Notes under the pieces: generated by a model
What the model was told of the DNA's origin: nothing
Databases searched by the model: none
The model's input: only the letters and a program-made list of their open reading frames with translations
Virus record (IMG/VR): IMGVR_UViG_3300037182_000030
Location: 1-59,678 of that record
Length of the DNA stretch: 59,678 nucleotides
DNA from: a virus
Lineage: Duplodnaviria; Caudoviricetes
Reading direction: 5' to 3' (one strand)
Translations under genes and position numbers: made by a program
Shown: piece after piece, positions 1 through 59,678 of the stretch
Layout: the number at the start of each line of letters is the position of its first letter
Position numbering within the stretch: position 1 is the first letter of the stretch

Positions 1-141
1 GCTGCACTGACGGGTTAGGACTTTTATGAGAACAACAATAATGATAGCTGCAATCCTTTTGGTCGGCGCTCATGGAGTGCCGGAAAGCAAAGTAAATATC
101 GGAACTGGAATAGCCATATTCGGACTGTTTTGGTCACTGGC
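1..141. repeat. Terminal direct repeat (copy of 59538-59678), indicating a circular or circularly permuted genome
   Basis: 1-141 matches 59538-59678 except at 117/59654 and 130/59667 (T vs G). Confidence 0.9.
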
Positions 142-178
142 TTGGGATTTAGTGGAAGCCTTCACTAAAAAGTCCTAA
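26..178 (+). CDS. Cassette 2 cargo: 50-aa two-TM membrane peptide (copy A)
   Basis: MRTTIMIAAILLVGAHGVPESKVNIGTGIAIFGLFWSLAWDLVEAFTKKS; two hydrophobic stretches; stop is the TAA of TAA|C. Confidence 0.75.
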   Translation: MRTTIMIAAILLVGAHGVPESKVNIGTGIAIFGLFWSLAWDLVEAFTKKS

Positions 179-264
179 CGTGGAATCCAGCGATGAGGCG
201 ACGATGGACAACCGAAAAACAAATGCAGCGACTACGCCTCATTCGCTGCGATGACTGGTTAGGA
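173..264 (-). repeat. attC: attC site (attI-proximal, #1)
   Basis: TCCTAAC...ATCCAGCGATGAGGCG / CGCCTCATtCGCTGcGAT...GTTAGGA hairpin with two extrahelical bases. Confidence 0.9.
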
Positions 265-269
265 CTTTT

Positions 270-422
270 ATGCGAACAACAATAATGATAGCTGCAATCC
301 TTTTGGTCGGCGCTCATGGAGTGCCGGAAAGCAAAGTAAATATCGGAACTGGAATAGCCACATTCGGACTATTCTGGTCACTGGCTTGGGACTTGATCGA
401 AGCCTTCACCAAAAAGTCCTAA
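270..422 (+). CDS. Cassette 1 cargo: 50-aa two-TM membrane peptide (copy B)
   Basis: Near-identical paralog of 26-178. Confidence 0.75.
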   Translation: MRTTIMIAAILLVGAHGVPESKVNIGTGIATFGLFWSLAWDLIEAFTKKS

Positions 423-458
423 CATGTATTCTACGCCGCCAAAGGCTGTATAACAGGA
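417..458 (-). other. attI: Putative attI site
   Basis: Last core site (minus strand GTTAGGA) has no attC hairpin and abuts the intI start codon; a second GTTATAC lies 31 nt away (448-454), like an attI direct repeat. Confidence 0.7.
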
Positions 459-1412
459 ATGAGATTTGAGGAGAAATTCAAGCGGGTTTGCCGGGCTGAC
501 CGCAAGCCGCTGACCACGGAACGGTCTTATTGGGCCGTGGCCAGAAGGTTTATTCTCTGGTCAGGCGCGCAGTCGGAAGGGGAATTGCGGCAGGATGCCA
601 CGGAGAATTTCCGCGAGTTTATTTCTGATGAGGCCAACCGGGATATTGCCGCCGCCACACAGGATCTGGCGTTCAATGCGCTGCGCTACATGTTCGAGAT
701 TGTCCTGGACATTCGCCTGGGCGACTTGAAAGGCATTGCCCGCGCGAAACGGCAGGAGGTGATGATTGATGTGCCGCCAATGGATGTGGCCAAGGCCATT
801 GTCAATTCCGTGCCGGGAATGCACGGGCTGATTTTACGCACGCAACTTGGATCGGCGTTGCGGATAAGCGATGCGTTGCGGATACGGGTGAAGGAACTGG
901 ATTTCCGCCGGAGAATGATTGCAATCCAGCGCAGCAAGGGCGGAAAATCGCGGCTGGTGCCCATGCCGGAAAGCCTGGTTCCAGAACTTGAGGCTTTGGT
1001 GCGGGAACGGACGCGGGTGCATGAGAACGATTTGCGTCAGGGCCTGGGCTGGGTGCATTTGCCGGGACAACTGGCGAAGAAATATCCCGGCCAGGACCAT
1101 TCGCTTGAGTGGCAGTTCATTTTCTTTTCAGACCGGATTTCCACCGATCCGCAGACGGGCAACATTGGGCGGTATCACCTGATGCCGGCGGTGGTGCAGC
1201 GGGCGATGGCGGATGCGCGCCGGAAATTGAAAATCACGAAGCATTACACGCCTCACTGTTTGCGTCATGCCACCGCTCAATTTTGGGAGCGGGAAGGAAT
1301 TGAGCATAGCAAGATTCAAGTTTTGCTGGGACACAGTGATTTGAAAACAACCCAACGGTATCTTCTATCTGGTCGTTCAGGTATTCCAAAAGGAATTCCA
1401 ACCCCGATATGA
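459..1412 (+). CDS. intI: Integron integrase (IntI-type tyrosine recombinase)
   Basis: Catalytic R (LRISD), K (SKGGKSR), HxxR (HCLRH), H (LGH), Y (TTQRY), plus the IntI-specific insertion HENDLRQGLGWVHLPGQLAKKYP...WQFIF...STDPQTG..GRYH. Confidence 0.95.
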   Translation: MRFEEKFKRVCRADRKPLTTERSYWAVARRFILWSGAQSEGELRQDATENFREFISDEANRDIAAATQDLAFNALRYMFEIVLDIRLGDLKGIARAKRQEVMIDVPPMDVAKAIVNSVPGMHGLILRTQLGSALRISDALRIRVKELDFRRRMIAIQRSKGGKSRLVPMPESLVPELEALVRERTRVHENDLRQGLGWVHLPGQLAKKYPGQDHSLEWQFIFFSDRISTDPQTGNIGRYHLMPAVVQRAMADARRKLKITKHYTPHCLRHATAQFWEREGIEHSKIQVLLGHSDLKTTQRYLLSGRSGIPKGIPTPI

Positions 1413-1774
1413 ACAAAATAATCGCCATCGCCATCCTGATTGGAATTTCAACCGCACACGGGATGCCTCGGATTGAGGCTCTATCTCAAATCGAATCCGG
1501 CGACAACGACTTGGCGCATGGCCATGCCGGAGAAATTTCCAGATTTCAACTGCTCAAAAGCGTTTGGCGCGCTCACACAGACCTGCCATATTCGGCGGCG
1601 ACGAACGGAATAACGGCAATGAAAGTCGCCATGAAAATAATTCAAGAACGAACGGACAATTTTATTGCCCAGCACGGAAGGGCGCCAACAGACGCCGAAT
1701 GGTATAAAATGTGGAACCCGCGATGTTCAAAAGCAACGGCGCAACGGTTTCAAAATCTCTGCCAGTCGCCATGA
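1409..1774 (+). CDS. Lysozyme-like / lytic transglycosylase protein with signal or anchor peptide
   Basis: Hydrophobic N-terminus; ALSQIESG catalytic Glu motif, GEISRFQL; ATGA overlap with the intI stop. Confidence 0.6.
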   Translation: MNKIIAIAILIGISTAHGMPRIEALSQIESGDNDLAHGHAGEISRFQLLKSVWRAHTDLPYSAATNGITAMKVAMKIIQERTDNFIAQHGRAPTDAEWYKMWNPRCSKATAQRFQNLCQSP

Positions 1775-2208
1775 GAAGCCCAATGGAGCGCAGCTTGAAG
1801 CTTTTCCGTGACGCCGGCTGGACTTGCGACAAAACGGAGCACTACAATTATTTCGGGAATGTTCGCGTTGACCTGTTTAATTTCTGCGACATCCTGGCGA
1901 TGCGACCCGGCGGCGGATTCGTTGCAATCCAAACCGGCGGACGCGGGGAAGTGCGCGGCCATATTCAAAAGATTCTAGCCGAGCCGCGCGCACTCACGTT
2001 TCTTCAGTCGCCGGGAAGAATCATCGTCCACGGCTGGGCAAAAATGGGGGCATTCGGCACAAAGAAAAAATGGGTTTGCAAGGGCATTGAAATCACCGAA
2101 CGGCACTTCAAAAAGTGTCAGAATCGCACACGACCTCCAAAACAGCCAATGTTTTCAATGCTAAAACAAATTGAGATTTCCCTTGCGTTAAACTCATTTA
2201 AGAGTTAA
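1771..2208 (+). CDS. PD-(D/E)XK-type nuclease (Holliday junction resolvase-like)
   Basis: E...L...GW...DLFNFCDILA...AIQ pattern. Confidence 0.5.
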   Translation: MRSPMERSLKLFRDAGWTCDKTEHYNYFGNVRVDLFNFCDILAMRPGGGFVAIQTGGRGEVRGHIQKILAEPRALTFLQSPGRIIVHGWAKMGAFGTKKKWVCKGIEITERHFKKCQNRTRPPKQPMFSMLKQIEISLALNSFKS

Positions 2209-2263
2209 TTTATTGGCAGGTAAAGAAACCACCGCCAAAGAGCGGGCAACCAAAGAAAAGAAT

Positions 2264-2470
2264 ATGAAGACCGAAAAGAAACTCGCAGTTTGGAGACCGT
2301 TGAAAGTTGGCCAGCATGTCCGCTCGACCACATACAAAAAAGGCGCGCACGGAACCGTCAAGGAACGTCTTGATGATTCGATTTCTGGACTTGGGCGATA
2401 CGGCGTGACCCTTGACAATGACCCGAACAACACGGCTGATTTTTGCCGCTACGAACTCCAAGCGATATGA
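2264..2470 (+). CDS. Hypothetical protein (SH3-like)
   Basis: ATG preceded by AAGAAAAGAAT motif; LKVGQHVR...GTV. Confidence 0.55.
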   Translation: MKTEKKLAVWRPLKVGQHVRSTTYKKGAHGTVKERLDDSISGLGRYGVTLDNDPNNTADFCRYELQAI

Positions 2471-2811
2471 GCGCCAACATCTACGCCACCCTGATTTTTG
2501 ACTTCCCCCGGGACAACTCCTTTCCGGGCTGCAACTTCGCAATTCTGGACACGGTTGAAAAACTGGACAGCCAGACAATCGAAGTCCGCGAAACCCGTTT
2601 CAAATTCGAGCCGCGCCGCGTCCGGTTCTATTTGGAAATCTGGACCGGACATTCAACGGCGGACAGCTTCGCAAATCCGATCACCGATGAAGATGAATTG
2701 AGCAGCCACATTGAAAATATGGTTATTGCGGCTGGACTGCCGGGATGCACAATTTTACCCGATTGCATCAATTCTGATTTTGAGCCAAAAAGTGAATTAC
2801 AACCGGCATGA
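2467..2811 (+). CDS. Hypothetical protein
   Basis: ATGA-coupled on both sides. Confidence 0.6.
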   Translation: MSANIYATLIFDFPRDNSFPGCNFAILDTVEKLDSQTIEVRETRFKFEPRRVRFYLEIWTGHSTADSFANPITDEDELSSHIENMVIAAGLPGCTILPDCINSDFEPKSELQPA

Positions 2812-3041
2812 CAACCCCACTCGAATTCAACGGCGCACGCGCAACCTTTTCAGCGATTCAAAATGAAATCGGAAGCGTGTTCAGCAACGGCCTATTTGTG
2901 CCGCGTGGTTCAAAGTTGAGCCTTTGCGCCTGGTGTTCAAAAGATTTGACCGAGCCGCTGGACAAAGCCGGTTACGTTGTAAGCCACACAATTTGCAGCG
3001 ATTGCCAAACAAAACTCAAAGCCGAAAATGACAAAAACTAA
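2808..3041 (+). CDS. Small zinc-finger protein
   Basis: CAWC...SHTICSDC. Confidence 0.6.
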   Translation: MTTPLEFNGARATFSAIQNEIGSVFSNGLFVPRGSKLSLCAWCSKDLTEPLDKAGYVVSHTICSDCQTKLKAENDKN

Positions 3042-3369
3042 AACCACAAAGCAACTGGCCGATGATATCCTTGCGCCGCTGATAAAACATTGCAGCACGC
3101 ATCAGGGAGCGCGTAAAGAAGTTGCCGAACTGTTCAACAAGGGGCTTTCCTCAAAAGTCAGAATCACGACGATCAACAAATGGATCCAGTCGGACGAAAA
3201 GAAACGCATCGAGCCGGCGGGCGGCAGCTTGCTACGACTCTTGGAGTGCTGGCGCGACATCAGACAACCAGACGTTGTGAATTGGCAGGATCAAACCATC
3301 GAGTGCGCGGCCAATGGTTGCGTCCCTTCGCGGACTGGAAACTGCCGCCGTTGCGGCAGAACTTTTTGA
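3028..3369 (+). CDS. Putative HTH regulator with C-terminal Cys cluster
   Basis: RKEVAELFN...VRITTINKW...EP helix-turn-helix-like; C..C...CRRC. Confidence 0.45.
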   Translation: MTKTKTTKQLADDILAPLIKHCSTHQGARKEVAELFNKGLSSKVRITTINKWIQSDEKKRIEPAGGSLLRLLECWRDIRQPDVVNWQDQTIECAANGCVPSRTGNCRRCGRTF

Positions 3370-3370
3370 A

Positions 3371-3513
3371 TTGACAAAATCCAGCCAATGATTACTTTTC
3401 AGACATGCGAAAGTCCGAACAAAATCACTCATGCTCCGTTGGGCAACCGCCCATGTCGCGCTTTCCGGCGCGGGACTTTCGCAGGGCGGGGCATGAGAAT
3501 TCAACCTGCGAAA
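3371..3513 (+). promoter_or_regulatory. Sigma70-like promoter plus structured leader
   Basis: TTGACA-16-TACTTT followed by nested inverted repeats. Confidence 0.55.
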
Positions 3514-4158
3514 ATGAAAAAGAGATCAAACCGATGGTATCAAGGGCATAAATGCGTCATTGTAAAAATCGGCCATTGGCGGGGTTATAACGCCATTCCA
3601 TCCGGCGGATATGATGTAAGCTGTGAATGTGGTTGGGACGGAGGAAACTTCAGCCGGAGAACGCCTGCAAGAGATTCATACCGCGCACACATTGCTAAAG
3701 CGTTAAGCGGCATCTTTTCGACGTGTAAAAGGTGCGGGCAGAGAAAGCCGGCCTGTGAAATGAGAAGCGATTACAAATTCATGTGCCTTTATTGTTTCTC
3801 AAAATTAGGAAACGAATGGTCCAAAAGAAATCCAGACCGGAGCACAGAGCACAAGAGAAAATACCAGTTAATGAAATTCTTCGGCATCACCATAGAGGAA
3901 GTCTATGCGATGCTTAAAGCCCAAAATCATAAATGCGCTATTTGTGGAGGTGAAATAAAATACTCAATAAAAAATCACCCCGGAACAAATGCAAAAGCGC
4001 CACATGTTGACCACAATCATATTACGGGATCGGTTCGCGGGTTATTGTGTTTCAAATGCAATGCAGGCCTCGGAAACTTCGGGGACAAAATTGAGACACT
4101 ATCGGCGGCAATCGCCTATCTAAAAAAACATTTTAGCACAAAAGCAGACTTATGTTAA
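3514..4158 (+). CDS. Recombination endonuclease VII-family protein
   Basis: GITIEE...M...Q...CAIC...HVDHNH.TG.VRGLLC..CN.GLG.F.D motif. Confidence 0.85.
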   Translation: MKKRSNRWYQGHKCVIVKIGHWRGYNAIPSGGYDVSCECGWDGGNFSRRTPARDSYRAHIAKALSGIFSTCKRCGQRKPACEMRSDYKFMCLYCFSKLGNEWSKRNPDRSTEHKRKYQLMKFFGITIEEVYAMLKAQNHKCAICGGEIKYSIKNHPGTNAKAPHVDHNHITGSVRGLLCFKCNAGLGNFGDKIETLSAAIAYLKKHFSTKADLC

Positions 4159-4616
4159 AAGCCATTACGTTATATGAGCCGTTCGCATCGCTAATTTCAA
4201 TAGGGGCGAAAATTAACGAAACGCGAGGCCAGCGGACAAATCACCGGGGGGACATTTGCATCCATGCAGCTTTGAAGGATTACGCAGTTTCGGAAGAAAT
4301 AATCCCAGCCACAATCAAGGCGTTTCGAGATCGCGGGATAATGCCGCAACTGGAATGGAAAGGCTGCATCTTGGCAGTGGTGGATTTGTGGGAGGTGAGG
4401 CCATCCGCAGATTTTATCACTTGTGAAAACGTGCGTCCGCAATTCGTAACGATTAGCGAAGAAGAAAAGAACTTCGGAAATTACAATCCGAACCGATGGA
4501 TTTACCGCACGCGCAATCTTCGCCGTCTGAAAACTCCAATTCCCTGCAAAGGCTTTCAATGCGTCGGCTGGACGGTCCCGCCAGAGATTGAAAAACTTGT
4601 GAGAGCGCAATTATGA
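4152..4616 (+). CDS. ASCH-domain protein
   Basis: KAITLYEPFASLI..G.K..ETR...T.HRG.I.IHA. Confidence 0.85.
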   Translation: MLKAITLYEPFASLISIGAKINETRGQRTNHRGDICIHAALKDYAVSEEIIPATIKAFRDRGIMPQLEWKGCILAVVDLWEVRPSADFITCENVRPQFVTISEEEKNFGNYNPNRWIYRTRNLRRLKTPIPCKGFQCVGWTVPPEIEKLVRAQL

Positions 4617-5026
4617 GCACAACACTTGATGCACAATTCTTAAAAGCGGTAGTTCTCTTGACGGGATTCAAGCCTGAAAAAATGCGTCGCTGTCAGGCCG
4701 CACTTTTGATGATTGGATTTGCCGGGAAGGATTACAGCGCGGCGGACATTCCAGCGGAGCTAACCGATGGAAGTCGCCACATTGCCGGAGCCGCGACGGG
4801 CGCACTTGTTTCAATCGGATTGTTGAACGTGATTCGACGCGAACAATCGCCAGACCCGAAAGCAAAAGGCCGCAAGTTGGATATTTTACGGCTGGCGGAC
4901 ATCGGAAAAGCAAAGGCATGGCTCCGGGCAAACGGATTCAAAGATGAAATTCCCAAAGCGATAAAACCAGCCGGACAAATGGATTTGTTATCGGAACCGG
5001 CACAGCCTATAATTCACCCGAAATGA
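4613..5026 (+). CDS. Hypothetical protein (winged-helix-like)
   Basis: Coupled ORF in operon. Confidence 0.55.
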   Translation: MSTTLDAQFLKAVVLLTGFKPEKMRRCQAALLMIGFAGKDYSAADIPAELTDGSRHIAGAATGALVSIGLLNVIRREQSPDPKAKGRKLDILRLADIGKAKAWLRANGFKDEIPKAIKPAGQMDLLSEPAQPIIHPK

Positions 5027-5313
5027 AACCGAAAACCATCCGCGTAACCTGTAAAGCCGCCGGGACATTGCCGCTTGAAAAACTTTCACCACTTCAGGGA
5101 GACTTAAAGGCACTGACCGAGGAGAATCATGCGCGCGGACGCCAGAAAAAACGCGGGCACGAACATTTCTGGACTGAAGGCGCGAAAATTGAAAACGCCG
5201 CAAGCATCGGCGACGATCCGTATTATACGCTGGCGCGGAAGACACGATTTTCGCCGGAACCGGAAGGCGATATGTTTGACACCATGCGCGCGAAAGGAGC
5301 GGTGACGGCATGA
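5023..5313 (+). CDS. Hypothetical protein; N-terminus resembles the start of ParB-like proteins (possible deletion remnant)
   Basis: IRVTC....LPL..L.PLQG.LK.L. Confidence 0.4.
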   Translation: MKPKTIRVTCKAAGTLPLEKLSPLQGDLKALTEENHARGRQKKRGHEHFWTEGAKIENAASIGDDPYYTLARKTRFSPEPEGDMFDTMRAKGAVTA

Positions 5314-5507
5314 AAGAGCTACTTGAACGAGCAGCCAAATCCGCACGCGCAACCGAATTTGATTTGCGCCAAGCGCACTCGGCGGCGATAGCGGAGAAAA
5401 ACCAATTCGCGGAAATCATTCTCTTGGTGATGATTTCAGACGCGGCACAATTAACCGCCAGATGCAACCGGGCATTGGAAGCCGCAAGCCAAAAGGAGTC
5501 CGCATGA
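5310..5507 (+). CDS. Hypothetical protein
   Basis: ATGA-coupled ORF. Confidence 0.55.
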   Translation: MKELLERAAKSARATEFDLRQAHSAAIAEKNQFAEIILLVMISDAAQLTARCNRALEAASQKESA

Positions 5508-5719
5508 AAGACACCATCAAACAAAAAATCACGGCGGCGCTGAATCAGCTTCAACAAGGCGATCCAGACGCGGCCATAAACGCCATTGACGAAATCTTGA
5601 ACTGGCAAGTATCGCCGGCACAGATTAAACTCATCCTCACCATCGAAAAACTCCGAGCCAAGATTCAGGATGCAATTGACTGGCTGCGGGCTTACTATTT
5701 AACCGCATGGCGATGGTGA
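5504..5719 (+). CDS. Hypothetical protein
   Basis: ATGA-coupled, GGAG upstream. Confidence 0.55.
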   Translation: MKDTIKQKITAALNQLQQGDPDAAINAIDEILNWQVSPAQIKLILTIEKLRAKIQDAIDWLRAYYLTAWRW

Positions 5720-5922
5720 ATTTATATCTTGTGCGCGACAACCCGGCAAACGCGGCCAGGCTTTTCCGTCGCGTCGGCCAGCCAAGCAACATGGCGGACA
5801 TCTGGATTCCACGGAGCGTCACAAAACGGATCACGAAGTTTCCGCCAACGGACAATCCAAAGGATTTGAGATTGACGCAATGTGACATCGAGGATTGGTG
5901 GGTGGACAAAAACCATTTGTGA
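5707..5922 (+). CDS. Hypothetical protein
   Basis: IWIPRS...IEDWW motif common in small phage proteins. Confidence 0.55.
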   Translation: MAMVNLYLVRDNPANAARLFRRVGQPSNMADIWIPRSVTKRITKFPPTDNPKDLRLTQCDIEDWWVDKNHL

Positions 5923-6075
5923 AAACATCAGTTTTAATTTACGCCGCGCTTTTCCTCCTGATAAACTTTGCAGGATCGCTCGTCTCATGGCGCAACCGGC
6001 ACGCGCCAAAAAACGACAACACAATCACACCAAGCGACCTCTGAAAGCCGCTCTCAACCAAACCTCACGCGAAAA

Positions 6076-6441
6076 ATGAACGCCACAACACCCCAAAACG
6101 GGCAAATCACAGGAAACCTGAAAACCATCGCCGAACTGCCAGATTCAACTTTGCAACTTGTCCGCGATCTTGTTGAAGGAAAAATAACCCATGACCCAGC
6201 CCGTCCAAAAATGACGCGAGTGCCGTCAGCCGAAAAACCGCCGCAGCCCGTCGAGCAAACTCCATTCGGATATTTCCACAAGCCGAACCACGACGGCAGG
6301 ACATTCAAGCACATCGTCAGCGGCGAAAAGCTCACCGTGAAATCCAGAAATGTTTATGGCCGGCTCATCGTCATTTTCGGGGACGGACATTTGGGAACGG
6401 TCGGAGACAGGGAATTGGAACTGGTTTATCTGGCCATCTGA
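6076..6441 (+). CDS. Hypothetical protein
   Basis: ORF directly upstream of the methyltransferase. Confidence 0.55.
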   Translation: MNATTPQNGQITGNLKTIAELPDSTLQLVRDLVEGKITHDPARPKMTRVPSAEKPPQPVEQTPFGYFHKPNHDGRTFKHIVSGEKLTVKSRNVYGRLIVIFGDGHLGTVGDRELELVYLAI

Positions 6442-7710
6442 ATGAAGTCTGAAATTAAAATCCTGCACGGCGACAATCGGGAAGTGATGAAAACTTTCGC
6501 GGACAATACGTTTCATGCCATCGTCACAGACCCGCCTTACGAACTTGGCTTTATGGGAAAGAAATGGGACAACAGCGGCATTGCCTACGATCCCAAAGTC
6601 TGGACGCAAGCATTGCGCATCTTGAAACCCGGCGGTTACCTGCTTTCATTTGGTGGTTCACGGACGTATCACCGGATGGCTTGCGCGATTGAAGATGCCG
6701 GGTTTGAAATCAGGGATATGATTGAATGGCTTTACGGCAGCGGCTTCCCAAAAAGTTTGGACGTGAGCAAGGCGATGGACAAGGCGGTTGGTGCGACTCG
6801 CAAGGTTGTCGGAAAAGCAACTCGTCATTCTGGTCAAAGCTACAAATGGGCGGATGAAATTCGTCACCCAACGCATAGCGAGGAGAAATCCGCCATCACC
6901 GCACCCTCAACTCCAAACGCTCAACTTTGGAGTGGTTACGGCACGGCGCTGAAACCGGCGCACGAACCAATTTGCGTTGCGCGGAAGCCGCTCATCGGGA
7001 CGGTGGTTGAAAACGTGCTGGCACACGGCGCGGGCGCAATCAACATTGATGCGTGCAGGATTGGAACGGAGAGGCGCACTTATGATTTGAAAGGTAATGC
7101 GCCGGGCAGCAAAACAATCAATCAATTATCCCGAAAAGATGGAAGCGATAATCCGAACGCCAAAGCCCTTGGCTCGTATGGAACAGGCTCAAAACAAATA
7201 AAAATCGGCGAGAAAACAACACAAGGCCGATTCCCTGCAAACCTGATTCTTGACGAAGTGGCCGCCGCGATGCTGGACGAACAAAGCGGTCAACTCACAA
7301 GCGGGAAACTTGGGGCCGTCACTACACCAAAACAAAATGCCGTGTTCGGAAAATTTGCAACCGCGAATGTAAATGATTTTGAAGCCAACACCGGCGGCGC
7401 ATCTCGTTTCTTCTACACAGCCAAAGCATCCGGCACAGACCGGGGCAACAACGTCAAAGGCGCGCTGCCATTATTCGGCGTTGCAGAGGAAGAATTTCGC
7501 AATACGCATCCAACGGTAAAGCCCGTCGCCCTGATGCTTTACCTTTTGAAACTTGTCTGCCCGATGGTGGAAGGAATCAAGCCGCACGTCCTCGATCCGT
7601 TTCTTGGCAGCGGCACAACGGCGATCGCCTGCAAGCAACTTGGAATTGACTGCACCGGAATCGAGTTGGAAGCGGAACACATCGCCATCGCCAACGAACG
7701 TCTAATATGA
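6442..7710 (+). CDS. DNA N4/N6 methyltransferase (beta class)
   Basis: IVTDPPY; HPTVKP; VLDPFLGSGTT. Confidence 0.92.
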   Translation: MKSEIKILHGDNREVMKTFADNTFHAIVTDPPYELGFMGKKWDNSGIAYDPKVWTQALRILKPGGYLLSFGGSRTYHRMACAIEDAGFEIRDMIEWLYGSGFPKSLDVSKAMDKAVGATRKVVGKATRHSGQSYKWADEIRHPTHSEEKSAITAPSTPNAQLWSGYGTALKPAHEPICVARKPLIGTVVENVLAHGAGAINIDACRIGTERRTYDLKGNAPGSKTINQLSRKDGSDNPNAKALGSYGTGSKQIKIGEKTTQGRFPANLILDEVAAAMLDEQSGQLTSGKLGAVTTPKQNAVFGKFATANVNDFEANTGGASRFFYTAKASGTDRGNNVKGALPLFGVAEEEFRNTHPTVKPVALMLYLLKLVCPMVEGIKPHVLDPFLGSGTTAIACKQLGIDCTGIELEAEHIAIANERLI

Positions 7711-7925
7711 AAACGATGAAAAGCAGCAGCCGGGCACGCGGCTCAAACCGGGGAGGATGCGGCGGCGGTTATGAAGCGACAGATCCAGATTTCGACACAA
7801 AGAAATTGGCCAAACTGAAAGCCGACTACGCCACTTGCCCGGAACAATGGCGCGCAACATTCCTTGGAGGATTGAGCCGGTTTGAAGCAAAGGTCGTCAC
7901 CGGACAGATAAACCCAGGCCAGTAA
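7707..7925 (+). CDS. Hypothetical protein
   Basis: ATGA-coupled ORF. Confidence 0.5.
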   Translation: MKTMKSSSRARGSNRGGCGGGYEATDPDFDTKKLAKLKADYATCPEQWRATFLGGLSRFEAKVVTGQINPGQ

Positions 7926-7968
7926 ACCCTTGACAAATACAGCTTGTCAGCAGCATTGTAATTCCAGA

Positions 7969-8523
7969 ATGAAGAAGAAACGCAAGCCGCCAGTCAAGCT
8001 TCCCCCGCCTGCACCGAAAGGAAACCAGCGGGCCAAAGGCAACAAGGGCGGCGGCAGAAAAAGCCTTTTCCGAAAGCACATGATCGGGCCGGCAAAGATG
8101 CTTGCAAAACTTGGAGCGACAAACGCAGAAATGGCAGAAGCATTTGGGGTTACATCAAACGCAGTCAGGGGATGGCGTGAAAACAATCCTGTGTTTTCTG
8201 CCACCATAAAAGACGGAAAGGACGAATCAGATAACAGGGTTGTGGAATCTCTTTTCAAACGCGCCACCGGCTACAGTCATCCAGACGTTCACATTTCAAC
8301 TTACGAGGGGAAACCAATCGTCACCAAAATCACGAAGCACTATCCACCGGACGCGACAAGCTGCATTTTCTGGTTGAAGAATCGCCGTTCAAACGAATGG
8401 AAGGACCGGAGCGAAAACATTCTCCAAAATCCAGACGGGACGGCGCTTGAGCCAATCACTGTCAAAGTCATCGGCGGCACAATCCCAAAAGCGAAAACTT
8501 CCAATGAAGAAAGCCAAGCCTGA
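7969..8523 (+). CDS. terS: Terminase small subunit
   Basis: APKGNQRA.GN.GGGR, HTH (GAT..E.A..FGV), V.ESLFKRATGY, HYPPD..S.IFWLKNR; lies upstream of TerL. Confidence 0.85.
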   Translation: MKKKRKPPVKLPPPAPKGNQRAKGNKGGGRKSLFRKHMIGPAKMLAKLGATNAEMAEAFGVTSNAVRGWRENNPVFSATIKDGKDESDNRVVESLFKRATGYSHPDVHISTYEGKPIVTKITKHYPPDATSCIFWLKNRRSNEWKDRSENILQNPDGTALEPITVKVIGGTIPKAKTSNEESQA

Positions 8524-9928
8524 AAAGAGCAAGCTCATGGCGGGGATTGAATACGAGTTGCGCGGCGGAAATGGAGAGCTTTTCAATTCGACAGAACAAG
8601 AAGTGATGCTGGCCGGCGGCGCGGAAACCGGGAAAACAGTGGCGGCAATTCTGAAGGCACACAAAAACTGCGGCAGCATTCCGGGCGTCCAAGGCGCGAT
8701 TGTCAGAAAGACGCAAAGCTCATTGGTTGGTTCGGTCGTAAAAAGCTATCTGCGAATAATCGAGCCAAACAAACGCGGAATAAAAATCTACGGCGGCGCA
8801 AAACCAGAACGATTCATTTACCCAAACGGTTCGGTGATTTGGATGGGTGGAATGGACAACCCAAACAAAGTGCTTTCGAGTGAGCGCGATTTCATATATT
8901 GCAACCAGGCAGAGGAGTTGACGCTGGATGATTGGGAAACACTTTTAACCCGCGCGACTGGACGAGGGGCGGTTGTGGAGCACGCGCAGATTTTCGGGGA
9001 CTGCAATCCGGGCGGTTCAATGCACTGGATTCGGAAAAGGGCTTCACTGCGTCTATTGAAGGCGATTCACAAAGACAATCCGAGCCTGTTCACAATCAAC
9101 GGCGAGATAACACCGCAAGGAAAACGCAGCCTTGCCGCTTTGAATAATCTGACTGGCATCCGGCGGAAAAGATTGCTTGAAGGAATTTGGGCAACGGCGG
9201 AAGGCGCGGTCTATGACATGTTTGATTCTTCAATTCATGTTTGCGTTCGTGACTGGCGCGAAATGAAGCGATGGTTTCTGGCGATGGATGAAGGCTACAC
9301 AAATCCTGCTGCGATTCTGTTAATCGGAGAGGACGGCGACGGAAGGCATCACGCATTCAGGGAATTTTACAAACGCGGAGTTTTGCAAGCCGATGTAGTG
9401 GCATTTGCAAAACGATGGTTCACGGACGTTATCGGAGCAGCGCTTGGAGAATACGAATTAAACGAAGGCAAAACGCGCGGCGAATGGATTCAAGGCGTGT
9501 CGCCAGTTGGAGCGAAAAGGGCGGACGCCGCCGCGTGCGATGAAGCCGCCGCCGGGCTGATAGCCGATTTGAATAACGCGGGGATCACAGCCTACCCAGC
9601 AAAGGGACGGGTGCTGGACGGAATAAATCGCGTTCAAAACCGACTCAAAAAAAGAGGCGACGGAAAGGCAAGGTTGACGATTGACCCGGCTTGCACAGAA
9701 TTCATAAACGAACTGGAATCATACGTCTGGAAACCGGAAAAGGATGTTCCCGAAAAGGAGAACGACCATTTGTGCGATGCCTACCGATATTTACTCGACT
9801 ACCTGAACGAGCCGACCGGCGCATTTGAATCAGCATCGGACATCCTCACCGGCAAAACAGGGGACATCGAAACCCCGGAGGCAATCCAGACGGATGAGGT
9901 TGAATTTGGTGACATGGAAATAAATTGA
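8504..9928 (+). CDS. terL: Terminase large subunit
   Basis: GGAETGKT Walker A, NQAEE Walker B, DCNPG, MDEGYTNP nuclease, NDHLCDAYRY. Confidence 0.93.
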   Translation: MKKAKPEKSKLMAGIEYELRGGNGELFNSTEQEVMLAGGAETGKTVAAILKAHKNCGSIPGVQGAIVRKTQSSLVGSVVKSYLRIIEPNKRGIKIYGGAKPERFIYPNGSVIWMGGMDNPNKVLSSERDFIYCNQAEELTLDDWETLLTRATGRGAVVEHAQIFGDCNPGGSMHWIRKRASLRLLKAIHKDNPSLFTINGEITPQGKRSLAALNNLTGIRRKRLLEGIWATAEGAVYDMFDSSIHVCVRDWREMKRWFLAMDEGYTNPAAILLIGEDGDGRHHAFREFYKRGVLQADVVAFAKRWFTDVIGAALGEYELNEGKTRGEWIQGVSPVGAKRADAAACDEAAAGLIADLNNAGITAYPAKGRVLDGINRVQNRLKKRGDGKARLTIDPACTEFINELESYVWKPEKDVPEKENDHLCDAYRYLLDYLNEPTGAFESASDILTGKTGDIETPEAIQTDEVEFGDMEIN

Positions 9929-9974
9929 AGATGGCTGTTGACAGTCTCACGCCATTCTGTGATATTCATAACGC

Positions 9975-10238
9975 ATGAGCGCAAAACCAATTCCAACGAT
10001 GACATGCCCGAAGTGTAACGGTCATGGCGTGCTGCCGCTGACGGTTGAACTTCACAACACTTTTCTGATTGTCGAAAAGTTGAAAGAGGCATCGGCGGCG
10101 CAGATTCAGGCCAAGCTCGACACCGCTGGAAACTTCCACGTCACGGCTTTCAACAATCGGCTGGAATTCCTTTACAAACTCGGACTTCTGAAACGCGAAA
10201 AGAAAAGCCGCCAATGGATTTACTCGCTCGCAAAATAA
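9975..10238 (+). CDS. Zn-ribbon plus winged-helix DNA-binding protein
   Basis: CPKCNGHG; NNRLEFL..LGLL.R...RQWIY; TTGACA at 9938. Confidence 0.55.
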   Translation: MSAKPIPTMTCPKCNGHGVLPLTVELHNTFLIVEKLKEASAAQIQAKLDTAGNFHVTAFNNRLEFLYKLGLLKREKKSRQWIYSLAK

Positions 10239-10268
10239 AAACCATCAAACCAAAACAAAGCAAAGAAC

Positions 10269-10739
10269 ATGAAGACAATGACATTCCAATTTCTGCCGTC
10301 AGGTGTTCACACCATTGACGTTGGATTCCAAAATAAAAAGTTAAACGTCACGGTGGAAATCACCAGCGACACGGCAATCATCCTGAATTGCGACCTTCAA
10401 AACAGCATTAAGGAATTCCCAAAACGTCCGCCGGTTATTTTCACGGACGGCAGCGAACGCAACGCGGCCTTGTGGCCGGAGAAACTATTCTGGAAGGACG
10501 GCGGCGTATTTTGCACGGCAAAGCTAGCATCTGGATTCAAGCCCACAAACAGAATGGCCATGTGCGCGGCATTCAAGACGGATGCTGAATACAAAACAGC
10601 AAGGCGAGGGAAAATTCCGAATCCGCGCCGGGGAAGTAAAAAGAACCCGGCCATCTTGACAGGGTTGCCGCCAAACCAAATCGGATGCATCGGCACACAC
10701 AAAATCACATCATTCAAATCAATCCAACCAATCGAATAA
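10269..10739 (+). CDS. Degenerate paralog of the prohead-protease domain
   Basis: Colinear similarity to the 16069-16582 region of 15163-17502. Confidence 0.6.
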   Translation: MKTMTFQFLPSGVHTIDVGFQNKKLNVTVEITSDTAIILNCDLQNSIKEFPKRPPVIFTDGSERNAALWPEKLFWKDGGVFCTAKLASGFKPTNRMAMCAAFKTDAEYKTARRGKIPNPRRGSKKNPAILTGLPPNQIGCIGTHKITSFKSIQPIE

Positions 10740-10741
10740 TT

Positions 10742-11500
10742 ATGAAGATTCACGCTCTTGCAAAACTGTTCCCTGAAATCACCGGCCAAGACTTCAAAGA
10801 CTTGGTTGCCAGCATCAAGGCCCACGGCCTGATGGAAGAAATCGTAACGCTCGACGGCCAGGTGCTCGACGGGCAAAACCGGCTCAAAGCCTGCAAAGCT
10901 GCCGGCGTTGAGCCAAAATTCAGAGAGTTCACCGGGAAAGACCCGCTCGCCTTTGTTGTCGCAGAAAACATCGCCCGTCGCCACCTGACAGCCGGCCAGC
11001 GGTCGTTGCTTGCGGTCAAGATTTCAGAATGTGGGAATTCCCACATGACCCAAGAGAAAGCCGCGCAAAAGCTACACGTTTCGCGGGAATCAGTTTCACT
11101 TGCCAAGCAAATCAAAGGCAAATCTCCGAAGCTTGCCAAGCGAATCGAAGCCGGAAAAATCAGCTTGAACGAAGCCCACCGGAAAATAAACCCGAAGCCG
11201 CTGCCACGCGGCGGACTGGCGGCGGAGGCAATCCGGGCGAAGCAGGCAGAGGCACAGAAGCCAGCGGCCTTGAAGGGAATTGACATGGGCAAAGTTGACC
11301 GCCTCAATTCACAGGAGCCGCCGGAAGGATTTGGTGCAGATGAAATTTCAAAGGCGTTAAATCCGAACTCGCCAATCACGCCAAAAGAATTCCAGTCGGC
11401 ACTCGACGCGCTTGAAGCTAAAATTCCAGCGGAAGCTGATCACAAGCCGTATTTCAACGCGGCGAGCAAACTGGCCGAACGCTTGGCGCAACACAAATAA
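10742..11500 (+). CDS. ParB N-terminal domain protein with HTH
   Basis: IH.LA.LFP...L..SIKAHGL..I.....LDG.NRL.AC...N.ARRHLT. Confidence 0.85.
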   Translation: MKIHALAKLFPEITGQDFKDLVASIKAHGLMEEIVTLDGQVLDGQNRLKACKAAGVEPKFREFTGKDPLAFVVAENIARRHLTAGQRSLLAVKISECGNSHMTQEKAAQKLHVSRESVSLAKQIKGKSPKLAKRIEAGKISLNEAHRKINPKPLPRGGLAAEAIRAKQAEAQKPAALKGIDMGKVDRLNSQEPPEGFGADEISKALNPNSPITPKEFQSALDALEAKIPAEADHKPYFNAASKLAERLAQHK

Positions 11501-11766
11501 TGAAAACCCTGTTATTCAAAACGGAAGTGCCAGTCAGAAACACCGACACGATCCCTGACGAAATGCCAGCATCGGTGTCAATTGATTTCTGCATGATAAA
11601 TCCAAAAACGGCGGAAATGGAAAAATGCGAGCCGACAGAAGCACTGTTCAATGCCGGCAGACTTTGGACTCGCACAATTCGGAAAAGCGCCGACGGCAAA
11701 GAGGAAACAAATTTTAGTCTGGTTACGGCTTGTTGTTTCGGTGACAATCCATTGGTAATCCAATGA
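11500..11766 (+). CDS. Hypothetical protein
   Basis: Coupled ORF. Confidence 0.5.
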   Translation: MKTLLFKTEVPVRNTDTIPDEMPASVSIDFCMINPKTAEMEKCEPTEALFNAGRLWTRTIRKSADGKEETNFSLVTACCFGDNPLVIQ

Positions 11767-11767
11767 C

Positions 11768-12130
11768 ATGAAAACACTCACACAAAAAATGCGGGAGGCG
11801 GACGAAAAACATCCGCCGATTCCGATGCGCGAATACAAAGGCGTCCCGATTAAATTCGATATTCGCATGACGCGGAAAGGTCGGGCACTGCTTGCGAAAC
11901 AGGAAAAGAGAGAACAAACGCTGTTTTTTTCGCTGGCAAAAGAATTGGAAAAGATTCGCGCCAAGATAAAGCGCAACCCAGTTGTCAGTGTGAAGCGCGG
12001 AATCAAAAAACGCGGAAAACAATTTGACCGATGGAAATTCAAAAACGGCACGACGATGGACACGCCATCTGGCGATACTTTTATGATTGCCTGCGACCCG
12101 CGAAATCCAATTAAAATATCATGCGACTGA
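11768..12130 (+). CDS. Hypothetical basic protein
   Basis: Contiguous ORF. Confidence 0.5.
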   Translation: MKTLTQKMREADEKHPPIPMREYKGVPIKFDIRMTRKGRALLAKQEKREQTLFFSLAKELEKIRAKIKRNPVVSVKRGIKKRGKQFDRWKFKNGTTMDTPSGDTFMIACDPRNPIKISCD

Positions 12131-12510
12131 AATCACTTTTCAAACCGTTCACCTGGGCACTCGACAAGCTGCACGTCTTTCGAGTGAACCATCTTTTCAT
12201 CACGCCAAAGGAAGGCCGTAGGCTGATGCAGGCTTACGCCAATAAATGCGAAGCCGACTTTGGCCAGCATCGTGAAGCGTTCAAGGCGGCACTTTTCGAC
12301 CTGCAAGAAATCAGAACCAAGCCGCACCGGAACCTTTACGAAATCAAAATCTTCGTGAACCGGGATTCGCTGGAAACTGGCATCGGCGAGAAAGTGGCCA
12401 TCGCAGACATTTCAATGCAGGTCGCAAAACTGATTGTCGAACGCCATCAAAATCACAAAAACAAAAACAACCATGAGCCAAAACCTGAAATTCAAACCGC
12501 TCGGCAATAA
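12121..12510 (+). CDS. Hypothetical protein
   Basis: Contiguous ORF. Confidence 0.45.
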   Translation: MRLKSLFKPFTWALDKLHVFRVNHLFITPKEGRRLMQAYANKCEADFGQHREAFKAALFDLQEIRTKPHRNLYEIKIFVNRDSLETGIGEKVAIADISMQVAKLIVERHQNHKNKNNHEPKPEIQTARQ

Positions 12511-12817
12511 AATCCTTGTCGAGCCAAACCCGGTAGCGGACAAAATAGGCAGAATCTTCCTGCCGGAAAACGCAAAGGAGAAATCCTTGGAAGGAACGGT
12601 CATCACGCTCGGCACCGGCAAGCGGAACAAGAGCGGACAGCGCATCACATTCTGGAATGACGTGGGAGAAAACAAACCCGCCAGAGTTTCTTTCTTCGAG
12701 GTCAAGCCGGGCGACAAAATCATTTACGGAAAATTTGCAGGAACGGAACTTGCAATCGGCGGCAGAAAGTTCAACCTGATTCATGCGGATGATGTGCTGG
12801 CAATTTTGGACACCTAA
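12473..12817 (+). CDS. groES: Co-chaperonin GroES (Cpn10)
   Basis: KPLGNKILVE...GRIFLPENAKEK...G.V..G.G...VKPGDKIIYGKFAGTE...DVLAI. Confidence 0.92.
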   Translation: MSQNLKFKPLGNKILVEPNPVADKIGRIFLPENAKEKSLEGTVITLGTGKRNKSGQRITFWNDVGENKPARVSFFEVKPGDKIIYGKFAGTELAIGGRKFNLIHADDVLAILDT

Positions 12818-12924
12818 CCCATGCGAGGCATGAGCGTGAAAGCCGATGCGAAATGTATGCGAGGGACATCTGACAGAAACATTCAGTGTGGCTTGACTGA
12901 TGGAGAGACATCACCACAAATCCT

Positions 12925-13182
12925 ATGAGCGAAGAATCCTGCGGACGCTGCAAACACTTCCGACTATTCCACGGCGAGCAAAAGGGATTGTGCTACGGTC
13001 AGCCGCCCGTTTGTTTTCCATCAGGCGACGAAAGCCGCGCGCCGAAAGTTCCTTTCCATCGGCCAGCCTGTCATTTCTTCTCGCCATTGCCGGAAGGCGA
13101 AAAGCCGGCGGTCAAAGGCAAGGGCAGCTACGAGACGCCGGGGGATGCTTTGAAGCAAAGGCGTGAAACGAAGCGTCAATGA
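12925..13182 (+). CDS. Cys-rich hypothetical protein
   Basis: CGRCKHF...GLC...PP...P.V....C..F. Confidence 0.6.
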   Translation: MSEESCGRCKHFRLFHGEQKGLCYGQPPVCFPSGDESRAPKVPFHRPACHFFSPLPEGEKPAVKGKGSYETPGDALKQRRETKRQ

Positions 13183-13355
13183 AAATAATTTCCCAACACA
13201 CCAGAACCGGCAGGGAGCGCCGGGGTTGTCAATCGTTGGGAGGGGTCCCCACCTCAAGCCCGTTGGCAGCCAAACTTCAAACCGCAGCCGGAGCGGGTGA
13301 CTCTCATCCGGCATTTCAATTTCGGTAAATAAATGTTGCGCCCGCCGCGCCCGCT

Positions 13356-15158
13356 GTGAAATGTTCAGGCGTGGCCAAGATTTTCGGCTGGAACATAACG
13401 CGCTCGGCACCAAAGATTCGAGCAGTCGGAACCGAGTTTGAAACTCGCTCACTACAAAACATCGTCAAGGCTGGAGCAGGCCGGACCATCGCAGACGGTG
13501 AACGATTCGCAAACCTTCCAGCAGTCCGCCACACATCGGAAGTCATCACCGGAAACGATTCAGACATTTCAGGCCGGGCAGTCTTGAACGATCCCCGCGA
13601 AGCCTACTGGTCAATCCTTCCAAACAAAATCCAACCAAAGCAGGCGCAATGGATGTTGCGTGCGGCGGCTGGCGGCGACCTTTGGCAGCAATGGCGGTTG
13701 CTCGCGGCGATGACGGACACCTGGCCGAAGTATGCGATGGCCATGCACCAACTCCGCGAAGCCGTCAGCTACGTCAAATACGGCGTCCATGCTTTCACCG
13801 AAGAAGGCCAAGACCCGACGCCATCAGCGGTGGACCGGCGCAATCTGGTTTCGCGTGCGCTCGCAACCATGTCCCCAAATCCGTTCAACGATGAAAAGCG
13901 GCAGGCGGGAATGATTTACAATTTCACCGATGCGGTCGGAATGGGGATTGCGATGGAGGAAATCATCTGGCGCGATCCGGCAAGAGCACCGGGCGGCAAA
14001 TGGGAACGCCTGCCGAAAGCAACGGCCTGGACTCACCCGCGCCATTTCTCATTCAACCAAAACGGCGAGGCGATTATTTTTGCGAACGCAATGAGTTTGG
14101 AAGTCGGCGACTACCGGCGTTACGGAAAAGGCATCGGCGAAATCCCGAATCCGAACAAAATGATTTGCTCGCAATTCATGTCACTGTCAGGGACTTCATT
14201 GACAAGCGGACTTGGACGGCGTTTGGTTTGGTGGTGGTGCGCTCGTCAATTCGGATTGGATTTTGTTTTACGTAATGCAAGTGTGTTCGGTGCAACTTAC
14301 GTTGATTTCACATTCTCGCCGGGCTGTCTTGTAACCGAAAGGGAGGCATTGCTGTCAGCGGTGCAAAAAGGAATGGCAAACCGAGTCATTGGACATCCGC
14401 ACGGAACGGAACTTAAATTGGTGAACCCCGCAAATTTAAGCCCTGAAAATCCTCAACGCTGGCTCATCGAAGAATCAGACCGAGAAGTGCTTTACCTTTT
14501 GCTCGGTCAAACCGGCTCGACAATTTCAGCGCCTGGAAAACTAGGAGGCGAGGACACGCACAACGACGTGAAGCAAGAGCGGGTTTCAGGCGTGGCGGAA
14601 TGGGTTTCACAAAATCCTTTGGACCAGTTTGCCCGCGCAGTTCTCCGCGTGAACTACGGAGACGAGGAAGAATGCCCGTCATTCAAGCCGGACTTCACCA
14701 AGCCTTTGAACGCGGCGGAAGTCGGCACACTTTGCACGGCCATCAGTTCGAGCAAAGTCCCGGTCAAGACAACCGAGTTTTATCAAAAGACCGGATTCAC
14801 AACTCCGCAGGAAGGCGAGCCGGTCATTCAAGCTGGCGAAATCAAAATCATGGGCAAGCCTTTGACCGACGATGAAAAGCACGAACAGGATTTGCAACGG
14901 CAAATGGAAATTGCCGAAGCGCAACAGGAATTGGCCGGAGGCGGAGGCGGTGGAGACGACCAAAGACCGGGGCAGCCGGCCAAAGCCAGACAACCAATGA
15001 GCGGCCTAAATTACCGACGATTGCTGGTCACTGCATCGGACGCGGACTTGATCGAGCTTGAAACCCTCGTCACCGCCGTCGAAACCGCTCCGCACAAAAA
15101 CGGGGAATATCTCTTGCTTCAAAACAAGCTGAAAAGCATAAATTCAAATCGAAGGTAA
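13356..15158 (+). CDS. Portal protein (Mu gp29/DUF935-like)
   Basis: Position after the terminase; DAVGMGIAMEEIIW, GLGR.L.W, LLGQT.S...G..G...H..V...R, LRVNYG. Confidence 0.8.
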   Translation: MKCSGVAKIFGWNITRSAPKIRAVGTEFETRSLQNIVKAGAGRTIADGERFANLPAVRHTSEVITGNDSDISGRAVLNDPREAYWSILPNKIQPKQAQWMLRAAAGGDLWQQWRLLAAMTDTWPKYAMAMHQLREAVSYVKYGVHAFTEEGQDPTPSAVDRRNLVSRALATMSPNPFNDEKRQAGMIYNFTDAVGMGIAMEEIIWRDPARAPGGKWERLPKATAWTHPRHFSFNQNGEAIIFANAMSLEVGDYRRYGKGIGEIPNPNKMICSQFMSLSGTSLTSGLGRRLVWWWCARQFGLDFVLRNASVFGATYVDFTFSPGCLVTEREALLSAVQKGMANRVIGHPHGTELKLVNPANLSPENPQRWLIEESDREVLYLLLGQTGSTISAPGKLGGEDTHNDVKQERVSGVAEWVSQNPLDQFARAVLRVNYGDEEECPSFKPDFTKPLNAAEVGTLCTAISSSKVPVKTTEFYQKTGFTTPQEGEPVIQAGEIKIMGKPLTDDEKHEQDLQRQMEIAEAQQELAGGGGGGDDQRPGQPAKARQPMSGLNYRRLLVTASDADLIELETLVTAVETAPHKNGEYLLLQNKLKSINSNRR

Positions 15159-15162
15159 TTTT

Positions 15163-17502
15163 ATGGCTTGGAAACTGAAAAAAATCGGCGGCAAATGGAA
15201 TTGCGTGAACACGGAAACGCGGCAGAGCGCCGGGCCGTCTGACTCTCTGGCGATGGCCAAAGAACATCTCCGCACGTTGAATTCTGACAGCCCGACAGCG
15301 GCGAGCGAACCCGCCGGAAGTGATGTTGTTTATTGTGGCGCTCCGGTAAAAGCTAAAGGCACAAGCGAAGGCGTTTCAAAATCTTGGGAAGCAAGGCGGA
15401 AAAATTCATTCCCGTCGCGCGAGTTGAAAGTTGGAGACAAAATTAAATTGTATTCCAAGCAATACGAAACCCACTCCGGCGATCAAAAGGTCAAGGGCGT
15501 AAGCGAGCATGGATTCAAAGCTGGCGAAAGCTCCATTCTCCATTCCGACGTTGACGAAGGACATTTTGCAGTTGAAAAAACCGTTGAAGGATTGAAAGCG
15601 AGCGACCCAATGACACCCAAACTGACAGACATTGTGAAAGCGAGTGACGAAAGCCAAATCTCTTTGGACGATTTACGCCAGCAAGTCCGCGCGCTCGCCG
15701 CCGAAGACTCACGCTTTGTCACCGCCTCTGGTGAAATGGCTCTGCCCAGCGGCCAGCCCTACTGCGACAACATCCTTTTGAAAGACGGCGCGTTCTCGGC
15801 AATCCTTTGTTGCGGCGATTCAAAAATGTGGGAAGTCGGCTTTGAAGTCAGCGCCGGTGAAGTCACCGAATTGCTGGACGATGCAAAGCCGGTCAAGGTC
15901 CAGCGCCACTACGTCGCGGCAAGCGAGCCGTTCAAGTTTAACGGCAAGAATGTTATTTCAGCGACCGGCGCAATAGTCCCCGTTGAAGTCGAAGAATTTG
16001 AACTGGTTTATTGCAAGGACGCCGGCAACCAGCTTCCCGCCGAAAAAAAATGGGAATTCGGAAAGCCCGTCGAATTCATGTGGGCGCCGGGCGGCAAAAC
16101 ACAAATCACCGCTGGCTGCGCGGGCCGGAGCCTTCGCCTTTGGGTTATTGGTGACGCAAAAGGCGCGAGCGATGTTCAAAACTCTTTTGCAACCGCCGTT
16201 GCCGCCTCACCTCGTCGCTTGCCTTACGGCTGCATCGAGCATCAGGAAAAGGAACGGGCTTTCGAGCCGAAACAATTCGCGTGGAAAGAATCACCGGAGC
16301 CTGGAATTTACTGCTCGGCCATCCCGACAAAGCTCGGCGAGTCAAACGTGAACGGCAGAATGCAGACCAGCTTCTCGCCTTGCTTCCGCCACGACGCGCG
16401 ATTCAGCACGGCCAAATGCACAGACTGTGACAAGGGCGCAACGGAATGCGAATGCGACGGCACGCTTGAATTTCCAAACGGCGTGCGCGGCAGCGAATCA
16501 AACCCGGCGCACATCGTCGGCGTGTTTGAAAAATCAGTCGGCAGTCTGACCAACTGGCCGGCGTTCAAAGATATATTGCCGGTGACGGCCAAAGAGCCGG
16601 ACACGACCACGCGGGCAACGGGCACGAGCGAAGGCGTTTCAAAATCATGGGAGACGCGGAAAAAAGAAAATCCAAACTTCGGTTTGGCGAAGGGTTCAAT
16701 TTTCGGCTTGTCAGAACGCGCCTACACAATGTCAACACAGGCGGCGATAACGAACAAACACGAAGACCACATTGAAGCTGGCAAGGCTCATTTTGAAATG
16801 AAGAAAGCGCACGACGCCGAAGCGTTAGAAAAACGCAAGGCTGGAAACGAAAGCGCAGCCAAAGAGCACGACCGGATTGCTCACGCTCACAACACCGAAC
16901 TTGACCGGCACATCAAGCTCGCCAAAAAATCACCCGATGCGCCTGACTGGGCAAAGGCGACTGACGCAGTTTTGATTCAGGGCATGACATCGGAGCCAGT
17001 GAAGCCCACCTTGGAAACCATTTACGCAAAGCACGCAGGGGAAGTGGTGACAGCAGGCGCGCCAGCGGGGAATAAGAACGCGGCGGGGGCGCATGAAATG
17101 AGCAGGATGGCGGACATATCCAGCGCACGCGCAAACGAGTCTGGTTCTTTTTCAGACCATGTTGAAGCCACCGTCGCGCACCATGACGCTTTCCAAGCCC
17201 ACATGAACGCAGCCGAAAAAGACACCGGCGGCGGCGCGACTCATTACAAGAAGGCTGGCATCCACGCAGCGAAGAGCGACTTCCACGCGGGGAAAGCGGA
17301 GGAAGTGAGAAAGTTCGGAAGAAAGCTGACACCTGACCAAGCGGCTGCTTTGAAAGAACACTCGAAAGCATCCGAACCAACCGCCGGCACAGCGACCGGC
17401 AAAAAGCCGACACTGGAAACCATTTTTGCAAAGCGTCCAAAGTTGACGCTCGAAACAATTTACGCCCGTGGCGTGAACGGCCAACCCGCAGGCCGCAATT
17501 GA
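15163..17502 (+). CDS. Mu gpI-like prohead protease with long repeat-rich extensions
   Basis: P.G...I, IEH, F.W, FSP.F, SLTNWPAF motifs; repeated GTSEGVSKSWE.R and KPTLETI.A. Confidence 0.65.
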   Translation: MAWKLKKIGGKWNCVNTETRQSAGPSDSLAMAKEHLRTLNSDSPTAASEPAGSDVVYCGAPVKAKGTSEGVSKSWEARRKNSFPSRELKVGDKIKLYSKQYETHSGDQKVKGVSEHGFKAGESSILHSDVDEGHFAVEKTVEGLKASDPMTPKLTDIVKASDESQISLDDLRQQVRALAAEDSRFVTASGEMALPSGQPYCDNILLKDGAFSAILCCGDSKMWEVGFEVSAGEVTELLDDAKPVKVQRHYVAASEPFKFNGKNVISATGAIVPVEVEEFELVYCKDAGNQLPAEKKWEFGKPVEFMWAPGGKTQITAGCAGRSLRLWVIGDAKGASDVQNSFATAVAASPRRLPYGCIEHQEKERAFEPKQFAWKESPEPGIYCSAIPTKLGESNVNGRMQTSFSPCFRHDARFSTAKCTDCDKGATECECDGTLEFPNGVRGSESNPAHIVGVFEKSVGSLTNWPAFKDILPVTAKEPDTTTRATGTSEGVSKSWETRKKENPNFGLAKGSIFGLSERAYTMSTQAAITNKHEDHIEAGKAHFEMKKAHDAEALEKRKAGNESAAKEHDRIAHAHNTELDRHIKLAKKSPDAPDWAKATDAVLIQGMTSEPVKPTLETIYAKHAGEVVTAGAPAGNKNAAGAHEMSRMADISSARANESGSFSDHVEATVAHHDAFQAHMNAAEKDTGGGATHYKKAGIHAAKSDFHAGKAEEVRKFGRKLTPDQAAALKEHSKASEPTAGTATGKKPTLETIFAKRPKLTLETIYARGVNGQPAGRN

Positions 17503-17537
17503 ACCAGCGGAAAACAAAAAACCAACACAGCACCAAA

Positions 17538-19289
17538 ATGAAAATCATACTGAAAACGGTGCCCGCATCCTCAAAGTTCAAAGCGGGCGACACCATCGAA
17601 GCTACCGGAGCAGAACTTGACGTGCTAACCGAAGCCGGGCACGAATACATCACGGCATCAGAACACGCGGCGAATGAAAAGATTCGTCTGCAAACCGAGC
17701 GCATGGTTGCGCGGCGCGAAGCCAACGTGGTCAAGGCCATCGAAGGCGGCATCCAGCGCGGCGCGTTCCTGCCCAAAGAGGACACAGCCACGGTCAAAGC
17801 CAAGGCTCTGAAGATGGAAGAATTCAGCGACGGCATGGGCGTTGAATACATCGAAGGGCTACCGGCAAAAGCCAGTGGAGCCGACCCGCTCAAAGGCCGC
17901 AAGCTGACCGGCACAGACGGCGAGGGTGAACAAATCCGGGCTGGTGATTTGAGTTTCCGCGACACGTTCGCGGCTTACGTCACGGCGAGCGAGCCGTTTG
18001 CAAAGTGCCAGCGCAACGGCGGCATTTATGCCAAGGCCATCAGCGGCAGCGAAGGCGAAACCACTAAGGCAGTCGAGGAAGTCTCTGCGCTTTCCCGCAA
18101 AAAGACCGCCGTGGTTCAAAGCATCTACGACATGGTTCGCGCCGGCGCGGATTACAAGTGGGCAGACGTGGTGAAGGCCGCAAGCTATTCCGATCCTGCT
18201 TCTGGCAACCCTCTCGGTCAACTGAACCCAGATATGCTCGTCATCAGCAATTTCGGATTCTTGGAGCCGCAACTTGCCCCGCTTGACGACATCACGACAG
18301 ACTGGAGCGACCTGGCAATGAAGTTCGAGCAAACCGCACTCTCACGTTACCTCAAGGTGCCCGGCTTCCAGGCCAAGGCGACAGGCTCGCAATGGTCATT
18401 CGCCACCGGAGCGAGCGTGGATGTGAATGTTCAAATGTCTCATTACATCGGCGCAGCTTTGGCATGGGATGAAAATGTGATGGGCGCGACGACTCGAAAT
18501 CTGCCCGTTGAATTCCGCACGCCGATGCTTTCGTCCATTGGCCAAGCCATCCTTTACTACCTCATTGATAATGCCATCAATGGAAATACCCGGTTGACCA
18601 ACCTTGGGACAACTTCCTCAACCATCAAACCGAACGGAAAGCCCGACGGAATCAATGCCGGTTCAACCTTCAAGCTGAAGGGTGTTGCTGGAAAGACAGA
18701 CATCGGGACTTTCACTTCCGATCTGCCGACTGCGATGGACTTGGCTTTGTTCCCCGGCGGTGACGAGGATGAAGCCAGCCGAGACTTGAGCCGCTGGGCT
18801 TGGGTGCATTCGACTGTTTATGCCGCCGCCACTCGCGACCCGGCTTTGCTCTTGAATCAGACGCTTCAACGCCTGGAAAACAAGATCAATCCGAACGTGC
18901 TAGCAACCGGAAAAATCAACCGGCTCGGCAACATCATCTTCCGCAAATCGCAACTGGTTTCCGACCAGAACACGCTTGCGGTTGACCCGAACAACGCGAG
19001 CGCGCAGATCGTTGTCCCCGGCGATTACACCAAGGCATCCGTGCTTGGTTTGGCCGGGACGCGCAGCAGCTTGGTGTTCACGAGCCGCCTGCCGGTTGAC
19101 TACACACAGGGGCTTGGCGTTACTGGCGGTTACGCGACGGAGATAATGACCTCGCCGAAGATGGGAATCAAATTTGTGCTGTTCAAGTTCCTTGACCACA
19201 AATACGAAACGGCGAACATGGTTCTAAAAATCATGTTCGGGACGGCACTGGGCGACGAGCGCCAGATATTCCCGATGGTAAACCAATAA
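17538..19289 (+). CDS. Major capsid protein (with N-terminal scaffold-like region)
   Basis: Position after the protease; size; followed by a strong hairpin. Confidence 0.65.
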   Translation: MKIILKTVPASSKFKAGDTIEATGAELDVLTEAGHEYITASEHAANEKIRLQTERMVARREANVVKAIEGGIQRGAFLPKEDTATVKAKALKMEEFSDGMGVEYIEGLPAKASGADPLKGRKLTGTDGEGEQIRAGDLSFRDTFAAYVTASEPFAKCQRNGGIYAKAISGSEGETTKAVEEVSALSRKKTAVVQSIYDMVRAGADYKWADVVKAASYSDPASGNPLGQLNPDMLVISNFGFLEPQLAPLDDITTDWSDLAMKFEQTALSRYLKVPGFQAKATGSQWSFATGASVDVNVQMSHYIGAALAWDENVMGATTRNLPVEFRTPMLSSIGQAILYYLIDNAINGNTRLTNLGTTSSTIKPNGKPDGINAGSTFKLKGVAGKTDIGTFTSDLPTAMDLALFPGGDEDEASRDLSRWAWVHSTVYAAATRDPALLLNQTLQRLENKINPNVLATGKINRLGNIIFRKSQLVSDQNTLAVDPNNASAQIVVPGDYTKASVLGLAGTRSSLVFTSRLPVDYTQGLGVTGGYATEIMTSPKMGIKFVLFKFLDHKYETANMVLKIMFGTALGDERQIFPMVNQ

Positions 19290-19300
19290 CAAAATTAAAG

Positions 19301-19328
19301 GCCGCTCTCCGGTAAAACGGGGAGCGGC
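19301..19328 (+). terminator. Hairpin after the capsid gene
   Basis: GCCGCTCTCCG-GTAAAA-CGGGGAGCGGC. Confidence 0.45.
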
Positions 19329-19366
19329 AAAACTAAAAACCAAAAAACATCAATCTGAAAATCACC

Positions 19367-19915
19367 ATGAAAAATAAATTCATCATCCTAACGGCGGGGC
19401 TGGCACTGATTGGCACGGTTTGCCAGGCGCAATACAACGTGAACACGTTTGGGGTTACTACTCCAATCAACAGCACGCTTGGAAACCTGACCATCGGGAC
19501 AACGACGACGAATGGACTCTATACGCAGACCATTGCGCCAACGTCCACGGAAACAAATCTGGTTTGCCTGAATCGCGGATTTAACAGTGATACGATTTCG
19601 CTGCAATTCTCGGCTGGCGTGATGGCATCCAGTAGCAGCAACACGGTTGCATTTGTGTTGAGTTCGTCAACGGGCTACATCCCGATTACAACGACCGCAA
19701 ACACGAATTGGAATCAATCCACATCGCCCCGAATGTCATTTGGAACCGTTACGCTGGCGTTTGCAGGAACGTCGGTAACGACCAACATTGTGCTTGGGCC
19801 GACGACCGGCTATTGCGCCGGGACGAAGCTCTACGTTGAAACCATCGGCATGGGCACAGCTTCGACCGGGAATTTCCTGACGAATTACAGCGTCAGCGCA
19901 ATGCCTGGCAAATAA
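19367..19915 (+). CDS. Thr/Asn-rich protein with Sec signal peptide
   Basis: MKNKFIILTAGLALIGTVCQA|Q. Confidence 0.7.
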   Translation: MKNKFIILTAGLALIGTVCQAQYNVNTFGVTTPINSTLGNLTIGTTTTNGLYTQTIAPTSTETNLVCLNRGFNSDTISLQFSAGVMASSSSNTVAFVLSSSTGYIPITTTANTNWNQSTSPRMSFGTVTLAFAGTSVTTNIVLGPTTGYCAGTKLYVETIGMGTASTGNFLTNYSVSAMPGK

Positions 19916-19979
19916 CCGCAGTTCGCCGCCGGCCTTTGGGTATCCTTTCCCACTGGCCGGCGGCTTCTGGATTTGAATT

Positions 19980-20687
19980 ATGCCGAGTAATTGGATCACA
20001 CCAACGAGTTTTCAACTCGCCGCCGTTCTCAACTCGGCAGTCATGGCCAAGGCAAATGAGAACACGGATTCTGACACAGTTGAGCAGTTGCAAGTCAGCC
20101 CGCCGCAGCAACCGATAGCTTTCAATCCAGACCTTGCTGACAGGGCGACGGATTTAATCAATCTCGTCGTCGCGCAAGTCCGCGAAGCAATCCAGATTGC
20201 CGGAAGAATTCCGCTTTCCGTTACACCAGCCGCAGTCCCGCCGAAAGCCGTCCGCCACGTTTTAAACATCGCCGCATTTCAACTCATCAATTCCACACCG
20301 AATTTGCAGATGGTCATCATCACGGAAAAAGGCGCTTCGATGCCTTTCCAGACGTTTTACAAAGAGGGGCTGGCCTACATCGAAGGACTGGAAAAAGGCG
20401 CGGGCTGTTTGCCGCCATCCGACCCGACAGGAATTGACTACCTGACCGCAGTTGACCCGAACACAAATCCGGCAGTCAGCGCCGTCCACTCGCTTCCAAT
20501 CATCGGAGAGATTGACATGAGCACGGACAACGCACTCGGAGGCAGAAAGCACGGCGGCACAACTCCGCCAAACGGTTTCCAATGTGGAAACATCGGCGAC
20601 GTGTATGAGCAAAAGGACGCCAGCGGAGCCATCCTGAAAATCTGGGAAAAGACTTACGGTTGGGGAAATAACATTGGCTGGACATGA
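19980..20687 (+). CDS. Head-tail adaptor (Mu gp36-like)
   Basis: Position; V...VR.AI....P......VP.....H.L.IA. Confidence 0.5.
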   Translation: MPSNWITPTSFQLAAVLNSAVMAKANENTDSDTVEQLQVSPPQQPIAFNPDLADRATDLINLVVAQVREAIQIAGRIPLSVTPAAVPPKAVRHVLNIAAFQLINSTPNLQMVIITEKGASMPFQTFYKEGLAYIEGLEKGAGCLPPSDPTGIDYLTAVDPNTNPAVSAVHSLPIIGEIDMSTDNALGGRKHGGTTPPNGFQCGNIGDVYEQKDASGAILKIWEKTYGWGNNIGWT

Positions 20688-20869
20688 AAACCACGGCACG
20701 CATCATTGAACGGGTGAACTGCCCTGCGTGCGATTTTCCGTTAAGCGTCGAAAGACACCACGCCCGGCCAATTTGCTTTTGCATCACGCAAGGCTGCTCG
20801 CAGTTCGGAGTGAAATTTTACGCGCCAGTGACCGAGATAAAACTTGAGCCGGTGGAAAAGAAGCCATGA
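20684..20869 (+). CDS. Small zinc-finger protein
   Basis: CPAC...C....C. Confidence 0.5.
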   Translation: MKTTARIIERVNCPACDFPLSVERHHARPICFCITQGCSQFGVKFYAPVTEIKLEPVEKKP

Positions 20870-23364
20870 CACTTTTGGATTCAAATGAGATTTTGGAAGC
20901 CAGCGAACAGGCTGGACATCCGTTTCATGGGAATCAGTGGACAGTAAATCGGATGGTCGGAGAAGAAATGCAGACGCACACATTTTCAAAAGGAGAAAAG
21001 GTTGCGGTGTCATTCAACGGGAAACATTATCCGGGCAAGGTTGTTGGAATCAGTCACGCGATACGAAAAGCGACCATTGAATTTCCAAAGCCCGGCGGAA
21101 CCTACCGAGCGCAGCACGATTTCGGGACTATTTACAAACACACCGAACCGGAAAGCGCACCAAAGGATGAAACAAAAAACCGTGCGGCCCTCGACAAGAT
21201 AATTGACCGCGTGAACAAAAAAAATGAACCGGAAGGCGGATGGTCTGACAACGACAAAGTGCCGGTTGAATTTCAAAGCTATCAAAGCAAAGCCAGCGAC
21301 ACGCGGCGGGAAAGCCTGGCCAATCGTCTTGGTGAAATCATTTCAGCAGTCCACGTCAAAACCTACACGGAGATCAGGAACGGAAAATCGGTGACAGTCC
21401 GCGAGCACGAGGACAAGCGCACGAAACAGGACAAGCCGCAAGCCGCGCCAAAGCCTTTGAGCATGGAAGAAATCAAAGACAAGGTGAAGTCGGCAATCGA
21501 AACCGCAAAGGAAAAGGTCGGCGGCGCGCTTCAAAAGCCAGTCGTGCAAACGGAAGAGGAAGATCGAGACGCCGCAATAAAATCAATCAAGGACAAAGAA
21601 TTTCCGATTACTGATTCACAATGGTTTGACCGTGCTCGCGTGAAACTTTCCCGATCTGCCCAATCCAAAAGCCTCTACGCGCAAATTCAACTCGACCCAA
21701 AAAGCTATGAGGCGGCGAAGGGGTTGGAAAAGAAAGGCTCCTACGGATTTGAAAAAGTGCGCGCCGAAGACGCCGCCGAATTTGACGAGAATAAAGCCCT
21801 GCCAGATTTCGCTTATGATGATGCGGTGATAGTGGACATTCGCATAAGCGACCATCCCGCAACCGAATCAGCAAAGAGCGAGCCAGATATTGATATTCGG
21901 ATTGGAAGCGAAAGACTTCAGCGCAAAGATGGCCGACCTGATGCACCGGATTATCGCTTTCCAACATGGCAAGCGGCGATGGATGCCTGCGTGGACATTG
22001 CAAGAAAATTCAATGGCGACGTTAAATCACCAGCCGAAAAACCAAAGCTGCAAACCGACACTCCCGAATTCAAAGCCTGGTTCGGAGATAGCAAGGTGGT
22101 GGACAAGGACGGGAAGCCGCTGGTGATGTATCACGGCACAACGAAGGATTTTACCGAGTTCAAAAACTATGAGGAGTATGGCGGCGGACACGGCGAAATC
22201 CATTTCTTCACCACGAACAAGGATTACGCAAATGTTTATGCCGAGGACAAGGGGAGCAAAGAGGGCGGCAACATCATTCCGGTTTATCTGCGCTCTGAAA
22301 AACTATTCGACACAACCAACCCGGCGCACATGGCATTGGTAAAAAAATCATTCAGGGCTGATGGCATGGAGCCGTGGGAACAAAAGGCTTACATCGAAGA
22401 TTATTTTCACAAGGGATTGCCGCTTTGGGATAACGGAGACATGATTCGCATGGCGCAGAAAAACGGATTTGACGGAATCAAAATGGTTGAACGAAAAAGC
22501 GGAATTGAATCCATCGGCGTGTTTTCACCAAACCAGATTAAATCTGCAATTGGAAACAAGGGCACCTGGAGCCGAACGGATAACAACATCACCGCCACCG
22601 ATCATTCCGTTGACATCACCGAAATGATTCAAGCCATCCGGCGCGAGCGTCTTTCCCGCCGAATCACCGAAATAGTGAAGTGTGCGAATTCTGAGACGAC
22701 CCCCTTCACACCCGCACAAACAAAGGCCAAAAACGCGCAGGCTCGCCAACTTTCAGAAGCCATTTACGAGGCGGCGGCAATCGCAGCAGCACACAAAATC
22801 GAGGCGGACAAAAAGGAAAAGCGAAAAAAGGAAATCGCCGCCATCCTTTTGCTCCTGCTTTTGGCCGGGGAAGATGCCTACCTGAAAATATATTCCACGC
22901 TCGGCACGGACGGATTGAAAAACGCGGACGAAACCCAAATCGGCGAACAGGCCAAAACCTTCGCGGCTAGCCGTCAGGAAAACTTGCAAGAATTCGCCGG
23001 CAAACTCCGCGATGCCATCGGAGAAGCAAAAGCCGAAGCCTTTGGAATGCCGGAAGCCGACGCCGCGCGCCACGTCCGGGAAGCCGCCGTAAAAACTTCA
23101 CAGGTGATGATTGACGTTGAAACCACTTGCACACTCGGCAGCATCGAGATTGACCGGCTGAAGCGCGCTGGCTTTCGCACGGTGATCTGGGACCAATACG
23201 ACCGCCCGACAAAACGCCACTCACACGCTGAAAACATGGAGCTTGGAGTTGTGCCGCTAGGAACCATGTTCCCTTCGGGGCAGCAATATCCGGGCGACCC
23301 GCGCGCTGGCGTCGGAGAAACTATAAATTGTTTGTGTGTCCTTCGAGGAGTTGACCGCGAATGA
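20866..23364 (+). CDS. MuF-like head morphogenesis protein with inserted ADP-ribosyltransferase-like domain
   Basis: C-terminal W....D...R.SH......F......PGDP......INC.C; internal FKAWFGDSKVVD.DG.PLV.YHGT...FFT...YA...PVYL. Confidence 0.7.
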   Translation: MTLLDSNEILEASEQAGHPFHGNQWTVNRMVGEEMQTHTFSKGEKVAVSFNGKHYPGKVVGISHAIRKATIEFPKPGGTYRAQHDFGTIYKHTEPESAPKDETKNRAALDKIIDRVNKKNEPEGGWSDNDKVPVEFQSYQSKASDTRRESLANRLGEIISAVHVKTYTEIRNGKSVTVREHEDKRTKQDKPQAAPKPLSMEEIKDKVKSAIETAKEKVGGALQKPVVQTEEEDRDAAIKSIKDKEFPITDSQWFDRARVKLSRSAQSKSLYAQIQLDPKSYEAAKGLEKKGSYGFEKVRAEDAAEFDENKALPDFAYDDAVIVDIRISDHPATESAKSEPDIDIRIGSERLQRKDGRPDAPDYRFPTWQAAMDACVDIARKFNGDVKSPAEKPKLQTDTPEFKAWFGDSKVVDKDGKPLVMYHGTTKDFTEFKNYEEYGGGHGEIHFFTTNKDYANVYAEDKGSKEGGNIIPVYLRSEKLFDTTNPAHMALVKKSFRADGMEPWEQKAYIEDYFHKGLPLWDNGDMIRMAQKNGFDGIKMVERKSGIESIGVFSPNQIKSAIGNKGTWSRTDNNITATDHSVDITEMIQAIRRERLSRRITEIVKCANSETTPFTPAQTKAKNAQARQLSEAIYEAAAIAAAHKIEADKKEKRKKEIAAILLLLLLAGEDAYLKIYSTLGTDGLKNADETQIGEQAKTFAASRQENLQEFAGKLRDAIGEAKAEAFGMPEADAARHVREAAVKTSQVMIDVETTCTLGSIEIDRLKRAGFRTVIWDQYDRPTKRHSHAENMELGVVPLGTMFPSGQQYPGDPRAGVGETINCLCVLRGVDRE

Positions 23365-23786
23365 ACATCAGCTACAAATTCGACGAAGCGAAGCTAGAAA
23401 GGGATTTGGAAAAAACTCTAACGCAAGTCCAAGACCCCGTTGAAGAGACAATGGCAAAAGCGTTTGAAGATTGCACCCGCGCCAATTTCGGCATGGTTGG
23501 ATTTGAACGTCCGAACGACTGGCCTCCGCTTTCACCGTCTTACGCTTTGAAAGTTGGACGCACTTACGCCACGCTCCAAGTCACTGGGGCGATGAAATCT
23601 CAATTGCGAACGGAAGGGAATGTCGTCAAACTCACTGACGACGAAGTGAATTACGCTTTGAAACATGAACGGGGCCGGGGCGTTCCCGTGCGTTCAATCT
23701 TCCCGATGCTGGGTGGAGAATGTATGCCGCTCACATTGGCTGATGTTATTCGCGCAGCGGGAATGAAGCTTGACCAGATTTTATGA
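23361..23786 (+). CDS. Virion morphogenesis protein (Mu gpG-like)
   Basis: NF....RP..W.PLSP.Y....L..TG.....YA..H..G..VP.R..FP. Confidence 0.75.
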   Translation: MNISYKFDEAKLERDLEKTLTQVQDPVEETMAKAFEDCTRANFGMVGFERPNDWPPLSPSYALKVGRTYATLQVTGAMKSQLRTEGNVVKLTDDEVNYALKHERGRGVPVRSIFPMLGGECMPLTLADVIRAAGMKLDQIL

Positions 23787-24343
23787 GCAACCCAAACGGC
23801 AACGGAAACCCAAGCCCGACGATCAAAGAGGACGCCGAGGCCATCCGCGCGCAACTGGACACCTACGCCAAACCACGCGGCGGACTGACAAAGGTTGTGG
23901 CAAATCAAAGCCATCTCTGGGAAGAAATTTACAACGGCGGTGTCATCGCGGAGCAACCGCGCATCCTGATAATCTGCATCGGCGAAACGGCTCGCGGAGA
24001 ATACGCGGGCGGACAGCGGACAAAACTCCACCGCGTTGACCGCAACTGGCAAGTCATCGTCATGCGCGGCCACGGTTTCAAAAACCTGATGACGGAAGGA
24101 ATCGGGCAGGCGGGAACGCCAGGAGCCATTGAAAGCTTTTACGACGCCTGCGAAACAATCCGCGACGGCATCCGAGTCATGTCCAACATCACGGCAGAGG
24201 ACTTGGTGAATTACAAAGGCATGAGGCCGCTGGCGAACATCGGGCCAACGCCGGTTGCAAATGTTTTTCTTGACTGTATTTGCATAGAATTCGATTGCGC
24301 GGCGGATATACCTGAAATTTTAGTAAATGGCACAACTGGATAA
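23783..24343 (+). CDS. Tail completion/terminator-like protein
   Basis: Position after the gpG-like gene. Confidence 0.45.
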   Translation: MSNPNGNGNPSPTIKEDAEAIRAQLDTYAKPRGGLTKVVANQSHLWEEIYNGGVIAEQPRILIICIGETARGEYAGGQRTKLHRVDRNWQVIVMRGHGFKNLMTEGIGQAGTPGAIESFYDACETIRDGIRVMSNITAEDLVNYKGMRPLANIGPTPVANVFLDCICIEFDCAADIPEILVNGTTG

Positions 24344-24393
24344 AACGACAAAAATAACTTGCAAACCAAACCCACAAACACAAAATTAAACCA

Positions 24394-24825
24394 ATGAAAA
24401 AAACATTCATACTTCTGACGATGGCGGTGATTCTTTCAACCGCGTTCAATCTGTCCGCGCAAACATTCGGCGGCGGCATTTCAATCACCGGCAGCACAAA
24501 CGCGCCGCTGGTTGAAGGCGGGACGGTCAACACCAACACCACCTACATGTCGTTCCCGTCCAAGACGGTCACACTTTCCCAAATCAGCAACACGAACGAG
24601 ACGGCTGTTTTTTCCTACGGCGTGAAAGTCATCGGCGCGAACGGAACGAACGTGGTTTTGATTGCTTCGATCACCAACTCATTTGCCTTGCCAGCGGGAA
24701 CAAACCAGTCCGGGACGGGGACGTGGACAACGAATGTTCCGCAGCAGACAATCCCCGTTCAGATTGTGCCATACGCCCAAGTGGACATCGGCTCCACAAA
24801 TTCAAACACGATTTACGTCCCGTAA
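24394..24825 (+). CDS. Thr/Asn-rich protein with Sec signal peptide
   Basis: MKKTFILLTMAVILSTAFNLSA|Q. Confidence 0.7.
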   Translation: MKKTFILLTMAVILSTAFNLSAQTFGGGISITGSTNAPLVEGGTVNTNTTYMSFPSKTVTLSQISNTNETAVFSYGVKVIGANGTNVVLIASITNSFALPAGTNQSGTGTWTTNVPQQTIPVQIVPYAQVDIGSTNSNTIYVP

Positions 24826-24843
24826 AACTCAACTCACAAAAAT

Positions 24844-25074
24844 ATGATTGCCAACAAAAAAGAGCTTTTACAGGCGGCGCAGATTGCAGCCGCGAAATGT
24901 TCGGCGGGTGAACACCTCGAAACCGCGAAGGCAAAGGTCGCCGCGTTTGAATCTCTCGGAATCCCCGACACTTACTTTCAGGAATTCGGCGGCTACTTCG
25001 ATCAAGCTTACGGGACTTACGAAGCGCTCGAATCGCAGCCAATCGTTTTGCCGGAAAAAATCACCAAACAATAA
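24844..25074 (+). CDS. Hypothetical protein
   Basis: ORF in tail operon. Confidence 0.5.
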   Translation: MIANKKELLQAAQIAAAKCSAGEHLETAKAKVAAFESLGIPDTYFQEFGGYFDQAYGTYEALESQPIVLPEKITKQ

Positions 25075-25078
25075 CGCC

Positions 25079-25672
25079 ATGAAAAATTTACTTTCAAACA
25101 AACTCACGCTGGCCACGATTCTTTTTGTCATGCTCGCGCTGATTCTTCTGGTGGTCGTCGCAATTCATCCGCACGCGACCAGCTTTCTCGCCATCGGCGG
25201 CGTCATTCCACTTTTGGGCATGGCCTGGCCGACGACCAGCACAACTGGAAACGGGAACGCTGCCGTGGGGCAATATCAGGCATTGGGAACCGGCACTTCA
25301 CTTCTTTGGGGGACAAACAACTTTGTTCCGAGCGGGGACGTTGCGGGATTTTTGACTGTCACAAAAATCACACAGAAGCCAATCATCGCCTTTAACGAAA
25401 ATCTTCCGAATGGCGACGGCTTAACAGCAGGAAAAGTAATCGGCCTTGATGGAATCCACACCGAGATTGAAGTCCGCGATGACATCAACCAATCCGTTGC
25501 CTTGCTCACAATTGGGAAATGGATTTGGATTCAAGATGGCGGTGGACTTTTTGGAACACGTTATGCGAAGTATAAAGGGATCATCGTGGACGCCGGATGG
25601 GATGCTGCGCCAAAAACCCCCGCCGGAAGAACGCTTACACTTGAATCGTTTGTGCTCATACCAAATATATGA
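25079..25672 (+). CDS. Putative tail tube protein with hydrophobic N-terminal extension
   Basis: Directly upstream of the chaperone and tape measure; N-terminal TM-like segment. Confidence 0.45.
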   Translation: MKNLLSNKLTLATILFVMLALILLVVVAIHPHATSFLAIGGVIPLLGMAWPTTSTTGNGNAAVGQYQALGTGTSLLWGTNNFVPSGDVAGFLTVTKITQKPIIAFNENLPNGDGLTAGKVIGLDGIHTEIEVRDDINQSVALLTIGKWIWIQDGGGLFGTRYAKYKGIIVDAGWDAAPKTPAGRTLTLESFVLIPNI

Positions 25673-26411
25673 CCCCACAAGAAGCGGAAAAGAAAATCAT
25701 CGAGACGCAGGCCAAACAACAGGCCGACGACAAAATCGGTTTGCAGGCGGCAACCGCAGCGCTCCCCGGCCCGCTGAAAGACGTTTGGGCGCTTGTGCCG
25801 GACATCCAAGTCGGCCCGTTCAAAGTCCGTCGTTTTGTGGACGGGGACTTTATCCGGCTCGCGGCATTCGATCACAAGCTGAACAGCTTCACCGCAGTCA
25901 GCGCATGGCTGGAAAATCCCGAACCGTCAGGCAAGGAAGCGTGGCTCTTGAATTGGATGCTCACCCGTCCGACGATGGAAGTGAAAGACGCCATCAAAGC
26001 CGGTCCCGAAAAAGTCCGCGAACTGGCCGAAAATGAATTCAGCGAATTGAGCGGGATGCAACTCGCGCTCATCATGCGCGCCATCGTCGAGCAGCTTGCC
26101 ACTTATCTCGGAACGCACGTCGAATACAAGCCGGCCACGGAAGGGGAAGCTGATGCAAGCCCCCCAGCTTCGTCCCAGCCTGCGCCGAAGGTTTAGGCTG
26201 GGTAGTAACGAAGGTCGGGCTTCTGATGGAGACTTACGGATGGAGCGAAGAATTTTGTTTGGATGAAATTGACGGCGCAAAATCATGGGTCTGGTATTAC
26301 AGGGCGGTTTCCAGCCGGGCGAGTGTTTGGGGAACCGGAGTGAAAATTGACGGGCTTGGATATGTCGGCAGGGAACGCGAACGATTAAAAGCAACAACGA
26401 AACAGCCATGA
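25669..26411 (+). CDS. Tail assembly chaperone (25669-26196) with -1 frameshift extension to 26411
   Basis: C CCC CCA slippery site at 26160-26166; the -1 frame is open into ORF 26226-26411 (LLMETYGWS). Confidence 0.7.
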
Positions 26412-26635
26412 ATATATCTTTTTTGGAAATGGGAATTGGCCTGTTAAGCTACAAGCTTGAAGCTGAAAACCCATTGCCAGAAAAAATATGGTTTATCAAT
26501 TCATGGGATACAGAATACAACACACCACTGAATTTAATCCGATTCAGGAATGAAAGTGACAGATACAAGCACATCCAAAATCTTTTGGATAAGTGGCAGC
26601 AATTAAAAAAACAACAAAACCAAAATGGGCGCTGA
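26408..26635 (+). CDS. AT-rich hypothetical (moron-like)
   Basis: Lower GC insert between the chaperone and tape measure. Confidence 0.5.
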   Translation: MNISFLEMGIGLLSYKLEAENPLPEKIWFINSWDTEYNTPLNLIRFRNESDRYKHIQNLLDKWQQLKKQQNQNGR

Positions 26636-27995
26636 AGTTTCAGTAGAACTTAAATTGGTTCTCGAAGGAGCCAAAAGACAAGCTGCGGAGTTTGCGAAAG
26701 CAGCCAACCGAATACTTTCGACATCAATAGGCGGCGACATGGGAGCGGTAGCGGCGGGGACAAACAAGGCGGCAGCGGCTCAAGAAAATCTTGCCAGAAA
26801 AACAAAACAGACAACCAGCGAACTCGCCAAGCAAATCGCCGAATGGAGAAAGCTTAATCCAGGTGGGATTGCTCCCGGCCAAAAAATCACTTTCGCAGAT
26901 CAACCCGGAAAGTCGTCAACCAGATTTTCAAGATGGTATCCGGGACAAACCGTTCCAATGACCGGAAGCGGACTGGCAACAAATCCGGCTGAAATTCTGG
27001 CGAAGCAAAGCAGTGATGCATTGCTTGGAAATCTGAAAAAGAATCTTGGTTACGGGATGGCAGATTTGAAGGCTCGAGGTCAGATGGCTCCGCATCTTCC
27101 GTCCGCTCAATTTCCAACACTGCCACATGCGCCGAAAGAGCCAGCGCCAGCATCGGGCATGATGGGTGTTATTTCATCAATGCGCGACGTAACACTTCCT
27201 ATTGGTCAACTGCTGGCATCATTCTACGTCATCATCCGGGCAATAAGTGCCGCTCTTGTGCCGCTGAAAATGTTCGCCAAGATGGTCATGCAGGCGGCAG
27301 AGGCGGCGCGCAAGCTTTACGCCAACGCCTTGATGAGCGGAATGGGGATCGGAATGACGGTCAAGCGGAACATGCTGGCAAACATTCTCGGCGTAAGTGA
27401 AAACGATATTTTTCAATTTGGGCGGCAGATTGCGGCTTTGAATGACCAGTTGGAAACAGCCTACCGGATCACGGCCAAAACAAACGCTTCGATGGCGACA
27501 ACTGGAATTGAATTCAAAGTGCTGGAAGCGAACATGGCCGCGCTCAAAGCGGAAATGGCCGACAAAGTAAGCCCGGAGACTGTGGGATTCACAATGATTC
27601 TTTCAAAGCTGACGGCGGCGACCACTAGCGCAATAGACAAAATAACAACGGCGCATCCTAAATTGGTGGAAATTGGAAAGCGCTCGATACTGCAAACCCT
27701 ATTTGGATTTGTCCCCGGAAGCGCTTTCGACGATATTCGACAAGGAGCCAAGGCAATTGGCCAGAACCAAATTGACAAGGTGGGATCACCGCAAGCCTAC
27801 ATGAAGCAAATGCCCGCCTCGGCTTGGGAGCGCATGGGATTGCAAGTGGGTGGAACCGGCGGGACAAACTACGCGGCGAAAACAGCGGACAGCACGGCTA
27901 AATCCGCGACATATCTTCAACGACTTTTAGAAGCCGCACACAAGGCCGGAAGAATGACCATCACGCGAGGCATGGCGCTTCCATCAGCACCGTAA
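26625..27995 (+). CDS. Tape measure protein (short)
   Basis: Ala/Met/Lys-rich helical protein after the chaperone; C-terminal A.KTA..T....L. Confidence 0.7.
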   Translation: MGAEVSVELKLVLEGAKRQAAEFAKAANRILSTSIGGDMGAVAAGTNKAAAAQENLARKTKQTTSELAKQIAEWRKLNPGGIAPGQKITFADQPGKSSTRFSRWYPGQTVPMTGSGLATNPAEILAKQSSDALLGNLKKNLGYGMADLKARGQMAPHLPSAQFPTLPHAPKEPAPASGMMGVISSMRDVTLPIGQLLASFYVIIRAISAALVPLKMFAKMVMQAAEAARKLYANALMSGMGIGMTVKRNMLANILGVSENDIFQFGRQIAALNDQLETAYRITAKTNASMATTGIEFKVLEANMAALKAEMADKVSPETVGFTMILSKLTAATTSAIDKITTAHPKLVEIGKRSILQTLFGFVPGSAFDDIRQGAKAIGQNQIDKVGSPQAYMKQMPASAWERMGLQVGGTGGTNYAAKTADSTAKSATYLQRLLEAAHKAGRMTITRGMALPSAP

Positions 27996-27999
27996 ATTT

Positions 28000-28518
28000 A
28001 TGAAATGTATTTCCACAACTCCAAACGGCAAGCAGATCACCCTGCCGCCGGTGTTCGCTCACGAAATCACCGCGTCACTCCCGGCAAGGCAGGTCAGCAT
28101 CGCGCAGTTTCCGGCAACGAATCCGAACTGGTCCCGTTATCTTCAGTTGAGCGATGAATATCTTTTCGTGAAACGAGGCAAGGCAGCCGTGGCCATCAGC
28201 ATCGCCGACCTGATAAACCTGGCATTTGTGTTGGAGCCTGGTTTGACGTGGACGCCGCCGGTTATTCTGGTGCAGCCGCAATCAAAGCAATGCAAGAAGG
28301 GCGACGCGGCGACCTTCACGGTGGAGGCCGGCAGCGAATACGACTTGATTTATCAGTGGCAACATTCAGCCGATGGAAAATCATGGGAAAACTGCGACAA
28401 GGAAACGAAGTCAACTTTGAATTGCACGCTGGCTGGATTTTATCGCTGCATCGTCACCGACAACGCAACCGAGCCGGGTTCAATCATCAGCGACCCGGCA
28501 ACTTTAACCGTCGTGTAA
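28000..28518 (+). CDS. Ig-domain protein
   Basis: PVI.VQPQS.....G..ATFTVEA.....YQWQ...G.YRC.VT......S..ATLTV. Confidence 0.85.
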   Translation: MKCISTTPNGKQITLPPVFAHEITASLPARQVSIAQFPATNPNWSRYLQLSDEYLFVKRGKAAVAISIADLINLAFVLEPGLTWTPPVILVQPQSKQCKKGDAATFTVEAGSEYDLIYQWQHSADGKSWENCDKETKSTLNCTLAGFYRCIVTDNATEPGSIISDPATLTVV

Positions 28519-28519
28519 A

Positions 28520-29836
28520 ATGCCAAACGTCCCGAACTATACGCCGCTCGTTGACAACCTCGGCCACGGTGGAGATCGCACCGATGGAACCGGAGGCCGG
28601 ACAGGGACGCCGACGCAGCCCGGGCAGATTGTTGTTTTCGATGCAAGCGGAGCAACGACGATTGACACCATCACCCCGCAAGAGTTGGACGACTCCCCGA
28701 TAATGGAGCGCGCCGAACAATGCACGGTAACGCATCACGTCAGAATGTCATGGAGCGAGGCGTTCATGCGCCTGAACTTTTACGGGCGCGGCGCTTTGCT
28801 CGGAGATTCTTACGGGAATTTTTACCGCGTTTTGTCGAGCAGCATCCAGAGACAACCAGGAGGAAAGGCGTTGCTCACAGTTGTTTCCGAATCAATGTCG
28901 TTTGATGTTCCACCTGATGAATACAGTTTGAGTCCGGTCAAACTCGGTTTGGACATTTTGAAACACCCGCGATACTTTTACGCGCTGATGCCGACAAACC
29001 AAATTCCAAATTTCAGCGGCACGTCAGACACAAGCGCACAGATCAACGCGAAGCAGGCAATCATCCGGGCGATTCAGGCTTACCGGGAAAATGCATTCAT
29101 CCCGACGACTGAAAACATAAACTGCATCACCGGATCGTTGCATGACACAATCATTTCAGCTTTCGTCTCTGGCAAAACTGTTTATCCGGTCAACAATCCG
29201 AATTACAATCCAGACAAACCAGCCACAGCCACGCCAGCAATAGGAACCCTTTTCGGAGGCAACCCATATCCGCCAGCGTGGGCAGCAGACGGAGACGCAA
29301 ACCCGGTAAATTATCTCGTTTCGTTCAACCCTTCAACCGACCCAAACTCAAAGGTTGCAATGGCCTTTGCCGCCGCAAAAGAACTCATCGGGAAACTTTG
29401 GAGGATGGAAGATACACCGCCAGTCAGCGGAGTCGAAATGGTATGGAGCGAGTATTCTTTCCGCCCGCAACTTTTGAATCTTGGCGGCTACGTTGAAGAC
29501 CCGGTTTCAGCAACTCCATCGTTGCCAGATTATTTTTATTCAACCGAGAATCCACCGAACACCGGCCAGACAGTCTTTGATAATTTGAGCCAGTTCAATC
29601 CTCAATGCTACAGCGCGGACGGAATCTACGGTCATGCCGTGAAAATAAGCTGGCTCCGGGACGCAGACACGCAAGAATGTATTCACGGATTGCTATGGAA
29701 GCACACAAGGAAATGGCTTGGCGCCCCAATTGGGGCATGGGATGAAGATTTGAACGCTGGCGGAAACAGCAGCAATTTGAGCGGCGGAAACAGGCCGTCA
29801 GTTGTCGGACATTACAGAAACTTGCTCCTGTCTTAA
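28520..29836 (+). CDS. Tail/baseplate structural protein
   Basis: Position; composition. Confidence 0.5.
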   Translation: MPNVPNYTPLVDNLGHGGDRTDGTGGRTGTPTQPGQIVVFDASGATTIDTITPQELDDSPIMERAEQCTVTHHVRMSWSEAFMRLNFYGRGALLGDSYGNFYRVLSSSIQRQPGGKALLTVVSESMSFDVPPDEYSLSPVKLGLDILKHPRYFYALMPTNQIPNFSGTSDTSAQINAKQAIIRAIQAYRENAFIPTTENINCITGSLHDTIISAFVSGKTVYPVNNPNYNPDKPATATPAIGTLFGGNPYPPAWAADGDANPVNYLVSFNPSTDPNSKVAMAFAAAKELIGKLWRMEDTPPVSGVEMVWSEYSFRPQLLNLGGYVEDPVSATPSLPDYFYSTENPPNTGQTVFDNLSQFNPQCYSADGIYGHAVKISWLRDADTQECIHGLLWKHTRKWLGAPIGAWDEDLNAGGNSSNLSGGNRPSVVGHYRNLLLS

Positions 29837-29837
29837 T

Positions 29838-30404
29838 ATGGCAACGTGTTCAGTTTCAAAAAATGTTTTCCTGCAAGTGCCGCGTGAAAGTTCTGTCATG
29901 CGTTCTCCGCGAGATGCCAATGACGTAAGGCAATTATGGAAGAATGAAAAAAAACTACGCGAGCAACTTCAAAGCGCGCTGAATCAAATCGAAATCGTGA
30001 CGCGGACGGTTGAGAAAATGCGGCGCAGAATTCTTGGCGGCGCAAGTTCACCATCTGGAAGCGGTTGGCAGTGGCAGACACCAAAAAAGGAACTCGACGG
30101 CACGATTCTGATTCCTGGCCCAAACTCAAAAGGAATATCAACGGCGGTTTATATTTCACCACAAAATCCGCTTGTGACAATTGGAGCCACACAATTGACG
30201 CCGGGCGATTTCTTCGGGATAAATGTAATGGCGGAGCCTGGCGTCTGGATAGCTGCTCAAGATGTTCCGCCAGACACCGGCAGCGGTTACTTTGTCCCGC
30301 AAATCCCACCGCAGTTGGGTGTTCCTTCTGGCAGTCCGCTTTCGGGCGATGCTGACGGAACAAACGTGTATTGGATTCCGATCTGGATTTACAGCCCTTG
30401 CTGA
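29838..30404 (+). CDS. Tail structural protein
   Basis: Position; N-terminal coiled coil. Confidence 0.45.
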   Translation: MATCSVSKNVFLQVPRESSVMRSPRDANDVRQLWKNEKKLREQLQSALNQIEIVTRTVEKMRRRILGGASSPSGSGWQWQTPKKELDGTILIPGPNSKGISTAVYISPQNPLVTIGATQLTPGDFFGINVMAEPGVWIAAQDVPPDTGSGYFVPQIPPQLGVPSGSPLSGDADGTNVYWIPIWIYSPC

Positions 30405-30405
30405 C

Positions 30406-33400
30406 ATGAGCAATCCAGTCTCAAGTCCACCGCAACCGGCGAAGTGCGCGGACTACGGCCCGTGCATGAAGCCGAAGCACTACAAGTATGGGTTGAAAGT
30501 CCCGATTTACAAAAACACGACCGACCTGCACGCGCAGAATTCTGGAAACGCTTCAACGGTGGACAGCACAAAGGGAAACTCAAATCTGCAACCGCTTCAC
30601 GCCGACGGATTCTACAGCGATGGCGGGAGTCATAATTGTGGAGATTATTCCAGCGGCACATGCGGAACGCGGTATGACGGCACCAATTATCCGGGCGGCT
30701 ATTCTGGTGGAAGCGTATTCTGCGGGCCGTGGACGCCGCGCCCGCCAGTCAACATGTTTGCTAAGATGGACGCGCTGCTATCGGTTGTGGTGACGAATGG
30801 CGGAACTGGCTACACGGACGGCGCGCTCATGTCGCCGGTGCTGGGTTACGCGCCGGATTCATCCAATCCAGATGACCGCGCGCCGACGTTCAGAATTAAG
30901 TGCACGGCGGGCGTGATTCAAAGCGCAACGGTTGTTGATCCCGGCGCGGTTTATGTTGACCTGACAGCCATCACGACTGCCACACAGACGCCAGCGCACT
31001 CCGGCGGCGCGGCGTTCACATTCTTGAGGCAAGACGCTGTTCACGATTTCGGCGCGTGCAACCTCGTCGGCTGGGCGGCGGTTTGTTCGGCTCGGCAGTG
31101 GCATGGCATCGTGCCGTGGACTTGCTACGAAGGAGTGCCGACAAAGAGCAAGCAATGTTTAGGATCATTGAATTGGGTTGTCTGGGAACCTTATCGTTCA
31201 ACGCCACCAAGCACCAAGTATTTGAAGCTGGTTGCTACAGTGACGCATCAAACTGACATCACCTATGATGATTCAACGCCTGCCGTTCACACCAAATATG
31301 GCCAGACGCGAACCTGTGAAGTTGTCGAGTCGAGCGGGGAAAGGTTGGGAACACTTTCAATTCCTGACGGATACGATGACCCTGCGACCGCATCAGACCC
31401 GACCACGGAACTTGCCACACTTGTTGGCAAGCTGTTGGCTGCGCAGGCAGGAGCGGCTAATTTCTTCTCGCTGTTTTTACAGACTCCGTTTGGAACTGGA
31501 TTTACGATTGACACAACAGGAAAAACCATTTCCACGGACGACGTGAGTGGCAGCGCGACGATGCCGGACTCTGTTGATGGCGACTTAACCATTTCTTCCG
31601 AGGGAATTCCCGATGAGGAGTTCAAATACGACTTCACCAACGGCATATTTTACAGGCATAAAAACCTCCACAGGCTTGTGACAACTGTTGGCACTGCTCC
31701 TTACCTAGAGGATAATAACGGAACGACGATTGACGTGACCTCACTTTCAGACACGGCGCTTCAAATTGATTGGACGACGTTTGACAGCTTGAACACAGGC
31801 GACGAGCCGGGAAGCTATATGGATAGGATAACTGTATATCTTCAGCTTTCAGAACCGAACACATCCGCCACGGTTACCGCCGAAGTGGACGCGAACATGG
31901 AGCCATGGCGGTTGCTTGACCGGACGATGCTGCCGCTGACTACAAACGCTTTCAATGGCATCATGCCGAAAGTTTCGCACAACGAGCGTCAGTTGGATGT
32001 TCAACCAATTCTGGACGGCAGCTTTGACGGAACGATGACGAATTATGCTGACTGGATCAGCACGGGGGTTTGGGGAAAGACTGCTGTGAATGGGTGGAAA
32101 GACATGCAGTGTTACGCCTGGCAAAAGTCAGACGGTTCGTTGAGTTCAAACCCGACTTCCGATTTCGCATCCGTGGCGGCATCCGGGATTGTAAAAATAA
32201 TTGACGGCTCGGTTCTTGGCCAGCCAATCTCCATTGACTCCGGCGGGAACGTGGTGCCATTCGATCCGGCTCTTGGCATCCCGCTGACTTATTTTGACCC
32301 GAACTTTCAAGGCTACGAAGAGTGCGACAATCTGGGCTGGTTCACGGCTTACTTGCATACATACGGCGAATGGTGTCCGAGTTGCGCAACCCAGATGACG
32401 AACAAATGGGAAGGCTCGGCGCTGACATTCGGGCGCACGCGCGTGTGCGGGCCGCAGTTCACTCCGCTGACTGGCATCTGGGCTGTCAAGAGCATCCAGA
32501 CAGGCGTGCGTTACCCTGCCCTGAATCATGCACGCCCATTCGGGAAAGATCGCTGGCTTGTGGACGAATTGCACGTTGGCTGCATCGCCGCCGATGGCAG
32601 TGATTCGAGCTTCACCGGCACCGCTGGGACTCTGGCTGGCGCGGTTGCGATGGCTCCGGGTGATGTCTGGTCATTCTACGGAACTGGCCACGACGGGACT
32701 TATCAAATTGACACCGTGACCGGCTTGAGCTTCACATGCCATTCGCTTTACGGACTTCCGGCGGGATTCACCTATTGGGACAACGGCAGAAATTTGACCG
32801 ACACTATTCATGGCGTGATGTTTAAGTTTCGCTTTCCAAGTTGCCCGCCGTTCGGTGGACGGCTGGCGGTTCAATCCGTGACAGCAGTGGACGATTCAAA
32901 TGGAAACCATCCCGGCTCTCACGCGGGCGACCCCGGCCAACATGCGGGAGTGGATTACATCCCGACGTGCCAGATCGTCACCGAGGCGACGGAAGTGCCG
33001 ATGGATGAAGTTGTGCCAAGTGGCATTCCGATCGCCGTGGATTTTTGTGGCGCGGACATGGCGGCGTTATCGTCCAACAAAACTCCGGTGACGAGCAGCC
33101 TCACGACGTTCAAGGTGCTGGAAACTTACGCGACCATCGCAGCGGCTAAATGGGTTGTGCTTTACGGTGCTCTCGAAGGCGAGACGACGGTGAATTGGAA
33201 GATGCCGGATGCCTCGGATCACGCAATTCCGAAATGGTTCTGGAATTATGACGGCTGGCAGGGGAAACATGATGGCGTCGGGAATATGGTCAAGGGTGAG
33301 TGGACCAAGGATTTCAGGAAGCCCGGCGAATATGCCCGAATGAACGTCGGCGGCTGGACGGCAAACACGGCTTATGCACTCGGTTTTCAAGTGTTCGATT

Positions 33401-34113
33401 CCGGAGGCAATTTGTGGACGGTGACACAAGCCGGAACTTCTGACCCCTCGACAAATCCGTTCACAGGATTAACTCCGGCCATCGGCAATCTCGCTTACGA
33501 CGGCGGGGTGATTTGGACGTGCGATTGGATTTCCGGTTGCGGCACGATATTCGACGACCCGCCCGATTGCTCCGGAACGAATTGCTACGGCTACGACCCA
33601 GACCACACGACGATTGCAGACACCTGTAAAGGCTGGGTCAGTTGCGGCCCGTGGTATATCGTCTGCTCGTCGCACACCGCCGACACGCCGCCAACCGGCC
33701 AAGGCATCCGCGCCGACTTTGCCGACAGCTACGTTGCGCAGATTGACCCGCGTTACGGCTCGGCTCAATACCTCGACTTCATTCAAGGGATGATTGACCC
33801 GATTTATCAATCGCCGCATGTCCCGTGCGGACATCCCGCCGCCAACTGCGAACTCGCCGACCCGCCGACGTGCCCGCCGACGTGCGTGCCCATTGTCGAG
33901 GCGCGGGCGGTCATCCCCGGCTCAACAGGCAGCACAGGGCCGCCCGATGGCGGTGGCGGATCGGGATTGAACGCTGTGCCGCCCGTGATTTTCAATTACA
34001 CCATGTTTAGCCCGGCAACGCACACAATACCCGATAACGTGGCGGCACCGCCTTCGCCTTTGACGCAGCCGGACTCGGTTTATGCGCCGACCGGGATTTA
34101 CCCGAATTGCTGA
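30406..34113 (+). CDS. Large tail/host-recognition protein with carbohydrate-binding-like module
   Basis: VTNGGTGYT repeat; WTANTAYALG..V....GN.W.VTQAGTS; Cys-rich. Confidence 0.6.
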   Translation: MSNPVSSPPQPAKCADYGPCMKPKHYKYGLKVPIYKNTTDLHAQNSGNASTVDSTKGNSNLQPLHADGFYSDGGSHNCGDYSSGTCGTRYDGTNYPGGYSGGSVFCGPWTPRPPVNMFAKMDALLSVVVTNGGTGYTDGALMSPVLGYAPDSSNPDDRAPTFRIKCTAGVIQSATVVDPGAVYVDLTAITTATQTPAHSGGAAFTFLRQDAVHDFGACNLVGWAAVCSARQWHGIVPWTCYEGVPTKSKQCLGSLNWVVWEPYRSTPPSTKYLKLVATVTHQTDITYDDSTPAVHTKYGQTRTCEVVESSGERLGTLSIPDGYDDPATASDPTTELATLVGKLLAAQAGAANFFSLFLQTPFGTGFTIDTTGKTISTDDVSGSATMPDSVDGDLTISSEGIPDEEFKYDFTNGIFYRHKNLHRLVTTVGTAPYLEDNNGTTIDVTSLSDTALQIDWTTFDSLNTGDEPGSYMDRITVYLQLSEPNTSATVTAEVDANMEPWRLLDRTMLPLTTNAFNGIMPKVSHNERQLDVQPILDGSFDGTMTNYADWISTGVWGKTAVNGWKDMQCYAWQKSDGSLSSNPTSDFASVAASGIVKIIDGSVLGQPISIDSGGNVVPFDPALGIPLTYFDPNFQGYEECDNLGWFTAYLHTYGEWCPSCATQMTNKWEGSALTFGRTRVCGPQFTPLTGIWAVKSIQTGVRYPALNHARPFGKDRWLVDELHVGCIAADGSDSSFTGTAGTLAGAVAMAPGDVWSFYGTGHDGTYQIDTVTGLSFTCHSLYGLPAGFTYWDNGRNLTDTIHGVMFKFRFPSCPPFGGRLAVQSVTAVDDSNGNHPGSHAGDPGQHAGVDYIPTCQIVTEATEVPMDEVVPSGIPIAVDFCGADMAALSSNKTPVTSSLTTFKVLETYATIAAAKWVVLYGALEGETTVNWKMPDASDHAIPKWFWNYDGWQGKHDGVGNMVKGEWTKDFRKPGEYARMNVGGWTANTAYALGFQVFDSGGNLWTVTQAGTSDPSTNPFTGLTPAIGNLAYDGGVIWTCDWISGCGTIFDDPPDCSGTNCYGYDPDHTTIADTCKGWVSCGPWYIVCSSHTADTPPTGQGIRADFADSYVAQIDPRYGSAQYLDFIQGMIDPIYQSPHVPCGHPAANCELADPPTCPPTCVPIVEARAVIPGSTGSTGPPDGGGGSGLNAVPPVIFNYTMFSPATHTIPDNVAAPPSPLTQPDSVYAPTGIYPNC

Positions 34114-34114
34114 C

Positions 34115-34438
34115 ATGATTCACGGCCTCGAAAAATTGCGCGGCGGTTCTGATTTCCCGACAATTGGACAGCAGCTTGTTAATGCCGCGGGAGCCGCCGC
34201 CCGCGCGATGGCATCTGTCATGCACGGAAGCCCACTGATTGTGCCGATTGGAGTTGAATTGCAACGTCAGATGATTTGTGCGGATTGTGATGAAAACAAG
34301 TCAGGCAGTTGCCGTGTATGCGGATGTGGTGTCAGCACGCAGTTTGTCCGAAAGACACATCTAGCGACCGAGAAATGTCCCTTGCCAGTCCCGAAATGGG
34401 AAAGGTGGACGCCGCAAAATAAGACAAAAGAAAATTGA
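34115..34438 (+). CDS. Cys-rich protein (R..IC..C......C..CGC....K..L....CP...KW family)
   Basis: Motif seen directly. Confidence 0.65.
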   Translation: MIHGLEKLRGGSDFPTIGQQLVNAAGAAARAMASVMHGSPLIVPIGVELQRQMICADCDENKSGSCRVCGCGVSTQFVRKTHLATEKCPLPVPKWERWTPQNKTKEN

Positions 34439-34443
34439 CACCC

Positions 34444-37400
34444 ATGAAAACAAAAAGCAAATTCGCTTTGATGAAACGGTTATCAACAGCAATTGCAGCC
34501 ATCCTATTTTGCCTGCCATTATTCGGGCAAATTCAAAGCAACGTCCTTACCGGGAAAATTTCAGATTTCAGCATAAAGCCGCGCGCCGGCCTTGTTGTGA
34601 ATTTGAGCATCACCCGGCCAATCAACCGGACGATAAACGGAATTTTCATCAGCAACGATCCCATTCAGGAAACGCCAGACGCAGGAGGGAACTTTGCATT
34701 CACCAACATCCAGGCCGGCATTTACAGATTTTGGCCGCAAGATTCAAGCGGGTCATATTGGACGGTGACGAATTACAACACGACCGGAACGTGGCCGCTG
34801 GCATCATTGGTGACGAGCCAAATTTCTTCGTTCTCAAACCCAGGCACAAATGTTTTCAGCCAAAGTCAGTCACTCGCGCTATTCATTCAGCAATTAAATG
34901 CCGGGACAAACATTTCAGTGGTGAACAATAATGACGGCACATGGACAATATCTTCAACCGGAAGTGGAGGCGGCGGCTCCGGCACAATCACGAACGGCAC
35001 GGGAACGAACGGCGCGGTGGTGACGGTGAACGGCGGGACGATTGTGGTGTCTGCGGCGGCACCGGGTGCCGTTACGACCGGCGACACGCGAACCATTGTC
35101 TTGAGCAACAACGCCAACATGTTCTTCGGCGGCGGATATTCTCCCAGCAACGCTACGCCGACATTCAACTTTCAATACGGGACGGCTTACGATCTAGCTT
35201 CGCAGCAATCGGCGGATTTCAATGCCCGGCAACTGACATACAATTTCCAGTCCGCACTCGATTGGGGAGCGACACCTTACCTTCACGGCACATGGGGCGC
35301 AGATGTTTTGAACGTGGGGACGCTGACGAACGTGAACAACATTTACGGGCCGTCAGCAGGCGGTGCTTCTAGGTTGAGCCTGTATGCAACGGACGTGATT
35401 TTGGAAAATGGGTCTGGAGATTATTTTGAGGCTTCAGCGGGTGGGCTGGTCGCAATGCACTCATCCCTCGGCGGCGACGTGAGCCTTGAAAACGGAATCT
35501 TCAAAGTGACAAATGCTTCCATCGTCGGCGGCATGAGTGGCACGAACATCCAAACAGGCACTATCTCCACCAACAAGGTTGACGCGACGTTCATGGCCGC
35601 GCTAGGAGGTTCTGGAGGCAGCACAGCCAATGTCCTCACAACGAACGCAGGGACGATGCAGGTAGTCAGCGGACCAGTTACGTTGACGAACGCGAATAAC
35701 ATTCTCGGTGGCGACATCTCAAAAGCAACCGGATCGAACACGAACCTTGCCGTTAGCAATTTCCAATTTCCACCGTGGCTTGGTATCACCAATTTCTCAG
35801 TTGGCGAGACGATAATTGAGTCCAACATTTATAGGACTGACCTTTCTGGTTTTGTGGGTATTGTGTCTGGATATACTCCTACCAACCGGGCAAGCTGGTA
35901 TTACAATCCTTATGGCTCATCTCCAAGTTATTACACGAACGATGGTGCTGGCAACGTCACCATGAGCGGCACTTTGAAAGCTGGAACGGTCACTTCGACC
36001 AATGGGTTTATTGGAAATCTTACTGGCAATGCCGACAGTGCGACTAACTTGGTTAACGGAGCAGGTGTTACTAACGTCACGGCGCATGGTGGTCTTTCGG
36101 TTGAATCGGAAGGGGCAACAATACGGATTATCGAGGTGGACGACCCGCAGCCGCACATGATGCTTTTGACGAACTTGGATTCGCTTTACGACATGGCATT
36201 TGCGACCGCCGGGGGAGGGTTTTACTATTACGTCAGCGGGCAGCAGGCGCTTTTTCTGTCGGAGGCTTTAATGACTGTGTATGGCGTGCTGACTCCGGGT
36301 TCCGGCATACAATCTCCACTTGGGAATTATTCAATGTCTGACAGCCTGATCGATTTCTTCGAGCCGGCTTTTGGAGTTGACGCATTCAAGTTTCAACCTG
36401 GCGCAGCGTATTCACTCTCAGGAACGAATGGGAATGTCATTGATATTTATGGCCAGCGGATTTCCGGGTTTTCATTTTCAGGGACAAACATTGATGCAGG
36501 AACGGTCGGCAGCAACAAGCTGGACACGGCAACAAGGGCGATGCTCGGCGGCGGTTCACTTCCAAGCGGTCTGGTGACGAACAATACTCCCGGAGCGGTC
36601 AACATCGCAACGAACTCAACGCTGACGGTGAGCAATCTTGTTGCTGCGCACATTTCCGGCGACATCTCACAGGCTACCGGCGCGAACACGAACCTTATTG
36701 TAAGCCACTTCCAGTTTGACCCGTCGTTTGGGATGACCAATTATTTGTATGGGGGAGCGATGCACTCGGATGCCATTGACGGGAGCTTCGCTTCAAGTTG
36801 GAACCCATATTATGGACTTTTCTACTACACCAATGAGGTTACTCATGTTGTTCGGTCAATGGACGCAGGATTCAACAGCTACCAGAGCGGCAACTTAACT
36901 GTTGGCGGCACAATCTCTGGTAACGCCGGAGGGTTGACATGGCCGAACGGCTCGGCTGGACAGGTTGCAACATTCAGGTCAGACGGCACGATTGCTCCGT
37001 CCAATGCTCCTGCGGGGGGAAGCAGTCTTTACGCTTTTGCGGCGACAAATCTTTTTGCGGGGGCAACACTTACGAACGTTCAATTCGTGGGAACAAACTT
37101 TTTAACCTACACGGACGCAAATGGCAATCATGTCGTCACCAACACGGCAATGGGACAATACGACATCTGGAATCCAGTGACGTTTGCGGAGACAAATTCT
37201 GGACCAATTACTCTGACCACGAATCTAATAGTGGGCGGGACTTTAACTGTCGGTGGAGACATAAACTTTACCGTTGCCAATCCTTTTTTCAACTCTGCTA
37301 GTTATCCAGTTTTCCCGCATGGTATTGATGTGGGTGACGGGGGCGCTTATTTCACTCCTCCGATATGTGCCCGCGCTGGAATTTATAACGATCAAGGCTT

Positions 37401-37692
37401 TCCACTTACTTTAGGAACTTACGGCATAGCCACCTATTCCAGCAACACGCTCGCGCTGGCCTCAATCAGTTTTCCCGCCACAACCGTCAATTGGACGAAC
37501 GCGACTGGTAAAAATATATTTGTGTTCATTGACAATGCCGGAGTCACTGGAACGGCGCTGAAAATAAACGGCACTCAAATATCCAGCACACTTCTCGTAA
37601 CCGGCGACACCATGATTCCATTGCAGCCCGGAGAATACTTTTCAGAAACTTACACAATTGGAACTCCAATTGGAGTTTGGAAACCACAATGA
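34444..37692 (+). CDS. Large Thr/Asn/Gly-rich fibre/adhesin-like protein with signal peptide
   Basis: MKRLSTAIAAILFCLPLFG|Q; internal duplicated SGTNI..GT...NK.D...GDIS.ATG.NTNL.VS.FQF. Confidence 0.65.
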   Translation: MKTKSKFALMKRLSTAIAAILFCLPLFGQIQSNVLTGKISDFSIKPRAGLVVNLSITRPINRTINGIFISNDPIQETPDAGGNFAFTNIQAGIYRFWPQDSSGSYWTVTNYNTTGTWPLASLVTSQISSFSNPGTNVFSQSQSLALFIQQLNAGTNISVVNNNDGTWTISSTGSGGGGSGTITNGTGTNGAVVTVNGGTIVVSAAAPGAVTTGDTRTIVLSNNANMFFGGGYSPSNATPTFNFQYGTAYDLASQQSADFNARQLTYNFQSALDWGATPYLHGTWGADVLNVGTLTNVNNIYGPSAGGASRLSLYATDVILENGSGDYFEASAGGLVAMHSSLGGDVSLENGIFKVTNASIVGGMSGTNIQTGTISTNKVDATFMAALGGSGGSTANVLTTNAGTMQVVSGPVTLTNANNILGGDISKATGSNTNLAVSNFQFPPWLGITNFSVGETIIESNIYRTDLSGFVGIVSGYTPTNRASWYYNPYGSSPSYYTNDGAGNVTMSGTLKAGTVTSTNGFIGNLTGNADSATNLVNGAGVTNVTAHGGLSVESEGATIRIIEVDDPQPHMMLLTNLDSLYDMAFATAGGGFYYYVSGQQALFLSEALMTVYGVLTPGSGIQSPLGNYSMSDSLIDFFEPAFGVDAFKFQPGAAYSLSGTNGNVIDIYGQRISGFSFSGTNIDAGTVGSNKLDTATRAMLGGGSLPSGLVTNNTPGAVNIATNSTLTVSNLVAAHISGDISQATGANTNLIVSHFQFDPSFGMTNYLYGGAMHSDAIDGSFASSWNPYYGLFYYTNEVTHVVRSMDAGFNSYQSGNLTVGGTISGNAGGLTWPNGSAGQVATFRSDGTIAPSNAPAGGSSLYAFAATNLFAGATLTNVQFVGTNFLTYTDANGNHVVTNTAMGQYDIWNPVTFAETNSGPITLTTNLIVGGTLTVGGDINFTVANPFFNSASYPVFPHGIDVGDGGAYFTPPICARAGIYNDQGFPLTLGTYGIATYSSNTLALASISFPATTVNWTNATGKNIFVFIDNAGVTGTALKINGTQISSTLLVTGDTMIPLQPGEYFSETYTIGTPIGVWKPQ

Positions 37693-37928
37693 TCCGCATA
37701 TTTTGTCACACCATGAAATTTCCACTATTCATCGCATCGTTTTTGGTATCACTGCACCTGTCAGCAGCGACTGTTTATCTTGCCCAAACCGCGACGGGTG
37801 ATGGCAGCGGCAGCGGAACGGGAAACCGGATGGCGCTTGTGACCATCAATTCAAGCTGGACGTTGAGCGCGGGATTCCAGATTTGGCCAAACGTAAGAAC
37901 CAACGTCGCCGCCGCAATCATACCATGA
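37690..37928 (+). CDS. Short secreted ORF, probable truncated remnant of a beta-helix protein
   Basis: Signal peptide plus ATVYLAQTATGDGSG, then ends. Confidence 0.4.
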
Positions 37929-38527
37929 AAACAAAATCATTACTCATCGCGTTTCTTTTAATCGGCTGTCTGGGATTCAGCTATCGCCAGCTTGTGCAGT
38001 TGACGACCGTGCCATCGGCGGGCGGGGGTGTAACGACATACACAATAATTCCTTCACCTGTCCCTTCGACTTCTTTGAGAAGCGATTATTCGGGGTTGGT
38101 CGGATTCTGTGCGACAGCAACAAGGGATTTGACCATCACGAAATTAGGAAGGTGGGTGGTGTCTGGAAATAGTCAGACTCACACAGTCTATGTTTACAGC
38201 GGAGATTATGTGGGCGGGGTCAATAGTAGCACAACGGTTCTGGGGTCTGTAACGGTCAACACGTCGGGAGCTACAGTCGGAGAGGTTTTGGAAGTGGTTT
38301 TGTCATCGCCAATTTCAGTGGCGTCAGGGGCAACCATAACCGTTGTAAGTGAGGAAACTTCCGGTGGCGACCAGTGGTATGAAAGGGGAGTTTATACGTT
38401 TTCCGCCGACTTCACGGCCTGTAACTACGCCTATGGTTCGGCTGGTTTTCTGCAAAATGACAACGTCGTCAATCCAAACAATAGTGGTGTCTTTGTGCCA
38501 GTGAATGCGGTCTATACCGTGCCATGA
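37925..38527 (+). CDS. Secreted beta-sandwich protein
   Basis: Signal peptide; G.VGF.....L.IT.LGRW...GN...HTV. Confidence 0.6.
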   Translation: MKTKSLLIAFLLIGCLGFSYRQLVQLTTVPSAGGGVTTYTIIPSPVPSTSLRSDYSGLVGFCATATRDLTITKLGRWVVSGNSQTHTVYVYSGDYVGGVNSSTTVLGSVTVNTSGATVGEVLEVVLSSPISVASGATITVVSEETSGGDQWYERGVYTFSADFTACNYAYGSAGFLQNDNVVNPNNSGVFVPVNAVYTVP

Positions 38528-40269
38528 AACGACTTATTATCTCGGCCTTTATTTTTGTCAGCGCGATGATTTCATCGTTTGCTGCGACTTACTACGTTGA
38601 CTACTCGGCGGGCAGCGACAGCAGCAATGGCACTTCAACTTCAACGCCGTGGCAGCATTGTCTGGGTGATACCAATGCAACCGGCACGGCGGCATCGGCA
38701 ACATTCAGTCCTGGAGACACGGTTTATTTCAAGGGAGGCGTTTCGTATATTCTTGTCGGAGCCGGAATCACAGTCGCGGGCGGTAGTTATGGCAGTCCTG
38801 TCACCTACGACGGAAACAGTTCCGGGTCTTGGGGAACTGGTTCGGCCATCATTACTGATGATTTCAGTTCAAACTCCATCGTGGCATTCACCGTTCCCAT
38901 CCTCATGTCGAATGTAGTTTTCAACAGCTTTTGTTTCACAAATATAGGCGGGTCAAATACTATTCCAGTTGGGAATTTTAACCCGAATGGGTATCCGGCA
39001 AAACCCGGTTCTGGCATAACCGCCAATACCATGCTGAACGTCAAGATTGAGAACTGCAATTTCAGCCGACTGGGTTATTGGCAGGAATGGCCCACAAACG
39101 TCAACGGAAGTTCGCTGCAAGGATGTGCTGTTGGAGCATCTATTTGCGATGGCGTAACAATCACAAACTGTGAATTTGACCGTATCCGCGACCCGGTTTC
39201 CTTTGGCGTTTATGGTGCTTGGAACTTGTCAGTTCAAAACTGTTTCTTCCATGATGAAATGGAATGGGGCCTGACGGTGCTGTGTGTCAATTCATACCGC
39301 AGCAACGTGGTGGTTTCCGGTTGTGTGTTTTCCAACACCGACCAGTATTATGTGGGCACCGGCGCTGGTGGATTGTATCAAGGCTATAATGGCGGCGGCC
39401 CTCACCAGAACGCGATAATGATGTTCAATGGTGAGGGGGAAAGCGGAAACATGGGGATTGACCGCTTTCCCGGAGACACCAATGTTCTCATTTACAACAA
39501 CAAGTTTATCACGACAATGGGTTATCCGGGCGGCACCACGGCGATTTGGTTGCAGGATGGCACCAGCGGATACATCTACAACAATCTTTTCTATCTTTCA
39601 GCGGCCAATAACGCCGTGAATGTGAGCGGGGATTTTACCAATACACCATGCCAGATGGGGATTTTCAACAATACGTTTTACGGTGGAAACATTCAAATCG
39701 TCGTGAGTAGCACAGGAGTCCCGGCATGGCCATCCACCCAGACCAGCACCATTTTGCGTGTAGAAAATAACCTCATCAGCACGCTCAACATCGGAAACAA
39801 CAACGCCTACGATTATGAGATAAACGTGGCGACCGATGGAATAGCGCGTTTGACGAACAGTGTTCTATTTGATTACAACTCATACTTCACCGAACAGGTC
39901 TATTGGGTTCCGATATTTGCCTTGTGGCCGAGTGTTGGCATTTGGGGTCTTATACCAGATTCGCATGTGACTGACCCGCGTCAATTTGGGTGGGAAATTC
40001 ACAGTGTCGCCAATTCATCGCCTCCCTTTGTGAGTGCCGTTCATGTGTCGCCGTTTAACTACGACCTTCATCCGCTGACCAATTCAGCGGCGATTGGGGC
40101 AGGAACGAATCTAACCATCCTCAATCTTCCGGGTCTGGATAAAGATTTGGATGGCAACGCGCGACCGGCAACCGGCCCGTGGACGATTGGGGCGTATAAC
40201 GCGGCAGGAACAAATGCTCCAGCGCCGCCAACAACCTATCCGGGCGGAATGCCGTGGATTTATCAGTGA
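38524..40269 (+). CDS. Secreted right-handed parallel beta-helix protein (pectin-lyase-like fold)
   Basis: ATYYVDY..GSDS.NGTS..TPW, PGDTVYFKGG, IYNN repeats, DLH....S.AI.AG...D.DGN.RP....IGAY. Confidence 0.85.
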   Translation: MKRLIISAFIFVSAMISSFAATYYVDYSAGSDSSNGTSTSTPWQHCLGDTNATGTAASATFSPGDTVYFKGGVSYILVGAGITVAGGSYGSPVTYDGNSSGSWGTGSAIITDDFSSNSIVAFTVPILMSNVVFNSFCFTNIGGSNTIPVGNFNPNGYPAKPGSGITANTMLNVKIENCNFSRLGYWQEWPTNVNGSSLQGCAVGASICDGVTITNCEFDRIRDPVSFGVYGAWNLSVQNCFFHDEMEWGLTVLCVNSYRSNVVVSGCVFSNTDQYYVGTGAGGLYQGYNGGGPHQNAIMMFNGEGESGNMGIDRFPGDTNVLIYNNKFITTMGYPGGTTAIWLQDGTSGYIYNNLFYLSAANNAVNVSGDFTNTPCQMGIFNNTFYGGNIQIVVSSTGVPAWPSTQTSTILRVENNLISTLNIGNNNAYDYEINVATDGIARLTNSVLFDYNSYFTEQVYWVPIFALWPSVGIWGLIPDSHVTDPRQFGWEIHSVANSSPPFVSAVHVSPFNYDLHPLTNSAAIGAGTNLTILNLPGLDKDLDGNARPATGPWTIGAYNAAGTNAPAPPTTYPGGMPWIYQ

Positions 40270-40294
40270 AACAATGGGGAAAGGGGATTGAATT

Positions 40295-40645
40295 ATGAGC
40301 GATCAAGAAAGCAGCAACAAGAAACAGGTTTTCGGAATCAAGGCAAACACCATCATCACCGCCCTGTTCGGCCTGCTTGTAAGCGGCATCGGGCTTGTGA
40401 ACCACATGCAAGCCAAGGCCAGCCACGATGACACGATAAAGTCAGTGATGGATTTGAAACTGGAAATCATCGGCACCTATGTCAGCAAGGCTGATTTCCA
40501 AACTTCCATTGCCGCGCTGTCGTCCACCGACGCAAAACTCTGGGAGAAGGAGGCTGGTTTGACCGAAATTCTTGACAAAAACACCGCCGACATCAATTTG
40601 AAATTGCAACACATCGAGGATTCGTTACCATCAAAGAAGCCATGA
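40295..40645 (+). CDS. Membrane protein with coiled coil (holin/spanin-like)
   Basis: Single TM followed by a coiled coil. Confidence 0.45.
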   Translation: MSDQESSNKKQVFGIKANTIITALFGLLVSGIGLVNHMQAKASHDDTIKSVMDLKLEIIGTYVSKADFQTSIAALSSTDAKLWEKEAGLTEILDKNTADINLKLQHIEDSLPSKKP

Positions 40646-40995
40646 ATCCATTCAAAGTAATCTGGCTGAAAGCTGGCGTGGCTTTCGGCATACCGTTCTT
40701 CACCGCGCTCGGCATCGCGCTTGAGCCGTTCTCAACCGGCGATTCTGCCCAGCCGAATGTTGCGGGCTGGCTCATCATAATCTGCGCGCCGCTCGTTGCC
40801 GGTTTCTCCGGCCTCGGCTCGTTCCTTTCCACCACGTTCGCGGAACACAAAGCCAAGACAGAAGCCGGCTTGGACGATTCTGCGCCGGCTCCGATCACGC
40901 AAGCGCAAGCCGCCGCGCCAAGTGCTGTGTCTTTTCCTTACACAGTGAACACAAGTCCGGTAGGAAGTAATCCAAGCCAGACAAAAATAATATGA
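40642..40995 (+). CDS. Holin-like two-TM protein
   Basis: Two hydrophobic segments; position after tail genes. Confidence 0.5.
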   Translation: MNPFKVIWLKAGVAFGIPFFTALGIALEPFSTGDSAQPNVAGWLIIICAPLVAGFSGLGSFLSTTFAEHKAKTEAGLDDSAPAPITQAQAAAPSAVSFPYTVNTSPVGSNPSQTKII

Positions 40996-41222
40996 GTATT
41001 CGAGATACATACTATAAAAAACAGATAGCTGATGAAGAAAAGTATATCGTTGATGCTATATCTGACGTTAAAAACACTGAGTCTGACAAGATTCAAATAC
41101 TTGCACGACGAATAATGTATTTTGCTGGTTGCATGGTGCATGGTGCAAATCTTGCATCAACAGAGTTGAGGTTGAAACAATGTGAAGAACGCTGGGTAAA
41201 CAGAAAACAAAAACGAAAGTGA
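40992..41222 (+). CDS. AT-rich hypothetical
   Basis: ATGA-coupled ORF. Confidence 0.45.
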   Translation: MSIRDTYYKKQIADEEKYIVDAISDVKNTESDKIQILARRIMYFAGCMVHGANLASTELRLKQCEERWVNRKQKRK

Positions 41223-41434
41223 AATTATGCATAATATCTATTACAATGCGGCGGCGATTCTTGCAGTGATTGGCGGCGGGCTATCCATTCTAGGGATTGT
41301 AAAATCAAATGCAGTGGTGGTCGCGGTGGCCTGTCTGCTAGTGGCAATTGGACTGTTTCTGATTGCTGTAGGGAAAACAAACTAATTTCCACCGGTCGCT
41401 CCGGCGGGGAAGAAACAAAAACAGTAAATCATAT

Positions 41435-41980
41435 ATGAACAAAATAAAAATGACAGTCATCGGCCTCGCGGCACTCGTGCTGGCGGGGGGATCAGTTCAG
41501 GCGCAGTTTACAGACACGAACGCAGCGACGGCTGAAAACAACTTCGTCACCACGGCGGCAAGCTGGTTTTCGTCCATTGACTACACCAAGTCGTGGCCGA
41601 CCAACGAGATTGACTTCGCCGTTGGCGGACTCTGGCAGAATAACAACCAGTGGGCGAACTACCTCAACGTCCAGAAGAACTTCGGAAACCTCGCCGTGGA
41701 CGGTGAAATGGACAATGCTGGAGTGGTCGGGACAATCTACCGTGTCCAGTTTGGCGGCGGTTATCGCTTCCTTAACAGGGGCGACTTGAGCATGACTATC
41801 CTGCTAAATGGGGGATACGACAAAACGCAGAAAGCTGGATTCGCCGAGCCGACATTGCTGCTCCGTAAAATCATGGCACACGGCGCGTTCACTGAAATAG
41901 CGCTGGACTACGACGTGCTGTTCAAAGGGCAACAATCAAATTATCCCGGCTTGAGAATTGGGACAGGATTCACGTTCTGA
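41435..41980 (+). CDS. Outer-membrane beta-barrel-like protein
   Basis: Signal peptide, alternating beta pattern, C-terminal GTGFTF. Confidence 0.65.
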   Translation: MNKIKMTVIGLAALVLAGGSVQAQFTDTNAATAENNFVTTAASWFSSIDYTKSWPTNEIDFAVGGLWQNNNQWANYLNVQKNFGNLAVDGEMDNAGVVGTIYRVQFGGGYRFLNRGDLSMTILLNGGYDKTQKAGFAEPTLLLRKIMAHGAFTEIALDYDVLFKGQQSNYPGLRIGTGFTF

Positions 41981-42039
41981 TCCAAAACGCCGGGCGGCGC
42001 TGGCTCCGTATGGTGCGCAGCCGCCCGGCAATCTAAAAA

Positions 42040-42501
42040 ATGCTCGACACTTTTCCAATCTGCGGTTTTCACATTGCACCCGGTCAATTCTCGACGCGCA
42101 TCTTGAACACCGATTCGTCGGACGCGATGCTGTTCATCAATTGCATCCCGAATTATTATCTGACGAAAGACGGGCGGCTTTTGGAATTGTCACGCGGCCA
42201 GCAGTCGGACGGAATTTCCGCGCCTCAAATTGCAGCGGCATTCGGGCGCGAGCATGGCGGGGACGATTGGATTGCCGGCTGGTATCACGACGGCGGCTAC
42301 CGTTTCGGATTGAGGATTTGGGACTTGGCACTTGAGGAATTTGTGAAATGGGACGCAGCGCATGGACGGTCAAAAGAAGCGTGCGACGATTTGCTCCACG
42401 AATGCGCCGAAGCCTGCGGCGACACAAAGGCGATGGCCGACACTCTTTATTGGGCGGTGGCGATATTCGGAAAGCGGAATTATCAGATGCCAGGAAGCTG
42501 A
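42040..42501 (+). CDS. DUF1353-like protein
   Basis: SDG.SAP......HD..Y......D..L.E.......Y.AV..FG. Confidence 0.7.
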   Translation: MLDTFPICGFHIAPGQFSTRILNTDSSDAMLFINCIPNYYLTKDGRLLELSRGQQSDGISAPQIAAAFGREHGGDDWIAGWYHDGGYRFGLRIWDLALEEFVKWDAAHGRSKEACDDLLHECAEACGDTKAMADTLYWAVAIFGKRNYQMPGS

Positions 42502-42691
42502 TTTCTGTCCGAAAAGCGGCAAAATCAAAGTGTCAGAATTCGCACACGGAATCAAAGGCGGCCAATGTTTTCAACGGGTTTAAGAGACAGGAAATCCAAC
42601 TCCAAAAAAAGATTTGACACCAAACTACCAAAAGAGTAATTTCAACCATCGGCAGGAAATAAAAATCTGCCAGTCAAAAAAAGAAAAGAAC

Positions 42692-42883
42692 ATGAACGCA
42701 CAGCATATCATCAACAAAATCGGGAATCGCATCGGGAGAATCAATCGCCGGCGAATGGAAATTCAGGCGGACATCACCGACGAAATAAATCACGCTGAAA
42801 AAATGAAGCGCGTGCCGTCAACTGGGCATCTCATCGCACAAATCAATCGGCTCGATATGCGCCTCACTGAATTGAAGCCATGA
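42692..42883 (+). CDS. Hypothetical early protein
   Basis: TTGACA at 42614; AAGAAAAGAAC-ATG. Confidence 0.5.
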   Translation: MNAQHIINKIGNRIGRINRRRMEIQADITDEINHAEKMKRVPSTGHLIAQINRLDMRLTELKP

Positions 42884-43046
42884 AACCTGAATCCTCCGAC
42901 ACCCGCGCCGCCGAAATCACAGCCAAAAAAAGATTTGACAGATTCGCCAAAGCGTGAAATACTCACAGCAATGGTGATGCCCGGTCGGGTAGTGTTAGGT
43001 TCGGCCCGGAGGGGCATGGTCAGCTATGGCAACAAAAGAAAAGAAT

Positions 43047-44066
43047 ATGAATGAAGAATCAAAAAGCACGCGGTCACAGGAAATCACATCGGCACTTGCG
43101 CCAGCTTACGCAAAAGCCTCAACGCTCAAATTGTCAAAGGCTGAAATCAAAAAGCTGACGAAGCCATTTGCCGATGACTTGGTTGAAATCCGGCCAAGCG
43201 ACGGCGTTTTATACGTTCCTCATATTCACATCGAAAATCGTCTGACGCAAGTTTTCGGCCCAGGCGGTTGGAGCTTCATTTGCCGCGAGCCGCTTTGGGA
43301 TGAAGGTTCCGGCGAGATCACCGCTGAATATATTTTGCTGGTGAGGGGATATTTCATCGGAGAGGAATTCGGGGAAGAAAAATACAACCCGCTTCAAGGC
43401 GACAAATACGGCGACAAACTTTCGTGCATCCAAGCCAAAGCGCTCCGCAGCATTTGCGGAAAGAAACTGGCGTGCGGCAGTCAGCTTTGGGAACCGGCGT
43501 ATTGTCAAAAATGGATTGCCAAGAACGCCGAACAATATCAGGGCGAGATTTACGACGGTCACCAAACTCAAAAAACAATGTTGTGGCGGAAAAAAGGAGC
43601 CAAGAGCACGTTGAGCGAATCCGAGACGCCGACGCCGCGCGCCAAGAAATACCAGCCAACCGAGGATGACAAGTTTTTGATGCTGCAATGCCTGTCCAGC
43701 CTGCCGAAAGATCAAGTCCTGAAATTCGCCATCGAGCAAAAGATTCTCACCGACGGCCAGACGCTTGAAGATTGGCCGATGGAAAAGGTTGTGGCCGGGG
43801 AAGTCGCCATCCGCAAACTGCAAACCCAAATCATCGGCAGCTTTCCATCAGCCAAGTCGGAGCCGAAAATCTGGCAGGAAACTGAAATCCCATTCGGCAG
43901 CATGAAGGGCAAGAAACTTGGCGAGCTTGCCAAAGACGTTCTCGCCGGATATTGGGAGGCCATGTCCACCGCTGTAATCACCGGGCAGGATGATTTCAAA
44001 AAGGCATTGTCCGACGCCGCCAAATTTCACCACTTGACAAAACTCAAACAAAGCAGTAAAAAATAA
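43047..44066 (+). CDS. Rad52/Mgm101-family ssDNA-annealing recombinase
   Basis: L..PF....VEIRP.DG.LY.PHI....RL..VFGPGGW. Confidence 0.75.
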   Translation: MNEESKSTRSQEITSALAPAYAKASTLKLSKAEIKKLTKPFADDLVEIRPSDGVLYVPHIHIENRLTQVFGPGGWSFICREPLWDEGSGEITAEYILLVRGYFIGEEFGEEKYNPLQGDKYGDKLSCIQAKALRSICGKKLACGSQLWEPAYCQKWIAKNAEQYQGEIYDGHQTQKTMLWRKKGAKSTLSESETPTPRAKKYQPTEDDKFLMLQCLSSLPKDQVLKFAIEQKILTDGQTLEDWPMEKVVAGEVAIRKLQTQIIGSFPSAKSEPKIWQETEIPFGSMKGKKLGELAKDVLAGYWEAMSTAVITGQDDFKKALSDAAKFHHLTKLKQSSKK

Positions 44067-44099
44067 ACCGTCAGTTAAACCAAAAAGAAAGAAAAGAAT

Positions 44100-45023
44100 A
44101 TGAATGACCTGTTAATCGTCCCGAAAATTGGAAACCCGGCACCGGCAGTCTCACCCGAAGCGGAGTCGAAGAAAATGGAATTGCTGGCGCGCTCCGCGCT
44201 TGTGGTTCAAGTCACCAACGAAGCCGAGTTGAAAATCAATGTTGAACAGTCGCAGGAAATCCAGCGGCTTATCAACATCGCCGACAATTCCGGCGAACAC
44301 GAATATCGCCCGTTCAAAACCGTTTGCGATTGGATTTCTTCCACCGTCAAAAAATACAAATTCGACCTCGTGAACGAAAAGGAGCGTCTGAAAAAGATGC
44401 GGGATAACTTCGCAGCGCAAGAGGCGGCGCGCGTCGAAGCCGAGCAGCGGAAGCTTGACGAAGCCCGGCAGAAAGCCGAACGCGAAGCGGCAGCGGCCAT
44501 CGCCGAGCAGGAACGGCAGGCCCGTGAAGCTGCCGAAAAAATTGCCGCCGAAAACCGTCGCATCGAAGGCGAGCGGGTTGAAAAGGAACGCAAGCTGGCA
44601 GCGGCCATCGAAGAACAAAAACGCCTTGAAGGAATGAAGCGCCAGTCAGCGGAAAAGAAAGCCGCCGCTGAAAAAGCAATCGCCGCAGCGCAGGCCGAAC
44701 TTGAAAAGGCGAACGCAAAAAAGGCGCAATCGGTTCCGAACATCGCGCAGGAAATCGCCGCCGAGGTAAAGGTCCAGGCCGCAGTCGAAAACCTTCACAA
44801 GATTCAAACCACCGTCGCGCCGCAAGCCGCCAAAGCCGCCGGCTACGGTGCAAAAAAAGTCGTGAAATACGAAATACTAAACCCGGATTCACTTTACCGA
44901 GTTCGGCCAGAATGGTTTTCACTCATTCCTAAAAAGCAGATTATGAACGATTCAATTACGGAGGCAACATCTTTGCCCGGATTGAAGGTTTGGACCACCA
45001 TCGAAACCCAAACACGCAGCTAA
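44100..45023 (+). CDS. Coiled-coil protein of the recombination module
   Basis: E/A/K-rich helix; C-terminal ...LPGLKVW. Confidence 0.65.
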   Translation: MNDLLIVPKIGNPAPAVSPEAESKKMELLARSALVVQVTNEAELKINVEQSQEIQRLINIADNSGEHEYRPFKTVCDWISSTVKKYKFDLVNEKERLKKMRDNFAAQEAARVEAEQRKLDEARQKAEREAAAAIAEQERQAREAAEKIAAENRRIEGERVEKERKLAAAIEEQKRLEGMKRQSAEKKAAAEKAIAAAQAELEKANAKKAQSVPNIAQEIAAEVKVQAAVENLHKIQTTVAPQAAKAAGYGAKKVVKYEILNPDSLYRVRPEWFSLIPKKQIMNDSITEATSLPGLKVWTTIETQTRS

Positions 45024-45032
45024 ACAATTTAT

Positions 45033-45127
45033 GAACGCGCGGTGTCAGTGCATAGCCGAGTTCCGAACGCGAAAGCGAGTCGGACAAGACTTGGCCGGTG
45101 AAGGCGTGGAGCCTTCCGCGTTCGCCA
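45033..45127 (+). ncRNA. tRNA-like structured RNA
   Basis: 7-bp acceptor stem GAACGCG/CGCGTTC + G + CCA; 5-bp T-like arm GAAGG-CGTGGAG-CCTTC; long central arm. Confidence 0.45.
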
Positions 45128-45134
45128 ATCCAAA

Positions 45135-45746
45135 ATGAACCCAAGCCAAAATATGAAGATACTCTTTTGCGACACGGAAACTTCCGATCTGGCGAACTTT
45201 GAACTTCATGCCAGAGACAACCGCCAGCCCCATATCGCGGCGGCGTCTGCCATCATCACCGACGAAGCCAACAAGGAGCTTGAACGCTTCGCGGCCATCG
45301 CCAAAGAAACCACTTGGACCAGCCAGCCGGCGGCACGCGAGACGCACGGCATCACCCGCGAGCGGTCACTGGCGGAAGGGATTGACGAAAGAATCATCGT
45401 CGAAACAATTCTGGCGATGATTAAGCGGGTGGATTTGATTGTCGCCTTCAATTCCACCTTCGACAAGTTCGTGATTCGGATTGGAGCACGCCGCTTCGGG
45501 CTTTTCACCGACGCCGATGACGTTAGTTGGAAAGCCTTAAACGTCTTTTGCACCATGCGCCCGATGACCAACATTTGCTGTATCCCAAAGAAGTCCGGCA
45601 GCGGTTTCAAATTCCCAAAACTGGCGGAAGCCTACAAGCACGCCTTCGGCAAGGAACTTCAAAAGGCGCATCAGGCGGCACCGGACAACGAAGCCAACCG
45701 GGAACTGTATTTCTGGATTCAGGCGCATCAACCGAAAGGTGAATAA
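45135..45746 (+). CDS. DnaQ-like 3'-5' exonuclease (DEDDh)
   Basis: DTETS, HGIT, VAFNSTFD, CTM, PKL.E.Y, AH.A..D. Confidence 0.88.
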   Translation: MNPSQNMKILFCDTETSDLANFELHARDNRQPHIAAASAIITDEANKELERFAAIAKETTWTSQPAARETHGITRERSLAEGIDERIIVETILAMIKRVDLIVAFNSTFDKFVIRIGARRFGLFTDADDVSWKALNVFCTMRPMTNICCIPKKSGSGFKFPKLAEAYKHAFGKELQKAHQAAPDNEANRELYFWIQAHQPKGE

Positions 45747-45953
45747 GTGTCTAACAAAGAGCCATCAGAGATTGAGAAGGTGGAAGCCAGAATTAACGAA
45801 TGGCGCATGGAATATGACAGAACCAAGACCACGCACGAAATCAGCCGGAGTTACAACCTTGTCAATAAGATGAACGATTTGAACAAAAAGATCAGCCTTG
45901 CGAACAAATGGCTTTCCGAGCAGCGCGCCCCAATGGAGGCGGCAAGGCAATAA
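45747..45953 (+). CDS. Hypothetical coiled-coil protein
   Basis: Contiguous ORF. Confidence 0.5.
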   Translation: MSNKEPSEIEKVEARINEWRMEYDRTKTTHEISRSYNLVNKMNDLNKKISLANKWLSEQRAPMEAARQ

Positions 45954-45954
45954 T

Positions 45955-46734
45955 ATGTCAGCAATCGCCACAGCCTGGGCTTGGAAAACGCCGACGAAAA
46001 GTCCGACGATGAAACTGATTTTGCTCGTGTTGGCTGAATTCGCCACGGAGAAAAACAAGACGGGTGTGAGCATGGAGGGATTGCAGCAATTAAGCGGAAT
46101 GACGCAAGCGCAGGTGGAGTATGCGATTCAAGGGTTAGTGGACGGATTGGCAATTGAAGACACTGGCGCGAGAATCGGGGATCAAAAGAACATCCGCGTA
46201 TTCCAATTGATGCTGCTCAAACCGCTGACCAAAATAAAACGCCGGACGAAGCAAACGAGCCTGGCATTTACAGAGGCCGAAGAAATTTACAAATTGCACC
46301 CCAGACCAGTCGCAAGGCCGCGCTCGCTGAATCTGATAAACAAGGCAATCGCCGCACACGGGTTTGAATTCATCAAAGAGAAAACCGCTCTGTTTGCAAA
46401 GGCGTGGCAGGGCAGAACAGATATTGAGCATTGTGCCCATAGTTCCACTTGGTTTCAGCAGGAACGCTATTTGGACGACATCAAGACGATTGGAGGCTCG
46501 TTTGCGGCAAGAGCAACAGCCGGACCAAAATTCAATGAAGTGCGCGAATATGTTTTGCAGCACGTCACACGAGATGATCGGGGTTGGAGTTCATCGTTCT
46601 ATGGGTATTGGAATGACCCAAAGCGGAACTGGAAAGACAAAACAGGCCAGTCAATAGACTGGAAAGAGCGGCTTTCAAAACAACTTGCAGCATGGCGGGC
46701 ATCCGAACAAAAAACAAATTTGACACCCGCATAA
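45955..46734 (+). CDS. Phage replication initiator (N-terminal HTH)
   Basis: MS..A..WAW......KLILLVLA.FA; IY..HPR.V; H.STWF.QERY.D. Confidence 0.75.
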   Translation: MSAIATAWAWKTPTKSPTMKLILLVLAEFATEKNKTGVSMEGLQQLSGMTQAQVEYAIQGLVDGLAIEDTGARIGDQKNIRVFQLMLLKPLTKIKRRTKQTSLAFTEAEEIYKLHPRPVARPRSLNLINKAIAAHGFEFIKEKTALFAKAWQGRTDIEHCAHSSTWFQQERYLDDIKTIGGSFAARATAGPKFNEVREYVLQHVTRDDRGWSSSFYGYWNDPKRNWKDKTGQSIDWKERLSKQLAAWRASEQKTNLTPA

Positions 46735-46862
46735 AAAAGCCTATGCTCTGGTCATGCAACAATCGAAACTCAACTTCTCCCGGCTTGTCGGCCTCACGGC
46801 CATTTTGCGCCCCGCGCAGGATTGTTGCAGGGCAAGCCGGGGGGACTTTTCAAACTGCAACA
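46720..46862 (+). promoter_or_regulatory. Promoter plus structured leader
   Basis: TTGACA-16-TATGCT; nested inverted repeats. Confidence 0.6.
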
Positions 46863-47351
46863 ATGAAAAACCGAATTCCTTACGCCAGCTTAATTAAGCA
46901 TAGCCACTGTTTGGGCGGAAAGCACACTCGCACATATCACGCATGGGAGGCAGCAAAGCAAAGATGCTATAATCCAAACACTCCAAACTTCAAGGATTAT
47001 GGAGGAAGGGGAATACGCATGTGCCGAAGATGGAGAAACTCATTTGCCAACTTTCTTCACGACATGGGGCCAAAGCCGGAAGGGTTGACCTTGGACCGGA
47101 AAAACAACAACGGAAATTACACGCCCACGAACTGCCGATGGGCAACCCGCAAGCAGCAATCCAACAATCGGAGAAGCTGCCGCTTCATAAGATTCAACGG
47201 TCAGACAAAAAACATTTCCCAATGGGCAAAGTTCACTGGAATAGGGCGCAGAACTTTAGCGCGGAGAATTGATGAGGGTTGCTCCCTGAAATCCTTGCTG
47301 GACGGTGACGATTTAGCAACTTCAAACAAACCGGCTGAACCACCAACCTGA
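46863..47351 (+). CDS. HNH homing endonuclease
   Basis: W...KQRC.NPN...F..YGGRGI..C.RW..SF.NFL.DMG.KP....LDR.NNNGNY.P.NCRWAT..QQ.NN. Confidence 0.9.
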   Translation: MKNRIPYASLIKHSHCLGGKHTRTYHAWEAAKQRCYNPNTPNFKDYGGRGIRMCRRWRNSFANFLHDMGPKPEGLTLDRKNNNGNYTPTNCRWATRKQQSNNRRSCRFIRFNGQTKNISQWAKFTGIGRRTLARRIDEGCSLKSLLDGDDLATSNKPAEPPT

Positions 47352-47357
47352 CATTTT

Positions 47358-47570
47358 ATGAGCGCACAAATCAAAACACTCGGCGAAGCATTGCCGGAAG
47401 AAATCAAACGCTGCACAGAATTGCTTTCGCAATATGCAGCCATCGGGCCGGCTGGAAATTTCGGCGCGGCAATGATAAGACTGGACATCCAAAACGGCGT
47501 TAATGCTCTGGCATCAGGCGACGTGGTAGCGATGTTGGCCGCTCACGAAGCACTCAAAGGCTGTAAATAA
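47358..47570 (+). CDS. Conserved small phage protein
   Basis: LGEALP.E..R..ELL..Y..IGPAG.FGA.MI...I......A.GDVVAM. Confidence 0.65.
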   Translation: MSAQIKTLGEALPEEIKRCTELLSQYAAIGPAGNFGAAMIRLDIQNGVNALASGDVVAMLAAHEALKGCK

Positions 47571-47620
47571 TTTCTGTCTCACGGGCAGGAAAATAAACCA
47601 TCAACAAAAAAGGAAAGCAC

Positions 47621-47998
47621 ATGGCAACAAAAAAAGACAAAAGCAAAGCACCGCTGAAAGACCTGAAGGACATCCCCGGCGGCACAAAGTCCGAAAAGGG
47701 CAAGCCGCAGGAACTCCCCGGTGTCACCGGCCCCGGCGTGGAGCCGATGTCCATTCCGACGCTGGACAAATTCATCGTCAAATATGAAACCGCCAAAGCG
47801 AAGCGGTGTGCGGAGTCGCCGGGAGAACTCCAGGCCAAGAAGGAACTGAAATTCGCGCTGCATCAGCAGGCGGCGAGCCTTCCGGTAAACGCGGAGGGAT
47901 TTCGATTTTACAGATCGTCAGACTATGAAAAGGACTACACCTTGGAAGAAACCCTTAAAGTTAAATCCATGAACGCAGACGCCGGGGACCCTGATTGA
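47621..47998 (+). CDS. Hypothetical protein
   Basis: A-rich leader; intact ORF. Confidence 0.55.
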   Translation: MATKKDKSKAPLKDLKDIPGGTKSEKGKPQELPGVTGPGVEPMSIPTLDKFIVKYETAKAKRCAESPGELQAKKELKFALHQQAASLPVNAEGFRFYRSSDYEKDYTLEETLKVKSMNADAGDPD

Positions 47999-48137
47999 CA
48001 ATCAGCAAAAAGGCATTATGCTCTTGTTGTGTCACAGTTCAATCAATCTGCCGCTTGCTCCGAACGCTTCACCGCGTCTATGCGCTTTCCTGCGCACTGT
48101 GACACACGGAGCGAGCGGCGTCTCAATAGGTGTCACA
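47995..48137 (+). promoter_or_regulatory. Promoter plus structured leader
   Basis: TTGACA-16-TATGCT; nested inverted repeats. Confidence 0.6.
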
Positions 48138-48773
48138 GTGAACTTAAAACCACATCCCCAAATAAAAAACGAAACAGGCAAGAAATACGGGAGATTGTTT
48201 GTGGAGTCTTTAGGGGTTATCAAAAAACGGAAGGCTTACTGGAAGTGTGTTTGCGATTGCGGAAAACATTGCCAGATTTGTGGAACGTCGCTTAGAAATG
48301 GAATGACGCAATCGTGCGGTTGCTGGCGTCAAGACACCGCAGCATTGCGAGCCTACAAACATGGAAGCGCAATAACAGAATCAACAGAATACAGATCTTG
48401 GAAACATGCAAAAAACAGGTGCCAAAACAGTAAAAACAAAGCCTTCAAATACTACGGAGCTAGGGGAATAAAGATTTGCAATCGGTGGAATCATTCATTT
48501 GAAAATTTCTTAAAAGACATGGGCAAAAAGCCGACAGGGAAAAGCCTTGACCGTAAAAACAACAACGGCAATTACACGCCAAAGAACTGCCGGTGGGCAA
48601 CACCATACGAGCAGTCAAACAACAGCCGACATTGCAGAATCATAAAATACGGCGGTATCAGTAAAACGCTTAAAGGATGGGCAGATTGGAGCGGCATAAA
48701 TATCAGAACCTTACATTCAAGGCTGAAAAACAAAACAATTGGAATGGCCTTAAATACGCCAGTCCGAAAATAA
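48138..48773 (+). CDS. HNH homing endonuclease
   Basis: G.KYGRL.V....W.C.CDCG...L..G.T.SCGC...YGARGI.IC.RW..F.NFL.DMG..P...LDR.NNNGNY.P.NCRWAT. Confidence 0.9.
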   Translation: MNLKPHPQIKNETGKKYGRLFVESLGVIKKRKAYWKCVCDCGKHCQICGTSLRNGMTQSCGCWRQDTAALRAYKHGSAITESTEYRSWKHAKNRCQNSKNKAFKYYGARGIKICNRWNHSFENFLKDMGKKPTGKSLDRKNNNGNYTPKNCRWATPYEQSNNSRHCRIIKYGGISKTLKGWADWSGINIRTLHSRLKNKTIGMALNTPVRK

Positions 48774-48774
48774 A

Positions 48775-49059
48775 ATGACACCGCTCGAAACGCTTTTGGC
48801 GCAATGGTGGCCAAACGTCAGGCCGTCCGGGGATAAAAATATATTCCTCGTTCGGTCGCGTTCATCGCCGAATGTCTGGCGGCGCGTGGATGCCCAAGGG
48901 CGTTTCGGGATTGGTATTTGCAACTGTCCTGACAACCAGAAAAACAAAAACCCGTCATGCCATCATATTCAATCCGTTCGCGGGTGGATTATGCAGGTGA
49001 CAATGTATTCGGAAATAAAAAAAGACTTGGAAGGCAGCCGAAAGCCTGTTACAAATTGA
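48775..49059 (+). CDS. SWIM zinc-finger protein
   Basis: CNCPD......C.HI. Confidence 0.65.
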   Translation: MTPLETLLAQWWPNVRPSGDKNIFLVRSRSSPNVWRRVDAQGRFGIGICNCPDNQKNKNPSCHHIQSVRGWIMQVTMYSEIKKDLEGSRKPVTN

Positions 49060-49078
49060 CCCGACGAAAGAAAAGAAC

Positions 49079-49618
49079 ATGACAAAAAACGAAGCCATCG
49101 CAATCGCCTATTTCAAAACGCTGGTGGAATCATTTATCGCTCATCCCCAGGATTTGAAGGTATCGGCAATAGAGGACGCGGATTGGGTGTCTGTGCGGCC
49201 ATCATGCAACTCGAAAGATTTTGGGCGCATTGTCGGCAGCGGCGGAAAACTTTATATCATTTTGAAAATGTTGATGGGTTTGGCGGGAAAGAAGGCCGGC
49301 AAAGAATTTTTGCTTCAAAGGATGGCTCCCGCACAAGGCGACAGAGAATTCATCAACCCGACGCCGGCAAAAGAAAATTGGAGCAAGTCAGACACGGAAA
49401 AAGTCGGGTGGATTCTTCGGGACATTGCCAAAGGCGTTTTGAAAAACGATTTTGCTTTCCACGCCAAAGGCGACACCGAACGGACGGTCTTAAAAATCGC
49501 AATTGACGACAACGAACCGCTTCCAATCCAGCACGAGGATTTGATTTTTGCATTGAGTCGAATCATCGGGGCGGTCGGAAACGTCTTGGGAAGGGAAATC
49601 AAAGTCGAATCGGCCTGA
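49079..49618 (+). CDS. KH-domain RNA-binding protein (KhpA-like)
   Basis: LV...I.HP.D..V......D.GRIVG..G. Confidence 0.7.
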   Translation: MTKNEAIAIAYFKTLVESFIAHPQDLKVSAIEDADWVSVRPSCNSKDFGRIVGSGGKLYIILKMLMGLAGKKAGKEFLLQRMAPAQGDREFINPTPAKENWSKSDTEKVGWILRDIAKGVLKNDFAFHAKGDTERTVLKIAIDDNEPLPIQHEDLIFALSRIIGAVGNVLGREIKVESA

Positions 49619-49639
49619 CGGTCAAACCAAGAAAAGAAT

Positions 49640-50062
49640 ATGAGCCTACAACACACCACAGCGCGCCGGAGCCAGCCCAAGCCATTTGCATCCGCGAAGG
49701 CGGCTGGCGTAGCAGGGAGGCGGCAAGTCGCGAGCCGGACAGCCAAAAAACGGGCTGGTGATGAATGTCCAACGTGTGGCCAAAAAGGAGAGCGGGTCGA
49801 GCCGGAAATCATGCTGTGCAGAAATCCTCACTGCGGAACGGAATTTTTCAGAGTATTGTTCCACATGGCACAAAAAACAATCCATCGCCGATGCGTTTGC
49901 GGACGGCTCAAAGAGCGAGTCGAAAAGCGATATTGCCGCAAGTGCGGAATCCTTCACGGCATGAGAATGCACGCCGCGCACATTGGCCGGGGGACTGGAC
50001 CGAACGCCAGGTCAAAGAAAATTCAACGGTTGATGCCGTCATTGCCATTGGAGGAAACATGA
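49640..50062 (+). CDS. Zinc-finger hypothetical protein
   Basis: CPTC, C.NPHC, C.C, C..C. Confidence 0.5.
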   Translation: MSLQHTTARRSQPKPFASAKAAGVAGRRQVASRTAKKRAGDECPTCGQKGERVEPEIMLCRNPHCGTEFFRVLFHMAQKTIHRRCVCGRLKERVEKRYCRKCGILHGMRMHAAHIGRGTGPNARSKKIQRLMPSLPLEET

Positions 50063-50631
50063 TTCAGCGCAAAACACTATTCAGCGATGACAGAAAATTC
50101 CGCTACACGCTTTGGCGGGAATTTTATCCGATTTTTGCGACCGATGGCGCCGCCGGGAAAGTTCCAATCGAAGGGAACAAGTCGCATCATTTTGTGATGT
50201 TCATCGGCCTGAATCCGTCCACCGCAACAGAAACAGAAGACGACCCCACAAACCGACGTTGCATCCGGTTTGCGAAGGAGTGGGGATTTGGAGCTTACTG
50301 CATGACGAACCTTTTTGCATTTTGCACGGCCTATCCGAAAGTTTTGACCGAAGCTGGACATCCAATCGGCGAGCCTGGGAATTACATCACAGTCGGAAAC
50401 GCAGGTTTTGATAACCGGAATGACTATTGGCTTTATCTGACTGGCCGCGAAGCTGGTTTAATCGTCGCCGCATGGGGATCGTTTCCGCAAGCTGTAGAGC
50501 GAGCAAAAACAATCCGCAAAATGTTCGCCGGGAAACTTTACTGCCTCGGACAAACCGCCAATGGAAGCCCAAAGCATCCTCTTTATTTGCAAGCCGACAC
50601 GAAGCCAATCCTTTACGATGAACCAAAATGA
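50059..50631 (+). CDS. DUF1643-family protein
   Basis: RY.LWR; FIGLNPSTA....DDPT.RRC..FA..WG; NLFA; VAAWG; G.P.HPLY. Confidence 0.88.
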   Translation: MIQRKTLFSDDRKFRYTLWREFYPIFATDGAAGKVPIEGNKSHHFVMFIGLNPSTATETEDDPTNRRCIRFAKEWGFGAYCMTNLFAFCTAYPKVLTEAGHPIGEPGNYITVGNAGFDNRNDYWLYLTGREAGLIVAAWGSFPQAVERAKTIRKMFAGKLYCLGQTANGSPKHPLYLQADTKPILYDEPK

Positions 50632-51146
50632 TTGCCCGCCGAAAAACACCAAGACCGCTCGCCTTATGGACTCAACTACCAGGGGCGCGTTTGACGCCTT
50701 CGCCAAAGGGACGCCAGCGAGAAAAGAATGGCGCAAGTGGATTCCGTTCCTTCACCCGGTCGAAATACTTATCGAAATTGCCAAGGCAAAAGCCGATCAA
50801 AAAAGTGTCCACTAAAAAACAAAAGTCAGACCGGCTTTACATGGCCATCGCAAAAGAGCATCGCCGGCAGCCGGGCAACGATTATTGCCGGGTTAAATTC
50901 GCGCTGACAAGACGAGTAATTCCGGCAACTCACACGCACCACATTCGAGGCCGACTGAAAACTCTGAAATTCGACACGCGATTCTTTTGCCACACGACAT
51001 TTGAAAATAATCTTTGGCCTCACAGGAATCCAAAAAAGGCGCAAGCGTTGGGATTGATCGCTGGGCCGGGAGAGTGGAACGTCGCGCCAAATGACGCGGA
51101 AACTGAACGGATCAAAAGCTGGATGATTGAAAAAGGAATCTGGTAA
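50628..51146 (+). CDS. HNH-like protein; its stop forms the distal boundary of the array
   Basis: C......AT..HH.RGR; ends TGG TAA|C. Confidence 0.55.
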   Translation: MIARRKTPRPLALWTQLPGARLTPSPKGRQREKNGASGFRSFTRSKYLSKLPRQKPIKKVSTKKQKSDRLYMAIAKEHRRQPGNDYCRVKFALTRRVIPATHTHHIRGRLKTLKFDTRFFCHTTFENNLWPHRNPKKAQALGLIAGPGEWNVAPNDAETERIKSWMIEKGIW

Positions 51147-51238
51147 CGCATAGCTCTGCCATGAACACCGCGCCAACGATGCCCGATTGCAATGAAACCG
51201 CCAACGCGGTGGTCATTGGCAGCAGCGCATGGTTAGAC
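51141..51238 (-). repeat. attC: attC #16 (distal)
   Basis: TAAC-GCTCTGCCATGA / TCATtGGCAGcAGC-GTTAGAC. Confidence 0.85.
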
Positions 51239-51988
51239 GCCATTGTGTGTGATGACAATGTGAAAGTCCTCTCCGGCCTGCCTGATGCGTGTATAGACCT
51301 GACGGTAACAAGCCCACCGTATGACGACATCTTCGCGTATGGTGGTCACTCGTGGGACTTCAACGCGCTCGCGGCGCAACTCGCCCGCGTGACAAAGCCG
51401 GGCGGCGTGGTGGTGTGGATAATCGGCGACCAGACAAAGAACGGCGCGGAAACGCTGACGAGCTTCCGGCAAGCTCTCGCCTTCGACGCGCTCGGACTGC
51501 GGATGCACGACACGATGATCTACGAGAAATCCGGCGTGGCATACCCTGACAGCAACCGATACCTGCAAGTCGTGGAATGGATGTTCGTCATGTCGAAGGG
51601 AAAACCGAAAACCGCGAACCTGCTGCGTGACCGGCCAAATAAATACGTCGGCACGATGGGCGGCAACGGACGCGGCGGACTGTGCAAGCGAAATGAGAAC
51701 GGCATCCGCTTCAACATCTGGCGATACCCGACTGGCCGCGACAACTCGACAAAAGACCGCGTGGCATACGAGCATCCGTGCGTGATGCCGGAAGCTCTCG
51801 CCCGCGACCATATCCTGACGTGGAGCAAGGAAGGTGAAACCGTGCTGGACTGCTTCGCTGGCAGCGGCACGACTCTGAAAATGGCACGGGAAACCAACCG
51901 CCGATACCTCGGCATCGAAGTGAATCAAACCTATGTGGACATCATCAACAAACGCCTCGAAAACCATGCGCTCCCGCTTGGCGTCTAA
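51161..51988 (+). CDS. Cassette cargo: DNA N4/N6 methyltransferase
   Basis: VTSPPY; HPCVMP; VLDCFAGSGTT; start codon inside attC. Confidence 0.92.
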   Translation: MNTAPTMPDCNETANAVVIGSSAWLDAIVCDDNVKVLSGLPDACIDLTVTSPPYDDIFAYGGHSWDFNALAAQLARVTKPGGVVVWIIGDQTKNGAETLTSFRQALAFDALGLRMHDTMIYEKSGVAYPDSNRYLQVVEWMFVMSKGKPKTANLLRDRPNKYVGTMGGNGRGGLCKRNENGIRFNIWRYPTGRDNSTKDRVAYEHPCVMPEALARDHILTWSKEGETVLDCFAGSGTTLKMARETNRRYLGIEVNQTYVDIINKRLENHALPLGV

Positions 51989-52072
51989 CATTGAGTCCAG
52001 CCATGCCGGGGCTGTGACTCCCAAATGAAACTGAAGCGGCCAACCGGCATTGGCTGCGACGATTTGTTGGGC
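51983..52072 (-). repeat. attC: attC #15
   Basis: GTCTAAC-GTCCAGCCATGCCGG / CCGGCATtGGCTGcGAC-GTTGGGC. Confidence 0.88.
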
Positions 52073-52103
52073 AGGCCGGTCTGAAAATAAGTGAAAATAA
52101 ATC

Positions 52104-52132
52104 TTGCTATCCGAACCGCTTGGGTTTAATCT
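52104..52132 (+). promoter_or_regulatory. Cassette-internal promoter
   Basis: TTGCTA-17-TAATCT, ATG 7 nt downstream. Confidence 0.55.
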
Positions 52133-52139
52133 CTCTTCA

Positions 52140-52388
52140 ATGAAAACATACTATGCCACCGCAAAAGACTGCAAAGAATTTGATACCGCAATCGCGAGCC
52201 TCCGGCCACTCGCAATCTCAATAGCGGAGACGCGCCGGTTGCTCGTAATGGCTGGGGTCGGAACATTCGGCACGGAAAAAGAACGCCAGATGCTTGCGAA
52301 ATTTGAGGATAAAATCACCAAACTCCAAACGAAGCTCTATAAACGCGCTCAAAAGGCTTGGTATCATTCCGCAGGAACCGTCCAATGA
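52140..52388 (+). CDS. Cassette cargo: hypothetical protein
   Basis: MKTYYATAK... Confidence 0.6.
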   Translation: MKTYYATAKDCKEFDTAIASLRPLAISIAETRRLLVMAGVGTFGTEKERQMLAKFEDKITKLQTKLYKRAQKAWYHSAGTVQ

Positions 52389-52528
52389 ATAAGGCCGCTC
52401 AATCTCTCGGACGCCTCGGCGGTCTAGCGAAGTCGAAAGCCAAGACTGCCGCTGCGCGTCGTAACGCAAAACTCGGTGGACGCCCGAAGAAAACCAAACG
52501 CTCGGCCCGGCGGCCTAACGCCGCGTGA
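52385..52528 (+). CDS. Cassette cargo: small basic GGRP peptide
   Basis: MNKAAQSLGRLGGLAKSKAKTAAARRNAKLGGRPKK...; not in the ORF track. Confidence 0.7.
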   Translation: MNKAAQSLGRLGGLAKSKAKTAAARRNAKLGGRPKKTKRSARRPNAA

Positions 52529-52620
52529 TGAGCCACGCGAGAATTTTATGAAACCAAAAACACTGAAAAAGACCAATCGCAAACCCGTAACCCGCGTTGG
52601 CTCCGGCACGCTTGTTAGCC
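52513..52620 (-). repeat. attC: attC #14
   Basis: GCCTAAC-GAGCCACGCG / CGCGTtGGCTC-GTTAGCC. Confidence 0.8.
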
Positions 52621-52856
52621 GACGGGTGAGGCTTGAATTTATGGTAGTGCCAGAACTACTCGCTACCAAAGCGTATGTCCCGACCCCGGTGCGCTGCAAA
52701 ATAATAGACCCGGAAGCAATCTTTCTGACGGGCATCTTGGGTGACAGTGGCCGCAAACTGGTAAAAGCTGGAATTGAGTTCTACTTTACGAAGCGTCTTG
52801 CTAACAAGTTAATCTCAAAGCGAATTGCCGTGAAGTCGGCTAACGAAAAAAGCTGA
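52548..52856 (+). CDS. Cassette cargo: hypothetical protein
   Basis: Start inside attC #14, stop inside attC #13. Confidence 0.6.
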   Translation: MKPKTLKKTNRKPVTRVGSGTLVSRRVRLEFMVVPELLATKAYVPTPVRCKIIDPEAIFLTGILGDSGRKLVKAGIEFYFTKRLANKLISKRIAVKSANEKS

Positions 52857-52963
52857 GCCACGGCGACGGGAAACAATCTCCGACTGCAAATGAAACAACC
52901 AAATAACCAAATAGCGCCGAAACTGACGGGGCAGTCGCCGTTGGCTCCGGCGCGTTGTTATGG
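52838..52963 (-). repeat. attC: attC #13
   Basis: GGCTAAC-GCTGAGCCACGGCGAC / GTCGCCGTtGGCTCcGGC-GTTATGG. Confidence 0.88.
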
Positions 52964-53499
52964 CTCAAATTATGAATAAACTGACTCAAAAAATTCGGTC
53001 TGCTTACGAGCAAATTAAGAAGCGGCCATTCGACCGCCTTCCGCTTCACGGCGTTGGGGCGGAAATTGGCGTCTATCGCGGCATCCACGCCCGTAAATTT
53101 CTCAACCGCATTGCCGTCCAAAAGCTCTACGTCGTTGATCCGTGGATAAACTACACGCAAATGTTTGATCTGCCGCAAGCGGAGCGCATCTGTCACTTTC
53201 TGCTGGACGGGTTTGAGGATAGGTGTGTTTTCTGCAAAGCCACGGCGCAGACGGCCAATCTCCCGCAACTGGACTTCGCCTACATAGACGCGTTGCACAC
53301 TGATGAGGGCGTAACTGCCGACATGGAAACAATCTGGCCGCTGATAAAGCCCGGCGGAATCATGGGCGGTCACGACTTTGACACGAACTGGCCGGGAGTG
53401 GTGCAAGGCGTCATCCGATTCGTGGCGAAAAACAACCTGACGCTTAACGTCCAGTCGCCGGATTGGTGGGTGGTCAAAAGCCATAACGACCCGAACTGA
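52960..53499 (+). CDS. Cassette cargo: class I SAM-dependent methyltransferase (Methyltransf_24-like)
   Basis: GAEIGVYRG, VDPW, DFAYIDA.H, IKPGG.M.GHDF. Confidence 0.85.
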   Translation: MAQIMNKLTQKIRSAYEQIKKRPFDRLPLHGVGAEIGVYRGIHARKFLNRIAVQKLYVVDPWINYTQMFDLPQAERICHFLLDGFEDRCVFCKATAQTANLPQLDFAYIDALHTDEGVTADMETIWPLIKPGGIMGGHDFDTNWPGVVQGVIRFVAKNNLTLNVQSPDWWVVKSHNDPN

Positions 53500-53591
53500 G
53501 ACACCGCCGATGTGCGGTGTCCGAACTCTAAAAAATCTTATGGCAAAAAAGAAAGCGTCAACGGCGGTTGTCTCCAGTGAGATGGTTCGGC
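53481..53591 (-). repeat. attC: attC #12
   Basis: CCATAAC-ACTGAGACACCGCCG / CGGCGGTtGTCTCcAGT-GTTCGGC. Confidence 0.88.
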
Positions 53592-53908
53592 AGCCGGATA
53601 ACCTGTATCTCCAATGGCACGGGGATGCTGAACCGACCGACTCACCAATCAGCGTGATGGATGTCACATGGTCACGAGATAAAATCTGGCCGTATGACAT
53701 CGAATATGCCCGCGTCCCAAACGATGCCTTCATCGCCCCACTGATGAGGTGGCTGGTGCAACGGGAAGGAAAATGCGCGGCGACAACCATGAGCATCCTT
53801 AAACGCAAGCTCGACCGCTACATCGAAACCGCCAATCACGAAGAATGGCGCAAGCTGCCGAACGTCCTGCGTGAGCCAAGCGGGACTGACGGCTCACGAT
53901 TGAAATGA
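53540..53908 (+). CDS. Cassette cargo: hypothetical protein
   Basis: P...YLQW......VTW..D.I...DIEY.R phage-type motif. Confidence 0.65.
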   Translation: MAKKKASTAVVSSEMVRQPDNLYLQWHGDAEPTDSPISVMDVTWSRDKIWPYDIEYARVPNDAFIAPLMRWLVQREGKCAATTMSILKRKLDRYIETANHEEWRKLPNVLREPSGTDGSRLK

Positions 53909-53946
53909 CAGCGACAACCCGCTTTGGCTCCACGCAGTTGTTGGGC
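53857..53946 (-). repeat. attC: attC #11
   Basis: GCCGAAC-CGTGAGCCAAGCGGG / CCCGCTTtGGCTCcACG-GTTGGGC. Confidence 0.88.
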
Positions 53947-54402
53947 AGGCCGGCTGAAAATATACAAATGAAAATACATCTGATAATCGAAATCGAGGAC
54001 GACGGAAAGACGCGCCGCGCCACCGTGCAGCGCGTGGCGAAAGTCGCGGAACTCAACGGCGACCGTGAACTGCTCATCGCGCCAGCCGCCGCGCTCGAAA
54101 TCATCAAGAAACAGAAGCGTGCAAAAATCGCGGATGTCGCGCCCGCGCCAGTGCCGCCGCTACCTGAACCGGACGCGCCGAAAATCGAGCGCAAAGGCTC
54201 CGGCCCGCAATTCGATCCCGGCTTTCTGAAAATCATCGAGGATGCGCCCGAACCGTTCACGCGCCGGAGTCTCGCGGTGAGTAGCGGCTTGAAAGTCGAG
54301 GACGTGACACAACGGCTAATCCGGCTGCACAAGAAAGGCTGGATACACCAGCCCGCCCGCGAAATGTGGGTGAGAACCAAAACCTTTGGAGAAAAGCCGT
54401 GA
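53905..54402 (+). CDS. Cassette cargo: protein with C-terminal winged helix
   Basis: PFT...LA...GL....V...L.RL.KKGWI. Confidence 0.6.
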   Translation: MTATTRFGSTQLLGRPAENIQMKIHLIIEIEDDGKTRRATVQRVAKVAELNGDRELLIAPAAALEIIKKQKRAKIADVAPAPVPPLPEPDAPKIERKGSGPQFDPGFLKIIEDAPEPFTRRSLAVSSGLKVEDVTQRLIRLHKKGWIHQPAREMWVRTKTFGEKP

Positions 54403-54680
54403 GCAACTTCGACAAGCAATATGCGCGGCAAGGTGGCCGGTGCTTCTGGTGCCAACATCTTGTGCCAGTCGCGGCCATGACCCGCGACCATATCGAGCCA
54501 AAAACCCACGGCGGCGCAAACGACTGGTCAAACATCGTGCTGGCCTGCGCCAAGTGCAACGAAGCCAAGTCCGCGCTCCATGTCGGCAGCATCCGGTTCG
54601 ACAAGAGGCTGCGGAAAGTAATGCGCGGAGAAATCTATCGCTTCATCCGCCGGGAAACATTCAAACACAACGCGACATGA
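54399..54680 (+). CDS. Cassette cargo: HNH endonuclease
   Basis: Q.GRCFWC......T.DHI.P...GG.N...NIVLAC..CN..K. Confidence 0.85.
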   Translation: MSNFDKQYARQGGRCFWCQHLVPVAAMTRDHIEPKTHGGANDWSNIVLACAKCNEAKSALHVGSIRFDKRLRKVMRGEIYRFIRRETFKHNAT

Positions 54681-54687
54681 ACCGGCT

Positions 54688-54816
54688 GCCCAACGACTGA
54701 CTTCAGACACCGCCGACAATATGCAAACCAACTCTGAACCAACTGCGATGCCCGCCGAAGCCAACAACTCCCGAACCGCCAGCGATGAGGCGGTTGTCTG
54801 CAAGGAATTGTTGGGC
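54688..54816 (-). repeat. attC: attC #10
   Basis: GCCCAAC-CTTCAGACACCGCC / GGCGGTtGTCTGcAAG-GTTGGGC. Confidence 0.88.
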
Positions 54817-55077
54817 TGCGGTGGTAAGACTGCCATCAAACCATACAAGGAACTAAAACCGTGTCCTTTCTGTTTCGGTGCGGCCTGCCTCCATCGTCGG
54901 CGGTCGGTGAACAATGCCGTAGGCCACGCGAAAACCGGGTGGGTGTATCACGTCCACTGCACCGACTGCGGCGCTCATTTTCACGAGGACGGAAACGAAG
55001 GAAGTGCTGTCTCGCGCTGGAACTCACGAGAGCAGCCCAACGGTCGGGATCAGAGGCCCGGCGACCAAAACGCATGA
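54721..55077 (+). CDS. Cassette cargo: Lar-family restriction alleviation-like protein
   Basis: ELKPCPFC.G....V.C..CGA......A...WN.R. Confidence 0.75.
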   Translation: MQTNSEPTAMPAEANNSRTASDEAVVCKELLGCGGKTAIKPYKELKPCPFCFGAACLHRRRSVNNAVGHAKTGWVYHVHCTDCGAHFHEDGNEGSAVSRWNSREQPNGRDQRPGDQNA

Positions 55078-55125
55078 ATACGAATGAGACGCAATCGCCG
55101 GGTTCTCTGCATCCCGTGGTTCGGC
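55035..55125 (-). repeat. attC: attC #9
   Basis: GCCCAAC-GATCAGAGGCCCGGCGA / TCGCCGGGTtCTCTGcATC-GTTCGGC. Confidence 0.88.
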
Positions 55126-55418
55126 ATCCCTCGTTCGATGCTGATGGATACCCAACCGAGGAAACCGAACTGGCAATCAAGGCGTGGGACTTTCGAGACG
55201 CGCCCGGCTGGCTGGCATACATCCGCGAGGCGTGGAATCACCACTATGGTAGAATGTGGGAAGACAACGGAACGATCAAGATGGCGACTGGCGGATGGAG
55301 TGGCAACGAATCAATCACGCACTCCATGCGAGAGAACTACATCCTATGGTCGCTGCTTTGGGAATCGTCGCATCGGGGCGGCCTCGAAGTGCTCAGGATG
55401 CCGAACATTTCAAGCTGA
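55074..55418 (+). CDS. Cassette cargo: conserved phage hypothetical
   Basis: D.DGYPTEE....I..W...TGGWSGNE.I......W...W.SS.RGG. Confidence 0.7.
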   Translation: MNTNETQSPGSLHPVVRHPSFDADGYPTEETELAIKAWDFRDAPGWLAYIREAWNHHYGRMWEDNGTIKMATGGWSGNESITHSMRENYILWSLLWESSHRGGLEVLRMPNISS

Positions 55419-55509
55419 GCCACAGGCGCGAACTGAATAAACCGTGAATCTGCAAACCGACATCCAAACGACAGCAGCCCCGCCTGTTGGCTCCGGCGCT
55501 GTGTTAGGC
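55400..55509 (-). repeat. attC: attC #8
   Basis: GCCGAAC-GCTGAGCCACAGGCG / CGCCTGTtGGCTCcGGC-GTTAGGC. Confidence 0.88.
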
Positions 55510-55998
55510 GGCAAGTGTCCGGTGTGTGGCGGGCCGAACCCCAAGCGGCATGGGTCTTTTGAGAAAACTTGTTCTTTAAGTTGCGGCCATAAATTGAGAT
55601 TCCAAACCGACCCCAAAGTAAAAAAGCTTCTGCTAAAATACAGATATGTCTGCCTCGGATGGCACGGAAAAGGAAAAGGCGCGAGGGATAATCCCGACCA
55701 CGCAAACGCCAAAGCCATCCGAGTTCGTGATCCGCTTGGTGTGGTGCATGAAATCAAAAACATAACGTCTTGGTGCCGAAAAAATGAACAACTATTCAAG
55801 CCATACGATAACCCGGAGGCAAAGCTTCCGCTCTGGCGACGCGCACAAGTAGGTCTGACAAGTATTGCTTGCGGAGACAAGTGCTCGTGGCATGGCTGGA
55901 CTGCTGTTTGCGTTTTCGACATAGAAGCTGACCCACTGGCAAGGCGCGTGGCTTTGCCGCCTAACGTGGCGCTAAAACACGGCGGCGATCACCAATGA
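55444..55998 (+). CDS. Cassette cargo: Zn-ribbon plus putative DNA-binding domain protein
   Basis: CPVCG...TCS..C; DP.G....I.N...WCR.N...GW. Confidence 0.6.
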   Translation: MNLQTDIQTTAAPPVGSGAVLGGKCPVCGGPNPKRHGSFEKTCSLSCGHKLRFQTDPKVKKLLLKYRYVCLGWHGKGKGARDNPDHANAKAIRVRDPLGVVHEIKNITSWCRKNEQLFKPYDNPEAKLPLWRRAQVGLTSIACGDKCSWHGWTAVCVFDIEADPLARRVALPPNVALKHGGDHQ

Positions 55999-56066
55999 CT
56001 TTCGACTGCAAATCGAATCTGGAAACTGCGGGGACTCCCGCCGTTGTTTTCAGCAACTGGTTAGGG
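55959..56066 (-). repeat. attC: attC #7
   Basis: GCCTAAC-GCTAAAACACGGCGG / CCGCCGTtGTTTTcAGC-GTTAGGG. Confidence 0.88.
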
Positions 56067-56077
56067 AGCGTCAAACT

Positions 56078-56353
56078 ATGAGCTGGTCACTAAACCTGAT
56101 AGGAAAAAAAGAGGATGTCCAAGCCTGCGTGAAAGCGCAAATCGTGGACACAAAATACGCGCCTGAAATCGGCATGGCAATCATTGCTGAAATCTCGGCG
56201 ATACCAGGGCCAACTGGTGTGCCTGATGGACACTGGAGCGCAACGCACGTCATTGTGCGAGGCAGCGGCCACACTGGCGGCGGCGTGAACGAACTGAAAA
56301 TCGAACCGTTCACGGAATGCAAAACACCTGTGGTAGCACCGCCTGTAACCTGA
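56078..56353 (+). CDS. Cassette cargo: hypothetical protein
   Basis: MSWSLNLIGKK...; coupled to attC-encoded peptide 55995-56081. Confidence 0.65.
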   Translation: MSWSLNLIGKKEDVQACVKAQIVDTKYAPEIGMAIIAEISAIPGPTGVPDGHWSATHVIVRGSGHTGGGVNELKIEPFTECKTPVVAPPVT

Positions 56354-56387
56354 ACCGACGGGGAGCTTGAGCGTCGAAACTCAAGCT

Positions 56388-56497
56388 CCCTAACGATGAA
56401 AGCTGAGCCACCGCTGACTATGGACACACAACAACCAACGACTCCTGCGGCAACCCGCGATGACCAACAGCGGTTGGCTCCGGCGGGTTTGTTAGGC
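56388..56497 (-). repeat. attC: attC #6
   Basis: CCCTAAC-GCTGAGCCACCGCTG / CAGCGGTtGGCTCcGGC-GTTAGGC. Confidence 0.88.
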
Positions 56498-56713
56498 CAC
56501 GTCCGAAAACATGGACTCCAAATAGAATGGTGCCGAGACATCCCGGAAGGCGCGCGAAAACTGGCGGTGAACAGAACTCGTGAAATGCTGATCCACTACG
56601 GGCGCAACATCACCAGCCTGAACATCGAAACCCTAGTGCTGTCTTGCTACCTGCAAGGCATCAATGACTGCTTTGAATACCATGAACATAAATCTAAAAC
56701 TGTGGGCAATTAA
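56420..56713 (+). CDS. Cassette cargo: hypothetical protein
   Basis: Start inside attC #6; L..SCYLQG..D. Confidence 0.6.
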   Translation: MDTQQPTTPAATRDDQQRLAPAGLLGHVRKHGLQIEWCRDIPEGARKLAVNRTREMLIHYGRNITSLNIETLVLSCYLQGINDCFEYHEHKSKTVGN

Positions 56714-56813
56714 AATGATCTTCGTGTGGCGCTGGCGTTGCGGATACTGGGACTGGGACGCATTCCGCGCCGCTTGGAACGTCAAGTGGCCTAACGGCCC
56801 GGATCAGCGATGA
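56682..56813 (+). CDS. Cassette cargo: 43-aa Trp-rich peptide
   Basis: MNINLKLWAIKMIFVWRWRCGYWDWDAFRAAWNVKWPNGPDQR; TGA overlaps ATG 56810. Confidence 0.45.
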   Translation: MNINLKLWAIKMIFVWRWRCGYWDWDAFRAAWNVKWPNGPDQR

Positions 56814-56882
56814 GCGCCACCCAAGACATTCAAATTGAAACCGACGTGCGTGGCGCTCATTCGCTGCATCCGGTGGTTGGGG
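56789..56882 (-). repeat. attC: attC #5
   Basis: GCCTAAC-GATCAGCGATGAGCGCCAC / GTGGCGCTCATtCGCTGcATC-GTTGGGG. Confidence 0.9.
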
Positions 56883-57679
56883 CGCATTTCGAGGACTCAC
56901 AAACTAGAATCATAAACGCCGACTGCCTGAACACGCTCGAAGAAATGGAAGATGGAAGCTGCCATGCTGTAATCACTGACCCGCCGTTCTCGTCTGGTGC
57001 GCGAACCGACGCCGGAAAGAATATGCGCGGCGGGATGCAACGCGGCGCGAAGTGGCAAGAGAACTGGTTCAGTCACGACAACCTCGCCACTCACGGCTTC
57101 AACTATCTGATGCGCCTGGTGGCTGTGGAACTCTACCGTGTGACAACGCCAACCGCGACCGCCCACTTCTTCATAGACTGGCGGATGTATCCGAACCTCT
57201 ACGCCGTGGTGGAGTCGGCGGGATGGATCGCAAAGAATCTCGTGGTGTGGGACAAGAAACACTTCGGGATGGGCGGCAACTACCGCAACCAGCACGAGCT
57301 AATCCTCTACTGCGAAAAGACGGCTGGCGCTGACTTCCGGCAAAAGAACCTCGGCAACGTGATAAGCAGCAAGCGGGCTGAAATGCTGCACCATCCGACA
57401 GAGAAGCCGACCGACATCCTCGGTCTGATGATTCGGGCGGTGACTGACGAGGGGCAAACCGTGCTCGACCCATTCATGGGCAGCGGGTCAACGCTTCGCG
57501 CCGCCAAAGACAACAATCGGAAATCAATCGGCATCGAGATATGCCGAGAATACTGCGAAGTGGCCGCAGCACGGATGGCTCAAACCGTCCTGCCACTGGA
57601 CGCGCCCGCAATGCGCCCCAACGCAGAGTTCAGGAACGCCGCATCTGGCGTTCCCGGACTCGATGGAGGCGTCCAATAG
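56810..57679 (+). CDS. Cassette cargo: DNA N4/N6 methyltransferase
   Basis: ITDPPF; HPTEKP; VLDPFMGSGST. Confidence 0.92.
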   Translation: MSATQDIQIETDVRGAHSLHPVVGAHFEDSQTRIINADCLNTLEEMEDGSCHAVITDPPFSSGARTDAGKNMRGGMQRGAKWQENWFSHDNLATHGFNYLMRLVAVELYRVTTPTATAHFFIDWRMYPNLYAVVESAGWIAKNLVVWDKKHFGMGGNYRNQHELILYCEKTAGADFRQKNLGNVISSKRAEMLHHPTEKPTDILGLMIRAVTDEGQTVLDPFMGSGSTLRAAKDNNRKSIGIEICREYCEVAAARMAQTVLPLDAPAMRPNAEFRNAASGVPGLDGGVQ

Positions 57680-57705
57680 GCGTTTCCTGCAACGATTTGT
57701 TGGGC
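57616..57705 (-). repeat. attC: attC #4
   Basis: CCCCAAC-GTTCAGGAACGCC / GGCGTTtCCTGcAAC-GTTGGGC. Confidence 0.88.
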
Positions 57706-57736
57706 AGGCCGGTCTGAAAATAAATGAAAATAGTTC

Positions 57737-57765
57737 TTGCAACCAAAGCGGCTTGGGTTTATTGT
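57737..57765 (+). promoter_or_regulatory. Cassette-internal promoter
   Basis: TTGCAA-17-TATTGT, ATG 6 nt downstream. Confidence 0.55.
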
Positions 57766-57771
57766 GTGGGT

Positions 57772-57978
57772 ATGAAAACGAACGAAATCAAATCGGTGTC
57801 AGCGGCGCACGGCAAAATGAACATCGTTCACGCGGCGGGCGCGACGGTGGAAGGCTGCACGGCGGCATACTACGCGCTCTGCGGCGACACGCGGGCAATC
57901 CGGCGGTCAATGCGCGGATTTCTTGAAGTGTATGTCCCGGTGAACTGCCCGTCATGCCTTGCCAAGCTCGCAAAATGA
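57772..57978 (+). CDS. Cassette cargo: small Zn-binding protein
   Basis: VH......ALCG......VNCPSC. Confidence 0.6.
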   Translation: MKTNEIKSVSAAHGKMNIVHAAGATVEGCTAAYYALCGDTRAIRRSMRGFLEVYVPVNCPSCLAKLAK

Positions 57979-58289
57979 AAACTGAATGGAAATGGCTACT
58001 CGACTGGATAGCACAAAACGGCAGCGCCGACTGCTTGAACACGCCGCTCGCGCTCGACGCCTGCGAGCGGTTCGGATGGCGCTGCATCAGAACTGGCCTG
58101 CATACGGTGTCAACGCCTCGCGTCGGACGGGAACTGGCGAAGATGGCAAGGGCTGGCTACCTCGAAAAGAGCCGCGCCGGAATCTCCGGACTCGGCTACG
58201 GGTGGCCGAAATGGGTGTGGACATACAGCCTGACAAGTATGGCTGCCCAAATTGCAACGGAGACGGTTGCGAACTCTGCCGCTAAATGA
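57975..58289 (+). CDS. Cassette cargo: winged-helix-like protein
   Basis: GR.L..M...GYL...R.G......GWPKWV..Y.L. Confidence 0.6.
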   Translation: MKTEWKWLLDWIAQNGSADCLNTPLALDACERFGWRCIRTGLHTVSTPRVGRELAKMARAGYLEKSRAGISGLGYGWPKWVWTYSLTSMAAQIATETVANSAAK

Positions 58290-58465
58290 ACATCACAAAA
58301 TATCTGTCTGAAATCGGGCGCAAAGGCGGTAAAGCCAAGAGCCGCGCCAAACTCGCCGCTGCGCGTGCAAATGGGAAACTTGGTGGACGCCCGAAGAAAC
58401 CTAAACGCGCCGCCCGTCTGCCCAACACTAAAGTGAGCAGCGTGATCGTGAGCAACCGTGAATAA
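58286..58465 (+). CDS. Cassette cargo: small basic GGRP peptide
   Basis: MNITKYLSEIGRKGGKAKSRAKLAAARANGKLGGRPKK...; paralog of 52385-52528. Confidence 0.7.
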   Translation: MNITKYLSEIGRKGGKAKSRAKLAAARANGKLGGRPKKPKRAARLPNTKVSSVIVSNRE

Positions 58466-58541
58466 CTCGACAACCATTCTAACCACTGAAACCGTGCCAA
58501 CTGGCGGGAGCAATCACGTCTGCTCCACTGCCTTGTTAGAG
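58420..58541 (-). repeat. attC: attC #3
   Basis: GCCCAAC-AGTGAGCAGCGTGAT / ATCACGtCTGCTCcACT-GTTAGAG. Confidence 0.88.
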
Positions 58542-59276
58542 CACAGGATCGTGGCGCTCTCTGGTGGAAAAGACTCAACCGCTCTCGCTCTCCGGCTCGC
58601 GGAAGTAGAACCGCAAGCGTATCAATTCTGCATCACGCCGACAGGCCGCGAACTGCCGGAAATGCTCGACCACTGGAAAAAGCTGGAATGTCTGCTTGGC
58701 GCTCCGCTGGTGCGAATCCCAGGCCCGTCGCTGCTCGACCTCATCATCAAATACAAGACGCTGCCAAACTTCCGGCTGCGCTACTGCACGCGGGAAGTGA
58801 AAATCGAGCCATTCATCAAATACGCGGAGAGCCTCGCGCCTGCAATCTGCTACGTCGGCATCCGTGCCGATGAAGCCGATGACCGCGAAGGAACGAACTG
58901 GAATGGCATCGAAGGCGTGAAACAAGACCTGCCGCTGGTGCGCTGGGGATGGGGCGTGAACCGCGTAAAAGAATATCTGCGCGAACGCGGCGTGACGATA
59001 CCGGAACGGACGGACTGCGACTGCTGCTATCACCAGCAACTCGGCGAATGGTGGCGGCTGTGGCGCGACCACATAGACCGCTGGATGGAAATCGAAGCTC
59101 TCGAAATCTGGACTGGTCACACGCTCCGCAGTGAACAGCGCGACTCGTGGCCGGCGAGCCTGAAAGAACTCCGCGCAAAATTTGAAGCTGGCTACATCCC
59201 GAAAGGGGCAGCGCAAATGAAAATCCCGCTCGACGTAGCCGAGCGGAAAACAATGTGCGCTTGGTGCGCTCGATAA
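58458..59276 (+). CDS. Cassette cargo: PAPS-reductase-family (PP-loop) protein
   Basis: VALSGGKDSTAL; TG.E.PE; R.CT...KI.P; VGIRADE..R; PL..WG; R..C..C. Confidence 0.85.
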   Translation: MNNSTTILTTETVPTGGSNHVCSTALLEHRIVALSGGKDSTALALRLAEVEPQAYQFCITPTGRELPEMLDHWKKLECLLGAPLVRIPGPSLLDLIIKYKTLPNFRLRYCTREVKIEPFIKYAESLAPAICYVGIRADEADDREGTNWNGIEGVKQDLPLVRWGWGVNRVKEYLRERGVTIPERTDCDCCYHQQLGEWWRLWRDHIDRWMEIEALEIWTGHTLRSEQRDSWPASLKELRAKFEAGYIPKGAAQMKIPLDVAERKTMCAWCAR

Positions 59277-59277
59277 T

Positions 59278-59547
59278 ATGCCATACGAAACCCTACACCC
59301 CGGAAAGAAATGTCCCGAATGCGGCGGCAGGGGAAAAATCTACCGTCACGTTCCGAAATACGCGATAGCCATGCCCGGCGTGGCTGACGACTGGACATAC
59401 GAAGATCAAGAATGCTGGCGCTGTCATGGTGACGGCATCGCGCGTTCGCTGGACGCACGGCTGTGCTCTAACGTAGAAGTCAGCGATGGCGCGTCGCTGA
59501 CCAACCGAAAAACAAACGCAGCGTCCTCGCGCCATTCGCTGCACTGA
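59278..59547 (+). CDS. Cassette cargo: DnaJ-type zinc-finger peptide
   Basis: CPECGGRG...CWRCHGDG; reads through attC #2. Confidence 0.6.
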   Translation: MPYETLHPGKKCPECGGRGKIYRHVPKYAIAMPGVADDWTYEDQECWRCHGDGIARSLDARLCSNVEVSDGASLTNRKTNAASSRHSLH

Positions 59548-59557
59548 CGGGTTAGGA
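59466..59557 (-). repeat. attC: attC #2
   Basis: CTCTAAC-AGTCAGCGATGGCGCG / CGCGCCATtCGCTGcACT-GTTAGGA. Confidence 0.9.
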
Positions 59558-59678
59558 CTTTTATGAGAACAACAATAATGATAGCTGCAATCCTTTTGGT
59601 CGGCGCTCATGGAGTGCCGGAAAGCAAAGTAAATATCGGAACTGGAATAGCCAGATTCGGACTGTTGTGGTCACTGGC

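What the first reader, a model, noticed from the sequence alone, without database searches (positions are those of the whole stretch)
51161..59276. Cassette cargo looks like a counter-defence / DNA-modification toolkit
Seen: two N4/N6 DNA methyltransferases, a Lar-like zinc protein, a PAPS-reductase-family enzyme, a SAM methyltransferase, an HNH and many small unknowns. Known: phage MTases and Lar alleviate restriction, and bacterial integrons carry anti-phage cassettes. Inference: this is the mirror image, and the unknown cassettes are candidates for new anti-defence proteins.
Basis: inference. Interest (0 to 1): 0.72.

Follow-up and report, generated by a model that had tools for sequence, protein, structure and literature searches.

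The report
Phage integron carrying anti-restriction gene cassettes
A phage genome carries its own integron, and its swappable gene cassettes include DNA methylases, a Lar-like protein, a phosphorothioation-type enzyme and a relative of an anti-CRISPR protein, so part of the cargo probably helps the phage evade bacterial defences, while two thirds of it is still of unknown function.

Summary
All six named domains are present at the stated places. The genes are true integron cassettes. There are 16 attC-like hairpins, on the + strand only, with strong covariation. The array runs off the window end and resumes at its start. It ends at a conserved attI-like segment, followed by an IntI-type integrase at 459-1412. 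The backbone is a phage, with a terminase and a portal.

Contigs from four other metagenomes carry single cassettes at 90-100% identity in other contexts, with similarity breaking at the AAC box.

Cassette ORFs lie on the intI strand, downstream of their own attC. This is inverted relative to canonical integrons.

Cargo: 6 of 21 ORFs have Pfam families. A seventh, the unknown ORF 55444-55998, is a profile-level homologue of the anti-CRISPR AcrVA3 (E 7e-12). DNA methylases recur in relatives' arrays: 5 of 46 ORFs in 6 loci. Fourteen of 21 ORFs stay unassigned, and no activity was tested.

The "counter-defence toolkit" reading is therefore partly supported. Novelty: a new variant of a known kind. 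Qi et al. 2023 noted methylases in phage attC cassettes.

The parts
51141..51238 (+). attC-like site 1, at the distal end of the array
   Evidence: cmsearch 66.2 bits, E 8e-17; structural scan
51161..51988 (+). Cassette 1: orphan DNA methyltransferase MT1, with an SPPY motif
   Evidence: PF01555 E 6.4e-37; phrog_67 E 1e-52; motif read in the translation
51983..52072 (+). attC-like site 2
   Evidence: 75.1 bits
52140..52388 (+). Cassette 2, ORF a: 82 aa, unknown function
   Evidence: No Pfam or PHROG family
52385..52528 (+). Cassette 2, ORF b: 47 aa, very basic (pI 12), paralogue of 58286-58465
   Evidence: Repeat family D3; pI
52513..52618 (+). attC-like site 3
   Evidence: 49.6 bits
52548..52856 (+). 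Cassette 3: 102 aa, unknown function
   Evidence: No family
52838..52963 (+). attC-like site 4
   Evidence: 75 bits
52960..53499 (+). Cassette 4: class I SAM methyltransferase (Methyltransf_24), substrate unknown
   Evidence: PF13578 E 1.9e-13; weak phrog_2675 hit
53481..53591 (+). attC-like site 5
   Evidence: 62.6 bits
53510..53908 (+). Cassette 5: 132 aa, unknown function
   Evidence: No family; only 6 close homologues
53857..53946 (+). attC-like site 6
   Evidence: 62.5 bits
53905..54402 (+). Cassette 6, ORF a: 165 aa, unknown function
   Evidence: No family
54399..54680 (+). Cassette 6, ORF b: small HNH nuclease
   Evidence: PF01844 E 4.6e-12; phrog_2118
54688..54816 (+). attC-like site 7
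   Evidence: 59.1 bits
54721..55077 (+). Cassette 7: Lar-like zinc-ribbon protein
   Evidence: PF14354 46.1 bits, over the cut-off of 28.6; TIGR03655 38.0 bits, under the cut-off of 39.6; phrog_599
55035..55125 (+). attC-like site 8
   Evidence: 66.3 bits
55074..55418 (+). Cassette 8: unknown protein, likely starting at GTG 55116 inside the attC 3' arm
   Evidence: 217 homologues, all unnamed; conservation begins at residue 19; AF2 pLDDT 90.5; no PDB fold match
55400..55509 (+). attC-like site 9
   Evidence: 54.3 bits
55444..55998 (+). Cassette 9: zinc ribbon followed by an AcrVA3-like (I-HmuI-like) DNA-binding/cleaving domain
   Evidence: Family profile against PDB 9kja_A: E 7.3e-12; Foldseek E 4.4e-3, probability 1.0; single sequence E 0.014
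55959..56066 (+). attC-like site 10
   Evidence: 74.6 bits
56078..56353 (+). Cassette 10: 91 aa, unknown function
   Evidence: No family
56388..56497 (+). attC-like site 11
   Evidence: 61.4 bits
56396..56713 (+). Cassette 11: 105 aa, unknown function. A doubtful 49-aa ORF at 56664-56813 overlaps its end.
   Evidence: No family
56789..56882 (+). attC-like site 12
   Evidence: 56.8 bits
56810..57679 (+). Cassette 12: orphan DNA methyltransferase MT2, with a DPPF motif
   Evidence: PF01555 E 1.3e-33; phrog_67 E 2e-53; motif read in the translation
57616..57705 (+). attC-like site 13
   Evidence: 70.2 bits
57724..58465 (+). Cassette 13: three ORFs. 57724-57978 is unknown; 57954-58289 hits phrog_24457, of unknown function; 58286-58465 is a basic 59-aa protein.
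58420..58541 (+). attC-like site 14. The bulged base here is C, not T.
   Evidence: 53.8 bits
58458..59276 (+). Cassette 14, ORF a: PAPS-reductase-fold PP-loop enzyme, SspD/DndC-like
   Evidence: PF01507 E 2.2e-07; phrog_424 E 1.1e-35; PADLOC SspD E 3e-33; SGGKDS read in the translation
59278..59547 (+). Cassette 14, ORF b: 89-aa protein with CxxC pairs, unknown function
   Evidence: Only hits below cut-off
59466..59557 (+). attC-like site 15
   Evidence: 67.8 bits
59563..59678 (+). Cassette 15: 50-aa hydrophobic peptide, cut by the window end. Further copies lie at 26-178 and 270-422.
   Evidence: Window end 59538-59678 matches 1-141 at 139 of 141 positions
173..264 (+). attC-like site 16, between the two peptide cassettes next to intI
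   Evidence: 69 bits
415..458 (+). Last AAC box plus the attI-like segment. Relatives are conserved to the right of AAC and differ to its left.
   Evidence: Comparison of 8 loci
459..1412 (+). IntI-type integron integrase
   Evidence: TIGR02249 229.5-229.9 bits against a cut-off of 265; best PDB hit is VchIntIA 2A3V, E 1.9e-36, ungapped through the IntI-specific insert; R135 K160 H266 R269 H292 Y301 invariant in 21 clade members

Best explanation
The region is the cassette array of an integron that belongs to a phage, not to a bacterium.

Each cassette is an attC hairpin followed by one to three ORFs on the same strand. Cassettes are bounded at the 5'-xxxxAAC box. The phage's IntI (459-1412) can excise and insert them at a conserved attI just upstream of its own gene.

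Because every ORF points towards intI, the cargo must be transcribed from the phage's own upstream transcription or from cassette-internal signals. It cannot be driven by a Pc promoter at attI.

The cargo is an exchangeable accessory pool. Its recognisable members all act on DNA or on host defence:
- two orphan beta-class DNA methylases, probably one m4C type (SPPY) and one m6A type (DPPF), that would pre-methylate phage DNA against restriction;
- a Lar-like zinc-ribbon protein, a family named for alleviation of type I restriction;
- an SspD/DndC-like PP-loop enzyme, from the family that makes phosphorothioate DNA;
- an AcrVA3-like DNA-cleaving domain protein;
- a small HNH nuclease.

What is shown: the domains, the hairpins, the integrase, and cassette modularity in other samples. 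What is inferred: that these proteins are made early enough and actually counter host defences, and that the 14 unassigned ORFs do similar work.
For: Domains:
- Pfam, PHROG, NCBIfam and PADLOC hits.

AcrVA3 link:
- A profile of 51 family members hits PDB 9kja_A at E 7.3e-12.
- Foldseek's top hit is 9kja (E 4.4e-3, probability 1.0, target TM 0.69). I-HmuI is second.
- Of the 9 residues the AcrVA3 paper calls conserved, 6 are identical and 1 is conservative in the window protein. I mapped these by hand from the alignment and PMC13001698, which I read whole.

Integron:
- 16 sites, on the + strand only.
- 94.9% of cells paired. The inner helix is 100% paired, with compensatory changes in 7 of 8 pairs. 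0 of 500 shuffles reach the observed values.
- IntI evidence.
- attI: in all 8 loci a box ending in AAC lies 20-40 nt before the intI start, and the loci are unalike to its left. To its right, 6 of 8 share the word TCTTATT. In the window and L016 that word is altered; the window still shares the stretch just before the intI start with L012-L014, while L016 shares little.

Mobility (contigs of 4 of 4 laid runs from 4 other studies):
- Single cassettes are held at 90-100% identity. Cassette 9, for example, shows 5 differences in 480 nt in X3 and 0 in 375 nt in X5.
- Similarity stops or starts at the AAC boxes (52520, 52840, 53484, 53854, 54694-7, 55965-6, 58430) and the contigs run on with unlike sequence.
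- A contig joint at 52872->55486 in X3 and X5 puts cassette 9 directly after cassette 3.

Recurrence of methylases:
- L012 has 2 N6_N4 methylases among 6 ORFs scanned, and L017 has 1 MT-A70 among 4. L007 has 0 of 10, L015 0 of 3, and L016 0 of 2.
- With the window's 2 of 21, that is 5 of 46.
- Within the window, 2 of the 3 N6_N4 genes lie in the 8.5-kb array and 1 lies in the other 51 kb.

Literature:
- Phage PAPS reductases cluster in variable regions, and one is reported to help evade Dnd (passage in PMC13551039).
- Orphan phage methylases protect against restriction (passage in PMC9892861).

Phage identity:
- TerL and portal in the window.
- The relative G001 is a 52-kb record with terminal repeats, 100% complete by CheckV, with 11 sites. 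All lie just upstream of its intI.
Against: - 14 of 21 ORFs have no assignment after Pfam, PHROGs, PADLOC and NCBIfam (each on part of the set) and, for four of them, PDB searches.
- In relatives' arrays, 21 of 25 scanned ORFs have no Pfam family. The largest array (L007) has no methylase among its 10 scanned ORFs.
- The Lar hit is just under NCBIfam's cut-off (38.0 against 39.6).
- The PAPS-reductase protein stands without any visible Ssp or Dnd partner. PADLOC's SspD model has no curated cut-off.
- In the AcrVA3-like protein, 2 of the 4 residues shown by mutagenesis to matter differ (N76->R, K93->H).
- The protein has an extra N-terminal zinc ribbon, and 3 of 51 family members carry NUMOD3. 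The domain may simply be a homing-endonuclease DNA-binding module.
- No protein is strongly acidic like Ocr or ArdA.
- No library of anti-defence families was available, so 'enrichment' rests on small counts without a proper background.
- The array lies at the end of the gene order, not demonstrably in an early region. The promoter scan was at chance level: 7 found against 6.6 expected.
Confidence: 0.55

Rival explanations
1. The array is a true phage integron, but the cargo is a general accessory pool with no special link to host defence. It would hold selfish nucleases and homing-type DNA binders (HNH, the I-HmuI-like domain), addiction-like small basic proteins, membrane peptides, and methylases that serve the phage's own replication, packaging or gene control.
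For: - Two thirds of the ORFs are unassigned.
- An HNH nuclease and an I-HmuI-like domain are present, with NUMOD3 in 3 of 51 relatives.
- The cassette next to intI is a tandemly repeated 50-aa hydrophobic peptide.
- L007's 10 scanned ORFs include no methylase.
- The phage also has a methylase outside the array.
Against: - Every assignable function except the HNH has a published tie to defence evasion.
- Methylases recur in three independent arrays with unrelated sequences of 23-38% identity.
Confidence: 0.3
2. The hairpins are not recombination sites. They are regulatory or terminator-like repeats between phage genes, and the integrase serves only for phage integration. On this reading, 'cassettes' is a misnomer.
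For: - The spacer between boxes is 8-10 nt, against the usual 5-6 nt. Only one bulged base is seen.
- The integrase scores under the NCBIfam cut-off.
- The hairpins sit in the 5' ends of ORFs, where they could affect translation.
Against: - Sites occur only next to intI, in the window and in the complete relative G001.
- The integrase has the IntI-specific insert.
- Relatives share sequence to the right of the last AAC box next to intI but differ to its left.
- Single units occur in other contexts, with breaks at that box.
Confidence: 0.05
3. The contig is bacterial DNA, a chromosomal integron beside a prophage, wrongly called viral. The cargo would then be ordinary bacterial cassettes.
For: - CheckV estimates only 69% completeness, and IMG/VR found no exact end repeat.
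- One homologue of cassette 8 is labelled as coming from an Opitutaceae MAG.
Against: - All long ORFs run on one strand.
- The window ends overlap at 139 of 141 positions, which closes the circle between the array and intI.
- TerL and portal lie in the same molecule.
- A scan of 185,579 species genomes found no integrase closer than 35% identity.
- G001 is a complete viral record with the same layout.
- ESM Atlas neighbours of two cassette proteins are viral clusters. This is a lead only.
Confidence: 0.05

Closest known systems
Integrons and attC clusters (CALINs) reported in phage genomes by Qi et al. 2023 (PMC9892861; results section part 1 and passages read)
   Same: They also report integron components in phages. 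They counted five predicted methyltransferases in phage-borne cassettes, and they suggested that such cassettes help phages overcome restriction.
   Different: - Their 3 complete integrons, from 10,705 genomes, were captured pieces of host chromosomal integrons or class 1 integrons in P1.
- Their virulent phages had only small integrase-less clusters.
- Here the integrase belongs to its own clade: about 69 clusters at 45-94% identity, then a drop to 38% or less against named bacterial IntI.
- No GenBank phage record matched this integrase above 35% identity (9 of 50,697 records matched at E <= 1e-10).
- The array has at least 16 sites, and the cassette ORFs are inverted.
[quoted passage not shown]
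   Same: The platform logic is the same: IntI, attI and attC cassettes used as a stock of small conflict genes.
   Different: - The owner is the phage.
- The recognisable cargo is counter-defence rather than defence. None of the 9 unknowns scanned hits a PADLOC model, and the one further protein scanned, the PAPS reductase, hits only the modification enzyme SspD.
- ORFs point towards intI instead of away from it.
Canonical attC sites (Nivina et al. 2016, PMC5027507; passages read)
   Same: - A 5'-RYYYAAC box and a GTTRRRY-3' box.
- An imperfect hairpin 90-129 nt long, within the known 57-141 nt range.
- A bulged T about 22-23 nt from the 3' end of the strand that also encodes intI.
- Crossover at AAC.
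   Different: - The unpaired spacer is 8-10 nt instead of 5-6 nt.
- No separate extrahelical G is evident.
- The genes lie on the recombinogenic 'bottom' strand, downstream of their attC.
AcrVA3, PDB 9kja (PMC13001698, whole text read)
   Same: - The C-terminal domain of the 55444-55998 protein is homologous at profile level and in predicted fold.
- It keeps N44, R50, L55, D60, W92 and W95 (AcrVA3 numbering).
   Different: - The window protein is 184 aa with an added N-terminal zinc ribbon and helices; AcrVA3 is 111 aa.
- N76 and K93 are replaced.
- Anti-CRISPR activity is untested.
Anti-defence islands and acr-aca operons of phages (PMC13551039, one passage read)
   Same: Both are variable regions that gather methylase-like or Mom-like DNA modifiers, PAPS reductases and Acr genes.
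   Different: Those loci are defined by a regulator (Aca) and by position. This one is defined by site-specific recombination sites and a dedicated recombinase.

Membership tests
Integron | IntI: a tyrosine recombinase with the catalytic R-K-H-R-H-Y residues and the IntI-specific extra domain | tested here: met
   - The best PDB match is VchIntIA 2A3V (E 1.9e-36), aligned without a gap through residues 185-240.
- R135, K160, H266, R269, H292 and Y301 are invariant in 21 clade members.
- The TIGR02249 score is 229.9, under the curated cut-off of 265. It is far above the scores for XerC (76) and XerD (61).
Integron | attC sites: imperfect hairpins with RYYYAAC and GTTRRRY boxes and extrahelical base(s), on one strand only | tested here: met
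   - 16 sites on the + strand and none on the - strand.
- Covariation is supported: 0 of 500 shuffles reach the observed values.
- Deviations: the spacer is 8-10 nt, and there is a single bulged T, which is C in one site.
Integron | attI next to intI, where the array ends | tested here: met
   - In all 8 loci a box ending in AAC lies 20-40 nt before the intI start, and the loci are unalike to its left.
- To its right, 6 of 8 share the word TCTTATT.
- In the window and L016 that word is altered. The window still shares the stretch just before the intI start with L012-L014; L016 shares little.
Integron | Cassettes are independently mobile units | tested here: met
   Contigs of 4 of 4 laid runs hold single cassettes with breaks at the AAC boxes, and in another order. 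This is contig-level evidence, not an assay.
Integron | Cassette genes face away from intI and are read from Pc at attI | tested here: not met
   - All cassette ORFs with family hits lie on the intI strand, upstream of intI.
- Among the 22 loci with a distant (under 40% identity) integrase scored, 12 show the canonical picture (1 or no ORF on the intI strand, 464-1079 aa on the other).
- 5 are dominated by the intI strand (L008, L009, L011, L031, L047) and 5 are mixed. Three of those five are viral contigs.
Beta-class N4/N6 DNA methyltransferase (PF01555) | Domain over the cut-off, with a (S/D)PP(Y/F) motif and an FxGxG motif | tested here: met
   - Scores are 128.1 and 117.3 bits against a cut-off of 26.7.
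- SPPY with FAGSG, and DPPF with FMGSG, are read in the translations.
- The reading of SPPY as m4C-type is recalled knowledge.
Beta-class N4/N6 DNA methyltransferase (PF01555) | Methylates DNA at a defined motif and protects from a cognate nuclease | not testable with these tools
   Needs a methylome and restriction assays.
Lar (PF14354 / TIGR03655) | Sequence family membership | tested here: inconclusive
   - Pfam: 46.1 bits, over the cut-off of 28.6.
- NCBIfam: 38.0 bits, under the cut-off of 39.6.
- The CxxC...CxxC pattern is present.
Lar (PF14354 / TIGR03655) | Alleviates type I restriction | not testable with these tools
   The function of the founding member is recalled. It was not tested here.
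SspD / DndC (phosphorothioation PP-loop enzymes) | PAPS-reductase fold with the SGGKDS PP-loop | tested here: met
   - PF01507: 31.5 bits against a cut-off of 22.5.
- PADLOC SspD: E 3e-33 over 209 of 277 profile positions.
- The motif is read in the translation.
SspD / DndC (phosphorothioation PP-loop enzymes) | Works with SspABC or DndABDE partners | not tested
   No partner was seen among the proteins scanned. The whole window was not searched for them.
AcrVA3 | Homologous domain and fold | tested here: met
   - Profile E 7.3e-12.
- Foldseek probability 1.0, E 4.4e-3.
AcrVA3 | Residues needed for DNA cleavage (R50, D60, N76, K93) | tested here: inconclusive
   R and D are kept. N76->R and K93->H differ. 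This is my own mapping and PMC13001698.
AcrVA3 | Inhibits Cas12a | not testable with these tools
   Needs an assay.

The most novel reading that the evidence does not exclude
A lineage of phages from peat, permafrost and lake metagenomes owns a dedicated integron. Its IntI clade was not found in bacterial reference genomes. Its cassettes are built 'backwards', with the attC first and the gene on the recombinogenic strand, so that they are read by the phage's one-directional transcription.

The phages would use this integron to trade counter-defence genes (methylases, Lar, phosphorothioation enzymes, Acr-like nucleases and many unknown inhibitors) within a shared environmental cassette pool. 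This would be the true mirror image of the bacterial integron defence biobanks. On this reading, the 14 unassigned ORFs here and the dozens in relatives are a concentrated source of new anti-defence proteins.
Probability: 0.4. Interest if true: 0.9.

Novelty: new variant of a known kind. Interest (0 to 1): 0.78.

Why it matters
Integrons are known as bacterial devices. Recent work shows that they store anti-phage defence genes.

A phage-owned integron would show that both sides of the conflict use the same gene-shuffling machine. This one has its own integrase clade, a conserved attI, at least 16 cassettes, and cargo that is recognisably counter-defence.

It would also give a simple sequence rule for harvesting candidate anti-defence genes from metagenomes: any ORF that follows an attC of this type.

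The inverted cassette build raises a mechanistic question. In this system, cassette expression cannot depend on Pc or on distance from attI.

Tried and rejected
- Megablast of the region against 50,697 GenBank phage records: no match.
- tblastn of cassette 8 and 9 proteins against the same collection: no match.
- A single-sequence locus search in viral contigs found nothing. The alignment-based search worked.
- PHROGs gave nothing for 9 of the 10 unknowns, nor for the three unknown ORFs in corrected frames (one unknown-function family only). PADLOC gave nothing for 9 unknowns. NCBIfam gave nothing for 4 unknowns and for the Methyltransf_24 protein.
- Cassette 8: the model is confident, but the best PDB match is E 0.018 with TM <= 0.42. 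Only two uncharacterised phage proteins match in BFVD. The profile search against PDB found nothing meaningful.
- Cassette 5 has too few homologues (6) for a useful model.
- phmmer against PDB for cassette 5, 6a and 10 proteins and for the PAPS reductase: nothing.
- I first read the conserved stretch after the attC of cassettes 2, 6 and 13 as a promoter. I dropped this. In cassettes 6 and 13 it is the in-frame start of the ORF, and the sigma-70 scan is at chance level.
- Acidic DNA-mimic idea: no cassette protein has a pI under 5.4.
- The paralogy of cassettes 2 and 13 alone could not fix the crossover point, because their upstream neighbours are both methylases. The attI comparison and the contig breaks settled it.
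- JSS1_004 (PMC12345140) turned out to be a kinase, not a PAPS reductase. The myxophage preprint was irrelevant.
- TerL and phrog_2 searches in G001 found nothing. L012 and L017 are not held there and were not searched.
- HMMs of the cassette 8 and 9 families found no further copies in the fetched loci.
Parts of the array without contig cover, such as 57126-57410, say nothing.
- The search of earlier findings returned nothing.
- Supplementary tables of Qi et al. 2023 (cassette annotations) and of PMC13551039 could not be seen. They may list more cargo of the same kind.

Full report
**Observation.**
- N6_N4_Mtase at 51161-51988 (E 6.4e-37) and at 56810-57679 (E 1.3e-33).
- Methyltransf_24 at 52960-53499 (E 1.9e-13).
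- Lar_restr_allev at 54721-55077 (E 6e-12).
- HNH in the frame ending at 54680 (E 4.6e-12).
- PAPS_reduct at 58458-59276 (E 2.2e-07).

PHROGs agrees: phrog_67, phrog_599, phrog_424 and phrog_2118. After I corrected two frames, my gene list for the array holds 21 ORFs. Six have a Pfam family over its cut-off and 15 have none.

**The genes are cassettes of a real integron.**
- Between the ORFs lie imperfect hairpins of 90-129 nt. Each opens with a box ending in AAC and closes with a GTT-initial box: GTTAGGC or GTTGGGC in 6 of the 16 sites, variants in the rest.
- A structural scan of my own finds 15 sites on the + strand, none on the - strand, and 0 or 1 in each of 20 shuffles. A relaxed threshold adds the site at 57616.
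- In an alignment of the 16 sites, 94.9% of cells form pairs. The inner 8-bp helix is 100% paired, with compensatory changes in 7 of 8 pairs. No shuffle of 500 reaches the observed values, and slid controls fall to 26-48% paired.
- A covariance model built on them finds the same 16 sites (E 2e-19 to 7e-12) and one weak stray hit.

**The integrase.**
- The ORF at 459-1412 scores 229.5-229.9 bits on the integron-integrase model TIGR02249. The cut-off is 265. XerC and XerD models give 76 and 61 bits.
- Its best solved relative is VchIntIA (2A3V, E 1.9e-36), aligned without a gap through the insert that is specific to integron integrases.
- The six catalytic residues are invariant in 21 clade members.

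**The array is contiguous with intI.** The window's last 141 bases match its first 141 at 139 positions. So the array at 51141-59678 continues into 1-430 and ends 37 nt before intI. The molecule is either circular or broke in three tandem copies of a small cassette.

**The attI.** Upstream of the intI start, 8 loci of this clade all have a box ending in AAC 20-40 nt before the start. They are unalike to the left of that box. To its right, 6 of 8 share the word TCTTATT. The window and L016 have it altered, although the window shares the following stretch with L012-L014. This is what an attI junction should look like.

**Polarity.** By the passages read in Nivina et al. 2016, the recombined bottom strand starts with 5'-RYYYAAC and is cut in AAC. 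It carries its extrahelical bases on the 3' arm, with a conserved T at position 23-24.

Here the single bulged base (T in 15 sites, C in one) lies on the 3' arm of the + strand, about 22-23 nt from the end. The + strand also encodes intI, as in canonical integrons.

The differences from canonical sites are:
- an 8-10 nt unpaired spacer, against the usual 5-6 nt;
- no separate extrahelical G;
- the genes lie on this same strand, downstream of their attC and pointing towards intI.

As a control I scored the ORFs upstream of intI in 22 loci with a distant (under 40% identity) integrase:
- 12 show the canonical picture, with at most one ORF on the intI strand.
- 5 are dominated by the intI strand. 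Three of these are viral contigs (L008, L009, L011).
- 5 are mixed.

In the phage clade, L012, L013 and L015 have their ORFs on the intI strand, as the window does. L007, L016 and L017 were ambiguous by this crude measure. The scan and the model hit the distant loci on the intI strand in most cases.

**Mobility.**
- Two runs hold the whole array and may be its source. Eighteen further runs hold 9-17% of its sampled words.
- I laid the contigs of four of them, one each labelled permafrost, peat, freshwater and lake water. All four hold single cassettes at 90-100% identity. Examples: cassette 9 with 5 differences in 480 nt (X3) and 0 in 375 nt (X5), cassette 6 with 62 differences in 777 nt (X3), and cassette 11 with 0 in 268 nt (X5).
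- Where a contig runs on, likeness stops or starts at the AAC boxes. It ends at 54694 (X3), 54696-7 (X7), 55965-6 (X3, X7) and 52520 (X9). It starts at 52840 (X7), 53484 (X3), 53854 (X7) and 58430 (X3).
- Two of the loose ends read like the spacer and inner box of a different attC.
- A joint at 52872->55486 in X3 and X5 puts cassette 9 right after cassette 3.
- These are contigs, so many ends are simply assembly breaks at repeats. I rely only on records that continue with unlike sequence.

**Owner.**
- The window encodes a large terminase (8447-9928) and a portal (13356-15158). Its long ORFs run on one strand.
- The integrase has about 69 clusters of relatives at 45-94% identity, all unnamed. 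Identity then drops to 38% or less against named bacterial integron integrases.
- A scan of one genome for each of 185,579 species found nothing closer than 35%. That scan works by patterns and can miss relatives.
- Among 50,697 GenBank phage records, 9 have a match, all at 35% identity or less.
- One relative (51% identity) lies in a 52-kb viral record with terminal repeats, rated complete. It has 11 sites, all directly upstream of its intI.
- The 85% relative L012 shares nothing else with the window beyond methylase-family likeness. So the module sits in different backbones.

**Cargo.**
- MT1 has SPPY and MT2 has DPPF in motif IV. From recalled knowledge of this class, this suggests one m4C and one m6A enzyme. 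Neither has a nuclease partner in its cassette.
- The Lar-like protein passes Pfam's cut-off but misses NCBIfam's by 1.6 bits.
- The PAPS-reductase protein has the SGGKDS PP-loop and matches PADLOC's SspD model at E 3e-33. A passage in PMC13551039 says that phage PAPS reductases cluster in variable regions and that one helps to evade Dnd.

**The new result is cassette 9 (55444-55998).**
- It has 162 relatives in the 50% representatives, sharing a C-terminal domain.
- A profile of 51 of them hits one PDB chain only, 9kja_A, at E 7.3e-12.
- The AlphaFold model (pLDDT 81) has 9kja, the anti-CRISPR AcrVA3, as its top Foldseek hit. The homing endonuclease I-HmuI is second.
- The AcrVA3 paper (PMC13001698, read whole) describes an I-HmuI-like, dsDNA-cleaving Acr.
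- Of its nine conserved residues, six are identical here. Of the four residues tested by mutation, two are kept.

**What stays unknown.**
- Cassette 8 has 217 unnamed relatives and a confident model (pLDDT 90.5), but no solved-structure match.
- Its conserved part begins right after the attC, and a GTG start lies inside the 3' arm.
- The other unknowns gave nothing.
- None is strongly acidic.

**Recurrence.**
- In relatives' arrays I scanned 25 ORFs with Pfam. L012 has two N6_N4 methylases next to intI. L017 has an MT-A70 methylase. L007 has one DUF3799 nuclease-like protein. L015 and L016 have nothing.
- With the window, DNA methylases are 5 of 46 array ORFs in 6 loci (L013 duplicates L012 and is not counted).
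- In the window, 2 of the 3 N6_N4 genes lie in the 8.5-kb array.
- These counts point to enrichment, but they lack a proper background.

**Verdict.**
About a third of the cargo is recognisably DNA modification or counter-defence, and one predicted 'unknown anti-defence candidate' was found. Two thirds remain open, and nothing was assayed.
- I found no description of a phage-lineage integron of this build in three literature searches.
- The nearest work is Qi et al. 2023. It reported captured integrons and small attC clusters in phages, and it already linked their methylases to evasion of restriction.

Noticed in passing
window 1-141 and 59538-59678; also 244-385: The two ends of the window overlap at 139 of 141 positions. 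A third copy of the same small cassette (a 50-aa hydrophobic peptide) follows at 135 of 142. The record is therefore probably a closed circle or terminally redundant, although it is classed as linear and 69% complete.
   Followed up: partly
window 6442-7710: A third N6_N4 DNA methyltransferase (422 aa) lies outside the array, just before the terminase gene.
   Followed up: partly
window 42675-49644: An A-rich word (about AAAGAAAAGAAYATGA) directly precedes or includes the start codon of five genes. It looks like a shared translation-start signal without a Shine-Dalgarno sequence, and may hint at the host group.
   Followed up: no
L008, L009, L011 (IMG/VR contigs), upstream of their IntI-like genes: Three other viral contigs have 31-36% identical integrases and also carry their upstream ORFs on the integrase strand. 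They may be further phage integron lineages with the same inverted build.
   Followed up: no
window 56271-56555 (attC site 11) in run X5: The summed contig depth is 1254 at this site, against 0-181 in the other bins. This attC type seems to be repeated on very many contigs of that metagenome, which points to a large cassette pool.
   Followed up: no
window 51999-52104, 53874-53981, 57626-57761: Cassettes 2, 6 and 13 share their attC plus about 35 nt that follow it. In cassettes 6 and 13 this stretch encodes an in-frame MKI... start. Cassettes 2 and 13 also both end with a small, very basic protein (pI 12), while their middle parts differ.
   Followed up: partly
window 55116 (GTG) within attC site 8; starts of most cassette ORFs: The first possible start codon lies inside the attC (12 of the 21 ORFs) or within 3 nt of its 3' end (1 more). 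The hairpin would therefore sit in the translation-start region of the mRNA and could gate expression.
   Followed up: no
window 49765-50631: A DUF1643 protein (E 1.6e-30) lies shortly upstream of the first attC site, separated from it by one unassigned ORF (50628-51146).
   Followed up: no
GenBank KX853513.1 (Virus Rctr41k), 4722-5618: An uncultured 41-kb virus record has an IntI-like gene annotated as xerD (32.5% identity, 93% coverage). It is not among the phages named in the parts of Qi et al. 2023 that I read.
   Followed up: no
window 51141-59678 against 1501-51140: The array is richer in G+C (55.9%) than the rest of the genome (51.7%).
   Followed up: no

Follow-up and report, generated by a model that had tools for sequence, protein, structure and literature searches.

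A probable phage-borne integron with flipped cassettes and a reading-frame convention at the crossover

A peat-soil phage record of ~59 kb, analysed here over its whole stretch of 59,678 nucleotides (the window), carries an IntI-like recombinase gene, a conserved attI and 16 attC hairpins, and it probably holds a complete integron with at least 17 attC-bounded cassettes. Integrons are the textbook gene-shuffling device, in which each gene lies upstream of its attC and a promoter in the platform drives its expression. The present lineage departs from this in that the cargo genes appear flipped relative to the classical recombination geometry, and the system is carried by a phage; a flipped-cassette integron with a frame convention is, in our judgement, the probable explanation of the array as a whole.

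In the model that we propose, the platform geometry would be classical and the cargo genes would lie on the strand recombined by the integrase (bottom strand). A cassette would run in the order C, attC body, GTT+6, ORF, 6+AA, with its own attC preceding the gene and often giving it a start codon and an N-terminal leader. A gene would then end in one of two ways: either the cassette closes with the gene's own TAA as its final three bases, or AA/C (the slash marks the crossover) is read as Asn and the stop is borrowed from the downstream sequence. By a convention of the lineage, each attC or attI would quickly close the Asn frame, with downstream genes and intI starting in other frames, and any cassette order would yield a short variable tail without a fusion protein, the ribosome terminating within or immediately ahead of the next start. 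The compared loci show the anatomy, where the crossover lies, the frame statistics and that the tails vary; what maintains the convention may be selection, both against fusions and in favour of passing ribosomes on through the hairpin.

The recombinase, its attI and the attC array

The recombinase gave as its top NCBIfam match the integron integrase profile TIGR02249 at 229.9 bits, below the cut-off of 265, in an alignment of one stretch (residues 6-301 against profile positions 4-297 of 315). It was also matched by Pfam Phage_integrase and SAM_4, and the Phage_integrase match extended 180 residues over 142 profile positions, which is compatible with an IntI-specific insert. The protein sits in a clade of 69 metagenomic proteins (≥45% identity), outside which the named integron integrases are its nearest relatives (≤38% identity), and the nearest integrase among 50,697 phage records was ≤35% identical. 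A single-sequence integrase search of viral contigs returned no match and a profile search led to six loci, while a pattern-limited search of genome contigs found no relative. Among 20 attI-motif stretches in viral contigs, 18 were chance matches, as no attC was present there, and the other two were already known loci.

The array borders on attI and on intI at its 5′ end. In 8/8 loci, variable sequence ending in N6AAC gives way, exactly at AAC, to a TCTTATT-type sequence that is conserved and lies 20-55 nt upstream of the intI ATG, which marks this stretch as an attI. The attC sites were searched with covariance models and a filtered scan, crude box and arm-energy scans having been dropped as too strict or too loose, and the covariance-model scan found all 16 window sites in + orientation, the rest of the 59.7 kb holding no further site. 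The hairpins show covariation, with 85% of cells paired versus 59% in shuffles and ≤39% with the partner slid, and 0/500 shuffles reached 85%. The cargo includes three methylases, a Lar-like protein, an HNH nuclease and a PAPS-reductase-like protein, and is read as anti-restriction. A mini-ORF of 28 codons (55995-56081) spans the attC 10 hairpin and has ATGA at both ends.

Table 1. Coordinates of the recombinase gene, attI and attC sites in the window, with remarks on the adjoining ORFs
Feature	Coordinates	Strand	AAC box	Remarks
intI-like tyrosine recombinase, 317 aa	459..1412	+		NCBIfam and Pfam profile matches
attI	423..458	+		Conserved stretch from last cassette end (AA/C at 422/423) to intI start
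attC 1	51141..51240	+	51145	Model R2 match, 52.9 bits; upstream gene stops at TAA/C (end 51146)
attC 2	51981..52074	+	51987	Model match, then shared leader; upstream methylase 51161-51988 stops at TAA/C
attC 3	52511..52622	+	52517	ORF 52385-52528 crosses, Asn frame
attC 4	52837..52965	+	52842	ORF 52548-52856 crosses, Asn frame
attC 5	53478..53593	+	53485	Methyltransf_24 gene 52960-53499 crosses, Asn frame
attC 6	53855..53948	+	53861	ORF 53540-53908 crosses; ATGA at 53905
attC 7	54686..54818	+	54692	Upstream HNH gene ends 54680, 8 nt before box
attC 8	55033..55127	+	55039	Lar-like gene 54721-55077 crosses; ATGA at 55074
attC 9	55398..55511	+	55404	ORF 55074-55418 crosses
attC 10	55957..56068	+	55963	ORF 55444-55998 crosses; ATGA at 55995
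attC 11	56386..56499	+	56392	Upstream ORF 56078-56353 ends 35 nt before box
attC 12	56787..56884	+	56793	Weak ORF 56664-56813 crosses; ATGA at 56810
attC 13	57614..57707	+	57620	With shared leader; methylase 56810-57679 crosses, 19-codon tail
attC 14	58418..58544	+	58424	Small basic protein gene 58286-58465 crosses
attC 15	59464..59559	+	59470	Zinc-ribbon ORF 59278-59547 crosses, 25-codon tail
attC 16	171..266	+	177	Between two copies of small membrane-protein cassette; ORFs 26-178 and 270-422 stop at TAA/C

Reading frame at the AAC box

A sequence-only reading of the window had proposed that cargo ORFs cross the AAC box in one fixed frame, and its counts held (Table 1). Eleven ORFs read AAC as an in-frame Asn, with the C-termini quoted in that reading, and stop 2-25 codons after it; one of them is a weak gene call (ORF 56664-56813, 49 aa). 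Four others end exactly at TAA/C, all lying outside the stretch 52385-59547 to which the proposal had been assigned, and none uses the third frame. Two genes ending before the box, the HNH gene and the ORF preceding attC 11, had been absent from that reading. The chance of an empty third frame is (2/3)^15 = 0.002 for the 15/15 box-reaching ORFs, and 0.008 for the 12 that remain once a duplicate, a paralogue and the weak gene call are set aside. In the six related loci, where gene calling relied on the length of ORFs and on a window-trained codon model and two junctions were ambiguous, about 14 ORFs used the Asn frame, 8 ended at TAA, 6 stopped before the box, 1 read through otherwise and 0 used the third frame; an exception is the ORF at 8974 of one locus (L002), which crosses in another frame (CAA). 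Tabulated over the window and these six loci, about 25 Asn, 12 TAA and 1 other read-through were found, with the third frame in 0 of ~38, for which (2/3)^38 is ~2e-7 (5e-7 when the tally stood at 36). The sample for the frame convention comprised 8 loci.

A stop in the AAC frame, expected at every site under the same proposal, was found within 32 codons at 40/40 attC sites and at 8/8 attI, where TAA closes the frame within 3-10 codons. The third frame is open for >32 codons at 18/40 attC sites, often into the next gene, and continues into intI in 5/8 loci. Such complete closure of the Asn frame, next to a third frame that runs on into intI or the following gene, would be hard to obtain without selection; moreover, the cargo genes belong to unrelated families, and related loci whose integrases are only ~51% identical show the same two gene endings. 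These observations argue against the frame bias being real but a by-product, whether of a founder effect, of attC-module gene conversion dragging the last codons along, or of avoidance of rare codons (CTA, CGA, ATA) in a third-frame box. We regard a by-product as unlikely, and in its favour are the attC halves and leaders common to unrelated cassettes (51983, 53857, 57616), which indicate that module exchange happens, the end boxes of one cassette, which match at 4/6 only, and the lack of ATGA enrichment.

The further proposal that a standard frame keeps translational coupling after any reshuffling stood as to the frame and the stop at each site, but not as to selection for coupling. Asn-frame stops overlap or precede the next start at 16/16 window sites, and the four ATGA overlaps that had been reported are present, the one at 55995 opening the mini-ORF rather than a cargo gene; however, with ATGA at 4/13 TGA stops, the overlap is not above the base-composition expectation. 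Translational coupling across cassettes is plausible, and the frame pattern would be explained equally well by avoidance of fusions to intI or to the following gene.

Cassette polarity, crossover and variable tails

The accessible text of Nivina 2016 (PMC5027507) describes the bottom-strand attC as having RYYYAAC and GTTRRRY boxes, extrahelical bases at 16 and 23/24 on the GTTRRRY arm and a 6-bp stem between them. In the present set, imperfect hairpins with these boxes carry T at position 23, counted from the GTTRRRY end, in 33/34 sites, and single-base bulges number 82 on the GTTRRRY arm versus 31 on the other, the difference being C at position 16 in 28/34 sites, where the usual base is G. 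Since these features occur on the coding strand and match the bottom-strand description, the cassettes appear to be flipped relative to classical integrons. Supportively, Pfam and NCBIfam matches are on the + strand, and codon-model gene calls gave 20+/1- for the window and 22+/1- for L002. The cassette gene of a class 1 control record and its intI1 lie on opposite strands; this geometry was taken from the record annotation, as covariance model R1 gave noise only on that control. The classical arrangement, with top-strand cargo 5′ of its own attC, was not found here: the genes occupy the bottom-like strand, 3′ of attC, and point towards intI. With cargo on the recombined strand, attC would come before the gene, start codons would fall in the attC loop and the gene would end on the crossover.

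The GTT+6 of site n is complementary to the 6+AAC of site n+1 at a mean of 5.88/6, perfectly in 31/34 pairs, versus a mean of 2.78/6 for the two boxes of the same hairpin. The two end half-boxes of a cassette therefore pair with each other, as in a discrete unit, and each cassette would consist of an attC followed by an ORF. Because the cassettes appear flipped, the crossover is placed at AA/C, at the gene 3′ end on the coding strand. In ordinary integrons the crossover does not lie in an AAC box at the ends of ORFs; that it does so in this array is supported by the bottom-strand features, the attI junction and the end complementarity. Action of the integrase on these sites is indirectly suggested by that complementarity, by tandem cassette copies and by differing neighbours in other metagenomes.

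As methylases are the only cargo common to the window and the related loci, the same cassette was compared in different contexts through protein homologues and metagenome contigs. Methylase homologues (97% and 88% identity) part right after ...PN and contig breakpoints agree, which bears out the earlier suggestion that tails vary with the neighbouring cassette. The homology of two paralogues (52439-52519 versus 58346-58426) stops at AAC, and contigs from other metagenomes begin or cease their likeness at AAC as well (54692, 55039, 56793 and 57622/3). N-terminal leaders encoded by attC, on which the sequence-only reading had not remarked, also differ between contexts for one methylase core. Contigs begin or end at the GTT box too (56874-56881, 54816), so that attC body and ORF are not always one travelling unit, contrary to a strict cassette model. 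In this comparison, the joints 51256>56969, 55509>56023 and 55984>56039 and the coverage gaps in runs X3-X5 were taken as repeat or paralogue artefacts and excluded.

The varying leaders and the breaks at the GTT box would also suit an ordinary polarity, under which attC belongs to the upstream gene, the crossover is G/TT of the downstream box, and tail and stop travel with the gene. Classical cassettes do have this look, with RYYYAAC behind the gene and frequently TAA within that box, and a stop overlapping attC is the majority case in the available portion of Carvalho 2024 (PMC11511950). Nevertheless, the extra bases would then be on the wrong arm by the description in PMC5027507, as far as consulted; in 8/8 loci the AAC of the cassette nearest intI is followed by the conserved attI and not by an attC; duplicated cassettes have the upstream attC in common and not the downstream one; and tails differ among near-identical methylases. 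We consider ordinary polarity very unlikely. It is scarcely credible that the C-terminal Pro-Asn and tail form a protein-level signal (tag or degron) common to cargo proteins, for although PN occurs in 7/11 endings, the motif is a DNA box pairing 6/6 with the other end of the cassette, the tails (2-25 codons) share neither length nor sequence, and non-cassette homologues (about 240-245 aa) have no tail.

Relation to known integrons and significance

The flipped-cassette array resembles class 1 and Vibrio chromosomal integrons in its IntI-like recombinase, its attI at the intI 5′ end, its folded attC sites with AAC and GTT boxes, T at 23, a 6-bp stem and a second bulge at 16, its complementary cassette end boxes, and an array content that varies among relatives. 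It differs from them in having cargo on the recombined strand and running towards intI, C instead of G at 16, a recombinase below the NCBIfam cut-off and a phage host. In reverse integrons of the Treponema type all genes, including intI, are on one strand, an arrangement common to the window and to Virus Rctr41k (KX853513). In Rctr41k and one related locus (L006) the array lies 3′ of intI, as judged from a cassette-end signature chain (5680-9975) and the annotation; covariance model R2 found no attC match in Rctr41k, whereas the cassette-end signature script did find its array. In these two intI is inverted and the cassettes have the usual polarity, whereas the window has a classical platform with flipped genes.

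The phage attC clusters in the accessible part of Qi et al. 2023 (PMC9892861) are mostly integrase-less or fragments of bacterial integrons, with typical polarity and DNA methylases in the cargo. The window shares with them phage-borne attC sites and cassettes and DNA methylase cargo, but differs from what is described there in its dedicated IntI clade, its attI and its ~17 cassettes. Another parallel is ORF-11 of attI1 in class 1 integrons, according to the available text of PMC8876359 an 11-codon platform ORF over the crossover that takes an in-phase stop from the core site of the neighbouring cassette; it is thought to hand ribosomes to the next gene, and short attC ORFs have been proposed to act likewise. 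Both systems overlap the crossover and borrow a stop, but here, as compared with that text, it is the cargo genes that do so, at joints between cassettes, and the frame is respected at every site. The literature searched yielded no account of flipped cassettes or of such a frame convention, and the supplements of Qi et al. 2023, with phage cassette contexts, might bear on polarity.

These results indicate that both ends of an attC site can be translated and that mobile cassettes, as a population, can keep to a common frame convention, and they raise the questions of how genes are expressed far from promoters, how fusions are avoided after reshuffling and how attC sites become attached to genes. 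More tentatively, and with rather less than even confidence, a phage-integron lineage may have evolved a frame standard, in which 3′-open genes plug into any attC or attI, attC bodies encode swappable leaders, and the box edges (Asn, and Val at GTT) resemble exon borders at the DNA level. If so, the phage could shuffle counter-defence genes without breaking their translation.

Integron platform and orientation of the cargo genes

The product of the intI-like ORF is a tyrosine recombinase whose top NCBIfam match is the integron integrase family TIGR02249, aligned end to end with 229.9 bits, under the cut-off of 265. Its clade comprises 69 metagenomic proteins at ≥45% identity, many from 30–77 kb contigs; named integron integrases come next (≤38% identity), and the nearest integrase among 50,697 deposited phage records is ≤35% identical. 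A covariance model, initially made with six sites of the window and later refitted to 33, identified 16 attC sites on the + strand and none in the other 50 kb of the window. Every attC likewise lay upstream of intI on the integrase strand in seven related loci, of which six belong to the close clade and the seventh is the duplicate L009. Covariation supported the attC hairpin: paired cells made up 85% of the alignment versus 59% in shuffles and ≤39% when slid, and double-sided changes occupied 213 cells versus 76 in shuffles, although both comparisons are flattered by an alignment fitted to the model itself.

In 8/8 loci, the last cassette had a variable end (...N6AAC) followed directly by a conserved TCTTATT-type sequence, 20–55 nt ahead of the intI start; this is an attI at its classical location. 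In 31 of 34 pairs, attI junctions counted, the six bases after GTT of one site were a perfect complement of the six that precede AAC in the next, and the same complementarity within one hairpin averaged 2.78 of 6; the cassettes are discrete units whose two ends were formerly one box. Duplicated and paralogous cassettes had the upstream attC in common and their homology stopped at AAC. Together, the attI junction, the cassette-end complementarity and this homology limit place the predicted crossover at AA/C, and a cassette runs C, attC, GTT+6, ORF, 6+AA.

Pfam and NCBIfam matches placed the cargo genes on the + strand, and codon-model gene calls gave 20+/1− in the window and 22+/1− in the related locus L002, whereas in a class 1 integron control record the cassette gene and intI1 lay on opposite strands. 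This comparison indicates a classical integron platform with flipped cargo genes. The recombined bottom strand is described as running from 5′-RYYYAAC, where cleavage separates the last A from the C, to GTTRRRY-3′; its GTTRRRY arm has extrahelical bases at 16 and a conserved T at 23/24, which a 6-bp stem separates (Nivina et al. 2016, PMC5027507). On the + strand, position 23 was T in 33/34 sites and position 16 was C in 28/34, and single-base bulges numbered 82 on the GTTRRRY arm versus 31 on the opposite arm, which identifies the coding strand of the array as the predicted bottom strand.

Features of the window
Feature	Position	Strand	Basis
intI	459-1412	+	TIGR02249 match
attC sites (16)	51141-59559; 171-266	+	covariance model
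Modules with common attC 3′ half and leader	51993-52128; 53915-53975; 57626-57761		sequence likeness
Second open frame over the HNH gene, 104 codons	54386-54700
Mini-ORF, 28 codons	55995-56081
ORF after mini-ORF	56078-56353
G+C-rich stem-loop	56361-56394
Array methylase	56810-57679
Small membrane-protein cassette copies	1-425; 59468-59678
A-rich 24-nt motif	2245; 10250; 42673; 43028; 44081; 49060; 49621		repeat at gene starts
Third N6/N4 DNA methylase	6442-7710
ART-PolyVal protein, 832 aa	20866-23364	+

Reading frames at the AAC box

The sequence-only reading had proposed that cargo ORFs cross the AAC box in one fixed frame, and its counts held in the window: AAC served as an Asn codon in 11 ORFs, 4 ended at TAA/C and none used the third frame. 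A further 2 stopped ahead of the box. The six close relatives agreed, with about 14 Asn-frame endings (in two of which the triplet is the variant GAC), 8 TAA endings, 6 before-box stops, 2 ambiguous cases and none in the third frame; their single TAA-frame read-through (CAA) was at L002 8974. The chance of an empty third frame was 0.002 for the window only and about 1e-7 overall, on slightly earlier tallies. The further expectation that every attC offers a stop in the AAC frame was also borne out, since the Asn frame closed in ≤32 codons at 40/40 sites having AAC (of 43 matches, 3 without AAC being left out) and in ≤10 codons at 8/8 attI sites. The third frame stayed open for >32 codons at 18/40 attC sites and continued in frame into intI in 5/8 loci. 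The next gene in the window lay in the third frame in 8 cases, the TAA frame in 5 and the Asn frame in 2, both of the latter beginning downstream of the stop.

In the HNH gene, the Pfam-backed frame stops 8 nt ahead of the box. A second frame, open for 104 codons over the whole gene, has ...LPND as its ending, in the Asn frame of the attC that follows, and may be fortuitous or represent an overlapping reading. Between the stop of the ORF after the mini-ORF and the following attC lies a stem-loop whose 3′ half is the terminal 6+AAC box of the cassette.

Exchange between contexts and the phage genome

C-terminal tails were found to differ between contexts, as anticipated: homologues of the array methylase at 97% and 88% identity matched through ...PN and then carried differing short tails. 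Ordinary homologues, of about 240–245 aa, have neither tail nor leader (the attC-encoded N-terminus). Contigs from other metagenomes, which were short and placed at 88% likeness, began or ended their likeness to the window exactly at AAC (54692, 55039, 56793, 57622/3). A strict cassette model is at odds with the leaders of the same methylase, which also varied between contexts. Some contigs broke at the GTT box (56874-56881, 54816), so attC bodies are sometimes re-paired with genes, perhaps by events on the top strand, by gene conversion or during cassette genesis. Three unrelated cassettes have in common the attC 3′ half, the box GTTGGGCAG and a 30–56 nt leader with promoter-like hexamers. 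The end boxes of the cassette behind 51983 match only 4 of 6, suggesting that this module was acquired otherwise than via the integrase.

The IMG/VR record (59,678 bases) is listed as linear, its CheckV estimate being 69%. It encodes a terminase-like protein, a Mu-type portal and the large ART-PolyVal protein, all on the + strand. The ART-PolyVal protein, which has an ADP-ribosyltransferase domain, is encoded outside the array, as is the third methylase, which has a long insert. Its first and last 141 bases match at 98.6%, and contigs of metagenome run X2 extend past its end with tandem copies of the terminal cassette, so the genome is probably circular or circularly permuted and the record broken inside a repeat. 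That cassette, encoding a 50-aa small membrane protein beside attI, occurs in at least 3 tandem copies, 89–99% alike; both record ends fall within copies, and one X2 contig spans a tandem junction. Outside the array, the repeated A-rich motif ends in ATGA/ATGAA and is probably a translation-start or promoter element common to genes of this phage.

Related integrons and possible reasons for the frame convention

Integrons and attC clusters carried by phages have been published (Qi 2023, PMC9892861), and our literature search turned up no account of cassettes in flipped orientation or of a standard reading frame. Two phage records, L020 (Rctr41k, KX853513; 5680-9975) and L006 (10982-12028), whose integrases are about 30% identical, instead carry arrays that follow intI on its own strand, a reverse-integron layout that is a different route to co-directional genes. 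The flipped layout of the window recurs on viral contigs with a second, more remote clade of integrases at 31% identity (L003 109-2427, L005 87-403), where cargo ORFs end at TAA/C in 4/4 sites.

The proposal that the convention preserves translational coupling is plausible. Frame-A (Asn-frame) stops preceded or overlapped the next start at 16/16 window sites, through ATGA (4), a GTG overlap (1), spacings within 8–26 nt (7) or greater distances (4). However, ATGA at 4/13 TGA stops is no enrichment, and fusion avoidance would account for the convention equally well. We take the anatomy and the frame rule to be established, and the selective reason to be an inference. The mini-ORF spans one of the 4 distant gaps: it opens at the ATGA closing the upstream tail, reads across the attC hairpin and terminates at another ATGA, where the following ORF begins; it resembles a ribosome relay. 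Translational hand-over is supported by published work: ORF-11 of attI1 extends over the crossover and is terminated by a stop in the first cassette (review PMC8876359), and translation reaching attC leads to higher downstream expression (PMC11511950).
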